Below the pieces are notes generated by a model. It was given only the letters and a program-made list of their open reading frames with translations, searched no databases and was not told the origin of the DNA. DNA of 64,000 nucleotides, taken from the NCBI RefSeq assembly GCF_000315625.1, contig NW_005434625.1, forward strand, positions 141,726 through 205,725, in the 5' to 3' direction. The translations under genes and the position numbers were made by a program. Shown here one piece after another: positions 1-64,000 of the stretch; position 1 is the stretch's first letter, and every line of letters starts with the position of its first letter. Origin of the DNA: Guillardia theta CCMP2712 (lineage: Eukaryota; Protista; Cryptophyta).

Positions 1-329
1 GCTCTTTCCATCCTTCCTGTGACGTACAGAGATCTTTTCAGACCTTCATATAATCCTCCACGGAAAACGAGGAAGTAGATGGAAACAGCAAGACCAAGCA
101 CGATGTGCAAAGATATGCTCTCGTTTGCTCGCAACGACCCCGGATATGTCCACTGCAACTTGAAGCCGTATCAGTACCATGTGTTTCACGTAGTTGGATG
201 CATCACCCTTACCCTCCTGCCCTCCTCCGTGCTATCCCTCTCTTAGCCGTTTCCTCCTGGCTATCCCTCTCTTCTCAGATACTTGCTCGTACTTCTTCAT
301 TGCCCTCTCGCTCTTTCCTGCTACCTTTT

Positions 330-525
330 CCTTCGCTCTCCTCCTCCCTCGCTCTCCTCCTCCCTCGCTCTCCTCCTCCCTCGCTCTTCTCCTCCCTCGC
401 TCTTCTCCTCCCTCGCTCTCCTCCTCCCTCGCTCTCCTCCTCCCTCGCTCTCCTCCTCCCTCGCTCTCCTCCTCCCTCGCTCTCCTCCTCCCTCGCTCTT
501 CTCCTCCCTCGCTCTCTCGCCCTCG
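330..525. repeat. 16-bp tandem repeat (CTCCTCCTCCCTCGCT)n
   Basis: About 11 near-identical units visible; these explain the overlapping low-complexity ORFs at 105-837. Confidence 0.9.
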
Positions 526-645
526 CTCTTCCTTCCTTCCACTTCTGGCTACTTGAGGCGACAGCCTGCGCCGCACGTGCCATTTCTGCTGGGATCCCCC
601 AGCACTTGAGTACTGCAAGTTTAGCTCAAATAAGTAAAGGCAGAG

Positions 646-730
646 GAGTAAAGGCAGATGAGTAAAGGCAGATGAGTAAAGGCAGATGAGTAAAGGCAGA
701 TGAGTAAAGGCAGATGAGTAAAGGCAGATA
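646..730. repeat. 14-bp tandem repeat (GAGTAAAGGCAGAT)n, ~6 units
   Basis: Directly visible in the sequence. Confidence 0.9.
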
Positions 731-1059
731 TCGGAGTCCTTGAAACCTCCGCCGGTGTCTTGCGGTTCTTCTGTTTTCACTGCTCGGCGAGGCTCCCGGC
801 GGGCCCCGGGCCCCGGGCCGGATCTTGCCTTAGTCACGCTGATGTGCTACTTGAACCGGCCCTCACTAAAAAAAAACCATGACCGTACTCCCCCCCCCCC
901 CCCAGAGTACCCCCACCCACTTGAGTATGTAAAGAGAAGTCTCGAATGGACGGGTACGAAAGTTAAATTGTTGATGTGCCTCACCACCACCCCTCTCTCT
1001 GCAACCACCTCTTTCCGTCTGCTGCCCCGACGCCCCAGCATCACCTCTTCTTCGCTCAG

Positions 1060-1851
1060 ATGCATGGCGATCACCTGCGATTGAACGAGGCTGCTTCCAT
1101 TGCTCTCGATTTGTATTCATCAACCCAACAGCTGGATCAATACGAAAGACCTGGACAAGATGAGATGAACAAGGCAGAGATAGAAACATTGCCGTTCGTA
1201 TCAGTATGGACCGAGGACGAGGCGGTCATGGATTATTCCTTGGATCACTTTTTAAATCCTCTTCCAGCAATTTCATCCGAGGAAGTGGGGCTCCAAGGCT
1301 CGTGCTCCTCGTCGGTCTGGTCCAGTCAGTCTGCAGAAACTTCAGCTGACATCTCTACGCAATCATCAACCATGTCAAGCTCCGGATGCTGGAGTGACGC
1401 CCGCCGAGCAAAGCATAGCATCTCCTGCCGCAGCAAGACTAAGCTCTCTATCGCCGAGAAGCTCGCAATCGTCAGCGACTTCGAGCTCAATCGCACCCCG
1501 CAGTCCGTCCTTGCTGCTCGCTTCGGAAAGAGCAAGTCTGCCATCTCCAAGATTCTGCGACCAGACAGCGTGGCGAGGCTGAGGTCGATAGAGAGGATGG
1601 GGGTCGAGGCGTCGCAGAGCAGCTGCGCGAGGTCGCACAACGAGGAACTCGAGCGCAGGCTGCACGAGTACGTGGAGGCCAACCAGCGGGAGTCGCAGTG
1701 GAGACTGGAAATACGCAGGAGGGCGGAGGAGGTGGGAAGGGAGCTTGGATTGCTGGGGTTTCACGCCACCAAGGGGTGGTGCGACCGGTTTATCAGGCGA
1801 CACGGGTTCGAGCAGAGAGGATGGGGACCGAAGGGACCCACTGCAACATGA
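1060..1851 (+). CDS. CENP-B/Tigger-type tandem HTH DNA-binding protein lacking the DDE domain
   Basis: Within ORF 976-1851: KLSIAEKLAIV...QSVLAARFGKSKSAISKIL (psq/CENP-B N HTH) and EELERRL...EIRRRAEEVGRELG...FHATKGWCDRFIRRHG (CENP-B/Tc5 HTH). Stop follows immediately. First ATG at 1060, preceded by a pyrimidine tract + CAG. Confidence 0.8.
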   Translation: MHGDHLRLNEAASIALDLYSSTQQLDQYERPGQDEMNKAEIETLPFVSVWTEDEAVMDYSLDHFLNPLPAISSEEVGLQGSCSSSVWSSQSAETSADISTQSSTMSSSGCWSDARRAKHSISCRSKTKLSIAEKLAIVSDFELNRTPQSVLAARFGKSKSAISKILRPDSVARLRSIERMGVEASQSSCARSHNEELERRLHEYVEANQRESQWRLEIRRRAEEVGRELGLLGFHATKGWCDRFIRRHGFEQRGWGPKGPTAT

Positions 1852-4307
1852 TAAGAGTCCTCAGCAGGTTGTAGACTTAGATGGTTTGCAAGTATTGAGC
1901 AAATCGAAGGAGAGGAGAAACAATGACATAAGAAGGAGGAACGAGGAGTATGAAGGCTGGAATGAAAGAGAAAAGTTGTGCTCCTTATACCTTACCTTGT
2001 CATCATTCGACAATTTGACGCTTGAGACGCTTGAGAGGGGAGACTAAGAGAAGAAGAGACGAGGGGAAGTAGACATCGGAGATAGAAATCCTTTGATAGC
2101 TCATCTGCCTGGCAGAGAGCAAAAGTCTGCAAGCAACAGGCAAGCACAAGGGAGCATAGAGAAAAGAGGGGAGAGACTCATAATAGAAACTCAAAAAGAG
2201 GGTAGCTTAGACAAAGATAAGCAGCACCACCAAGGTGTGAAGAAAGGAAAAATGTATATAGAGAGAGAAAGGGAGTTGGGAGAGGGAGAGAGAGAAGAAA
2301 AGAGAAGAAGAGATGGTAAGAGAGAGAGGGGAGGGAGAGAAGAGGAGAAGGAGAGAGAGAAAGAAAAGAGAAGAGAGAGGAGGAGGGGGGGGAGAGAGAG
2401 AGGAGGAGAGAGAGAGAGAGAGAAGAAGAAGAGAAGAAGAGAGGAGGAAGAGGAGAGAAGAGAGGAGAGAGAGACGAGGAGGNNNNNNNNNNNNNNNNNN
2501 NNNNNNNNNNNNNNNNNNNNNNNNNNNNNNNNNNNNNNNNNNNNNNNNNNNNNNNNNNNNNNNNNNNNNNNNNNNNNNNNNNNNNNNNNNNNNNNNNNNN
2601 NNNNNNNNNNNNNNNNNNNNNNNNNNNNNNNNNNNNNNNNNNNNNNNNNNNNNNNNNNNNNNNNNNNNNNNNNNNNNNNNNNNNNNNNNNNNNNNNNNNN
2701 NNNNNNNNNNNNNNNNNNNNNNNNNNNNNNNNNNNNNNNNNNNNNNNNNNNNNNNNNNNNNNNNNNNNNNNNNNNNNNNNNNNNNNNNNNNNNNNNNNNN
2801 NNNNNNNNNNNNNNNNNNNNNNNNNNNNNNNNNNNNNNNNNNNNNNNNNNNNNNNNNNNNNNNNNNNNNNNNNNNNNNNNNNNNNNNNNNNNNNNNNNNT
2901 CTTCTTCTCTCCTCCCTCCTCTCTCTCTCCTTCTCTTCTTCTCTCCCTCCCTCCTCTCTCTCTCCTTCTCTCGGAGAAAGGGCTGCCCGGGGGTCCGCCT
3001 GGGGCAGCGGACACATGGAGGCTGGGCGCATGCTGACGGTACCGCTCCACAGTCCTCTGCACTGTCCTCAGCAGGCGCAGCGGCAGCCCAGAGTTTTACT
3101 CGCAGAAGGTAAAAAGTGCCTCAAGCAGAACAAAGCAGGAACAAGCTAAACCTGCATGCGAGTAAACATTCTTCCGTACAGCGCCCGAGACCGAGACCGA
3201 CATTGACTTTGTTTTGCTTGAGGCACTTTTTACCTTCTGCCAGTAAATCCATTATCTCTATTGACGGCGACGACGCCGCAGCGTCAAAAGCAGTGCCGCG
3301 CCCAAGGATCCCGTCGGGGGGAAACAAGCAGGCGAGCTCGGACCAGCAGCAAGCACCCCAGTTGTGTCGAGCTCTCCGGAGGCATGAGAAGTCAAAGCGA
3401 TTGACGGAGAGGCTTCTCCAGTGCCACTCTTGATGCTTCCACCATCGGAGTCGGAGACCTCCGGCGAAGACTCCTCGGGCGACTCGACAAAGTCCGTATA
3501 AGCCCGGCCGCAGAGGTAACCCCGGAGCTCGACACCACTGGGGTGCTTGCTGCTGGTCCGAGCTCGCCTGCCCGGCTCCGATGCCGCACAGCCCCGGTCC
3601 TTGGGCATTGCTGCGGCGTCGCCGCCGTCACGGGCGGTGTTGGTCTCGGCTACCGCTGACTCGGAGGCTAGCGAGGAGGACTGGATGCGTCACCTCGAGC
3701 GGTACCGTCCGCGGCCGCCCGCTTTGTGGCGGCAGCGGACGTCTCGAAGCCTCCCTCCGTCCGCTGCCCCAGGCGGACCCCCGGGCAACGCCGGCTCCTT
3801 GTCGGCGGCTGCCCTTTCTCCGTCCGCGGCCGCCCGCTTTGTGGCGGCAGCGGACGTCTCGACTGACAGTGGTCAGTCGGCTGCCTCCGGGTATCGCGTG
3901 TAAGGGATTTTATTCCTCCTGCATGCTCCTGCTGCTTGTTGCTTGATTGCTTGACCCTTAGGCTGCTTGTCTGCGCGGCTTCGCGCTTGGGCTGGCGCTG
4001 CCGCGTCTGGGTGCCAGCAGTGCTGGTTCTTTTCGGGCTTGTGTTTTGTGTGTGATTGTGCAGCTTCTCGCTGTGGACTGTGTACCTGCCGGTTCAGCTT
4101 GTTCCTGCTTTGTTTTGCTTGAGGCACTTTTTATCTTCTGCCAGTAAATCCTATATACCGTCTCGACTGACAGTGGTCAGTCGGATAGGTAGCGGCGCGT
4201 TTGCAAGCCAAGACCTCAGCAGCACCACAAGAAGTGAAGTTTTACTCTCGCTGTGGAGGCACTTTTTACCTTCTGCGAGTAAAACTCGCACTAGTGAGGG
4301 AAGAGAA

Positions 4308-5142
4308 GATTTACTGGCAGAAGGTAAAAAGTGCCTCAAGCAGAACAAAGCAGGAACAAGCACAAGCCCGAAAAGAACCAGCACTGCTGGCACCCAGACG
4401 CGGCACCGCCAGCCCAAGCGCGAAGCCGCGCAGACAAGCAGCCGAAGGGTCAGGCAATCAAGCAACAAGCAGCAGGAGCATAAAATCCCTTAGACGCGAT
4501 ACCCGGAGGCAGCCGACTGACCACTGTCAGTCGAGACGTCCGCTGCCGCCACAAAGCGGGCGGCCGCGGACGGAGAAAGGGCAGCCGCCGACAAGGAGCC
4601 GGCGTTGCCCGGGGGTCCGCCTGGGGCAGCGGACGGAGGGAGGCTGGACACAGGAACACGGTACCGCTCGAGGTAGTCCCCCTCGCTAGCCTCCGAGTCA
4701 GCGGTAGCCGAGTCAGCGGTAGCCGCCCGTGACGGCGGCGACGCCGCAGCCGCATGCCCAAGGACCGGCGTGACCCGACCGATGCCGGGTAGGATGCATG
4801 CGAGCTCGGAATAGCAGCAAGCACCCCAGTGGTGTCGAGCTCTCCGGAGGCACCCGACGTCACAGTGAGGGACGGAGACGCCTCGCCAGCTCCGCGCCGG
4901 TCGTCGGCGCCACTCGACGTGTTTCCCCCATCGGAGTCGGAGGTCGGAGTGGGAGACCTCCGGCGAAGACTCCCCCTCGGGCGACTCGACAAAGTCCGAG
5001 GAGGAGCTGTCCTCTGGCTCGAGAAGTGCTTGCGCCCGCAAGGGCGTCATGCGCCTCGCACCAGACAAGAGCGCCTCCAGCGTCAGCTGCATAGTGAGGC
5101 GCTGATAGGTGGCGGCGCGTTTGCGAGCCAAGATTCTCAGCA
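4308..5142 (-). mobile_element. Longest near-contiguous 3' portion of the RLE retrotransposon (ORF end + 3' UTR with internal deletions + terminus)
   Basis: ORF 4490-5131 overlaps in sequence with the 6971-8050 ORF, ends SGYRV*, and continues into the UTR and the AGTAAATC terminus. Confidence 0.75.
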
Positions 5143-6931
5143 GAGATAGTGGATTTACTGGCAGAAGGTAAAAAGTGCCTCAAGCAAAACAAAGCAGGAA
5201 CAAGCTAAAGCAGCAGGGCCGTCATCAGGCACGAAGTGCCGACCAAACGCCGCATCGGAGAAAGGGCAGCCGCCGACAAGGAGCCGGCGTTGCCCGGNNN
5301 NNNNNNNNNNNNNNNNNNNNNNNNNNNNNNNNNNNNNNNNNNNNNNNNNNNNNNNNNNNNNNNNNNNNNNNNNNNNNNNNNNNNNNNNNNNNNNNNNNNN
5401 NNNNNNNNNNNNNNNNNNNNNNNNNNNNNNNNNNNNNNNNNNNNNNNNNNNNNNNNNNNNNNNNNNNNNNNNNNNNNNNNNNNNNNNNNNNNNNNNNNNN
5501 NNNNNNNNNNNNNNNNNNNNNNNNNNNNNNNNNCACCCGACGTCACAGTGAGGGACGGAGACGCCTCGCCAGCTCCGCGCCGATCGTCGGCGCCACTCGA
5601 CGTGTTTACCCGGAGGCAGCCGACTGACCACTGTCAGTCGAGACGTCCGCTGCCGCCACAGGCACACAACACACAGCGAGAAGCGCTGGCACCCAGACGC
5701 GGCAGCGCCAGCCCAAGCGCGAAGCGGTCAAGCAATCAAGCAACAAGCAGCAGGAGCATGCAGGAGGAATATAATCCCTTAGACGCGATACCCGGAGGCA
5801 GCCGACTGACCACTGTCAGTCGAATAGTGGATTTACTGGCAGAAGGTAAAAAGTGCCTAAGGGATTTTATTCCTCCTGCATGCTCCTGCTGCTTGTTGCT
5901 TGATTGCCTGACCCTTAGGCTGCTAATGCTTGTGTGCGCGGCTTCGCGCTTGGGCTGGCGGTGCCGCGTCTGGTTCTTTTCGGGCTTGTGTTTTGTGTGT
6001 GATTGTGCAGCTTCTCGCTGTGCGCTGTGTGCCAGGAGGTTTAGCTTGTTTCTGCTTTGTTTTGCTTGAGGCACTTTTTACCTTCTGCCAGTAAATCCAT
6101 TGCCCTCTATCTGTGTTTTATTCGCACAAGGTAAAAAGTGCCATAAGCAGAACAACAATGGAACAAAGTAGGACCACTTTGAGGCACTTTTTACCTTCTG
6201 CCAGTAAATCCTATACTTTCCGCTGCCTGGGGTGCTTGCTGCTGGTCCGAGCTCGCCTGCTTCCTCCCCGGCATCGGTCGGGTCACGCCGGTCCTTGGGC
6301 ATTGCTCAGCGGAGTCTTCGCCGGAGGTCTCCCACTCCGATGGGGGAAACACGTCGAGTGGCGCCGACGATCGGCGCGGAGCTGGCGAGGCGTCTCCGTC
6401 CCTCACTGTGACGTCGGGTGCCTCCGGAGAGCTCGACACCACTGGGGTGCTTGCTGCTGGTCCTGAGAGCTCGCCTGCTTCCTCCCCGGCATCGGTCGGG
6501 TCACGCCGGTCCTTGGGCATTGCTGCGGCGTCGCCGCCGTCACGGGCGGCTACCGCTGACTCGGCTACCGCTGACTCGGAGGCTAGCGAGGGGGACTACC
6601 TCGAGCGGTACCTGCCGGTTCAGCTTGTTCCTGCTTTGTTTTGCTTGAGGCACTTTTTATCTTCTGCCAGTAAATCCTCGCCGTGTTCCTGTGTCCAGCC
6701 TCCCTCCGTCCGCTGCCCCAGGCGGACCCCCGGGCAACGTCGGCTCCTTGTCGGCGGCTGCCCTTTCTCCGTCCGCGGCCGCCCGCTTTGTGGCGGCAGC
6801 GGACGTCTCTTTTTACCTTCTGCCAGTAAATCCTATCTCCATGTCTCGACTGACAGTGGTCAGTCGGCTGCCTCCAAGCCTCCGGGTATCGCGTCTAAGG
6901 GATTTGATTCCTCCTGCACTGCCAGTAAATC

Positions 6932-7983
6932 CTATACCTGCATGCGGCGATCCCACCTGCCCCGGCTGCTGTGCCTGATGACGCAGGACGCCCCCCGGCA
7001 TCTGTGGTTTGCGCGCTCTCGTCGACTCGTCTCATGAGCACTTCATTTTCTCCGCCTGCGCAGCGCAATGTGACCCCTCTTGTCATGCGCGTCTTCCCTC
7101 GCCATGTGCATGCTCGCGCTGCGCTGACCGATCAGCAGCGTGATATCCTCACCTTGCACAGCCGCAGGACACACTCGCTCAAGTCGCAGGATAGGGTCTT
7201 GCAGTCTACCATCTTCGCTCATTTTCCTGAGCGTGACCTGAGCCACTCTCCGATGCGAGTCTCGAGGTACTACCCTCGAGGGTCCGAGCAGTACGAGGGC
7301 TTGATGGCGGACGTGACGTTGGTCCACCCTTACATTGGTAGCTCTGCCGACCTGACCAAGTGGGGGGAGGTCAACCTCGACGCCCTCCATGTTGCAGCGT
7401 CTGAGAAGATTCGCAAACATCGCGCTGCATATGCCATGACTACTCCTCCTCGAGCGTTCATCCCTCTTGCCATCTCGACGGACGGTACCCTGCATCCTGA
7501 CACCCTCCGCTTCATCTGGTATCTCGCGGACATCATTGCTCAGCGCTCAATGCCTCTTGAGGATGCGGCGTTTGGTCGGCACTTCGTGCCTGATGACCGA
7601 CCTGCTGCTGAGGTCTTGGCTCGCAAACGCGCCGCCACCTATCAGCGCCTCACCATGCAGCTGACGCTGGAGGCGCTCTTGTCTGGTGCGAGGCGCATGA
7701 CGCCCTTGCGGGCGCAAGCACTTCTCGAGCCAGAGGACAGCTCCTCCTCGGACTTTGTCGAGTCGCCCGAGGGGGAGTCTTCGCCGGAGGTCTCCCACTC
7801 CGATGGGGGAAACACGTCGAGTGGCGCCGACGATCGGCGCGGAGCTGGCGAGGCGTCTCCGTCCCTCACTGTGACGTCGGGTGCCTCCGGAGAGCTCGAC
7901 ACCACTGGGGTGCTTGCTGCTTGTCCGAGCTCGCCTGCTTCCTCCCCGGCATCGGTCGGGTCACGCCGGTCCTTGGGCATTGC
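6932..7983 (+). pseudogene. C-terminal restriction-like endonuclease (PD-(D/E)XK) domain of a non-LTR retrotransposon ORF, truncated at both ends
   Basis: GLMADVTLVHP...AASEKIRKHRAAY...FIPLAISTDGTLHPDTLRFI matches the DVT/P...E.K..KY...F.P..ET.G pattern of CRE/R2-class RLEs. The natural C-terminus is seen in the minus-strand copy at 4490-5131. Confidence 0.75.
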
Positions 7984-10900
7984 CTTCCATTGGGTTCTCG
8001 ACTGGATTTGTTTGTACCAGGCTAGCCTGTTTGTACCGAGGTATAATTGAGTTTTACCGGGTTCAAGCCTCGGATTTTTGTATCAGGATCCCCTTTCCCC
8101 CTCCGTACTAAGTTTGTACTGTCAATGTCAGCAATTCCCGTGGGCTGGCAGTGCTCCCTCGACTATCACCTCTACACCACCGGTATGTTTCACAAGAGAT
8201 CATGTCAGGGTAGGTAGTCTGAGTAAATCCACTATTAGCCAGGCGAACCCCTCGGCAGCGCCCCTGGGGGCGGGCAATGGATTTACTGGCAGAAGGTAAA
8301 AAGTGCCTCAAGCAAAACAAAGCAGGAACAAGCTGAACCGGCAGGCACACAGTCCACAGCGAGAAGCTGCACAATCACACACAAAACACAAGCCCGAAAA
8401 GAACCAGGACTGCTGGCACCCGGTAGTCGCGGCAGCGCCGGGGCCAGCCAAAGCGCGAAGCCGCGCAGACAAGCAGCCTAAGAGATTCAATGGATTTACT
8501 GGCAGAAGGCCATCAAGCAACAAGCAGCAGGAGCATGCAGGAGGAATAAAATCCCTTAGACGCGATACCCGGAGGCAGCCCGCCCCGAGGGGCGGGTAAT
8601 GGATTTACAGGCAGAAGGTAAAAAGTGCCTCAAGCAAAACAAAGCAGAAACAAGCTAAACCTCCTGGCACACAGCGCACAGCGAGAAGCTGCACAATCAC
8701 ACACAAAACACAAGCCCGAAAAGAACCAGGACTGCTGGCACCCAGACGCGGCACCGCCAGCCAAAGCGCGAAGCCGCGCAGACAAGCATTCAATGGATTT
8801 ACTGGCAGAAGGCCATCAAGCAACAAGCAGCAGGAGCATGCAGGAGGAATAAAATCCCTTAGACGCGATACCCGGAGGCAGCCGACTGACCACTGTCGAG
8901 ACGTCCGCTGCCGCCACCGTGAAAGCGGGCGGCCGCGGACGGAGAAAGGGCAGCCGCCGACAAGGAGCCGGCGTTGCCCGGGGGTCCGCCTGGGGCAGCG
9001 GACGGAGGGAGGCTGGCGGGGACGCTTCCATTTTTTACCAGAAGGTAAAAAGTGCCTTAAACAAAAAAACAAAGCAAGAACAAGCTTAACCTGCATGCAC
9101 ACAGCGCACAGCGAGAAGCTGCACAAACACACACAACAAAACAAGACCAAAAGTAACGGATTTACTGACAGAAGGTAAAAAGTGCCTCAAGCAAAACAAA
9201 GCAGGAACAAGCTAAACCTCCTGGCACACAGCGCACAGCGAGAAGCTGCACAATCACACACTGCGTCCAGGAGGTTTAGCTTGTTCCTGCTTTGTTCTGC
9301 TTGAGGCACTTTTTACCTTCTGCCAGTAAATCCATTGTTACACACAAAACACAAGCCCGAAAAGAACCAGCACTGCTGGCACCCAGACGCGGCACCGCCA
9401 GCCCAAGCGCGAAGCCGCGCAGACAAGCAGCCTAAGGGTCAGGCAATCAAGCAACAAGCAGCAGGAGCATGCAGGAGGAAGAAAATCCCTTAGACGCGAT
9501 ACCCGGAGGCAGCCGACTGACCACTGGAGGAGGAGTAGATACAGTGTGGATCCTCGTTCTCGCCGGACTCCGGGACGGCAGGTACCCTCCCATCCTCATG
9601 GCCGCAAGAGCCTACAATGGATTTACTGGCAGAAGGTAAAAAGTGCCTCAAGCAAAACAAAGCAGAAACAAGCTAAACCTCCAGGCACACAGCGCACAGC
9701 GAGAAGCTGCACAATCACACACAAAACACAAGCCCGAAAAGCGGCACCGGCCAGCCCAAGCGCGAAGCCGCGCAGCCGTTGAACGAACTTCAGTGGCCAC
9801 AACCAGAAGCAGCAGCAGCAGCTGCTGCTTCTCCAGCCTGGCAGAGTGTTCAAGCCTGAGTATGGGGGGAGTCCCAGCGCCTGCCGCGATAGGCAGTCCG
9901 CCGTACTTGCCAGTCAGTGCCGCGAGCCGGGCCGCAGTGATCATATTGGCGGAGCCTCCGAGGGGCGAATCCGGCGAGTCACTGGCCGCCGAGCCCGGCG
10001 CCCGGCGCGGCCGGGCGCCCCCGGACTCCGAACCTGAGTGCGCGGCGGGAACATCGCCGCTAGCGGCTGTTTGCCGCCTGGTGTGTCACAAGTTTCGGAC
10101 AATGTCTCGTGCTGGTTCATATCAGGCAGGCTGCTGGCACGAGACAGTACAGGTGAACCGCATATCAAGTTGTGGCAAACACCGCACCGTCGGCACGGTG
10201 GCGGTGTGAACGGACTCGCGGGGACGGACCGACGGCCCGGGTTTCCGACTCGCCGAGTTCTCCGCCGCCGCTCTAAGTTCACCGTGCCAGTGATCGGACT
10301 GATTGCATTAGAGTCAACAAGCCGGGGCGACTCGTGACACCAACATCGGCCCCGCTGCTGCCCGGCCGCGACGCACTGTGCCGGGACCCGACTTTCCTGG
10401 CACCGTGCACTCAAGCAGTGACTCAGTGAGTCCGGCGCCGGCACTGCTGCTTGCTGCCAAGTTCTGCCGCCGGGCCCGGAGCTTTGGAGCGATTCATCTT
10501 TTTTGGGCCACGAGGAGTCCGGGGGGTTTAGGGTAGGGATACACTAGGAAATAGTGGGGTGGGTGAATTATTGTATCAGGTAGGGTCCTCAGCAAAGGAA
10601 AAGTACCGGTCCTCATCAGTCAATTTCAATGGAAATTGAACCCCAAGGGTGATTGACCCTGCAATAGCCACCCCTCTGATTCATGCTACCATCCTGGTGT
10701 CTACCCCTGAGGTGTCAGTACCCACCCGTACTATCCCTGCCTCTAATGCCACGCGGCACGCGCATGCAGACAGGGATTCAGTGAAGCCAACGGGGGAGAG
10801 GGGGGAGAAAGACTGAGGGAAAGATAGAGGGGTTGTATGAAGAGAGGACACGGATTGAGGGAGAGATAGTCGAGATGCTGTGAGATAACGTAAATGCCAG

Positions 10901-11129
10901 AAGGTTCAATGCGAGGGGTCGGGCAGATGCAGATACGAGCTATGGAGCTTTTATGTGCAGCAAGGGTGCTTCTGCACTCTTCAGAATTCCGAAAAAAGAA
11001 ATGTGTAGACGAAAACTAAGAATGGTATCCTCAATGAATCCCGCTATTTTGATTGGCATGTGTCATATATGTGTGGAAAAAAAGATAACACCTTTTATTC
11101 ACTGATTGAAATATGCACCTTCCAGGAAC

Positions 11130-13987
11130 ATGGCTGGAGACAATCGTGACGAGTATGACGATGACGACGTTCCTTTCACCAAGGCAGTTATTTGCTCAAG
11201 ATGATGGCATTTCGCTGAAGCATGATTGAATTGCAGGAGCTTGACCTTTCGATGGACAACGTAATTGTGGTGGATAACCTCCCTGTTGTGCCTCCAGAGA
11301 AGGTCTGAATCTGATTGTGTCACTGCGACTTCAAGCTCAAGTGCTCGGAAATGAGAGACATGACTCAGGTGGAGAAGCTTGCTGGTATCTTGTTGAAGCT
11401 TTACTCCAAGATCGGAGCGATCGTAGAGGTTGCTGCTGTTTGCTGAGATTTGGGGACCATGGCTGACTTGCGATAGGATGGCGATTACAACGGGCTTCAC
11501 ATGCCCATGGATGACGAGAAGGGAATGAGCAAAGTGAGTTTTTGCGGTATGCGATTGTGCACGAGTTGAAAGCTGGGAAGGGATTTGCTTTCATTGAGTT
11601 TGTGGACAAAAAGTCTGCCGTCATGGCGGTTGAGCAGGTACGAGGCTTGACAGCATGGCCAATGTTACATGATCATGGATATCACAGACTGACGGGCACA
11701 AGCTTGACAAGAACCATGTGTTTAGTGTGTGCCGGTTCCCGGAGTTCCATCGCATCGGTCTCGCCGACACTAGTGGCAAACTGGGTGTTGACGAAAATTT
11801 GTTGGCCAGTGAATGTCCCCGACCAATATGAGGCGCCTCAGCCACCACAATACAAGGAGAGAGGAAATCTCCGCGAGTGGCTGCTCGATCCAAAGGCAAG
11901 AGATCAGGTACAAAGATCGCAAGAAATTCTCCTTCTCTGAAGGATGCTCTAGTACGTTATCCGTTACACCGACGAATCTGAGATTTATTGGAACGACACC
12001 GTCGATGTCAAAGAATCTGACAGGCTTGTGTTTTCTCGCAAGAAATGGACAGACACAGGTGAAGACCCTTGACAGTCGCCCCTGCTGAAGACGTCATCCT
12101 TGCAGGGCATCAGTGGTCCCCACATGGCACCTACGTCGTTACCTTCCATCGCCCTGGTCTTCGTCTTTGGGGAGGCCAAAACTTCGAAGCAGCTGGACGT
12201 TTCATGCACAACAATGTGAAGTTGGTAGACTTCTCTCCCTGCGAGACCTACCTCGTCACAGTCACTTGGGCTGGTCTGACCCTGCTTGTGTGCTCACTGA
12301 CCGTGCTGACCGATACATCAGACCGTGCAAGCGACAAGGAAGAAGAAAATGCGATCATAATATGGGACGTTCGAACAGGAGAGAAGAAAAGAGGCTTCAA
12401 GAACGATGGAGCAAAGGACAAACCTGTTGAGCCTTTCAAGTGGTCGCATGATGGCAAGTATTTTGCGAAGATTGCAGATGAGAGTATTCAGGTGATCATG
12501 TTTCTGATGACGAGCTATTTGATTCGATTGTGCAGGTCTATTCTACCGAAGACTTTAAGCTGCTAGATAAGAAATCATTCAAGCTTCCAGTGAGAACTCT
12601 CTTGTCGTACAGTGAGATTCAAATTGATGCTGTTCCGTAGGGTGTAAAAGAGTTTCATTGGTCGCCGAGCCAGAATATTATGGCCGCCTTTGTTCCTGGA
12701 TCTGGTGATGGCCAGACGCCAGCCAGAGTTGTACTCATAGAGGCAAGCGTTCATGTCATCTTGTTGACTTCGATGTTCCTTCCTATGTCCAATTCCTCGT
12801 GCTGTTGAGTGTCAGCCTGGCGTTTCGATGGTCATGGTTCCTGTGATGGTGATGGGCAGGTTCCCTCCCGCAAAGAGCTCCGCCAGAAAAATCTGTTCAG
12901 TGTTAGTGACATCCAGATGCATTGGCATCCTGATGGCACCTACCTGTGTGTCAAAGTTGACAGGCAGAAGTCGAAGAAGACGACGACTTACAGCTTTGAG
13001 CTCTTCCGCATCAAGGAGAGAGATATCCCTATTGAAGTGCTCGAGATCAAGGACAGTGTCGTTGCCTTCGCCTGGGAGCCTAAGGGCCACCGATTTTGCT
13101 TGGTCCATGGCGAGCAGCCTCGGCCTGACATCAGCTTCTACACGATGCTTAAGGAGGGGAAGGCTGCGGTGAGTTTGCTGAAGACGCTGGAGAAGAAGCC
13201 AGTGAACGAGCTCTTCTGGTCGCCCATGGGACATCACATCGTGCTCGCGGGGCTCAAGAACCTCAATGGCATGCTCAACTTCTACAACGTGGATGAGATG
13301 GAGTCCATGAACGAGGACGAGCACTTCCTCTGCACTGATCTCGTGTGGGACCCCACTGGCCGCTACGTATGCACCTATGTCTCTGCCTTCCGCCAGCCCA
13401 TGGAGAACGGCTATACCATATGGAATTTCGCAGGTCGACCTCAGCTGCGCACAGCCAAGGACAAGTTCTTTCAGGTGGATGAGAGTCGAGTCGAGGGCGA
13501 GCAGCCTTGTCATGCTTGTTGCAGTTCCTGTGGAGACCTCGACCTCCTTCGCTGCTCACGGCGAAGCAGGAGAAAGAGATTCGCAAGCAGCTGGCTGAAT
13601 ATTCGCAGAGGTGAAGGCTGGCTGCCTCTCGTGCTCACAACGATGCTGAATCTGTTCAGGTACACGGAAGAGGATCGCAAAGCCAAAGAGCTCGCGGAGA
13701 CAGGTGAAGGAGAGACAAAGCGCTATTCTTATCCTGACGCTATTGCAGCCCATTTGCGTGAGCGAGAAGCGAAGAGAAAGACGTTCGAGGAAGGAGAAGC
13801 GATCCGCAAGCAGCTCTATATGCAATGGCAGGTTGGCTTTCTCTGAGCTGCTGACACACATGAAACTGAAGATGCGCAGGAGGAGCGACGGGAGTTGCGT
13901 GGATGCTTGACAGACGACGAGGACTTGTATGAGTTTGTTGAGGAGACGTTTGAGGAAGTGCTGGAGGTGAAGGAGGAGAGAATTTGA
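11130..13987 (+). CDS. eIF3b: Eukaryotic translation initiation factor 3 subunit B (multi-exon)
   Basis: Spliced reading MAGDNRDEY...|[22 protein letters not shown]|VEKLAGIL...|GFAFIEF (RRM)...[14 protein letters not shown]|YVIRY...WSPHGTY...[26 protein letters not shown]...WEPKGHRF...WDPTGRY...[10 protein letters not shown]...[11 protein letters not shown]. Around 15 introns. Confidence 0.95.
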
Positions 13988-15479
13988 TGAAAGCATACCC
14001 CATTTCTTTACACTTCGTTGCTACTCGTTTATCTTGATCAACCCAAACACCTAGTGGGGCGTCAAAGTCCAGAGCAAGAGGGCAAGGAGACTTGAAGCTC
14101 AGACAGGAGGAGGAGGCAGAGATGAGACGCAGGAGGGGTGAAGGAGAAGAACAAAGTTCGTTTGGTGCTCACCGCTGAATGATCTGACGGTTGTGAGACA
14201 CTTGTGGAACCCAAGCTTGACGCCCTGCTCGTCTTGTCAGTTACCTCCCGCCCCCCCCTTCCCTCTTCTGCCGTATGACTCTCCTCTCCCTCTCTGCTTC
14301 TTCTTACCAGTATTGCACGCTTTCGAGTCGAGCGAATTTCTTGAAGGCGACTTGAGAAGGCTCTCCAACGATGAGCTGAGGTGGACCGGTGCTGTCCTCT
14401 GCTCTGCTCTGCTCTGCTCCCTCCTCTCTTCCCTGCAGGTTCTCAGGGCTCGTCAGGTCGCCAGCCCCTCGCGGCATTGCTTCTTCTCTCCAAGTCGAGT
14501 GTCTCTGCGGTATCCATCGTTGCAGCCACGAACCTCCTTCAGGTTTCTTGCTGCAGTCGCCGCCGCCTCTGCTACTTGATCCTCCAGCCCTGCTACGCCT
14601 CCACCCAATCCACCCTCCAGCTTGCTTGCTCCCATCCTCCTGCCTGGGCCCTTCTAGCACGTGTCCTCCGATATCAGCATCAACGACAAGAGGGTGGGGA
14701 GGAGGAGTGAGGGGGCAAGAAGGTGTTTGCTGTGAAGGAGGGTGGGAGGGAGGAGGAGAAGGTGGTTCTGGTGGTGATGCCTGTAGCTCGTCGACGGCAA
14801 AGAAAGCGCTGCAGCGGCATGGCAGAGGGAACCCTTGCTTGTTTTCGCATGCGGAGGCAGCGAGAGAGTTGCGGAAGCGATCCCAGGTGTTGGTCTTGTC
14901 TGACCCGCTTAGAGCTCCCACGGACGGCAGCCGCTGATGGCAGTCGGCCTGCACGTGGGTGAGAGAGAAGACGAGGAGAAGGAGAAGGAGCTCGTGACAG
15001 GAGAAACGCGACAGAGGAAATCAGAAAATGAGTGAAGGAGAGGAAGTAGGGAAGGAGAGGAGGAGTTGTTATGACCAGGTGATAGCGTGAGGTGCTCACA
15101 TGGTTTGACGGGTAAAGGTCTCGAAGGATGAGTCGAGGACTGTCGGCATGTGGGAGGCGGAGGAGAGGATAAGACTCGAACTTGCCGCATAAAACAAGGC
15201 CCATGCTCCCCTCCCCTCCCAAAGAGCTGCAAGTCTTTATCGCCTCCAGCAGCGCTGAGGTTGCGGCAGAATGAAGGAGAGGCTGCGCAGGAAGGGAAGT
15301 GACGGACAGGAGAAGCTTCATGCCAGGGAGAAGCTGAAAATGAGAATCAGCGAGAGAGCCAACCTGACAAGCGCACAAGCAGCAGAGAGGAGCACAAAAC
15401 ATAGAAGAAGTTATCAGATGCAAGAGCAAGAGGCGATGTATGCCCGTGCGAGCCGTTAAGGTTCAGATGTGTCTCGGAT

Positions 15480-18460
15480 TGAACGACAGCAACGAGTCTC
15501 ACAGATGTCACGTCAACGAGCATCGAAGCGACGCCGCCGTAAGCTCCCCTGGGGAGTGCTAGAGCCGGATGACTGCAGCCTTCATGCCTGCACTGTGATC
15601 AAAGAAGGACGGGAGAGGAGGAAGAGACTTGGGGAAGGGAGCGAAGCTCTGCCAGAGGAGCGGATGACGCGAGGCAACCTTAAAGAAAGTTAGGGGAAGA
15701 GACGAGAGATGAAGAGAAGGAGAGCGAAGACAAAGAAAGCGAGACGAGCAACAAGACAGGAAAGCACGCGAGTTGGCAACACACAGCAAGACACGTGAAT
15801 GACTGCAACAAGAAACATAAAGGAGGGAGACAAGCAAGGGAGGTAACGAGAGGATGAGGAGGAGAGACAGACCAGGATGCCGCTGTCTCTAGTGATTCCG
15901 AGTGAACGCGGCCCCACATGCGAGAGGAGGTGGTGGAATCCCATCTCCCCCGCAAGCGTGTTCATCAGGCTCGTCTTGCTGTCTTGCGCGTGTACCCCCA
16001 GGAGGATCACCAAGTGAAGGCGATGCGCGTGAGAGCCTTCGAGCAAGCTCTTGAGCCATGCGCTGATCGCTGCCGTTCTGCCATGCCGGTGAGACCCCAG
16101 CAGGCGCTCAAGACGCCCCTACCTCTCAGTTGTGCAATGAAATCGACTTGCGATCCTCTCGTCCAGTGAAGTGTCGAGCATCACAAACCCGAGCTCTCGT
16201 CCTCCTCTGCACCACTTACAGTCAGGTGCCACGGGAGGCGAGAGGAGGGATTGAAAGGAAGAGGGAAGCAGGGAGGGGGCGAGAAGGAAGGGGAAGGAGG
16301 GGAGGGGCGAGAAGGAAGAGGAGGGGAGGGAGGAGGAGAAAGGAGGGGAGGGAGGAGGAGGGAGGAGGAGAGGGAGTGAGGGAGCATCAGGTCAGGTCTG
16401 ACAGCGTCAGGTCTCGCAGTCCGAGACTCATCGGGCTGAACTTGCGGGTAAAGAAGCAGCGGGTGACGATGTGCCTCCCTTGGTTCCCCTTCCTGTACTC
16501 CCTCTCCACCCCCCAGCCCTGCGCACTCGAGCTGCTGTACTTGATCCATGCTCCCACCGCCGTCTGCCACCGCACGGTGAAGGAGACAAACTGCTTGTCA
16601 TCAGCACGAGAGGGCGAAAAGCGACGGGGATGGAGAAAGAGGCAGAGGACATGAGGAAGCGACGAGGGAGCGAACCTGCGAGAGGCCACTCTCAAGCGAG
16701 GCCTTGTAGGTGACGCTGCCGTCGATGAGGGTGAAGAGACTGCCGCGAGTCTCACAAGCCATGCAGACCTGAGGACGTGAGACACTGGCGGGTAGTAGAA
16801 GAGATAGAAATGTCTGCTGGGTGATGGAGATGAGGTGGCTAGAAAAAGTTGAAGGAAGAAGGGAAAATGGGACGAGGTGAGAAACGGGAGGGTGAGGGGG
16901 AGTGGAAGAGAGGGGGGGGAGGGGGCGTGAAGGGAGGGGAGGGAGGATGGAGGATGGAGGAGGGTTGAGGCTCCACCTGCTTCCCGGGGTCAATCTTGGC
17001 AGGGGGTTGCATGGGCCATCGGCATCGCTGTGAGGTCTCATGAGCGGCGAGGACGAGAGGGAGGGAAGTGACGTTGCACACGTAGAGCACGAGGCTGCGA
17101 GCTCTGTCACCAACAGGACCCGAGCCAAGAGGAAGAACCTGCGATGCCCCCCCGAGAAAGGTCCGCGCACGCTCTCTTCCTCCGCCAGCTCCATCTCTTC
17201 CACGAACTTGCTGTCCCACACGCTCCTGACTCCCTCCAACTTCTCGTCGTGTTCTCGCAGCACCATGTCGGCCCCGCAGCACCAGGACGCGTCCCCGCTA
17301 GACACGTGCTCGTATTCCTTGTCGCTGATTCCCTCCTGCCATCCCTGTGCCACAACTGCTTCAGACTCTCGTCCCTGACCATCCCCTCCTCCATCTGCAA
17401 TCTTTTTGGAGGTCCATGCGTTCTGACGGAGAAACGTCAATGCAGAGCGAAGGTCAGAGACGAGGCTCCGTCTGTCTGAGTCTTCAGCATCCTCCTCGTC
17501 GATCTTGGGCAACTTGAAGCCGCTCGGCGTGTAGCGTTTCTTCCTCACTCTTTTCTTGTACAGCCTCCTCCTTGTCATCCTCTTGGATGATTCAACTTCA
17601 TCGCCATCGTAATCGCGTTCGCCGTCAGGACGCTGGTTCGCTCCTAACTCTCCATCTTCATTCATCAACCCCTCTGCCTCAGCATGTCGCCCTGCTCCCT
17701 CCTCAACTCCTTTTTCGCCATCGCTCACGTCCTTGTCTACAAGAAGCAACGTCGTGCAGTCATCGAAGTGAACATGTTTAACCAAGGGCTTCGGTTCGAT
17801 CAAGTTCTTCAACGATGCTTCAGACGCTTTCAAGATGTCGCCGTGAGTTTCATCCGCAACTAGTCTCCGCCAACAACTCGCACTTGACGCTTTCGGCTCA
17901 ATCAATCGGATGTTTTTTGTTTCGAAGTTTGGTTTGAGCCTTAGACGAAGAAATCACTTGAGAAAACAAGACAAGTCAACGCTGTACCCTATCAGCCCAT
18001 CTTCGTGAATAAGAATGCTACTAGGATCCTTGGCTACTATCATCTGTTTCTTCTTTTCTCCTATCAAAAGGCTTTACACCCCCCCTCCCCGATCCTCTTC
18101 TACCTCGATTGACGGACAACACAGATGTTGCTTCAGCAGCACATGGTAGCGCGGTGTCCTGGTCCTGCTGGCCTTGACTGAAAGAGCAAGGAGCATCAGA
18201 GGGACTTGAGATCTTCGCAGCTGCCTTGCATGCGTCTTCCAGCACCCCATCCTTTGTGCCGCATGAGCTTTGACTTGAAGCCTTCGGCGCGAGGAAGAGC
18301 ATAGATCTTGCGATGGCATGATAATCAATGCGAGATGGTTGATCATCAAGTTTGAGGCTGTAGACATCAGAGGGTAAGATAGAAACTGTGAGCAAGGGAG
18401 GATCACTTTGAAACTTGTTCTGATCGAGAGACGCTGCTGCAAGCTTCGAACCCTTCATCC
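15480..18460 (-). CDS. Hypothetical multi-exon protein (one or two genes; boundaries approximate)
   Basis: Long protein-like ORFs at 18021-18506 and 16601-17905, plus smaller exon-like segments at 15870-16770 flanked by GT/AG. No recognised domain. Confidence 0.35.
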
Positions 18461-19029
18461 TGATGGAAGAGAGACAACAATGTGTCAGGCTAGCAATCAG
18501 ATCCAAACCTTCTCTCCCCCTGCACTTGCTCGTTCTTGTCCCTCCTTCTCTCCCCCTGCACTTGCTCGTTCTTGTCCCTCCTTCTCTCCCCCTTGTTGCT
18601 TCCTCGCCTCGCCTCTCCTGCCATCCTTCAAGGTCCTCACCGACATGGGGCCCGAAGGAAAAGATCGTAAGGTGGCAGGGGTAGTGTCATCCCTTATTTC
18701 AGTGGGTAGGGGTAGTCAACCCCTAGGGGTACAAATCTATTNNNNNNNNNNNNNNNNNNNNNNNNNNNNNNNNNNNNNNNNNNNNNNNNNNNNNNNNNNN
18801 NNNNNNNNNNNNNNNNNNNNNNNNNNNNNNNNNNNNNNNNNATGAAGGGGGTAGTGGTGCGACAAGTCTCAGCTTGAGTCCGAACAGAAATCAGCAGGTA
18901 CTTCCGAGGAGGAGGANNNNNNNNNNNNNNNNNNNNNNNNNNNNNNNNNNNNNNNNNNNNNNNNNNNNNNNNNNNNNNNNNNNNNNNNNNNNNNNNNNNN
19001 NNNNNNNNNNNNNNNNAGGAGGAGGAGGA

Positions 19030-22000
19030 GGAGGCGGAGCAAGGGGAGGTGGAAGAAAGGAGGACGAGGAGGAAAGGAAGGGGAGAGGACCGAAACTGCC
19101 GCAGAGAGAGGAAGCAGGAGAGAGTTTTCCATCCTTGTCCCTTGCCATTCTCCGCTGCTTCCCCTGCAGGCCTCTCAGCGTCTCCCCCGCCTCCTTCTCC
19201 TCCTCTCTCTGCCTTGCTCGTCCGCGGGAAGGAGTGGCTCAGGTTCTGCTCGCACTGGTCTGGAGAGGGGAACTCCCACGATCGAGGGACGGGGCGAACA
19301 GCAGGAGAAGAAACCCTGCAGGAGGAGGAGGAGGAGGAGGAGGAGGAGGAGGAGGAGGAGGAGGAGGAGGAGGAGGAGGAGGAGGAGGAGGAGGAGGAGG
19401 AGGTTATATGGAGTGAATATGGAGTGACAAGTGGCTCTAGGGATTCACACTTAGAAGGAGACGAGAGGGTGAAGAACATCTTCATCGAATATGAGCCGAC
19501 CAGGCTCGCCTGTTCCTGGTGAACTGTGTAGATCTAGTTCCTTGTCAAGCTCTCTGTCGTCTGTCGCTTCTTTGTCTCTCTCCCCCGCTTCTTCTGACGA
19601 TGAAGATTTCCCCCTCACTGCTTCTCATTCGATACGAGACCCGACCTCACGAGGAAAAGCTTCTGGCACTTCGGAAGCCAGCATAAAAAAGGAAGAGGCA
19701 GCGACTCAGCAAAACGATAGCCACAGTGCTATGACACTACCATGCTCACCAAGCAAAAGATACAGGACATGTCCTGTGACTGAGGAGGATGAAGCAGAGG
19801 GTCAGAAGGATACGGACGGAAGAGGGGCTGTCGTTAAGAGGGGTCGAGGTCGGCCTAGGAAGACCGATTCCCATGCAGCCAACCAAGGGAAACAGGAGGT
19901 TCAAGCAGCTCCAGGCAGGAGAAAGCGAGGGAGACCAAGGAAGGTCGCAGAAGACGAGAGCCGGCATGCTCCTGCCAGACAAGACCTTGTCGATGACGGT
20001 GAAGACGGAGAAAGCAGGTTACAGAGAGACAGGCGCCGCAAGCTACCTCAAGGTGCTACGTCTAGCTCATGGTTGATGTCTCTGACGTGAGGTGCAATGC
20101 CAGAGTCAACTCGGTCCGACTCGCTTCAAAACCGATTCGTGATGAGGGTGATGCTGATGGAGGTCAACCGAGTCGCTTTGACGATGATGCACGACAGGTT
20201 ATCTCCGAGCGCTCTCGAAGGAACAAAGTCTTGCTGAAACAAAACAAAGATGGCGAGACGCATAACGGGGAATTGGAGGCTTACGGAGAGTTGATTGAAC
20301 AAGCACATAAACTGGTAGATGAGCAGCCTGGTGGGCAGGAGCCTCAGGAAGACGAGGAAGCGAACAAAGCCTTCTTGCACTTTGTTCCCTTCGTCGACAT
20401 GAGGGATGTCAGGGAATGCATGCCCGAACGATTGATCGGTTGTATGAAAAAATATGACCTCTCTTCAAACCCCAAACGCTTGCGAGGGCAACTGCTGCAG
20501 CGCCTAGAAGATCCACTAGGGTCCAAACAAGAAGAAGAGCTTGTGACAAGTCTGCTTTGGATATCTGTTGCATTCCCTTTGTTTGCCACACTTGTCCCTC
20601 ACATGGCTGTGCAGGTTTTTCACAATCACGTGGAATGCTGCGTGGCAGCTCGGCAGCTCCTCCAGAAGTTTTTAAGATCAGCGAGGCAAGTGAAACCTCT
20701 ACGCGAAGCCAATCTTCCGGGTGATACCACGAGCAGGCTATCGTTGGCGGTGTTTGATCAGGATGTTTACAACTGCATGGTTGATGTCGGGATTCCCGAA
20801 CGAGAGGTCGGACAACTTTTGAAGGTAGAGATGCATGCGGCAGATGTTACCAGAGCGCAGTCCGACGCCACATCAAAGAAGGCCCGGCCCCCATACATCA
20901 TACACAGCAAGGGCACTCGAATCTGTGTCAAGACTAAGATGGAGGGATGGAAAGAAGGCAGGCTTATGGAATTCGATTCGAAGCAATACTACTACAATGT
21001 CGAAATTCTTCCTCCGTCAAAATACAAACACCCCCAACACAAAGAGTTTCCATCCCACGAATTTATCGCGCCTCAAGGTACGAAGCGAAGAGTCTATGAG
21101 GGGTTGGGCGACTGAATGAACTTGAAGAGGAGGAGGAGAAAAGCACAGACGGCAAGGACGGGATCTTGTACGTTGGAAGGTTGTTTCTGGTTATCAAGGA
21201 TGCAATGGAAAGGTAAGGGCGAAATCGCTCATCGTTAATTTCTGAAGGAGAGCAGCAGGTGGATGCGGCCGAGCAAGGAGAAGCGTCTGCAATGGATTGC
21301 CCTCATCCTCCGACTGTTGGCTGACCCTCGAATCCAACAAGACGGCACCTTCGAGCTCCGTGACCTCGACGGCGAGATGGCGGATGGTCACAACGCGCGG
21401 GAAGCGATTGCCAGCTGCCTGCATGTGATGACTGCTGTGATGGCAAGCGAGAGCTGACGAGATTCAAGACTCTGGTCAGGAGTTGGCGATGGGAGGACGT
21501 CAAAGCGCAATTGATGGAAGTATTCTTCGACGATGACGTCACGGTTTCCAATCAGAGTCGCTGTCAGTTGCTGAGGCAGTTGTGGCCCTACTCACAAGAC
21601 ACGGAGAGAGTCCACAGGTAGTTTGATTCCCATCAGCCCGAGGCCTCACGTTAGCTGCAGCTCTTTGACTGCTCGCCTGATGAAAACCATGCTGGGAAAG
21701 GAGGTGGCTGGAGACGAGGTTGGATCACCGATGGAGCTCGTCGAGCTTTCTCAGCTTGTGCGAGTACGTGAGAGTGAAGGTACCCCTACTGTCTTGACAT
21801 GTCGCAGAAGGTCAACTTCGTAGTCGAGGAGGAGGAACTCTTTAAAGAAGCAGTCGAGTCCCGATCAAGAGAGAAGATGAATGCCAAAGATTTGAACATA
21901 GTGAGTGATGTTCATTTTTCGGCTCTACTGATGGATGTACAGTTCTGCTTATGCTTGGAGATGGTTGTCTCCCGCCTGGTCAAAGCATCCTTGTGCTCGG

Positions 22001-22200
22001 CGGATGCAAAAGCGTATGCTGAGAGTCTGTCTGCAGTCTTCGAACGCTGGCAGAGGAGCCTGCAGAGGAGTCAGCAAGGGAGTTTTCTATCCTGTAGAGC
22101 TGTTCTTATCCGAGTACAGTGCTGTCTTCCTTGTTGAAGCTCTCGCCATCTCGCAATCCCGCTATCCAACTGTCCTTCGTTTCCATTTGATATCCTTATG
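19030..22200 (+). CDS. Acidic, AT-hook-containing putative chromatin protein, with a possible Tudor/Agenet-like segment (multi-exon; the 3' part may be a separate gene)
   Basis: Poly-Glu at 19320-19402; AT-hooks KRGRGRPRK (~19836) and RKRGRPRK (~19920); long exon 20069-21115 ending KGTRICVKTKMEGWKEGRLMEFDSKQYYYNVE. The 5' end is next to N-gaps. Confidence 0.55.
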
Positions 22201-22215
22201 ATTTTGATTTCAAGG

Positions 22216-22223
22216 TATATAAA
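22216..22223 (+). promoter_or_regulatory. TATA box upstream of tRNA-Pro
   Basis: TATATAAA about 30 nt upstream of the tRNA start. Confidence 0.6.
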
Positions 22224-22250
22224 CCCTAGCTGGACTGTGACTAATAGTTC

Positions 22251-22322
22251 GGGGATTTGGTTTAGTGGCATAATGCTCGCTTCGGGTGCGAGAGGTCCCG
22301 GGTTCGATTCCCGGAATCCCCC
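22251..22322 (+). tRNA. tRNA-Pro(CGG), intronless
   Basis: GGGGATT/AATCCCC acceptor stem; anticodon arm CTCGC-TT-CGG-GT-GCGAG; T-arm CCGGG-TTCGATT-CCCGG. Confidence 0.97.
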
Positions 22323-22332
22323 GCCGGACTGA

Positions 22333-22337
22333 TTTTT
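22333..22337 (+). terminator. Pol III terminator (T5)
   Basis: TTTTT 10 nt after the tRNA 3' end. Confidence 0.7.
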
Positions 22338-22519
22338 GTCTCAACATGCCATTTCGGTGTCTCGATCGCGGTGGCAGTTGCCGCCCGAGCATGACTCAGT
22401 GACTCGGCCCGGCGGTCATTGTAGCCTCGGATCGTCGGATCTGACCCGGCGGCCCGGCTCGCGACTCAGACAAGTAATGGAGATTGTGAGATTTGTTTTG
22501 TTCCTCCAAACCCATAGCA

Positions 22520-26145
<3,626 letters not shown>

Positions 26146-26914
26146 CTATATTCAAGCCTGCTAGCCGGGTAGCGCCTGACCACACAGTTAGCAAGTGAAT
26201 TAAAAGAGAGTTGTAAATTAAATAATGCTAGTTGTAATTTTGGTAACCCCTTCCGTCCTAATAAAGTAACCCCCCCCCCCAAACGCTCCAAGCCCGTACA
26301 TTATTTTACTCAATAAACTATTCGCCCGAAGGGTCAAGGCCAGCCACCAACTTCATAAAAACTTTTAGAGTCCTCGACATGGAGCTCCGATCCCCACCCC
26401 CTCCATTCCCTGTGATCACCCCCTCCTTTTCCGATCCAGAACGGTTTTGATACTCCAGTACCCCCCAAGACCTCTACAGTAGTGCTTCATACCATCGTAT
26501 GTAGTAACGGACTCACTGGGAATAGGACCTTCCTAGGACCAAATACTCGGTTCCCTAGTGACGTATATGAAGCCTAGTTGTGCCTCCGGGATCGTCGGAG
26601 CTTCCGTACTTTTGCAAGTTGGAGGGGTGGGGTTCGTCGGCTGATGAGGATGAAGGGGTGGTGGGAGGAGACTGACCGGTAGTAGTGTTCGCATGTGAAG
26701 GCATTAGCCAGAAGGTCTAGACATGAATCAAAAACCTCGAATAAGATATTGATTATATTCATATAGAAGGGTATCGAATCATTGCTTGAGAAGAGGATAT
26801 AGAATTAAAGGGTAGGGGTTATGAATTTCTCAATTGAAGGGTAGGGTCTTTAGAAACTGTGATTCCCCTTCTTGAGGGTGGGGGCTGTATGAAAAGCTGT
26901 ACGAGTACCAAGAG

Positions 26915-27003
26915 AGGGAGAGGGAGAGGGAGAGGGAGAGGGAGAGGGAGAGGGAGAGGGAGAGGGAGAGGGAGAGGGAGAGGGAGAGGGAGAGGGAGAG
27001 GGA
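26915..27003. repeat. (GGGAGA)n microsatellite
   Basis: Directly visible in the sequence. Confidence 0.95.
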
Positions 27004-27056
27004 AGAGAGCGGGTGAGATAGACTCATAGAAGCATGAGCATGAGCATGAGCATGAG

Positions 27057-27227
27057 TGTTGTATACACAACCTTGCGTAAGACGTTGAGTTCAGATGATC
27101 TTAGGATCTCTGTTTATTAAGCACACACGCTCATCAGATCAGCAGCACCACTGCAGGAATCTGCATCGTCATCCTATTTCCCTACGCTACGTCCAAGGGG
27201 CGTCCGGTATGAGTCCAGAATACAACA
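27057..27227 (-). repeat. 3' LTR (171 bp, complete)
   Basis: TG...CA ends with 8-bp terminal inverted repeats; AATAAA on the minus strand; weak PPT GCAGTGGGAGCGA adjacent (27228-27240). Confidence 0.95.
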
Positions 27228-27292
27228 TCGCTCCCACTGCGAGACGACAAGAAGGTCCACCTGTCGTTGACTTCGCTCAGAAGAATCTTGAG

Positions 27293-30200
27293 TTAAGGAT
27301 CTGCAGAAGAAGAGGAAGAAGAGCGGCGGGAAGGTGACGCTTGAGCTAATAAAGAAGATTCAAATTGTTGAATTAAAGCACGAATACCAGATTTCTTGTT
27401 GAGTTCAGAAGCTGATTTCCAGGAGTGATCAGCTGGGTTAGGGTAGCCTTTCCAATGAACAAGATATTGGATACCACGACCACGTTGACGTTTGTCGAGA
27501 ATTTGTTCCACTTCGTATTCAAGTCCTTGAGCTGTCGAAAGAGGATCCGGTCGATCGACATGAAGCTCGAAGTTGGGATCACGGTCCTGATGGGGGCGAA
27601 GCCACTTGAGGTTGAAGACGCTGTGTTCAAGATGACGAAAGCGATCTGTCAGTTCGAGATGAACAGTGTTGTCAGAAACAAAGGAGAGGATCTTGAAGGG
27701 ACCGATGAAACGAGGACGGAGCTTGGGAAAGCTGTCGGTGATTGGAATATTCGTCGTTGAGAGCCACACGAGATCGCCGATGTTGAAATTGTGAGGGCGA
27801 CGGTGTTGGTCAAGGGTCTGTTCAGTTGAACGAGCCATGTGATCGAGGGCATCGCGAGCTGCTTCCATGTGCACTTGGATGGCTTCGCGAATGTCTTCAG
27901 GATCATCAGACGAGTTGGAAAGGGCAGGGAGAGCCAGTTGAGTTTTGACGTTGCGGCCATAAATAATCTCGAATGGCGCAAGGCCTGTTGAACGTTTGAC
28001 GGAAGAATTGTAATGCATCTCGAAGAGGGGAAGAAATCTGTCCCAGTCATGGTTGACGCGATTGGCACAGTAGATGCGAAGAGCTTCAATCAAGACGGAG
28101 TTGAGGCGTTCAGGTCGAGCATTGCCTTGAGGATAGTAAGGCGAAGAATGCTTGATTTTGACCTGCAAGAGTTCGAAAAGTTTAGTCCAGAAGGCAGAAG
28201 AGAAGATTTTTGCATTATCTGAAATGATTTCGTTGGGAAGGCCTTGGTTGGCGCAGACTTTCGAAACAAAAAGATCGGCAGCTTGTTGAGAGGTGAGAGT
28301 CTTCTTGCATGGAGACAGAAAGACACGTCCAGAAAAGTTGTCAACACAAACGAAGATCGAGTCGTAATGAGAACGAGTAGGCGGGAAGCCGGAAACAACA
28401 TCGATGGAGATTGTAGCAAAACGATCAGACGGAGCTGCTTGACTGTGCGACGGGCCCATCTGTGGCTTGCGATAAGATTTGTATTGGATGCAAGATTGAC
28501 AGGAAAGGATGTAACGTTCGACTTGTTGACGCATCGAGGGCCAATAAACAACAGGAACAAGAGCCAAGTATGTTCGAGAGAAGCCGCGGTGACTGTGAAG
28601 GTCATGGGCACGGTATAGAACTTCTTTGCGAACAGATTGAGGAATACAAATGCGTTGTCGGTGAAGACTATCTGTTAGAATCAGGAGATGATTTTCAATG
28701 TGAAAATGCTTGTACGATGGGTTGTTTTGAACTGCTTGATAGATTGTAGAAAAGTATGAACACGAGGAATATGCTTGGACGATTGCGTCGTGAAGAGATT
28801 CGACGAGAGAAGCATTATCAGCAGGAGCATCAAGAGCAAGGAGATGATGAAAATCTTGATCATCTGAATGTAGGATTGCGTCATCGCGTGGAGGTGCGAC
28901 GTCGTCGTCGGGGTATTGGCGGCTGAGAGCGTCAGGGACGACATTATCGGTACCTTTCACGTGCGCGATCTCGACGATAGAGAATTCACTGAGAGTTTCT
29001 AACCAGCGGCGAAGACGACCTTTGAGATCCTTTTGGGTTTGAAAGTACGTGAGAGCCTTGTGATCAGTACGAAGGATGATGGGCTTGCCAAGCAGATAAA
29101 ATTGGAAGTGAAGAAGCACGTCTTTGATGGCCAAAAGTTCGCGCTCAGTGGTTTGATAATTTCTTTCTGCATCAGTAAACAGGCGACTGTAGAATCCAAT
29201 GACTTTCTCTTTGTTGTCAGCGTCGTACTGAAGAAGAACACCGCCGAGAGCTGTGTTTGAGGCATCGGTGTGAACTTCTGTTCTAAGCGCTGGATCAAAG
29301 TGAGAGAGAATTGGGGAGGAGGTTAACCGGTGTTTGAGAAGATCAAAGGCTTGCTGACACTCGGGAGTCCATTGAAAGACGACATTCTTACGAAGAAGAG
29401 CATGAAGAGGAGCAGCAATGTGGGCATAGTTGCGAATAAAGCGACGGTAATATCCGGAGAGCCCAAGAAATATTTTGATCTCCTTTGCGTTGCTGGGTGG
29501 TGGCCAGTCAAGGATCGCGCTGGTCTTACTGGATTGAGTCGATATACCATCAGCAGAGATTTGATGACCGAGGAACTCGACACTATCTTGAAAGAGCTTG
29601 ACTTTTGATTTCTTGAGGTAAACTTGATTCTCGCGGCAGCGCAGAAGAACGCGACGAAGAGTGTTGAGGTGTTGATCAAACGTGCCGAAATCAAGGATGA
29701 GCAAGTCATCAATGTACGGGAATACACTGGTAATATCACGAAAGAGAAGAGTAATCCATTCTTGAAAAATATTGCTGGCGTGAATGTAGCCGAATGGAAG
29801 ATTGCGAAACTGATATTTGCCAAACTTGGTGATGATGGCGACATATTTGCGATGATCAGGGGCAACAGGAATTTGCCAAAAACCGCGGAGAAGATCGAGA
29901 GCTGAAATCCAAAGTTTGTATTCAGAAGGGTGCAAGAAACGCTTGGATTTGCGAATGACCTCGGCGACAGATTCTAACATCTCCTCAGGGTTAGGAGTAG
30001 GATACCTGGGGTTGCTGTGGACCATGGCATTAAGTTTTCGCAAGTCAGTGCAAAGACGATAGCTGGAGGGATCTGTAGGAGATCGAGGGTCGTTTTTGCG
30101 GCGACTGTAAAGCACGGGGAATCCAAAGGGGCTGTTGGAAGGTTCGATGATGTTGCGAGATAACAAATATTCCAACGTCTTTTGAAGTTCTTGTTCGAGG

Positions 30201-31066
30201 AAAAGCGGGAGCCGATAGGGTCGTAGACTGACAGGTTTAGCATCAGGTAAAATGTCAATGGTGGCCTGAAATTCACGAGAAATGTTATAATTGGCGGGCA
30301 GATCATCGGTAATGACATCAGAAAATTCGTCCAAAAGTAAAGAAATTGCTTGCTCCTCTGGGGACACATCAGAAGAACGAGCCGGAGAGAAAGAACTGGC
30401 TGACGGTGGCGTGGAGGATGAATCAACTTGGAGAACGCAAAGAAACCAATCGTCCTCATCGTTGTCTTGTTGTTGAGAAGCAAAAACATCGGTCAATGAC
30501 AGGAAAGTAACTTGCGCAAAGGATTGGGGAGCTGTAAGAGAATTAAGCGGAACCATTTCACATGTCGGAAGACGCACGAGTTGTTGCTTGTGGGAAGATT
30601 CAATCCATACTTCACGGGTTCGGGCACGAAAAACAAGTCCATATCGAGTTTGCCACGTCAGGGAAAAAATGCATGTAGATAATGTAGAAGGCAGCACATT
30701 GAAATTATCGGTAAAGGAGTGTTTGCCAATTGAATAAGTAAGAGAAATAATGCCGAGAGTCTGTAAGTGAACTCCATTGGCGACGCATACAGGGATACGA
30801 ATAGAGCTGTCAATAGCTGATAAGGGAATATGCAAACGATCGAGGAGGGCGGTCGAAATAACATCGACAGCAGCACCGCCATCGAGAAGAGCTGTAAAAT
30901 GATAAGGGTCAGCATCAGGAGAAATAGATGAACAAGTCACGGGAAATTTGATGAGATCGGTGACCAGCGATGCTGAATTGTGCAGAACGGAAGGGGACGG
31001 AGTTTCAGCTGAGAAGATAAAATGAGAACAAAGCTGGGGCTCCGTATAAGAAGAAATCATGCTCAT
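27293..31066 (-). CDS. pol: Pol polyprotein: aspartic protease, RT, RNase H, integrase, chromodomain
   Basis: LLDGGA (PR); LDLLRGFWQI, LPFG, YIDD (RT); TDAS, ERELLAI, TDH (RH); H...H...CQSC and D,D,E (IN); GPF; EYEVEQILDKR...YLVHWKGY (chromodomain). ORF uninterrupted. Confidence 0.97.
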   Translation of the reverse strand: MSMISSYTEPQLCSHFIFSAETPSPSVLHNSASLVTDLIKFPVTCSSISPDADPYHFTALLDGGAAVDVISTALLDRLHIPLSAIDSSIRIPVCVANGVHLQTLGIISLTYSIGKHSFTDNFNVLPSTLSTCIFSLTWQTRYGLVFRARTREVWIESSHKQQLVRLPTCEMVPLNSLTAPQSFAQVTFLSLTDVFASQQQDNDEDDWFLCVLQVDSSSTPPSASSFSPARSSDVSPEEQAISLLLDEFSDVITDDLPANYNISREFQATIDILPDAKPVSLRPYRLPLFLEQELQKTLEYLLSRNIIEPSNSPFGFPVLYSRRKNDPRSPTDPSSYRLCTDLRKLNAMVHSNPRYPTPNPEEMLESVAEVIRKSKRFLHPSEYKLWISALDLLRGFWQIPVAPDHRKYVAIITKFGKYQFRNLPFGYIHASNIFQEWITLLFRDITSVFPYIDDLLILDFGTFDQHLNTLRRVLLRCRENQVYLKKSKVKLFQDSVEFLGHQISADGISTQSSKTSAILDWPPPSNAKEIKIFLGLSGYYRRFIRNYAHIAAPLHALLRKNVVFQWTPECQQAFDLLKHRLTSSPILSHFDPALRTEVHTDASNTALGGVLLQYDADNKEKVIGFYSRLFTDAERNYQTTERELLAIKDVLLHFQFYLLGKPIILRTDHKALTYFQTQKDLKGRLRRWLETLSEFSIVEIAHVKGTDNVVPDALSRQYPDDDVAPPRDDAILHSDDQDFHHLLALDAPADNASLVESLHDAIVQAYSSCSYFSTIYQAVQNNPSYKHFHIENHLLILTDSLHRQRICIPQSVRKEVLYRAHDLHSHRGFSRTYLALVPVVYWPSMRQQVERYILSCQSCIQYKSYRKPQMGPSHSQAAPSDRFATISIDVVSGFPPTRSHYDSIFVCVDNFSGRVFLSPCKKTLTSQQAADLFVSKVCANQGLPNEIISDNAKIFSSAFWTKLFELLQVKIKHSSPYYPQGNARPERLNSVLIEALRIYCANRVNHDWDRFLPLFEMHYNSSVKRSTGLAPFEIIYGRNVKTQLALPALSNSSDDPEDIREAIQVHMEAARDALDHMARSTEQTLDQHRRPHNFNIGDLVWLSTTNIPITDSFPKLRPRFIGPFKILSFVSDNTVHLELTDRFRHLEHSVFNLKWLRPHQDRDPNFELHVDRPDPLSTAQGLEYEVEQILDKRQRGRGIQYLVHWKGYPNPADHSWKSASELNKKSGIRALIQQFESSLLAQASPSRRSSSSSSADP

Positions 31067-31105
31067 CGTCGAACTGCAATAACCGAGAGCATGACCTGCG
31101 GTACC

Positions 31106-33049
31106 CTATTCCTGAGGCGGAGGATCAGCAGGAGGCTGAGCTCTTGCTGACGAGGACAAAGAGACTGTCCCAGGAGGAGCAGAAGCGGATGCGACTGCAG
31201 GGGAATGCGTGACGGGAGAGCCCGGGTTAGGAGCTGGAGCACCATTCTGAAGGAGAGCCGTGATGGCATTGACGATGGCGGCTTGACTCGCTGGAGGATG
31301 GGAGGGCTGTGTCACGGCGGAAGAAGCATTGCGATCAGCTTGCTTTTTCTTGCGGCAGTACTTCAACGTGTGTCCAGAACGTTTGCAGTACGTGCAGAAA
31401 TAATTTGGGGGAGAACCGGAGGGCTGCGCGGGAGCTGGGGAGGGCTGAACTCCTGGCGTCGACGGAGAGGGTTGAAGGGCACAAATGGGCTGTGGAGCCG
31501 GAACCAAAGAAGACGGTTTAACGAAGGCGAAGGCTTTCTGTGCGAGAAGCGACATCGTGGCAGCTGTAGCAGGATGCATGTGCGCGATGGGGACCATGAC
31601 GAGTCGAACTTCCGGGTCGAGAAAACCGTTGGCGAATTGTTGAAGAAGATTGTGCTCTTGAAATACGACAGTTTCAGATTTGTAGAGTAAGAGTTCGTCA
31701 ACATAACGTTGCGTCCGAAGAGTATAATCAGTGATCGATTCGTTGACGCCTTGACAGAGATTGGTCACTTGGTGTTGGAGTTTGGCGATGTGAGCCGCGG
31801 GAGGAAATTGCTGCGTGATGAAAAGACAGAATTCCGACCAAGGAAGAAGAAACCATTCGTCGAGAGGACGATCGTGAGACATGCGTTGAAGAACAGAGTC
31901 ATCAAGAAATGTCGTTGTATAGTAAACCCAGAGGTGGCCGGGAATGCGTTGAACAGACAGAGCGCGTCCCATCTGAGAGAGCCAGCTGTGAATGCTTCGA
32001 GAATCAGCCTGACCGAGAAAGGGGGTGATGGACGTTCTGGGCTGAAATTTCGGGAGTTTGTCACCAGGGAAAGGTTGAGAAGGACGGACGGGCGTGGGCT
32101 GAGGAATCAGCGACATGCACGCGTCACGAGAGGGATTCTGCTGCATGTTAGAAGCACGAATACCTGGCAACGGAGTCATCAGTCGCTCTGGTAAGAGAGA
32201 AACTGGAGGTGGAGCTTCGGGAATCGACGAAGGGTCTGACTCAACCGGGATGACATGCGTCTGCATCAGCCGAGGGCTGGGAGGGGAGGGAGAACTCGCC
32301 ATGCGCGGAGACGGCTGCGCGCTAGACGGTGCTGGGAGGGGCTTCAAGCGCTGGATTGCTGCCACAGAGGTTGAAAGGGCGGAAACCAGACGGTCTTGAA
32401 GTTCGTAGGATTGAGCAAGTAGACGATCATTGAATTCCTGAGATTGCTCAAATTGACGATCCAGCTTGCGTTCAAGTGCTTCTTGACGTTGCTGGGCATC
32501 TGCGTTCTGTTGCAGGAGTAAAGCAAAAAGTTGACGAAGAGATGGTTCCTTGTCGTTGGTGGCAGGAGAATTTCGACCTGAAGACATCGCAGGGATGGGC
32601 TCTGCGGCAGGGGCATTCCGACCCGAAGACATCGCAGGGATGGGCTCTGCGGCAGGTGCATTCCGACCCGAAGACATCGCAGGGATGGGCTCTGCGGCAG
32701 GGGTACGCGGAGAAAAAGCACCAAAAGCGGAAGGACGGGAAGCATGCGGAGCCGGAGACTCCTGTCCGAAGATAGACGGGGCTGGTACTGGCGTGAAAAA
32801 AAATGGGCGAGCACCAGAAGCTGGATGGGAATCCTGCTGTGGTCGATCTTGCATAATTGAATCATCATCTTTCGTTGCGGAAAAAGGACGGGGGAATTGA
32901 AATTGTTGAGCTCCAACATTTGGATGGATCGAAGTTGAATCAGAGACTTGTTCCGTAGATGTTGGAATCCTTCGTTCACTGGTCTGAGCCTTACGCGATT
33001 TTCTCACTTTCAATACTGATAGTTTGCTTGCTTTCTTTGCTGAAATCAT
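31106..33049 (-). CDS. gag: Gag (capsid-like region + CCHC knuckle CTYCKRSGHTLKYC; 3x 15-aa repeat PAAEPIPAMSSGRNA)
   Basis: 647-aa ORF directly downstream of the PBS; LCQGVNESITDY major-homology-like region; zinc knuckle. Confidence 0.93.
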   Translation of the reverse strand: MISAKKASKLSVLKVRKSRKAQTSERRIPTSTEQVSDSTSIHPNVGAQQFQFPRPFSATKDDDSIMQDRPQQDSHPASGARPFFFTPVPAPSIFGQESPAPHASRPSAFGAFSPRTPAAEPIPAMSSGRNAPAAEPIPAMSSGRNAPAAEPIPAMSSGRNSPATNDKEPSLRQLFALLLQQNADAQQRQEALERKLDRQFEQSQEFNDRLLAQSYELQDRLVSALSTSVAAIQRLKPLPAPSSAQPSPRMASSPSPPSPRLMQTHVIPVESDPSSIPEAPPPVSLLPERLMTPLPGIRASNMQQNPSRDACMSLIPQPTPVRPSQPFPGDKLPKFQPRTSITPFLGQADSRSIHSWLSQMGRALSVQRIPGHLWVYYTTTFLDDSVLQRMSHDRPLDEWFLLPWSEFCLFITQQFPPAAHIAKLQHQVTNLCQGVNESITDYTLRTQRYVDELLLYKSETVVFQEHNLLQQFANGFLDPEVRLVMVPIAHMHPATAATMSLLAQKAFAFVKPSSLVPAPQPICALQPSPSTPGVQPSPAPAQPSGSPPNYFCTYCKRSGHTLKYCRKKKQADRNASSAVTQPSHPPASQAAIVNAITALLQNGAPAPNPGSPVTHSPAVASASAPPGTVSLSSSARAQPPADPPPQE

Positions 33050-33089
33050 CCTTTGAGATTCTGAATCAGTGCTGGAATGTGAACCAATT

Positions 33090-33097
33090 CGCTACCA
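33090..33097 (-). other. Primer binding site TGGTAGCG (initiator-Met type)
   Basis: On the minus strand: LTR...CAACA-TA-TGGTAGCG. This is complementary to a tRNA 3' end CGCUACCA, as in yeast tRNAiMet-primed Ty elements. Confidence 0.7.
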
Positions 33098-33099
33098 TA

Positions 33100-33258
33100 T
33101 GTTGTATACACAACCTTGCGTAAGACGTTGAGTTCAGATGATCTTAGGATCTCTGTTTATTAAGCACACACGCTCATCAGATCAGCAGCACCACTGCAGG
33201 AATCTGCATCGTCATCCTATTTCCCTACGCTACGTCCAAGGGGCGTCCGGTATGAGTC
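33100..33258 (-). repeat. Inner 5' LTR copy (159 of 171 bp)
   Basis: Identical by eye to 27057-27215; lacks the outer 12 bp. Confidence 0.95.
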
Positions 33259-35373
33259 AGACCCTTCGTCGATTCCCGAAGCTCCACCTCCAGTTTCTCT
33301 CTTACCAGAGCGACTGATGACTCCGTTGCCAGGTATTCGTGCTTCTAACATGCAGCAGAATCCCTCTCGTGACGCGTGCATGTCGCTGATTCCTCAGCCC
33401 ACGCCCGTCCGTCCTTCTCAACCTTTCCCTGGTGACAAACTCCCGAAATTTCAGCCCAGAACGTCCATCACCCCCTTTCTCGGTCAGGCTGATTCTCGAA
33501 GCATTCACAGCTGGCTCTCTCAGATGGGACGCGCTCTGTCTGTTCAACGCATTCCCGGCCACCTCTGGGTTTACTATACAACGACATTTCTTGATGACTC
33601 TGTTCTTCAACGCATGTCTCACGATCGTCCTCTCGACGAATGGTTTCTTCTTCCTTGGTCGGAATTCTGTCTTTTCATCACGCAGCAATTTCCTCCCGCG
33701 GCTCACATCGCCAAACTCCAACACCAAGTGACCAATCTCTGTCAAGGCGTCAACGAATCGATCACTGATTATACTCTTCGGACGCAACGTTATGTTGACG
33801 AACTCTTACTCTACAAATCTGAAACTGTCGTATTTCAAGAGCACAATCTTCTTCAACAATTCGCCAACGGTTTTCTCGACCCGGAAGTTCGACTCGTCAT
33901 GGTCCCCATCGCGCACATGCATCCTGCTACAGCTGCCACGATGTCGCTTCTCGCACAGAAAGCCTTCGCCTTCGTTAAACCGTCTTCTTTGGTTCCGGCT
34001 CCACAGCCCATTTGTGCCCTTCAACCCTCTCCGTCGACGCCAGGAGTTCAGCCCTCCCCAGCTCCCGCGCAGCCCTCCGGTTCTCCCCCAAATTATTTCT
34101 GCACGTACTGCAAACGTTCTGGACACACGTTGAAGTACTGCCGCAAGAAAAAGCAAGCTGATCGCAATGCTTCTTCCGCCGTGACACAGCCCTCCCATCC
34201 TCCAGCGAGTCAAGCCGCCATCGTCAATGCCATCACGGCTCTCCTTCAGAATGGTGCTCCAGCTCCTAACCCGGGCTCTCCCGTCACGCATTCCCCTGCA
34301 GTCGCATCCGCTTCTGCTCCTCCTGGGACAGTCTCTTTGTCCTCGTCAGCAAGAGCTCAGCCTCCTGCTGATCCTCCGCCTCAGGAATAGGGTACCGCAG
34401 GTCATGCTCTCGGTTATTGCAGTTCGACGATGAGCATGATTTCTTCTTATACGGAGCCCCAGCTTTGTTCTCATTTTATCTTCTCAGCTGAAACTCCGTC
34501 CCCTTCCGTTCTGCACAATTCAGCATCGCTGGTCACCGATCTCATCAAATTTCCCGTGACTTGTTCATCTATTTCTCCTGATGCTGACCCTTATCATTTT
34601 ACAGCTCTTCTCGATGGCGGTGCTGCTGTCGATGTTATTTCGACCGCCCTCCTCGATCGTTTGCATATTCCCTTATCAGCTATTGACAGCTCTATTCGTA
34701 TCCCTGTATGCGTCGCCAATGGAGTTCACTTACAGACTCTCGGCATTATTTCTCTTACTTATTCAATTGGCAAACACTCCTTTACCGATAATTTCAATGT
34801 GCTGCCTTCTACATTATCTACATGCATTTTTTCCCTGACGTGGCAAACTCGATATGGACTTGTTTTTCGTGCCCGAACCCGTGAAGTATGGATTGAATCT
34901 TCCCACAAGCAACAACTCGTGCGTCTTCCGACATGTGAAATGGTTCCGCTTCATTCTCTTACAGCTCCCCAATCCTTTGCGCAAGTTACTTTCCTGTCAT
35001 TGACCGATGTTTTTGCTTCTCAACAACAAGACAACGATGAGGACGATTGGTTTCTTTGCGTTCTCCAAGTTGATTCATCCTCCACGCCACCGTCAGCCAG
35101 TTCTTTCTCTCCGGCTCGTTCTTCTGATGTGTCCCCAGAGGAGCAAGCAATTTCTTTACTTTTGGACGAATTTTCTGATGTCATTACCGATGATCTGCCC
35201 GCCAATTATAACATTTCTCGTGAATTTCAGGCCACCATTGACATTTTACCTGATGCTAAACCTGTCAGTCTACGACCCTATCGGCTCCCGCTTTTCCTCG
35301 AACAAGAACTTCAAAAGACGTTGGAATATTTGTTATCTCGCAACATCATCGAACCTTCCAACAGCCCCTTTGG
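33253..35373 (+). repeat. 2121-bp inverted duplication of internal gag-pol (source 30123-32243)
   Basis: ORFs 33317-34390 and 34430-35422 reproduce the gag C-half, protease and start of RT on the opposite strand. At least one substitution (N to H, 34952). Confidence 0.95.
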
Positions 35374-35529
35374 CTTGCGTAAGACGTTGAGTTCAGATGA
35401 TCTTAGGATCTCTGTTTATTAAGCACACACGCTCATCAGATCAGCAGCACCACTGCAGGAATCTGCATCGTCATCCTATTTCCCTACGCTACGTCCAAGG
35501 GGCGTCCGGTATGAGTCCAGAATACAACA
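35374..35529 (-). repeat. Outer 5' LTR copy (156 of 171 bp)
   Basis: Matches 27072-27227; followed by the TSD ATGAG. Confidence 0.95.
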
Positions 35530-35606
35530 ATGAGCATGAGCATGAGCGATATTGTGAGACAAAGTCTAATACTTGATGTACAAGCAAAAGCTGATAACTT
35601 CAACAG

Positions 35607-36803
35607 ATGCTGGCGGACGTCGTGACTCTACAAGGCAGCGATCATGAGCTATCGGCCGTTTCGCCTCCACCCCTGGATCCCGCTTCGTCTGAACCATATT
35701 TCTCTCAAGCACCAACCGTAGAAAAATCCGTGGAAGAGGAGCCGGCCCTGAGTGTTTTCCTCGACAGCATTCAATTTGAAAATGGGTTCGGTGTGGTCAA
35801 GATCTCTTCGAAGATTCCTGCAGAAACTGCCAAGATTATCAGCACCAGGATGTTCCTCGTGGATGCTGTCAGCTTTGTCTCTGCTACTGCTGGCCCGACG
35901 TTCAGTTGTGGTCTGAGTGGTTTAGATCTTCTCTTGAAGTACTTGTCCTCGCTGATGGGCGTTGGGATGAAACAGGGCAGCTTGTATCTAGTTTTTCTCC
36001 CTGAGCACATCGTCTATGCGTTTCAGATAGCTGCATTCTTCGTTTCGTATCATGCAATGAGGATCCAAGACATGGACACGTACTATAAGGCGACTGGTCT
36101 CAACGTGACATGTTTCATCTTGATGTTTCTCGTCCTTTTCAACAAGCGGCCTCCATTACAGTTGTGTCGTCGAGCACCACGATCTAGAGAGCCTTCCAAA
36201 CTTGTGCAGTATGCAGATTTATTCTATCACGTCGTGATGATGGTTCTCATCTTCATCGCCTTAATCACTTCAGGAGTTTGTACACACTGCGATGGGTCGT
36301 ACTCGCCCAGTTTGTCGCATTTGTGTCAATACAATGCTCGCAGTCAAGGTTTCCATGATGATCAAAATGTCAACACTCGTGTCAGTCTGTCGTCCTGTAC
36401 ATATGTTTGTGATAGTGACAGGAAGGACGCCTGCATTGGAGGTGTCATTACGAATCTGCTTGTTATTATCATGTGAGATGTGCATGCTTTCGTCAAAAGC
36501 AACTGAAACGACTTTTGCAGGGTATTTGTGCGTATCTTCATGGGAGTTTTGGCATTTCTATTTGAGCTTCGAAAAGAAGGGAGGAAATCTAGTGCCGCTT
36601 TCCCGAGTTCTCTCGTGACTCTGCATGGACCATCCTCCCATGGATTTCCTTTTCGAGTTTGTGTCTCAGAAGAGAGCGTGGAAGTCATCATGTCGCAGAT
36701 CAAGAAGACGAGAGACCCCAAGAAGATTCAAACAGGCTTCGAGCTCTTTAGCCCGTTGACGTCCTGGTGTTGGATGGCTCTCTTTGGAAAGGTCAATGTT
36801 TAA
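35607..36803 (+). CDS. Hypothetical multi-pass membrane protein (2 exons)
   Basis: 289-aa ORF with several hydrophobic segments; GTGAGA...TTTGCAG intron (~36473-36520) joins it in frame to VFVRIFMGVLAFLF...KVNV*. Confidence 0.6.
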
Positions 36804-36809
36804 TGAGGA

Positions 36810-38013
36810 CCTAATGGCAAGAGAATGCGATGTCTTGCTGCACTTGCATGTCTCTTCTCTAACCTCGTCTTTGAGGAAGTAAGCAACAGAACAGAAGGAC
36901 CACAAAGATAGAGAGTAGCATGAAATTTGATGAATAGAATTACAACGCCGAGAGTCCCATGAGAACGAGAGGTATTGCAGTCAATCACTCCTCCTCGCCT
37001 CGATCTCCTGCGAGGCATAAGTTGGACTACTACACATTCACGAGGGTTCAGACCTGCTTGAGCCCTTCAGGCTTGACTTCTATCTTGGCCGGCACAATCT
37101 GCATATCAATGAGATGCTGCACAAGAGAAGCTGCGGGTTACCGGTGCCCCTCCCTGTCCGATAGCATCATACTGCTGCTGGAACGAGCCGATGCGGATCT
37201 CTTCATCCTTATTTTTCTTCCAATCATGAAGGAGCTTGATGTAAGGATTGATATCAGACTCCTTCATCTACGAAACGAAAGAGTTAGTATACACAACTAC
37301 AAGGGAAACCTCACGTTGGCGATTTCTTCTAGGAGTTGCTGTCCGGGGGACTTCCTCTCCATCTCACTTCTCAAAAGTTTGTGCTTCTTTCGTATCTCTT
37401 TGATGTCTTTCATGACCTTTGCGCGAGAGTGTTGCAGACTGGTGAAGTTCCCCAGACATCTCCCGTCTGGTCCGATAACAGGTTCGATGTCTTCGATTCG
37501 CCCCCCAGCCTCTTCCACCTTCTTGATGATGTTCTCCGGTGACAGCGCTTTGATCAGTTCCTCTGCCCTATCGACGAACTGCATGGACTGGTCAAGGAGT
37601 TCCGGGTTCGGCTCGTCATCCTTCAGGATACCATTGCTGTCTTCGTCGGGATCCACGTTGTCCACGTCGTTGTGAATCACATTGGACCTGAGTTTCGGTT
37701 CGCCCTGCCTAGGGAACATCTCTTCCTCTTGTTCCTGGAACTGTGCGTCCAGCTTATCGATGAGCTCTCTGACCTGGTCCAGTATTTCATCCTCCTTTCC
37801 TGCATCTCTCTGTGTGGTATCAAGATGCTCTATCGAGCCTCCTCGAAGCCGCCGGTGCAAACAATGGTTCAGTCCTTGCGCCGATGTCCTTCCTCGAGTT
37901 GCTACTTCTGCTCTCCCAACTGATTCTAAGCACCGTGATCCACCCGCTCCTGTAGTTCCTGTCGCCGCCATCGTCATCGCCGCCATCGCCATAAGCAGCC
38001 GCAGCCGCAGCAT
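36810..38013 (-). CDS. Hypothetical coiled-coil protein with N-terminal signal/targeting peptide and RRLRGG motif (3' end approximate)
   Basis: MLRLRLLMAMAAMTMAA..., LHRRLRGGS, then an acidic/charged helical region in ORF 37297-38862; further exons lie downstream. Confidence 0.55.
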
Positions 38014-38123
38014 GTTCGTGCTGATGAGCAGAGGGATCACAGGTTGATAACTTGAATATAGGCTGATAGCCAACCAAATAGCCATAAACATGGTTATTTT
38101 AACACAAACATCGTATTCATGTA

Positions 38124-38159
38124 ACTTTAATACTAAAATGAATAGTTTAGTATTAAAGT
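38124..38159. promoter_or_regulatory. Perfect 14-bp inverted repeat with 8-bp spacer in an AT-rich divergent intergenic region
   Basis: ACTTTAATACTAAA-ATGAATAG-TTTAGTATTAAAGT between head-to-head genes. Confidence 0.6.
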
Positions 38160-38231
38160 GAAGCAATTTAAGGCAAAGGCCTGCCAGTAAAGGGCGGTAT
38201 GTTGGGATCGGTGGAGCAAGGGATCGCCAAG

Positions 38232-39950
38232 ATGGCGGGACTAGAGCGGAGCTGGAGGAAACGATGGGAGCGCGCCAAGGCTCCTCTCGCAGCCATGCTG
38301 AGCCTACGAGCGGAGATGCTGGCGGAGATACGAGAGGAGATGGAGCGAAGGGAAGAAGATGTCCTGGTGGGTTGCTTCCACGAAGAAGAGAGATGGGATC
38401 AAGGTATCGGAGAGAAGGAAAGAGGCAGGACTGACCCAGATCTCGGGATCGAAGGAGCAGATCGGTCATTTGAGGAGGAAGCCAGAGACATGGTCGATCA
38501 GCTGCTTGCTCAGAAGAAAGTCTACGAAGACACTGCTGAGCGCCTTGGAATCGATGCGCAACCTGATGGTCAGTCAGCAACGGGAAAGGACAGCGACCTT
38601 GTATGGAGACCGACGGATGAGCGATGCCGCATGATGCGCAAGAAGGAGATGCATCCCTTCGCTCCATCTCCTCCAGCCGCAGGTCACACGGACGCATATG
38701 GCGGTACCGCTGGTGCTGAAGATGAAGGGGTGGCGCCAAATCAAGACAAGGAGGCCATGACGCCACAACTGTCATGCTCCTTGTGCCCTCCCCCTGGATC
38801 GTCTCGAACGAGGGAGAGGATACGACAGAAGCTCTTGGACCTCGATGAAAGTTTGCGATCAACCCGGCGAGAAATCGACATGGAGCAGGGCGAGCTGGTC
38901 GGATGCTGTTGTCTCTCCCTCCTGCCCTCTGATCGCCATACCGTAGCTCGCTCCTTCCAACACGTCCCCCAGCTTCTTGAGAGGACGCGCGAATTCACGA
39001 TCAAGCGCTGCAGGTAAGTCCGAGCACTCGATGCTGGTGCGGAATGAGGAGAGCGTTCGGTGAGCTCGCTTGCTGGGAACTTGGAGGGGCTTGACGACTT
39101 GGTAGTAGGAGTGTTTGTGCGGATGAGGAGGGAGAAGAAGGTCGAGAGAGAGCGAGCTCTGCCCTAGCTCATGTGTCTGCAGATCTCTTGCTGGACATGG
39201 AGAAGACTCTGTCGGAGTACTGCGATGTTAGTCCCCTTGCTCCCTCCCCGGCTTGTTGTGATGTAGCAGCAGGAGATGTCTGGGTTGCGAGGACGCGTGC
39301 AGTCGCTGTTGGTAGAGAGGAGAAGCTTCCTAGGCCTCTCCGACGTTCTTCGTGACAAGAACAGACAGCTCGAGCTCGAGCGGCGGCGCTTGCAGGTTTC
39401 GCTTCCTTGATCCCCCGCCTGCCTGACTTGTTGCCTGCACGGGCTACAGTCGATGCTCGATGGCGAGCGGAGCAAGGTGCAAGCAGCAGCTGACAGGCAG
39501 TCGAGTGTCAGAGAAGCTGAGGAGGAGCTGGGGGAGTCGCGGAAGCTCAAGGTGTTGTGTCGCTTGTCCTCGGCTGCTGCGCTCACTGCATGTTCAGCTG
39601 CTGCTCGCGAGGCGAATCGCTGGCGTCATCGACCTTCTGCAAGGAGCGAACCCAAGCCGAAGGATGCGCGACGTGAGGATGGGGCGAGACGCGAGAGATG
39701 AAGGGAGGGGGTGGAGGAGGGGGAGAGGGGCGATAGGAGGGAAGGGCTGATGGGATGAGGAGGGGTGGGAGGGTGGGAGAGACAAGGCTGGAGGGGAGGG
39801 GAGGGGAGGGATGGCAAGTTGAATGATTGAGGAGCAGGCGATCGCAGAGCTGCAGGGCATCTCGTTGATGTTGAGCGGGAAGGGCGAGCAGAGGAGGAGG
39901 CGGCGGGAACATGCAACAAGCTGTAAAGACAGCAAATAATACATGACAGG
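38232..39950 (+). CDS. Hypothetical coiled-coil protein (multi-exon)
   Basis: ORF 38199-39017 rich in E/R heptads, followed by short GT-AG-bounded exons. Confidence 0.45.
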
Positions 39951-39973
39951 ACAAGTGAAATATACAGGGGAAG

Positions 39974-41770
39974 TTAGGTGAAGTCCTCGGATCCAAGGTT
40001 CTCGCTGTCGCTCTCCGAGAAGTAGTTGCTGCTGTCCTCGTCGTTGGTCGGGATATTCCTGCCGCCACCTCTCACTGTCCTTCCCTGCTCCCTCCTCTTC
40101 TTCCCCCTCCCCCTCCCCCTCCCCTCCTCGCTCAATCTTCCAATCCTCCCTCCTCTTGTCTTACCCTCCCCTGCCAAGATGCTCCATGGCGACTTCGAGC
40201 TGTCGCACTTGTCAGCATGGTGCGGATAGGCGAGGAAGGTACCTGTGAGCATGCGAGCTTCAGCACGCGCTCGATGCCCTGCGCCATCCTCTGCTCTAGC
40301 AGCTCCAGCACCAACTTCGTGTCCTGTAGGACCATGAGCCTCTTCATCCTCCTCCTCCTCCTCCTCTTACGCCGTGATCTCCGTTGTCGGACACAAACCA
40401 AAGGAAGGAAGCAGCGATGCCGATGACGAGCGAGCTGTTGAGGAGCGCGGCAGTGATGGAGGCGTCGGTGAAGGCCAGGAAGCCAAGGAAGAGAAAGGTT
40501 TCCGTCTGCGACAGGCGTGAGGAGGGAGGAAGGTGAGGGCTGCGCTACCCCGATGAAGAGGACCGTCTCCAGGATCGCCTCGCACAGGATTGCGTAAGTC
40601 GTCAGGTTGACTTGCCGCAGTGAAAGTTTGAGATGACTGGAGATAAGCAACTCGACCACATGCATGGGGAGGATGTGAATGTTCTGCGAGGCTGCTTCAG
40701 TACCCGCTCTTCTCCTCCTCCTCCCTTCCTCCCTTTTCTTCCTTTCCTTCTCTTCCCCTCTCACTTTTCTCCTCTCATCTTCTCTCACCTTGGCTCTGAA
40801 GGAGGAGATTCGCTCTGCCACTAGCCGCTTGGCTTTCACTCGCAGGCGGATCTTCTTGGAGACCGACGCCCACGCGACGAGGACGATGCAGGCCATGAAG
40901 ATGGCGTAGGGAAGGATGCGAGGAACGTCGATGAGGAGGCCGTAAAGGATCCAGAGGCAGCAGATGAAGACGAGGGCGAGAGTGACGAAGAGAGCAGCCG
41001 CGTAGAGGCAGTAGAAGAGGAAGCGAAGGGCCAGTCTCACCCTCACCTCCACTGACTCTGACGCGCTGGCGCCTCCAGCGATAGGAGGAGGGCTGATGTA
41101 GTGGGTAGCGAGCTCCAGAGAGGCGACGAGGCTGTAGAGGAAGCAGAAGATGAAGGTGGCGAAGGAGATGGGCTCTCGCTCGGCGATGCAGACCTCGTAA
41201 TCCTTGCGGTATTCGCACTTGACGCTGAGGACGGAGGCCTTGACGTTCCACCCGAAGTAGATGACGAAGACAATGGGAGCCGCTGAGCAGGGAGGAGAGA
41301 AGGCGGCAGGAGAGAAGACGAGAGGGGAGGGGAGGGGACGGGATCAGCAGGGGATGGGAAAGAAGAGAGGAGGAGGAGGAGGAGGAGGAGGAGGAGGGAA
41401 GGAGAGGAAAAGAGGTGGTGGTGGAGGAGGAGGGGAGGAGGGGAGGAGAGGAAAAGGGGTGGTGGAGGAGGAGGAGGGGAGGAGGGGAGGAGGAAGGGAG
41501 GTATCAGCCAACATTCGCAAGAGTGGAGGAGGTACCGATGAAGGTGATGTCTCTCATTAGCCGAACCCACTCGCCGAAGAGGCTGAGTTGCTGCCCTTCC
41601 TCCATGCTCCACTCGCTCACAAAGTAGAAGAAGTTAGTCCTGCTGATCATCTCCGGCCTCTTCGAGAGTTTCGCCTGCAAGATATCAGCAAGGAGGGGGG
41701 AGGAAGAGAAAGCGCAGATGACGACGATGATGGTGGAGATAACGACGACGATGATGATGATGACGATGTA

Positions 41771-41816
<46 letters not shown>

Positions 41817-44800
41817 GAGATGGCGATGGCCGATGATGACGCATTTGTAGCAGCAGCAGCAAGGAGATGCGGTAGCAGCTCTCACCAGGTCTAGTCCTTC
41901 CTTATGCTCGGCGCTTTTCGTCTTGTCATTTTCCAGGTATTGTCCGATCACTTCCGCCAAGTTCTGCTCTCCCGTCAGCTCTTCCCCCCCCCCCCTCCCC
42001 TTCCCAAATCCCCTCCTTCCCTCNNNNNNNNNNNNNNNNNNNNNNNNNNNNNNNNNNNNNNNNNNNNNNNNNNNNNNNNNNNNNNNNNNNNNNNNNNNNN
42101 NNNNNNNNNNNNNNNNNNNNNNNGGAGGAGGGGGAGAGGAGGAGGCTAGTGACCAGTGTGTTGTAGATGGTGATGATACGCTGGTTGAAAACTGGAGTGT
42201 TGGCTGGAAGCACCCCAGGACAGAAGGCAGGCTTCAAGGTGAGCTGGCAGAATTGTTGGCAATCGCAGAGGAAAAGAGGATTGAGGCATAGAAACGAGGA
42301 GGAAGATGGCGGGGTTAAAAGAGGCGAGGAGGGAGAGGAGAAACCTTAGACAACCCTCTAACGGGAGAGAGAAGCTTCAACGAGAAGAAGTCGAGGATCC
42401 AGGTAGGGACGATGAGGTAGCGGATGTGGGACAGCCAGGCGAAGGAGGCGTAGGTTGACTCGGGAGCTCCTGGCCCTGTGACCTGCAGGACAAACCAGTT
42501 GGCGTTGGGCTGATTGGCTCCCCCCGGATGAAAGAGCGAGTCCAGGTTGATCTTGGACGTCTCGCTGAAGTCCACCGGCACCGTCGGCTCCTGGACGGGG
42601 ACGAGGCTCAGATTGTAGGAGGAGACGGAGAGCAGCGGGCTGGATGAGTGAGCTTCGATTGGGTCGGCGAGGGACTGCAAGGAGATCTGCCCCTTGTCGG
42701 ACACCATCGTCCACTGCTGCACCAAGTTGCCTGGCGTCCAAGGCATGTTGATGCTGTCGACGCAGGCGCCGCACCTGGGCTGGTCAGGGATGGGAAACAA
42801 GTCGGCGGAGGTGGCGCCGGAGCAGACTTGGTGGCAGCAGGTGCCGTCCTCTGCACAGAGGCCGTTGAGGGAGGAGTAGGGGGCCTCGCAGTTGGGCTTG
42901 CAGAAGCACTGCTGCGTCTGAACGAGGGTGCAGTCGGACGGGTTGTAGCAGCCGCTGACGAGGGGGGTGGGCAAGTTGGGGCAGGGGGAGGTGCTGTCCT
43001 CCTGCAGGATGCTGGGGTCAGGAGCGACAGTGACGTTGCTGGGCTTGATGAACTCGCAGATGTCCTGGCAGTTGCTGTCCACGTAGAGCGAGTTGTTGGC
43101 GGCAGTGAGGCAGACGAGGTTGTCGCTCTTCTGCCAGACCGTCGCTGACGTCATCTGCCTTGTCGTCACGATCATGTCCGCGTCCACTGAAGTCATCGTC
43201 GCCTTGGGGACGCTCGCCTGCACCCGATCGAGGATGAGTCCTCACCCTCCGATCTCACACTCACGCTCCTCCCCCCCCCTCCTACTGTTCCTGTTCCTGC
43301 TCCTCCATGCCCCCTCTCCCGTCTTTCATCCCCCTGATCCCACCCCTCCCCTCCCTCTCCCTCTCGTCTTGACTTGCTTGTCCCTCCTCTCTCTCCTCCG
43401 CCTCCTCTGACCGTGAGGGTCCCGAGATCCATCGCCAGCAGCTCTCCGCTCCTCACGTTGAAGATGAACTCCTTGGCGCTCACGTTCTCTAGCCGCGCTT
43501 GCACGAAGCGACCTAAGGGATGGCAGGATGAGAAGAAGCTCAGCGAAAGGGAGGAGAGTGAAAGAAGTAGGAGGAGGAAGCGAGAAACCCAAGGACAAGT
43601 AGTAGTAGTAGTAGCAGTAGCAGGAGGAGGAGCAGCAGGAGCAGGAGGAGGAGCAAGACCAGGAGTTTGGCAGATTCACCTTGCATGGAGAAAGTGTTTG
43701 GGCCGAAGTCAAGGCCGAGACCTGCCGTGTCAGGGTCCATGGGCCCCCCGCGGATGCTCGTCACGTTGTCACCCTTGGAGTTGATGAAGAGCGAGGGGAT
43801 GACGTAGCGGTCAGGGATGATCACCTGACAAGCGAACTGTCAGATTCCCAGCTGCAGCCGAGCAGAGGGCGAGCAGGTCGACATCACCTGGACGGAGCAC
43901 CAGTAGTTGAGGTACTTGACGTCCTCGGGGAGGTTGTTGAAGATCTCTAACTGGGAGTCCGGGCTGCAGGTGTCGCTCTTGAGGTAGATGTCCTTGTTCT
44001 TGGGGAAGGAAAACCTGATCTTCATCGCCTCCAGCTGGTTCTCGGGAGCTGGGAACTTGCGGGACGGGACGAAGCGGACGTAGCAGTTGTCAAGAGAGAG
44101 GGAGATGCTCTTCTGAGAGTCGAGAAGGTAGGAGCGAAGGAAGACGAGGGGGCCGGAGGTCTTGGACATGGAGCCCGAGGCGATGATGCCGGCGATGAAG
44201 ACGGCGACAACGAGGAAGAGGAAGTGAGCGTTGGAGGATCCTTCAGAGGGGAGCAGGTGGTACTTGCGTCCCTTGTAGAAGAACTCCCATTTCTTCTTCC
44301 TCAGGTATCGGAAGAGCGTCCCGTGCCGCTGCGTCAGCCATGCGATGATGAGGTAGCTGGAGATGAGGAAGGCAACGCCGAAGAGGGCGGAGAGCGACGC
44401 GATGAGCACGATGTCCTGCTTCACCGGCTTGCACAGCCCGTAGGCTGCGTTGGTGCTGTAGAACTTGGAGTAGTTGGTCCCATTGAACGCGAGTCCCTCC
44501 TCGCAGTCCTCGAACTTGGGTTTGCTCTTCCCGATCATGCACTTCCCTTTCCCCCCGCACGTCGTCGGGCACCAGCCGCACAGTCGGTCGCGGTTGCAGT
44601 CGAGGCAGGTGGGGTACCGGCAGGTCTCCTTGGCCCCCACCACGGCGTCGAGGGTGCCGGAGGTGAGGCCGGGGAGGGGGGGGCTGCAGGGCATGCGGTT
44701 GTCTCGCGTGCAGGTGGTGGTTTGGATGTTGGTCAGCGGGTCGTAGCGCGCGCAGGTCGTGTCGCGCTTGCACAGGCCGTAGTTGCCCATGTCGTTGGCC

Positions 44801-47800
44801 ATGAGCTCGAGAGGAGCGTAGCCCGTGTACTGGTCGTCGGTGTCGAAGAAGATGTCTTTCATCTGCATGTTGATGTCTCTCAGCTTGCCCCACATCACGA
44901 AGTTCCTCCTGTTCTGCCTGTCAAAGTACTCGTAGATCTGCGTCGTCGGCACCACGTTGCCGATCCTGAGGGCTCCAGAGTTCTGCCGGCCGAAGCGAAT
45001 GATGAGCGTCATGTTGCCGCAGGTGGCCGGGCAATTGGGGGTGACAACGTCCATGTCGACGTCAGAGAAGGAGACGAAGGAGCCGGAGGCGGTGGGAGGG
45101 AGGCGGGAGATGTTGGGGTAGAGGCACAGGGTCCCTCCTGTGGAGAACAAGTCCATGTAGCTCGTCCGGCACAAGACGCCGCGCTGGTAGTTGAAGACGG
45201 AGGTGGTAGCAGAGATGACCGGGGGGTTGTTGATGGAGACGACGTTGATGGGGAGGAGGAAGGAGTCGGTCTGAATGCTCTGGTAGGTCCCAGACGAGTA
45301 GCCGAGGTCGCTCACGAAGACACTGAGAGCGTCAGGCCCGAAGTAGTTGAGGTCGGAGACGTAGGAGATGTACTTGTCGATCAGCGCCTGCTGCAGGTTC
45401 GCCAGGCTTGTCTTGATCCAGAGCCTCGACACGTTGAACAGACAGTCAAACTCGACCGGGCAGTTGACGAGCGACGTGCATCCAGCAGTCGGGTCGCAGT
45501 AGGGGGTGCTGTTGGTGAGGGCGAAGTAGGATGGCTTCAGGGTGGTGGGGAACTGAGGAGGGCGAGGGTAGAAGGAGAGCTTGCCGTGCGACACAGAGAG
45601 GACGAGGAGGATCTCTCCTGGGTTCGAGTTGCTCGACAGCAGCTGGCCCTTGAAGTATGTACACACTCCACTGCCGCACATGGTGGTCCCTTGCACGCAT
45701 GCCGCCCCGTCACTGGGACCCCCGACGCATCGGTAGCTGGACACCAGGTGGGTGCCGTACCCTCCCGTGCAGAGGATGCTGCAGATGGGCGAGAGCTCGC
45801 AGTTGAGAGGCAGAATGCCCGGGAGGGTGGTGGAGCAGGCGGAGGAGAAGATTGACTCGGCCTCTTTCGAGTCAGCGTCGGTGATCCAGAGCACGTCGGG
45901 GGAGACGGAGAAGATGGAGTCTTCGTCGACGTCGATGTAGTCGGAGGTCTTGTTGATCATGATAGGGTACGTCGTCAGCAAGATGTCTCGGGAAGGCCAT
46001 GACGGCATCTGCGTCCAGGCGCTGATATACGCGAGGTTCCTCAGCTTACAGCCCGAAGCTCCGCAGAAGAGCTCGTTAGAGAAGTTGGGGCCTCGAGGAC
46101 AGTCCATCTTGCGGTCGCTGTAACGGGCGTCGCAGGTGGTGTAGATCCTCCTGCCGATGACCGGGGGATCGTTGACACTTGCGATGTTGACCTTGATGGT
46201 CTTGGTCTTGGAGAGGGAGGGGGGGAGGATCAGCGACCCGTCGGCAGCCTTGGTGACGTCACCGATGGCTCCTTCGTCGTTGACGGAGATGGTGATGGTC
46301 TCGCTGTTGCCGGGCACGTCGGTGTTGAAGTGAGGGTCAGGAAGGTACGTCAGGTTGGACAGCGCGTACGCCACGTCCCGCAACCTCCCCTTGATGGCGA
46401 TGAAGCGGTTGCCGATCAGGGGGATGGACTCTTGCGTGCTCTGCCCGTTGATGGTGATGGGGCTCGAGCAGTGGGAGAAGGAGGAGGAGGAGCTTGCTCC
46501 TGTCGGCTCGAACAGGACGGAGGAGTAGCAGGGGCAGCCGTACGAGATGGTCGTCACTGACTCTTGTACCACAGGGACCCTGCGAGGAGGAGAGACTGGC
46601 GTGCGGAGAATTTTGCCGAAGGCGTTGCGGCTGAGGGAGACGAGAGACCCGCAGTAAGGCTCTATGGAGTTCAGCCCGCTGATCCTCGTGTACAGCCCGA
46701 CGTTGCCCTGCGGGTGCTTGTAGTCCATGAGCTTCACCCGGCATCCGAGCTCGGAGCTCTGAGGGTCGTAGGCGAGGTCGCAGTTGGTGTCGCCGTCGAA
46801 GAGGACGTCTTCAAGGAAGGTCTCGTTTAGGAAGAGCCGTCCGTGTTGGCAGCTGACGTTGAGGGTGATGTACCGGTCGTTGTAGCCGAAGTCTTTCGAG
46901 TCCGGGTCGACGATGCTGATCCCGTTGGTCTTTCGCACCCACGCCCCGTTGCTCGTCGACCACAGCGGCTGCATGGTGCAGGCCCCCGTCGCATCGTTGA
47001 TGCATGCCTGCTCGAACTGAACCTGCGCTGGGTCGGGCGGAGCGTCGGGAGTGATGGAGGAGGGGCCAGGGATGAGGTTGAGGATGCCTCCGACGAGCTC
47101 GTAGTGGTCAGTGTTGATGAAGGAGTAGGGTTTGCCTTCCACTACCGTCACCTCCGAAGGCCCCAGGAGGTCGGGGGGGTCGTTGATGGCAGTGACGGAC
47201 ACCACGAACGACTGCTCGGTGAAGCAGCCGGCGCGGTAGGGGCGACCGCAGTCCGTGCAGACGGAGCAGTCGTTGGTGCAGGAGCAGTCTTGCGGGCAGA
47301 GCATGCAGCGCCGTCGGGTCCCCCCGCTGTTGCCCATGTCGTTGACGATGAGGGTGAGATGATCCTCGTCGTCGTAGAGGATGTTGAAGGAGGAGGTTCG
47401 CTGGTCGACCGGCAGCCTGTACCGCTTGTTGTAGTGCGGGTACTTGGGATGCGACGTCAGGTACACCATCTTAGCCAGAGCCGCGTTGATCTGCACAAGG
47501 GGCCCGAAGAACTCGAGCTCCGGAGCTCCGGTGACCTGCATCTGGCTGATGATGGCTGGCTTCGACGTCCCCTCCTGCAGTATGAGGGCTGACAGGCACT
47601 TCTGAGAGTTGGCGCCGTGGTAGGTGCAGGGATAACCCCCGCTGAGGAGACTGAAGTCGGAGTCGAAGGTGAGGGTGGGGTCCCCCTTGTACCCTATCGG
47701 CCCTTGTCCGAAGGGTCCGCACATCCCCTCGCCCCTCCTGCACCCGCACCGAGAGAAGTTTGACAACTTTGACCCGACAGCGTTGACCCCGCAGTCAGAG

Positions 47801-50670
47801 TCGCTGCTGCAGTTCACGTCAAGGTTGTTACAGCAGTAGCAGGGCCGCTCAGGGCTCCCGCAGGCCGGAACGAGGCCCTGCTGGCACCCGCAGAGGTTGT
47901 GAATGAGGCTGAAGGAGTTGCAGTCTGCGCTGGAGCTACAGGGGTGGGTAATGTTGGCGCAGCAGAAGCAGTCGACCCCTGGCGTGCACCCGCGGAGCTG
48001 AGGGGGAACGCAGTCCTGGTTGCTCGTGCACTTCTTGCCTACCGTGAACGGGTTGGCACTGAGAAAGCCGGTCCCTCCTCCCACCACCGAAGAGGTTGCA
48101 CTGTACACGGGCATGCCGCCACAGGTCATGTCCTGGGTCTCGACGGCAGCGTAGAGCAGATCCAAGTAGAGGAGGGCGCGTTCGAGCTTCGTGCGGTTGA
48201 TGTACATCAGGATCGCCGTCCCCTTGCTACACGCGGCGTCGTCGAGGAGGCACTGACAGTTGGTCGTGCACGTCTCGTCCGCGAGCGCGCAGACCTCCTG
48301 GTACTTGATGGAGGCGCTGCTGCTCTGCTTGAGGCAGGTGACCGGGTCGGCGATGCAGGCCTGGGCCCGGCAGAGGTCGTGACCGAGGTTCCTCTTGTCG
48401 ACGTTGAACCACATCTGAGTTGAGTTGAGGGTGACGGTGATGTCGCGAGCCGCCGGGCTCAGGAGGATGTAGGCGCGGGTCACAGACAGGTAGACCTTGA
48501 TCTTGTTCAGCAGCGGCGTGTACTGCACGTTTGACACCCAGTCGTCCTGCGCAAGGCCAGACGTCATCACCTCAGACACGTCCACGTCGTCAATGCCCAA
48601 GGAGGAGAGCGTGAAGGCTTGGTTCTCGTTGGGCAGGAAGAGCGTAGATGAAGGCGTTGAGATCGTCGGAGCATCGTTGACAGCCACGATAGTCACGTTC
48701 ACCCTCAGACCGCATGACAAATCCTTCCCCGCTCCCATCCCGTAGTTCTCCGGCCCCTTGTAGCACTGAGATATCCCATCGTAGCCTGTGAAGCCCTGAT
48801 CCTGCGCAACCACCAGCAGAAACTCGTCTCTCCCCCCACGCTGCGAGTTGTAGTTGAGAGCCGCTGAGTTCGGGCCGGCGTACTGGGGCAGTTCAGTCTG
48901 GTACAGGATGGACTTGATGGCATAGTTGGTCGGAGGGATTGCCGCAGTCCAGGCGAACTCACTTCGAGTGTCAGTGTAGATCCCCAGAGCGTCTCTCCTG
49001 TTCACGATCTGTGCCCCCTGCTGCGCTCGGACCGTCACGTCCATTGTCGAGCAATAGGGAACGTTGTAGCTGCAGTCCTCGGAGATATCCACGTCCTCGA
49101 TCTGAATCCCTTCCACAGCCCGGGCCTCGGTCCGGTCCTCGTACCGCCAGAACTGCCCGAAGTAGTACTCGAGGGTCTTGAGGCCAGAAGACCTGAGGGG
49201 ACAGGAGTCAGTCAGCTCGGAATGAGGGGACGGCAGGTCGTTTCACCCGCTCGCCGCGGATCCTGCCGAGCACTCCGGCTCAGGGTTACAATTGATCATA
49301 CTGGCGGCTTCAGAGGGAAACCCTAGCGCTCCTCGAGTCTCTTGGGGGAAGGGACACGGGCCGTAGAGTGAGGCCCCGACGTTGGCTAGGAGAACAGCGC
49401 CAGTCCCAGTCCCCTGCACAGAGAGAGTAGGAGGAAACTCGGACACATACCCTTTCCCGTAGCTCGTAACCGCAAGAGCTAGAATCTCCCCAGCGCTGCC
49501 AACTTCTGACACCTTGGCAGCGAACGGAGAAGCCACACACGTGCTGCACTTCCCGGTGCAAGTGACGACCACGAGGTCTCCGACAGTGTAGCCAGCTCCT
49601 GCCGCAGCGAAGCGAAGGTCTCGCAGGTCGCCGATGCAGCCGGGACGGAAGTAGCAGTCCTGAGGGTCGCTGATGACTGGAGGGTCGTTGTTGTCCCAGA
49701 TGTTGACAAGTATGGATCCAGCGGAGATGAGAGTCGCTCCCCCGAGGCTGCCGCACATCCCTGACGGGCACTCACCTATCCCCAACGTCACGTCCCAGAT
49801 CTCATAGGGCTGGCTGCGGGTGGCGATAGGGTCGAGATGGTAGGCGCGAAGGCGCTTGGAGTTGAGGTTGAGGTTGGGTTTGAAGGTTAGGTCTCTCAAG
49901 GCTTGAGTCACTTGGTCGACCGTGCCGACGATCCGCATCGTCATAATCCGCGGCTCTGGGTAGGTGGTGATGGAGGCAGAGACAGACGCCTGACCTGCTC
50001 CGCGAGCGCACGCCGACTTCGATAAGTCGCAGTTGAGCGAGGAGAACTGTCCCCACTTGGAGGAGATCTGAAAGGAGACGCCCGTGTTGGAGTAGTCAGA
50101 GCCGGCCGGCACGTTGAACGTGAAGGAGATGTTGGCTGGAGTCCAGGTGTCTTCGAACGCCTCCACCACGGGCAGGCAAAGTGGGTTGAAGGTTACCCCC
50201 GGCCATCCGGTGAAGAGAGTACCGTCGGCGGAGTAGACAGAGTCGAACGCGAGACACTGCCCGCTGCAGGTTTGACACTTGGCGTCTGAGTCGCACGTTG
50301 ATCCGCCTGCAAGCTCACAAGGTCACTCGCAGAGATGGAGCGGGAGGACGCACCTATCTTGTCGCAGGACGCACAGTAGGTCACGGCTGGATCCGAAGAG
50401 CAGCCGTAGGGATTGAGGAAAACTCCGGGGTAGAGGTGCAGGTAGCCCCAAGTCCATTGCTGCTCACAGACATGAGCGGCAGCAAGTCACAGACATGCAA
50501 ACCCACCACTAGCGTCGACCCTTGGAACCTCGTCATGGAACCAGGTTTGACTGAGGTCAGGTTCGCCGTCATGATCTTCCACACCTGGATGAAGGAAGTC
50601 AAGAGCTCGGTATCCTCCTTCAGGCAGCAAGACGTCGCTGCTGTGATACCTCTGCCGCGTCGCTGATCGT
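39974..50670 (-). CDS. Giant cell-surface protein: cadherin-like/Ig repeats, Cys-rich modules, PSI domain, two TMs, second ectodomain, multi-TM C-terminus (5' end uncertain)
   Basis: Exon ORFs 49243-50169, 43840-49116 (1758 aa), 43540-43824, 42315-43223 and 40132-41250. Repeated V.I..(V/I)N(D/N)PP linkers and L..LTY.P...FN motifs; PSI CRYPTCLDCNRDRLCGWC...C; hydrophobic helices. Confidence 0.75.
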
Positions 50671-50943
50671 GATCAACGCGAAGAAAACAAGCGCTGCTGC
50701 GGTTCGGAAAGAAACTCAGAGGCAACAGCTCAGCCCAGTTGAGAGATCACCTTGCATGCTTGACCTCACCATATCAACGAGATTCGGATACTAGCAGGTC
50801 AGCGAACAGATTCCAACCATCTCACTGGGAGGGTCACTGATTTGCCAAGCGGGACATCATAGGAAGGGAAGGCCTGAGATGTCAAGCTACGTCCGCGTGA
50901 ACTTCTTCTATCTTCTTATTCCCTCTGCGCTAGTTGTACATGT

Positions 50944-50999
50944 CTCTTCTCTTCTCTTCTCTTCTCTTCTCTTCTCTTCTCTTCTCTTCTCTTCTCTTC
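50944..50999. repeat. (TCTTC)n microsatellite
   Basis: Directly visible in the sequence. Confidence 0.9.
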
Positions 51000-52089
51000 C
51001 CTTCCCTTCTTCCCTTCTCTTCATCTATTCATCTTCTCGAGTCCAAGCGCCACTTGTCAAGTTCACAAAACCACCCTACCCCCAGTGTTAGAGTTGTTTG
51101 CCTGCCACCCCACCTTGGTATGATGACTTAGATGACTGAAAAATTCGACGGAAAAGGACCCCTCCTTCAGTGGAAATTGTGACTACCCACCCTCCATTCA
51201 TAGTGTGATGTCATTAGCGAGCAAGCGAAAGTCGGCGGGGGAGGAGGGAGAANNNNNNNNNNNNNNNNNNNNNNNNNNNNNNNNNNNNNNNNNNNNNNNN
51301 NNNNNNNNNNNNNNNNNNNNNNNNNNNNNNNNNNNNNNNNNNNNNNNNNNNNNNNNNNNNNNNNNNNNNNNNNNNNNNNNNNNNNNNNNNNNNNNNNNNN
51401 NNNNNNNNNNNNNNNNNNNNNNNNNNNNNNNNNNNNNNNNNNNNNNNNNNNNNNNNNNNNNNNNNNNNNNNNNNNNNNNNNNNNNNNNNNNNNNNNNNNN
51501 NNNNNNNNNNNNNNNNNNNNNNNNNNNNNNNNNNNNNNNNNNNNNNNNNNNNNNNNNNNNNNNNNNNNNNNNNNNNNNNNNNNNNNNNNNNNNNNNNNNN
51601 NNNNNNNNNNNNNNNNNNNNNNNNNNNNNNNNNNNNNNNNNNNNNNNNNNNNNNNNNNNNNNNNNNNNNNNNNNNNNNNNNNNNNNNNNNNNNNNNNNNN
51701 NNNNNNNNNNNNNNNNNNNNNNNNNNNNNNNNNNNNNNNNNNNNNNNNNNNNNNNNNNNNNNNNNNNNNNNNNNNNNNNNNNNNNNNCGACGCAAAGAGG
51801 AGCTGAATCTGGAGGGAGGGAGGGAGGGAGGGAGGGAGGGTTTGTCACAGGTGGTATAGTTTGTGAAGAGTGAAGGTGCATCTTAGCATTAATTTCAACT
51901 ATGTTTACAGTAGTACAAGTTAATACAAATCTTCGATAACCTTATCCCCAAGGCATCTCATTCTGAGCTTCCAGAGCTTTGAGCCTGCAGCAGTAGCGTG
52001 TAAATCGTCATTCAGTAAATTCACAGGATGAGGATGAGGATGAGGATGAGGAGATAGGAAGGTGGAGGTGGAGGATGAGGAAGATGAGT

Positions 52090-54739
52090 CATATCGAGAG
52101 AAGATGGAGAAGGACTAGCAGCAGGGAGTGAAACGACCTGGCGAGCTCCTGCTTGAAGGGAAGGATCAGATTCCGAAACAAGCAAACGAATTTCTTCAGA
52201 CGACCCACGCCCTGTTGCATGTGTAAGTTGACTGCAATTACAGCTGTGAAGTTGTAGACGGAGAGCTGATTAAGGAGGGCAAGAGAAGGAGCAAGAGCAG
52301 GAGCAGGGGCAGGGGCAGGGGCAGGGGCAGGGGCAGGGGCAGGGGCAGGGGCAGGGGCAGGAAGGGGGAGGGAAAGTGAAGACAACCACAGTGAAAGCAA
52401 GAGGAAGGAGGAGAATGAGAGAGGAAGGGTATGGAGGCAGAGGAAGGGTAAGGAGGGTCCTGGAGAAAGAAAGGGAGGCTGAGAGGGAGAGGTGAAGGTG
52501 TGTTCGAGGTGAAAACCTCAGGAGTCTTGGTCCAGGTCTCGAAGCATTCCTCAAAGAGACAGTCCCTGTTGGCGTCGGAGAGCAGCTGGTGGGCAGATCG
52601 CCGATCGCCAGTGTTAGTGAGGAACGGGCGGCAGCACTCGGGCCTGAGTCTTTTCAAACATATCAGAGAGTAAGATGCGTATGCGAGCTGACAAGCGAGA
52701 GAGATTTTCACCTCATGGCTTCGTCATACTCCCAAGGCCTCACGTGGTGCAAGAAGTGACAAGTTTTCACGACTCTAGAGGAGGCGTAAGCTTATCTCCC
52801 CCCACTTCCATTGGCTCCACTTCTTGTTCAACCGTCTCATCAACGTGCTTTTGCCTTCCTTCCTCCTGACTAACCTTCCACTAGCTCCCTCCCCCTCTGC
52901 TCCTCTTAGCCCCATCCTCCTCAAGTTCCTTCTGTTCCGCTTCCAGCAGCCTCACCTGCCATGCTCATCCAATTGTCGGCTGGCTGTTGACTTCACGATC
53001 ATCGACTCGAGGATTTTCCCCGTCTAGCACAGAGAGTGAGGAAGTGTGAAGGAGGGAGGAAGGGGAGAGAAGAGGAGGGAAGAGGAGGGAAGGTACCTTT
53101 GGGCAAGATCTTACGAGCCGTTGATAGCGGTAGGCAGGGAGATCGTTGGTTCTGAACAGTTCATCTGCACGATGCTTACGGAGAAACAAACTCGGCGCAA
53201 GGTTGTTACTGAAGAGAGCTCCCAAGAATTCTATCTCCGAGTTGGGCAGCTGAGCAAGAGAAGCGATCAGAACGGGAGAGAGTAAAAGGAGAAGGCTCAC
53301 AAAGTGATCGCTGTGACCAACGCGAGCAAGGACTTCTTCGGGATGCATTTTCAAGAAGGAGGCCAAGCACTGGCTGACCTGTGAAGCTTGGTAAGCAGAA
53401 GGGAAAGAGAATCAGGAGGGGAAGGTTTACTTGAACCGACACTCTCTTCTGAGTGAGTGGGTCCCACTCGTACGCATAAAATCTGCGAGGGGTAAGGGCA
53501 GGTCAAAGGAGAGCGGCATACCCGATGTAGTCGTTGGAGCTCAAGAAACCTGCAGGAAAAGCGAGGGTGATAAAGCAGCAGCAGGTGAAGATACTAGACC
53601 TTCGTTGTCATCCTTGACTAGCTCAAGCACGGACGAATCTTGAGTCGGGACCTCCGGAGAGCTGGGGGGCGAGATTCGTTTGCACTTTCTGTCCGACAAA
53701 CAAGCAGCAAGTCAGAAGGAGGATCGATAGCTTTACCACTGACATTTGTCGAAGTCCCTCCAGGGCCATCAGCCCTTCGTCGAGCACTTGGCGGATGGCA
53801 TGAGGAAGGTTGTTGAGGATGCGGAGGAGCCTGCACATCGCTCATGCTAGCTTATGAAACACGCGAGTTCTACCTCGGCAAGCTGTACCCTGACTCCCAC
53901 ACCCGTCGGAAGATGACGTGATGGAGCCGCAGTGATTCTCGCTCACGATGCTGCCCCACGGACTAGTCAGGAGTGGCCACCAGCAGCACGGGTCTTGCTC
54001 GTCTCACTTCGCTTGTGTCCGAGAAAGTGATCTTGAGCGCGAACGGCATCGGCCGGTGAACTTGAACGGCTTGAGGTGGAGGCTCTAACAATTCCTGCTG
54101 CCCCCAGCCCTGAGGAAGTGTTGCAGGTTCTTCTTCTGCTGTCTTCCTCGTCGCTGCCTTGGCTGACTTGTAGCTCGCCGCGTTGAAGGGAGCTGAGCAG
54201 TTTTCTCCTCGCGCTCGTTTGATGCATTGGTCACCTTGAGGCTGATGAGAGGAAGCCGAAGCAACTCAAGACATCTCACAGGGCCTCAACTTGTTGCACT
54301 TCAACTTCTTCTGCTTGCAGAAGTCACAAGATCTCTGAGCATCGAGGTCAGCGAGCGTTTCAAGAGAGTCGGCGAGTCACCGGGTTTTGATCCTCCATGC
54401 ATGTGCCCGGGCATCCACTCCGTACACACGACTGCAAGGGAAAGAAGACGAGCAGGCAACTTCAGGAGCAGCACAAGTAGGAAGGACAAGGAGGACCGAG
54501 CATGGTTTGAGATAGTCACACTTGATCTTGCTAGAGCGGCACCGGAGACAAGCTTTCTTCCTGCTTTCAACCATGAGAGGAGGCGTGAAAAGGATGCGAC
54601 TTGACCGGGGTCTGCTCGCAAATTCTTCAAGCACATGATCGAAGGGATCATCACTCAACATGGCTTCCTGGCAAGAGCGATTAGATAAGAGAATGTCTCC
54701 AAGGGTTCAAATCCTCACTTCGAATATCGACCCCGTCAT
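52090..54739 (-). CDS. Zn(II)2Cys6 binuclear-cluster transcription factor (multi-exon)
   Basis: Intron-split cluster ACLRCRSSKIKCDYLKPCS|SCVRSGCPGTC (~54399-54550); downstream exons ...RQLDEHGR...VRPWEYDEAMR...PECCRPFL...GDRRSAHQLL. Confidence 0.8.
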
Positions 54740-57700
54740 GCCGATAGCATCCGAGGCGAGAGCCGTCAAAAGGCTTCTGCATCAGTCAATCGTTAGGAGA
54801 GAAAACTGCTGAGCTGAAGGAAAGGGCGCGGAAGGCAAGGGAGGGGGTTGGAACAAGGCAGAGAAGGAGGGATGGGAAGGAAAGGAGGTGAGATCAAGAA
54901 AATAGGGCATGTAGATCTTCACCAATCATCCTGCGAAAGTCACAGTCAGTTTGATTCCAAAACATCGATTTATGCTCTCTCATTATTATGGTTCAATATG
55001 AGCCCTGTATCATAAACTCTTACATCATGCTAGTGATAGCGTAAAGACTATCATATCATAATGGAAAGAAAAATAGTATCATATCGTGATTACATTGATG
55101 CCAGCTTCCATGATATCGATGCAGTTTCACTCGCACCCTGCGGAAAGATGCGCGTTGGATCTGACTATATCTATCCAATTAAAGCTCGTTTTAATTTCTC
55201 ATTCACTCCTGACTTTGCAAACAGCTCCCTTCTCGCTCTTTCTACTACACGATTTCATCTTGAAATCCTTTGCATCTACCAAATTGAACATCGTGATCTC
55301 AACATAGGACACAAATTCCCTTGAAGCTCTCTTTGCACTATCACATTCACATCTCACTTGTCCTTTCAGTACACTCAGGTGCTGATGCAGAAAACAGCAT
55401 ATGAGCTGTAGAAAATATCCTGATCTCAACAACAATGACCCAAGGATGTCTCTGCTTATTTGCATGTGTAAGAGTGTAAGAAGAGCAATGCAAACGGATC
55501 AAAGAATGAGGGCTGAAGGAGTACACGCCACATTCCGTGTTCGGCGAGCTAAGGAAGGGTCTAGAGCGAGCTCCAGGTTGATGTTGGCGGGAAGGCCCAG
55601 GAGGCATCAATAAGGGGAGTTGAGCAGCACTGAGATGACCGTCAGAAGCACATTGAGTCAAGATGGAGGTTCAAGATACGAACAGTGAGGTGCGATCAGT
55701 GCATGAAGCAGAACAGAAGGCAGGGACCGCCCTACACAAGACAAGAAGCAAGAGAGTGCGCTCATGTGTGATCTGAAGGGTCGATTGAGAAGAGCATGGG
55801 GTATCACGCCGAGGAGCAGGAAGGAGCATGCGGCAGCTATGGTGATCTGAGGACCACAAGAGAGGGAGGAGCGAGACAGATGGAGCAAGGCAGCGCGAAG
55901 CTTCAGCCATGCAACAGGCGGCACAGCCAGCATGGCAACATCATCTGTGAGCAGACCCGAGCAGACTTCTAGTACCGGGTTCGAGTTGACTAAACTGTTA
56001 TGTATAAAACTTGACTAAAAAACAAATGTCAGCCAAGTGCCCGGAGGTAAGATATGAAAATAACGGTATTGTAACGTCTGTCCTGGAACCAATCGTTATT
56101 TTCTTCGTAACTGTCAAGGCGGATCGCAATGGCCCGCGGCGCGAGGGAGTGAAGAAGGGGGATCATGGTTGTTATCTGATCGCATTTCGGTCATTCTCCT
56201 CCTCTCTTCAGCTTCATTCCTTTACCAATCCTCATACCCCTCGATTCATCCTCGAACAGGAGTTCTGGCCCTTGTTTGACCTTCGCCAACTGAGCAGCGC
56301 TACCCCTAAGTTTGACTGGCCATCTAGAACATTTCTCAGCTCATGTCGCACAACATAACAGTCAGGTGATGCTCTGCACTTCAATGATAAGAAACTTGAC
56401 TAGACATCACTGCAGAATCACCCTTCCGGGTGCAGAGGAGCAGACGTTCCAAGAGTGTTATGAGACTTTGCATCCCTCGGATGCGAGCACGAAGGGACTG
56501 AGCGCAATGTTAACAAAGCTTGTAATGTTCTGTCCTTGTGCTGGTACATCACATGGCTGTGACACTACTGACTCAGCATGAGCTGCAAGACAAGACTCAG
56601 AAGTTCTTGACTGAGAAGATCAACGATGACTCGAATCCATCGACAGCGCATGCGGAAGACGGGTGACTAGATGTGCATATCCTACGATCGCTCTTGACTT
56701 GCGCTCGCAGATATGAAGAAGAAGGAGTTGACGACGAGCTACCTTCTCCCTCCAGCGGGCCTCCCAAAAAACGGAACAAGAAGGGAAAATGAACTGACTT
56801 GCACCCCCCAATATCCAACCCTTGACTGGAAGAGAGAGAGACAGAGAGGGAGGGAGGGAGGGAGGGACGGAGAGAGAGAGAGAGACAGAGAGACAGAGAG
56901 AGAGACAGAGAGAGAGAGCAAGTCCTATGGCCGACCCGGAAGTCTTGAATGAAGTGCAAGAGTTCAACCATGTGTTTCTTTTTTCTCTCCAACACTCTGG
57001 AATCGGCCGATTCCCTCAACAAGCTCTTTGGAAATGCACTTGCAACTGAGAAATGAGGACCAGGCAAGAGGGAATAGCATGCACTATGACGGACTCTCTT
57101 TCTCTCGTGCGCACTTCCCAAATCAATCAGTGCAGGTATCATCTGCTTCAACGAATGATGGGTTATCTTGGCAAGTGCTACTGGTGGGACACTCGTGCGA
57201 TCACGTTTCGGTCACTCTTTTTTGCAGTCGTAGGAATCCTCCCTTAAAGGGCAAAGACTGAAAGACTGAGCCTGCAGATCGCGTTTGTTCGCTCAGATGA
57301 GGAAGGAAAAGCAGTAGCGAGCTAGATTCAAATAGTCAAAGACCCGCAGACGAGTGTTGCGACACATCGCGCACTTCTTGATAGCGATACAGCGAAATCA
57401 CCCCGATGGTTGTGGCTGAATGAGTTTGATACTGGCAGCCTGATGAACATTCTGTATCATCATCCCACTAATTCAACTAAACCTGCTCTCGCACTTCCTT
57501 TCCTCGAAATAGTTCTGAAAACATCATCATCTGTATGCTCCTCTGTTCTACCTACATACAATCTCGTGTCTTGTGATTATCAATCGATACATTGACCACC
57601 ATCTTACCATGGGTAAGGAAACTATGGAAATGTTTGTTGAAACATGCGAGAACTATTCAACCCTGCATCCCTGCTCTCCGTCCGTCCGTCCGTCCGTCCG

Positions 57701-57873
57701 CCCGTCCGTCCGTCCGTCCCTCTGCTCTGCTCCCTCTCTCCCTCTCCATCTCTCTCTCCCTCCCTCCCTCCCTCCCTCCCTCCCTCCTGCTTGCCAACAT
57801 CTTTCTCCTTCCCGCCCTCTCCCTTGCTGTTTTCCCGCCTTTGTATACTTGATTTTTTTTTTGCTTGACCGCA

Positions 57874-58630
57874 ATGTCGGACTTGGACGCGCGGGTGGAG
57901 AAGATGCTGCAGCGTCACAGAGGGTGGGAGGAGGAGGAGGGAGGAGGAGGAGACAAGCGGGAGGCGAGGGGCTACCAGCTCCCTGCCATCGGGGGGCTCG
58001 TGGTATGGCCTGCCGAAGAATCAGATATGGACGCTAACGGAGGAGGCACAAGGTCGGTCAAAGGATCAGAGTCAGGAGGAGCAGAAGTGGAAAGGACAAG
58101 AGGAGCAGGTGAGGACAAGCCCGCAGAAGAGTTAGAGCGTATGCCAGCTCAAAGCCCAGAGCGAGGGCGAGCAGGAGCTGCGTTCCCCGACTCTGCCGAC
58201 AGTCAAGGCACCGCGAGTATGAGCAGGTGGGAGCACCAGATCGCTTCGCTCAGACAAGCTTCTTCTGCAACGATCCTCGCGCTGGAGGAGAGGCTGAAAG
58301 GACTGCAGAATCAGCTGGCATACGAGGAGCAGACTAGGTGGTCGAGCAGGCGATGCTTTCGTGTCATCACTGATGCCCTCCCAGGAAGAAGTGGAGCGAG
58401 CACGCGAATGATCTTCAGAAGCAGCTGCACCGAGCAAGGCGCGATGCTTCTGAGCTGATCGTGCAGCAGCGCAAGGCTATCATGTACCTGACCGAAGATC
58501 GCACTCGTCTTCACTCCCTGATCTCAGATATGTGAGTCCCCGACCTGACGAGATCAGCTCTGACTCCTCCCCTCGCAGGCAGAAGGAAAACCGCGCGCTG
58601 AGGCAGCAGGTGAGAGCATACATGAGCCAG
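57874..58630 (+). CDS. Hypothetical coiled-coil protein or fragment
   Basis: MSDLDARVEKMLQ...LALEERLKGLQNQLAYEEQTR, then short GT-AG exons. Confidence 0.4.
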
Positions 58631-59059
58631 GCTGTCGGAGAGCAAGAAGCAGTGACGGGCTGCATCACCTGGATGGTAGATGGAGACTCGGGAGGTCGGG
58701 ACGCAACAGCGATTCCGCTGATCCACTCTCGCTACGTGGACCAGACAGCCAAGGACGAGAGTCGCTGGTTGGAAGGGAGACTGTGGAAAACTCCCCCTGC
58801 TAATGCGTTTGGAGATTTCATATCCATCGAGGAGGACAGCCCGAACAACTCTTTCTTTACTCCGAGCTCTTCTCCAAGGATAGAAGGCGCAGTGCCGGAA
58901 AAAATGGTGGAAGGGCGCTCGGAGTCCAATGAGTCGGAGTCGGCGGATCCCTCCAGCCTCCCCCCCGGTGCTCAGGCTCTTCATGCTAACTTCAGCCCCG
59001 ATCAGTGTCGCACTGGCTTCAGCAACTCTTCGTCACCTGAGGACTGGTGATCGTCAACT

Positions 59060-59582
59060 CAGTGATCAGCAATAAAGCCCAACAATAGCGCTCTCTTTCT
59101 GCGAATTGCTGGAACCTGTCAGCTCCAACTACTAGGTGCATGGTTCACACCCTCAGCAGGATCGTCAAGCCTTCTCCTCTTCACGCTCTCCGTGTCGTCG
59201 TCCGTGCACTTGCTGTGTGCATTGATGCAGCGATGGCATGGCCTCCCGTCCTCGCACTTCTGCTTCTTCTGGCGGTATGACACACAAGCTTGCTGGTTGC
59301 GTTTGTTGTTCTTCACAAATCTGTACGCTTCAAACTAAGTGATGGCTGTACGTCCAGAGTAGTCGCAACGAGGAGCGGCAGTGCTGCTGCTGTCCCTTCC
59401 TCCTCTGCCTCACACGCTGGTACCGACGTAGACTCGAACTCAGCGAGCTCGTCGTTGCTGCTCGCCTCCAGGTCTGCGAAGTCTATGAACGAGGCGAGGT
59501 CATGGGGCTCAACGACGATCTGAGAGATGGCGTCGTCGAGGGAGGAGGCGGAGAGGTTGGACTTGGTGTCGACAGAAGGCAT
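59060..59582 (-). pseudogene. Degenerate Zn2Cys6 transcription factor (second Cys replaced by Tyr); pseudogene or divergent gene
   Basis: KRNQQACVSYRQKKQKCEDGRPCHRCINAHSKC in ORF 59119-59316. The upstream ORF 59313-59582 is in another frame and needs an intron or frameshift. Confidence 0.55.
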
Positions 59583-60459
59583 GCAGTCACCAGGAGGGAG
59601 GAGGGTAGGGAGGAGCAGATCAAGGAGGAGAGGAAGCCGGTGACAGGGGGGCAGGCGAGCATTGGAGGCTGCAGGCGGGGGTGATCACTACCAAACACAG
59701 TACCCTACTACCCCATTCCCGTTTTCGGGCGGAAGCTTCGCTTTCAAGACCGCATCAGTTGGTGTGAAAGTTACCGGGTCTGAACCGAACTTCCTCTGAA
59801 ACAGGAAGCAATTGCTGAGCGCAGAAGGGACCTTAGCAATTGCAGAAGGGACAACTCTGATGAGCGCAATAAGACCGGCTGCTATGCTGCCTGATACGCT
59901 CCCAACAAGCCGTAGGGTAGATCACAAGGTGAGCTCCTGAATCAGTAGTTCTGATTCGGACAATCGAACGATGTACGGAACAACGAAGTAGCACTTTGGT
60001 GGAGAGGAAAGGACTGAAGCGATGAAGGAATGAAGGGAATTCTGGAGATGATGAAGAGCAAAAGGAAGGGGAGTAAGGAAAGGTTTATTCCGGATTTGAT
60101 GACAAAGGAAGAACAGTTCTAGATCATCCTTGGTATAACACGTATAGACGGTTGGTAGGAGCACGAGCGATGACGTCTGCTGCTCATGACAAACGGATGG
60201 TGACATGACCTGATGACAGGGGTTGCTCTGTTCGATTAGTGGGGGTCCCAGGGGTCCATACGAGACACGATAGGGTCCATTATAATTGCTCAGCAGTCAC
60301 GTTACTCTCGGCATCATTTTTTTTTTACGTACAAATGCTTCAGTTCCCTATCCAGGCAAAATGCGGGGGTCCTATCATGTAGGAGGGTGGGACCCACCGG
60401 TATTTTGACCTAGCATAACGGGGTAGGCAGCATATGCCGGTTTGCCGAACTTGCCAGTT

Positions 60460-61209
60460 GTGACCGTCCGATCGCCAACCGTTGAACTGGCAGATCCGTC
60501 GGCCGGTCCCCGAGCTTGAAAGGGTCAACTCACGGTCACGCGGGTCAACTTGGAAGCAACAAGGCTGACCGCCATTATTGGATGCAGATTGGCTTCGTGT
60601 AAGGCCTTGTGACAGGCCACGAGGCGGGCTCGATATAGTCGCACGTGGCGGGTTGCCTGGTGCCTTCGGAAGCGATGCATTATTGAAACTGAGTATATCC
60701 AAAAGTCGAGGTTTCGGAAAATATGTTTTTTTCGATGGATATGCAGTGGGGGGATAAAAAAATAGTCCTCAGGATCATCAGGCGAGGAGTGGGGAGAGGA
60801 GGAGAGGAGAGACGAGGAGAGGAGAAGAGAGCGACAGACTCGAGACAAAAAGGGCTTATTTCACTCCCAAGCAGTCAGGAGATACACGGAAGAGTAGGGT
60901 GCGCTTCAAGATATGTTGGAAGAAGAACACAGTAGCAGCAAGAAGCACGTCTCTTCGTCACATTGTTTGCTCAAAATCGCTCCAAGGAAGTGGTGGTTGT
61001 ACTTGTTGTTAGTAGCGGAAGCAGCAATAGGGAGCATGTGTCTACAAGAGAACCATAATCGATGAGTGCCTTTTGTCCACTCACAGCCGCTGATTCTCAC
61101 GGACTTTCACTGCATAGGTTTGACTGGGCAGGCTGAAGGACCGTAACGAAAGGTCCGCCCCTGACTTGCTCAGCTTCCGACGCCCTGGCATGGAGGGGCA
61201 TCCGTCAGA
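60460..61209 (+). repeat. Segmental duplication copy 1 (Myb upstream region + start)
   Basis: Matches 63076-64000 with indels; near-identical over the last ~400 bp (offset 2791). Confidence 0.9.
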
Positions 61210-61848
61210 TACCCTGACGAGTCACGAGGGTCAAGCTTCACGCGGAGAGGAGGGGCAGAGCCCTGCTCTGCCAACTTACGCCCCCCCGCGACCAGAAACA
61301 CTCGTCGATGCCATTGAGAACATCTTCTCTACAGCAGAGGATGAGGACGCCAAGTTGGGAGCTGGCGCTCATGCTGTCGACCCCTTCCTCGAGGACTTTC
61401 ACTCCTCCAAGTGCACCATAGCCAGCAGAGAGTTGGAGTTGGTGCCGGCAGCCCTCACGGAGGACATGGCAGGAGACGAAGGCAGGAGCTTGCACCGATG
61501 CTCAGGCGCACTGGTGGCGAGCATGACTCGAAAGAAGGGGGACGTGGGGGGGCACGGTAGAGCATGTTCGTCAAAGGATGCAGCAGCAGTAAGGGAGGCG
61601 AAGTCAAAGAGGGTGAGGAGGCAGTGGACGAGTGTGGAGCACGGGACGTTTGTGGAGATGTTCGAGAAGCTGCGAGACAAGAGTTTGACTGATGATCCTC
61701 CTCTTGGACTAGGTGCTGGAGTGGCAGAAACAATCTCCCTGGTGCTGAAAACTCGCACACCAGCCCAAGTGCGTTCACATGCGCAGAAGTACTTCACGAA
61801 GATCCGCAAAGAGAAGGAGAAGAAGCAGGAGGGAGGCAACTGTGATAA

Positions 61849-61883
<35 letters not shown>

Positions 61884-61975
61884 TGGAGGAGCAGGGGATC
61901 GAAGAGAGGGCTAAAGATAAGGGAGGGAGAGGAGGGAAGGGAGGACATCAGCGCAGTGGTCGACCGGCTGCTTGA
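61190..61975 (+). CDS. Single-repeat Myb (SHAQKYF class) transcription factor
   Basis: RRQWTSVEHGTFVEMFEKL...ISLVLKTRTPAQVRSHAQKYF; ATG at 61190. Confidence 0.9.
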
Positions 61976-63075
61976 AGGGAAGCGAGACAGTGAAGGGCAG
62001 AGAAGCATGTTGGTCGTGTTGCGATGTGAGTTCCTTCTCTGAGGAGAGTGGAATTTTCGTCTTCACATCGTCACAAGGTCGACAAAGACTCAGAGGTTTA
62101 CTCGCTGAGATGTAGAGGAATGAAGAACTCAGTTCTAGTCTCCCTCGTTCTCCTCCTCCTCCTCCTCCTCCCTCACTCCGAGCCCAGAAGCTCCTGGTCC
62201 ATGCTCAATCGGCTCTTCCCCGCGCTTTGCGTTTCAGGGAGAAACGTCACGAGAGCATCTAGAGCTCCTCTCTCCCTACATCTTCTCGGCAGTCTCCAGC
62301 TGCGCCCCAGCACATGGAGCACGTGCTGTAGCTGGAAACTGCCTACGAAGATCCTGCCCACACTTTCAGCTGGAGGAAAGCAGGAGAGCATATCTTACAG
62401 GTCATCGAGGCCGTGCCCAGCTTGGTGAAGGCCTCCTTGGGCGCGAGCTTGTAGTACTTGTCGACGAGGCTCTGCCGATGGCACTTGACCGTCACCGTCA
62501 GGAGGCCCAAGTGGAGACGAACCTGATCCACGTTGACGCCGTATGGATCTTTGAAGAGCTCGTGGAGCTGCAGACAAGTAAGCCGGAAAAGAAGAAAAGG
62601 CAAGAGGATGACGCGATGATGCTTCAGACGACTATGACCACGGCCAAAATGATAATGTAATATTGATATGATGGTGATGGTGGTGATGGTGATGATCATG
62701 GGATGATGATCATGGGGGATGATGATGATGATGATTAGGAGGAGGGAGAAGGGAGGAGGAGGAGGAACTTCGGAAGCCTTGAAGATATGGAGGAGGAGGC
62801 CCCCGAGGATCAGGAGGAGGAGGAACTTCGGAAACGAGGAGAAGAAGATTTGACCTCTTGCACAAGAGAGAAGTCTTCTTTTTCAGCTTGCTTGTACGCC
62901 TGCAGGCTTCAAGGCTTGTACGCCCTTGCCAGGCTTGTACGCCGGCCCGGTATCAGACGGACATGGCGGACTCCGAGCCTCGGCGGGGCTAGGCCTGGCC
63001 GGGCCCAAGCCCGGCGGTGCCGCCGGCCGCTGGCCTTGCTCGGAACTTGCCTTCCGAACCGCCCCGGGGACGGTC

Positions 63076-64000
63076 GTGACCTTCTGATCGCCAACTGGCA
63101 GATCCGTCGGAGCCAGCCGGTCCGAGCCTCGAAGTGGACTTGAACTTGTAAGGGTCAACTCACGCGGGTCAACTCGGCAGCAACAAGGCTGACCGTCATT
63201 ATTGGCTTCGTGTAAGGCCTTGTGACAGGCCACGAGGCGGGCTCGATATAGTCGCACGTGTTTTTAAAAGGAGATATACCCGTAGGGCCCGCTGAAAGGT
63301 CGTTGCTGAGGCGGGTTGCCTGGTGCCTTCGGAAATGAGTCTGAAGCGATGCATTATTGAAACTGAGTATATCCAAAAGTCGAGGTTTCGGAAAATATGT
63401 TTTTTTCGATGGATATGCAGTGGAGGGGATAAAAAAATAGTCCTCAGGATCAGGCGAGAAGTGGGGAGAGGAGGAGAGGGGAGGAGAGGAGAAGAGACAT
63501 CAGGGGAGAGAAGTGGCTCAGAAGCAGGACGTGGAGTCAGAGAAGGAGAGGACAGAAGAGGAGATGAGACATCAGGGGAGAGAAGAGAAGAGGAGAGGAG
63601 AGACGAGGAGAGGAGAGGAGAGCGACAGACTCGAGACAAAAAGGGCTTATTTCACTCCCAAGCAGTCAGGAGATACACGGAAGAGTAGGGTGCGCTTCAA
63701 GATATGTTGGAAGAAGAACACAGTAGCAGCAAGAAGCACGTCTCTTCGTCACATTGTTTGCTCAAAATCGCTCCAAGGAAGTGGTGGTTGTACTTGTTGT
63801 TAGCAGAGGAGGCAGCAATAGGGAGCATGTGTCTACAAGAGAACCATAATCGATGAGTGCCTTTTGTCCACTCACAGCCGCTGATTCTCACGGACTTTCA
63901 CTGCATAGGTTTGACTGGGCAGGCTGAAGGACCGTAACGAAAGGTCCGCCCCTGACTTGCTCAGCTTCCGACGCCCTGGCATGGAGGGGCATCCGTCAGA
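63076..64000 (+). repeat. Segmental duplication copy 2; second Myb paralog starts at ATG 63981 and runs off the window
   Basis: ATGGAGGGGCATCCGTCAGA is identical to 61190-61209. Confidence 0.88.

What the first reader, a model, noticed from the sequence alone, without database searches (positions are those of the whole stretch)
30123..35529. LTR retrotransposon carrying its own antisense/hairpin cassette: LTR - inverted gag-pol (2.1 kb) - LTR - sense gag-pol
Seen: inside one TSD-bounded element (ATGAG...ATGAG), the 5' LTR occurs twice (35374-35529 and 33100-33258, overlapping by ~144 bp of LTR sequence). Between the copies lies an exactly 2121-bp inverted copy (33253-35373) of the element's own 30123-32243. 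One junction has TGAGTC microhomology and the other is blunt. The copy differs by at least one SNP (34952), which argues against a plain collapse. Inference: the outer LTR promoter would transcribe antisense gag/PR and could polyadenylate at the inner LTR's AATAAA, while the inner LTR drives the intact sense gag-pol. Read-through would give a 2.1-kb-stem hairpin with a ~1-kb loop. Established analogy: maize Mu killer, an inverted-duplication derivative that silences its family via siRNA. This could be a self-silencing 'killer' allele of a young chromovirus, made by double template switching.
Basis: partly seen in the sequence, partly recalled or inferred. Interest (0 to 1): 0.85.

Follow-up and report, generated by a model that had tools for sequence, protein, structure and literature searches.

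The report
Retrotransposon carrying inverted copy of itself
A very young jumping gene in a cryptophyte alga carries a backwards 2.1-kb copy of its own gag/protease region inside a partly duplicated front repeat; the structure is in the sequence as described and is probably a copying accident, while the idea that it silences its own family is untested.

Summary
One minus-strand Ty3/gypsy chromovirus occupies 27057-35529. It has a complete 171-bp 3' LTR and a canonical inner LTR-PBS-gag-TAG-pol body. Upstream lie a 2121-bp inverted copy of its own 30123-32243 (one mismatch) and a second, outer LTR piece. The outer piece holds LTR positions 1-156 and the inner piece 13-171, so 144 bp of LTR is directly duplicated. 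One junction has 6 bp of microhomology (chance about 0.002), extendable to 11/12; the other is blunt.

New here: the orthologous locus of a sister cryptophyte (about 94% identical) is an empty site joining both flanks. The whole composite therefore sits at one lineage-specific insertion site. It is very young: arm divergence is 0.05%, flank divergence 5.8%.

The best reading is a one-off product of two template switches, most likely during reverse transcription and less likely during later replication or repair. An assembly artefact is not excluded without reads.

The 'self-silencing killer' idea is only architecture. No RNA or small-RNA data were available, and I found no paper on RNAi in cryptophytes. 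The hairpin arms hold gag/PR only, not the LTR promoter, unlike Mu killer. Moderate interest.

The parts
27052..27056 (.). Left target-site duplication ATGAG, inside a (GCATGA)n microsatellite
   Evidence: The sister-taxon empty site joins this flank to the right flank.
27057..27227 (-). Complete 3' LTR, 171 bp, TG...CA with 8-bp terminal inverted repeat; AATAAA at 27113-27118 on the minus strand
27228..27237 (-). Putative short polypurine tract (GTGGGAGCGA) directly upstream of the 3' LTR
   Evidence: Assigned by position only; weak.
27293..31066 (-). pol ORF, 1257 aa from the first ATG: protease (weak hit), RT, RNase H, integrase zinc finger and core, SH3, chromodomain. The frame is open from the gag TAG.
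   Evidence: Pfam hits. 78% identical to a Hanusia phi transcript-derived protein.
31106..33049 (-). gag ORF, 647 aa, ending in TAG (31106-31108), in the same frame as pol. Contains a 45-bp x3 tandem repeat at 32561-32703.
   Evidence: Retrotrans_gag below cut-off; TAG and its context conserved in L001
30123..32243 (-). Sense arm of the inverted repeat. Canonical element positions 1028-3148: the last 379 gag codons, the TAG, and pol up to residue 315 counted from its first ATG (protease region, ending about 11 residues before the Pfam RT hit begins at residue 326).
30544..30544 (-). The only arm difference. The sense copy has codon AAT (Asn), as in relative L001. The inverted copy (34952) has CAT (His), which is the derived state.
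32244..33252 (-). 1009-bp spacer ('loop'): the first 268 gag codons and part of the next, 5' UTR, PBS, and most of the inner LTR
33081..33097 (-). Primer-binding site TGGTAGCGAATTGGTTC, 2 nt after the inner LTR; identical in L001
33100..33258 (-). Inner LTR piece, sense positions 13-171 (lacks the first 12 nt of U3). Its junction to the PBS is the canonical one seen in L001. AATAAA at 33156-33161.
33253..33258 (.). Junction B: 6-bp microhomology TGAGTC shared by the inner LTR and the inverted arm. Extended homology CCGGT[A]TGAGTC vs CCGGT-TGAGTC (11/12).
   Evidence: chance p about 0.0017 for 6 bp or more
33253..35373 (+). Inverted arm: a reverse-complement copy of 30123-32243. It reads as antisense gag/PR on the element's own (minus) strand.
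35373..35374 (.). Junction A: blunt join of the inverted arm to LTR sense position 156, with no microhomology
35374..35529 (-). Outer LTR piece, sense positions 1-156 (intact 5' terminus, lacks the last 15 nt of U5; no PBS follows it). AATAAA at 35415-35420.
35530..35534 (.). Right target-site duplication ATGAG in the (ATGAGC)n microsatellite

Best explanation
This is a real, very recent, one-off rearranged copy of an otherwise canonical and apparently coding-intact cryptophyte chromovirus.

Origin. The rearrangement was made by two template switches in a single synthesis event, most likely during reverse transcription inside the particle. While the 5' LTR was being built, the growing strand left the LTR template and copied 2.1 kb of the opposite strand of the element's own gag/PR region. 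It then returned to the LTR 144 nt behind the point where it had left. One switch was guided by the CCGGT(A)TGAGTC homology; the other was blunt. Both cDNA termini stayed intact, so integrase inserted the 8.5-kb composite as a unit into a (GCATGA)n microsatellite.

Predicted consequences (inferred, not shown).
- The outer LTR piece keeps the whole of U3 and R, so it should start transcripts that run antisense through gag/PR and meet a 3'-LTR-like U3-R at the inner LTR.
- This would give a roughly 2.3-kb polyadenylated antisense RNA lacking both PBS and PPT, or a 2.1-kb-stem hairpin if it reads through.
- The inner LTR, which lacks only 12 nt of U3, can still drive a normal genomic RNA. That RNA would regenerate ordinary copies, so the cassette is not inherited by progeny made from it.
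- The locus is therefore a potential source of dsRNA against gag/PR and of transcriptional interference in cis.

Whether it silences anything is unknown. I regard it as a by-product rather than an adaptation.
For: - Anatomy is exact.
- The four breakpoints (LTR 156, LTR 13, internal 1028 and 3148) all lie inside the element. None is at an element terminus, which rules out integrase-mediated nesting.
- The layout 'LTR 1-156 / inverted internal / LTR 13-171' is what two strand switches produce. The aberration is confined to the 5' LTR, the part templated by plus-strand strong-stop DNA; this follows from the standard reverse-transcription scheme summarised in PMC6894440.
- Junction B microhomology is non-random (p about 0.0017) and extends to 11/12.
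- The inverted copy carries the derived base, while the sense copy keeps the base shared with L001. This fits an error made while copying.
- Both flanks are contiguous in a sister taxon's empty site, so outer LTR and 3' LTR bound a single insertion.
- There are no gaps within 8 kb of the element on the left side or 6.5 kb on the right (nearest N runs end at 19016 and start at 42024).
- RT-made inversions in integrated retroelements have precedent: 1-3% of sequenced HIV-1 proviruses (PMC9278108).
- The family is canonical elsewhere. L001 shows LTR-PBS-gag-TAG-pol with the same PBS and the same in-frame TAG.
Against: - No reads, so neither junction is independently verified.
- Only one locus has this structure.
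- Nothing distinguishes an RT event from a post-integration DNA-polymerase event.
- I found no polypurine run or other landmark at internal breakpoints 1028 and 3148 that would explain where the switches occurred.
- The TSD is weak because of the microsatellite.
- Transcription start, polyadenylation and promoter activity of a 171-bp LTR are assumed, not measured.
Confidence: 0.5

Rival explanations
1. The structure is real but arose after integration. A normal element inserted first. Later a replication-fork or break-repair template switch (FoSTeS/MMBIR-like, giving a DUP-INV-DUP topology) copied 2.1 kb of the element in inverted orientation into its own 5' LTR and duplicated 144 bp of LTR.
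For: The topology and junction signature are the same: one microhomology junction and one blunt one. The template lies only 1-3 kb away in cis. Break-induced synthesis is also error-prone, so it fits the single derived base. The TSD and the empty site are equally compatible.
Against: The event uses only element sequence and hits precisely the LTR that reverse transcription builds last. Reverse transcriptases switch templates far more often per kilobase than replicative polymerases (established knowledge; PMC9278108). This argument is not decisive.
Confidence: 0.25
2. It is an assembly or library artefact. The inverted segment and outer LTR piece were created by chimeric clones or reads, by polymerase-made inverted chimeras, or by mis-joining of reads from several near-identical family copies. 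The true locus would then hold a plain 6.2-kb element.
For: - The window is a scaffolded draft with six N runs.
- The region 3300-9800 is a suspicious mosaic of direct and inverted blocks.
- Near-identical arms of 2.1 kb cannot be resolved by short reads alone.
- The single SNP could be a base-call error.
- No independent assembly of this organism was found.
Against: - Two novel junctions with 0 and 6 bp of overlap cannot be produced by collapsing repeats; each needs reads that contain it.
- Two independent chimeras would have to fit together into a closed, co-linear structure with the correct flank on the far side.
- The right flank next to the outer LTR is the true neighbour of the left flank.
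- Random ligation chimeras are not expected to show 6-11 bp of homology.
- No gap lies near the element.
Confidence: 0.12
3. One reading: the composite is a working 'killer' allele. Its outer-LTR-driven antisense or hairpin RNA is diced into siRNAs that silence the whole family in trans. This concerns function and is compatible with either real-structure origin.
For: Architecture only. There is a complete U3-R promoter piece upstream of 2.1 kb of antisense gag/PR. A downstream LTR carries AATAAA. The arms are near-perfect at 2120/2121. An intact sense unit lies in cis. Precedents are Mu killer and the candidate EVD antisense nested insertion (PMC11624286).
Against: - No expression or small-RNA data.
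- No paper on RNAi in cryptophytes was found.
- The arms exclude the LTR promoter. In the best-studied LTR case (EVD), gag-directed siRNAs and gag methylation were dispensable for transcriptional silencing, and the hairpin trigger remained inconclusive.
- Termination at the inner LTR would prevent hairpin formation.
- It is a single young locus with no sign of selection.
Confidence: 0.12

Closest known systems
Maize Mu killer (inverted duplication derivative of MuDR; Slotkin et al. 2005, as cited in PMC11624286)
   Same: A naturally arising inverted duplication of part of an autonomous transposon, at a single locus, able in principle to give a long hairpin RNA homologous to active family members.
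   Different: - Mu killer derives from a DNA transposon, was made by DNA rearrangement, and is transcribed from a flanking host promoter (from my own knowledge of the system).
- Its hairpin covers the terminal-repeat promoter region, and trans-silencing was shown genetically.
- Here the element is an LTR retrotransposon and the promoter and terminator would come from its own duplicated LTR.
- The arms exclude the promoter, an intact sense copy sits in cis, and no silencing has been shown.
EVADE (Arabidopsis Ty1/copia) antisense nested insertion into itself (PMC11624286)
   Same: An LTR retrotransposon locus with sense and antisense copies of the same element within a few kb, proposed as a hairpin or convergent-transcription source of siRNAs.
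   Different: The EVD case is an integrase-mediated nested insertion of a whole second copy with its own TSD and inverted LTRs. Here no junction is at an element end, only an internal 2.1-kb segment is inverted, and the LTR pieces are direct. The EVD authors call their own case inconclusive.
Retroviral proviruses with internal inversions made during reverse transcription (HIV-1; PMC9278108)
   Same: An integrated retroelement with intact ends and a segment of its own genome in inverted orientation, attributed to RT template switching and seen as a minority of defective products.
   Different: The reported HIV-1 proviruses with inversions are classed as defective, one of them also carrying a deletion of more than 1 kb. 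Here the inverted segment is an extra copy placed inside a duplicated 5' LTR, which leaves a complete coding unit.
Replication-based DUP-INV-DUP / fold-back inverted duplications (FoSTeS/MMBIR; e.g. PMC3907307 and PMC11790251, listed)
   Same: Two template switches, an inverted duplicated segment flanked by a direct duplication, and junctions that are microhomologous or blunt.
   Different: Those events are described at kilobase-to-megabase scale in chromosomes and do not respect element boundaries. Here all four breakpoints lie inside one 6.2-kb retroelement.
L1 5' inversion (non-LTR retrotransposons; PMC2912911, listed by title and abstract only; the twin-priming mechanism is from my own knowledge)
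   Same: An RT-made inversion within a newly inserted retroelement copy.
   Different: That mechanism is target-primed reverse transcription at the chromosome and gives an inverted, truncated 5' part rather than an added inverted duplicate.

Membership tests
Ty3/gypsy chromovirus (LTR retrotransposon with chromodomain integrase) | Direct LTRs ending TG...CA | tested here: met
   171-bp LTR, TGTTGTAT...ATACAACA; three pieces, 100% identical where they overlap
Ty3/gypsy chromovirus (LTR retrotransposon with chromodomain integrase) | pol domain order PR-RT-RNaseH-integrase, with a C-terminal chromodomain | tested here: met
   Pfam hits: RVP_2 (weak), RVT_1, RT_RNaseH, Integrase_H2C2, rve, SH3_Tf2-1, and Chromo at residues 1184-1237
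Ty3/gypsy chromovirus (LTR retrotransposon with chromodomain integrase) | PBS next to the 5' LTR and a purine tract next to the 3' LTR | tested here: met
   The PBS TGG... lies 2 nt after the inner LTR and is identical in L001. The PPT is short and weak.
Ty3/gypsy chromovirus (LTR retrotransposon with chromodomain integrase) | gag protein | tested here: inconclusive
   Retrotrans_gag scores 18.6 bits, below the 24.1 cut-off. A 647-aa ORF in the gag position is conserved in L001.
Ty3/gypsy chromovirus (LTR retrotransposon with chromodomain integrase) | Short target-site duplication and an empty site in relatives | tested here: met
   ATGAG on both sides, which is weak because it lies in a microsatellite. 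Empty orthologous site in sister-taxon contig L059.
Mu killer-type transposon 'killer' locus | Inverted duplication of part of an autonomous element | tested here: met
   2121-bp arms, 2120/2121 complementary
Mu killer-type transposon 'killer' locus | The hairpin covers the element's promoter or terminal region, so that siRNAs can direct transcriptional silencing | tested here: not met
   The arms span canonical positions 1028-3148 (gag C-terminus and PR). All LTR pieces are in direct orientation.
Mu killer-type transposon 'killer' locus | Transcript through both arms and siRNAs from the duplicated interval | not testable with these tools
   No RNA or small-RNA data. No independent assembly or transcript of this organism was found.
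Mu killer-type transposon 'killer' locus | Heritable trans-silencing of active family copies | not testable with these tools
   Needs genetics. No paper on RNAi in cryptophytes was found in three literature searches.
RT template-switch rearranged retroelement copy | Breakpoints internal to the element, not at integrase-processed ends, with both element termini intact | tested here: met
   Breakpoints are at LTR 156, LTR 13, and internal 1028 and 3148. The outer LTR 5' end and the 3' LTR end are intact and adjoin the TSD.
RT template-switch rearranged retroelement copy | Homology at the switch points | tested here: inconclusive
   Junction B has 6 bp (11/12 extended), p about 0.0017. Junction A has none.
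RT template-switch rearranged retroelement copy | Made before integration, in one replication cycle | not testable with these tools
   A post-integration polymerase switch gives the same sequence.
DIRS-like / inverted-repeat retroelements | Tyrosine recombinase, inverted terminal repeats and an internal complementary region as the family norm | tested here: not met
   The element has a DDE integrase (rve) and direct LTRs. Relative L001 has a plain LTR-PBS-gag start.

The most novel reading that the evidence does not exclude
A single aberrant reverse-transcription cycle produced, in one step, a self-contained silencing module. The retrotransposon's own duplicated LTR supplies the promoter and terminator for antisense or hairpin gag/PR RNA, next to an intact sense copy. 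This locus would then act as a natural trans-acting 'killer' allele of a currently active chromovirus family, in a cryptophyte lineage for which these searches found no described small-RNA defence.
Probability: 0.1. Interest if true: 0.75.

Novelty: new variant of a known kind. Interest (0 to 1): 0.42.

Why it matters
How a host first recognises a newly active retrotransposon is an open question. Rearranged copies that make double-stranded RNA are the favoured trigger, but few natural examples exist, and the LTR-retrotransposon cases are inconclusive (PMC11624286). This locus is a clean, datable candidate. It is a near-perfect 2.1-kb inverted self-copy placed between two promoter-bearing LTR pieces, in an element whose LTRs are identical and whose insertion site is still empty in a sister taxon. 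If junction-spanning reads confirm it, it also records a double strand switch, probably by a chromovirus reverse transcriptase, that adds sequence rather than deleting it. One strand-specific RNA-seq library and one small-RNA library from the strain would settle whether it does anything. If it does nothing, it is simply a well-documented defective by-product.

Tried and rejected
Searches that gave nothing useful:
- Exact look-ups of the window's pol, gag, junction-spanning and flanking ORFs found nothing on record. No independent assembly of the junctions could therefore be retrieved. Gene callers may choose other start codons, so this is not proof of absence.
- Homology searches with whole pol and with the 330-aa junction ORF, done separately because of the length filter, gave only one close family copy, L001 (about 90% nt), and one Hanusia phi protein. 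L001 begins inside its LTR, so it cannot show what lies upstream.
- Scans of JGI metagenome contigs and IMG/VR with pol gave only distant gypsy elements (44% identity or less) or nothing.
- Literature searches for RNAi, Argonaute or Dicer in Guillardia or cryptophytes, and for the accession PRJEB17505, returned nothing relevant.

Models rejected:
- A nested antisense insertion of a second copy followed by deletions. It would duplicate 5 bp of LTR, not 144 bp, and neither junction is at an element end.
- A DIRS-like native architecture, because the element has integrase, direct LTRs and a canonical relative.
- A tandem LTR-internal-LTR dimer followed by inversion, which needs more steps.

Other negative results:
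- I looked for an internal polypurine tract or other landmark at breakpoints 1028 and 3148. The only purine run of 10 nt or more is at canonical 4059-4068.
- The extended homology at junction B hints that the switching strand ran from the LTR into the internal region. I do not rely on it to choose between plus-strand and minus-strand models.

Nothing in the window looked human.

Full report
**Observation**

- The repeat finder reports one 2.13-kb inverted repeat (30120-32250 / 33246-35376) and three copies of an LTR-like direct repeat.
- A base-by-base comparison shows perfect reverse complementarity over 30123-32243 vs 33253-35373 (2121 bp), apart from one position, 30544/34952.
- The LTR is 171 bp (TGTTGTAT...ATACAACA).
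  - The left copy, 27057-27227, is complete.
  - The inner copy, 33100-33258, stops 12 nt short of its sense 5' end.
  - The outer copy, 35374-35529, stops 15 nt short of its sense 3' end.
  - All three are identical wherever they overlap, so the two upstream pieces share LTR positions 13-156.
- TGAGTC (33253-33258) belongs to both the inner LTR and the arm. The other junction (35373/35374) is blunt.
- The spacer is 1009 bp, the composite 8473 bp, and the canonical unit 6214 bp.
- No assembly gap lies between 19017 and 42023.

**What the element is**

The element lies on the minus strand.
- A 647-aa gag ORF (31106-33049) ends in TAG. It is followed in the same frame by pol; the ORF from its first ATG is 27293-31066, 1257 aa.
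- pol has Pfam hits to RT, RNase H, integrase zinc finger and core, the Tf2-type SH3 domain and a C-terminal chromodomain, plus a weak protease hit. This makes it a Ty3/gypsy chromovirus.
- The best named relative is a Hanusia phi (cryptophyte) protein at 78% identity.
- A host exon in the window encodes eIF3B. Its best named hit is the cryptophyte Baffinella, and its best overall hit (98% aa) comes from ENA sample ERZ930064.
- That sample's contig L004 is 94.3% identical in DNA to window 12038-15317.
- The window is therefore nuclear DNA of a cryptophyte, and ERZ930064 contains a sister taxon. I did not establish the species.

**The canonical family structure**

L001, from the same ENA sample, is a family copy about 90% identical.
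- It shows LTR, a 2-nt spacer, and the PBS TGGTAGCGAATTGGTTC, followed by gag, the same in-frame TAG in the same context, and pol.
- The inner LTR-PBS-gag-pol-3' LTR unit of the window is therefore the normal element. The in-frame stop is a family feature, probably programmed read-through, and not damage.
- The inverted segment and outer LTR piece are the addition.

**One insertion site, empty in the sister taxon**

The ATGAG duplication sits in a (GCATGA)n microsatellite on both sides. It is weak evidence alone, with about a 1 in 6 chance from repeat phase.

To test it, I searched the right-flank ORF against the representative library and fetched its contig, L059, from ERZ930064.
- L059 positions 3-192 align to the window's left flank (26837-27046).
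- L059 positions 188-3162 align to the right flank (35558-38551, 94.2% identity).
- Nothing lies between them.

So the two flanks are true neighbours, and the whole 27057-35529 composite is a lineage-specific insertion. A mis-join of two different loci is unlikely.

Arm divergence (1/2121, or 0.05%) is about 1% of the flank divergence between the two taxa (5.8%), and the LTRs are identical. The event is very recent.

**Origin**

None of the four breakpoints (LTR 156, LTR 13, internal 1028 and 3148 in canonical coordinates) is at an element end. Integrase-mediated nesting is therefore excluded, and nesting would in any case duplicate 5 bp of LTR, not 144 bp.

The layout LTR(1-156) / inverted internal / LTR(13-171) is what two strand switches give:
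1. A growing strand leaves the LTR.
2. It copies 2.1 kb of the opposite strand of the element.
3. It returns to the LTR 144 nt behind its point of departure.

Supporting details:
- At junction B the 6-bp overlap is non-random: p is about 0.0017 in a simulation with the element's own sequence. It extends to CCGGT[A]TGAGTC vs CCGGT-TGAGTC, 11/12.
- The inverted copy carries the derived base (CAT His), whereas the sense copy keeps AAT Asn as in L001. This fits an error made while copying.

I favour reverse transcription for three reasons:
- The aberration is confined to the 5' LTR, the part templated by plus-strand strong-stop DNA in the standard scheme (PMC6894440).
- Only element sequence is involved.
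- RT-made inversions in integrated proviruses are documented (PMC9278108).

A post-integration replication or repair switch gives the same sequence and cannot be excluded. No landmark such as an internal polypurine tract explains the internal breakpoints.

**Could it be an artefact?**

For an artefact:
- The window is a scaffolded draft.
- It has a suspicious mosaic region at 3300-9800.
- No independent assembly of this organism could be found.

Against an artefact:
- Repeat collapse cannot create junctions with 0 and 6 bp of overlap; reads must contain them.
- Two independent chimeras would have to close into a consistent structure that ends at the correct syntenic flank.
- Ligation chimeras should not show significant homology.

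I put the artefact at about 0.12. The single SNP, 421 bp from junction A, is weak evidence either way.

**Function**

Everything in this section is inference.
- The outer piece keeps U3 and R, so it should promote transcription into 2.1 kb of antisense gag/PR.
- The inner piece then presents a 3'-LTR-like U3-R with AATAAA (33156-33161 on the element strand).
- Termination there gives an antisense RNA without PBS or PPT. Read-through gives a hairpin with a 2.1-kb stem and a 1-kb loop.
- The inner LTR can still make normal genomic RNA. Reverse transcription of that RNA would restore a plain element, so the cassette is not transmitted by it.

Three points count against the 'killer allele' reading:
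- No RNA or small-RNA data are available.
- No paper on RNAi in cryptophytes turned up.
- The arms exclude the LTR promoter, unlike Mu killer. In the best-studied LTR case (EVADE), gag-directed siRNAs were dispensable for transcriptional silencing, and the authors judged the antisense nested-insertion trigger inconclusive.

**Verdict**

- It is a new variant of known kinds: TE inverted duplications with hairpin potential, and RT-made inversions.
- Interest is moderate, with a cheap decisive test available.

Noticed in passing
window 3300-9800: A dense mosaic of 90-190-nt blocks repeated both directly and inverted at 93-100% identity (more than 20 inverted pairs and several direct families). 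It is interrupted by N runs at 2483-2899 and 5298-5533. It is either a scrambled repeat array or a poorly assembled region.
   Followed up: no
window 60666-61085 and 63340-63876: A pair of direct repeats of about 400 bp, 95-97% identical and about 2.7-2.8 kb apart. They could be the LTRs of a small non-autonomous element or a tandem segmental duplication.
   Followed up: no
window 31106-31108 (minus strand) and L001 about 2197-2199: gag and pol are in the same frame, separated by a single TAG. The context ...CAG GAA TAG GGT ACC GCA GGT... is conserved between the window and the 90%-identical relative. This suggests programmed stop-codon read-through in this chromovirus family.
   Followed up: partly
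window 32561-32703; L001 547-723: A tandem repeat inside gag. The window has three 45-bp units at 91-92% identity. The relative has two 87-bp units at about the same place, so this gag region expands and contracts.
   Followed up: no
L059 150-200 vs window 27020-27056 and 35530-35560: The (GCATGA)n microsatellite that received the element has about 1.5 units in the sister taxon but about 6-7 units in the window when summed over both flanks. The window also has an extra GATATTGTGA. The target repeat therefore expanded in the lineage that acquired the element.
   Followed up: partly
L001 5853-6351: The relative's contig leaves homology with the window element inside the chromodomain region and has no 3' LTR. 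It is either a truncated copy or a chimeric metagenome contig.
   Followed up: no
window 43840-49116 (minus strand): A 1758-aa open reading frame in a 60% GC stretch with no Pfam hit, and a 543-aa ORF on the opposite strand. It may be a low-complexity or repeat-rich host gene, or an effect of composition.
   Followed up: no
window 25590-25995, 26950-27010 and 276-563: Long microsatellite and minisatellite arrays: one of 10-bp period, (GAGGGA)n immediately left of the insertion site, and a 16-bp CT-rich array. The element sits in a simple-repeat-rich intergenic stretch.
   Followed up: no
window 12809-13843 and 22251-22322: Host genes: a large eIF3B exon (Pfam eIF2A-type beta-propeller; best named hit Baffinella, 72%) and a tRNA-Pro(CGG) gene.
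   Followed up: partly
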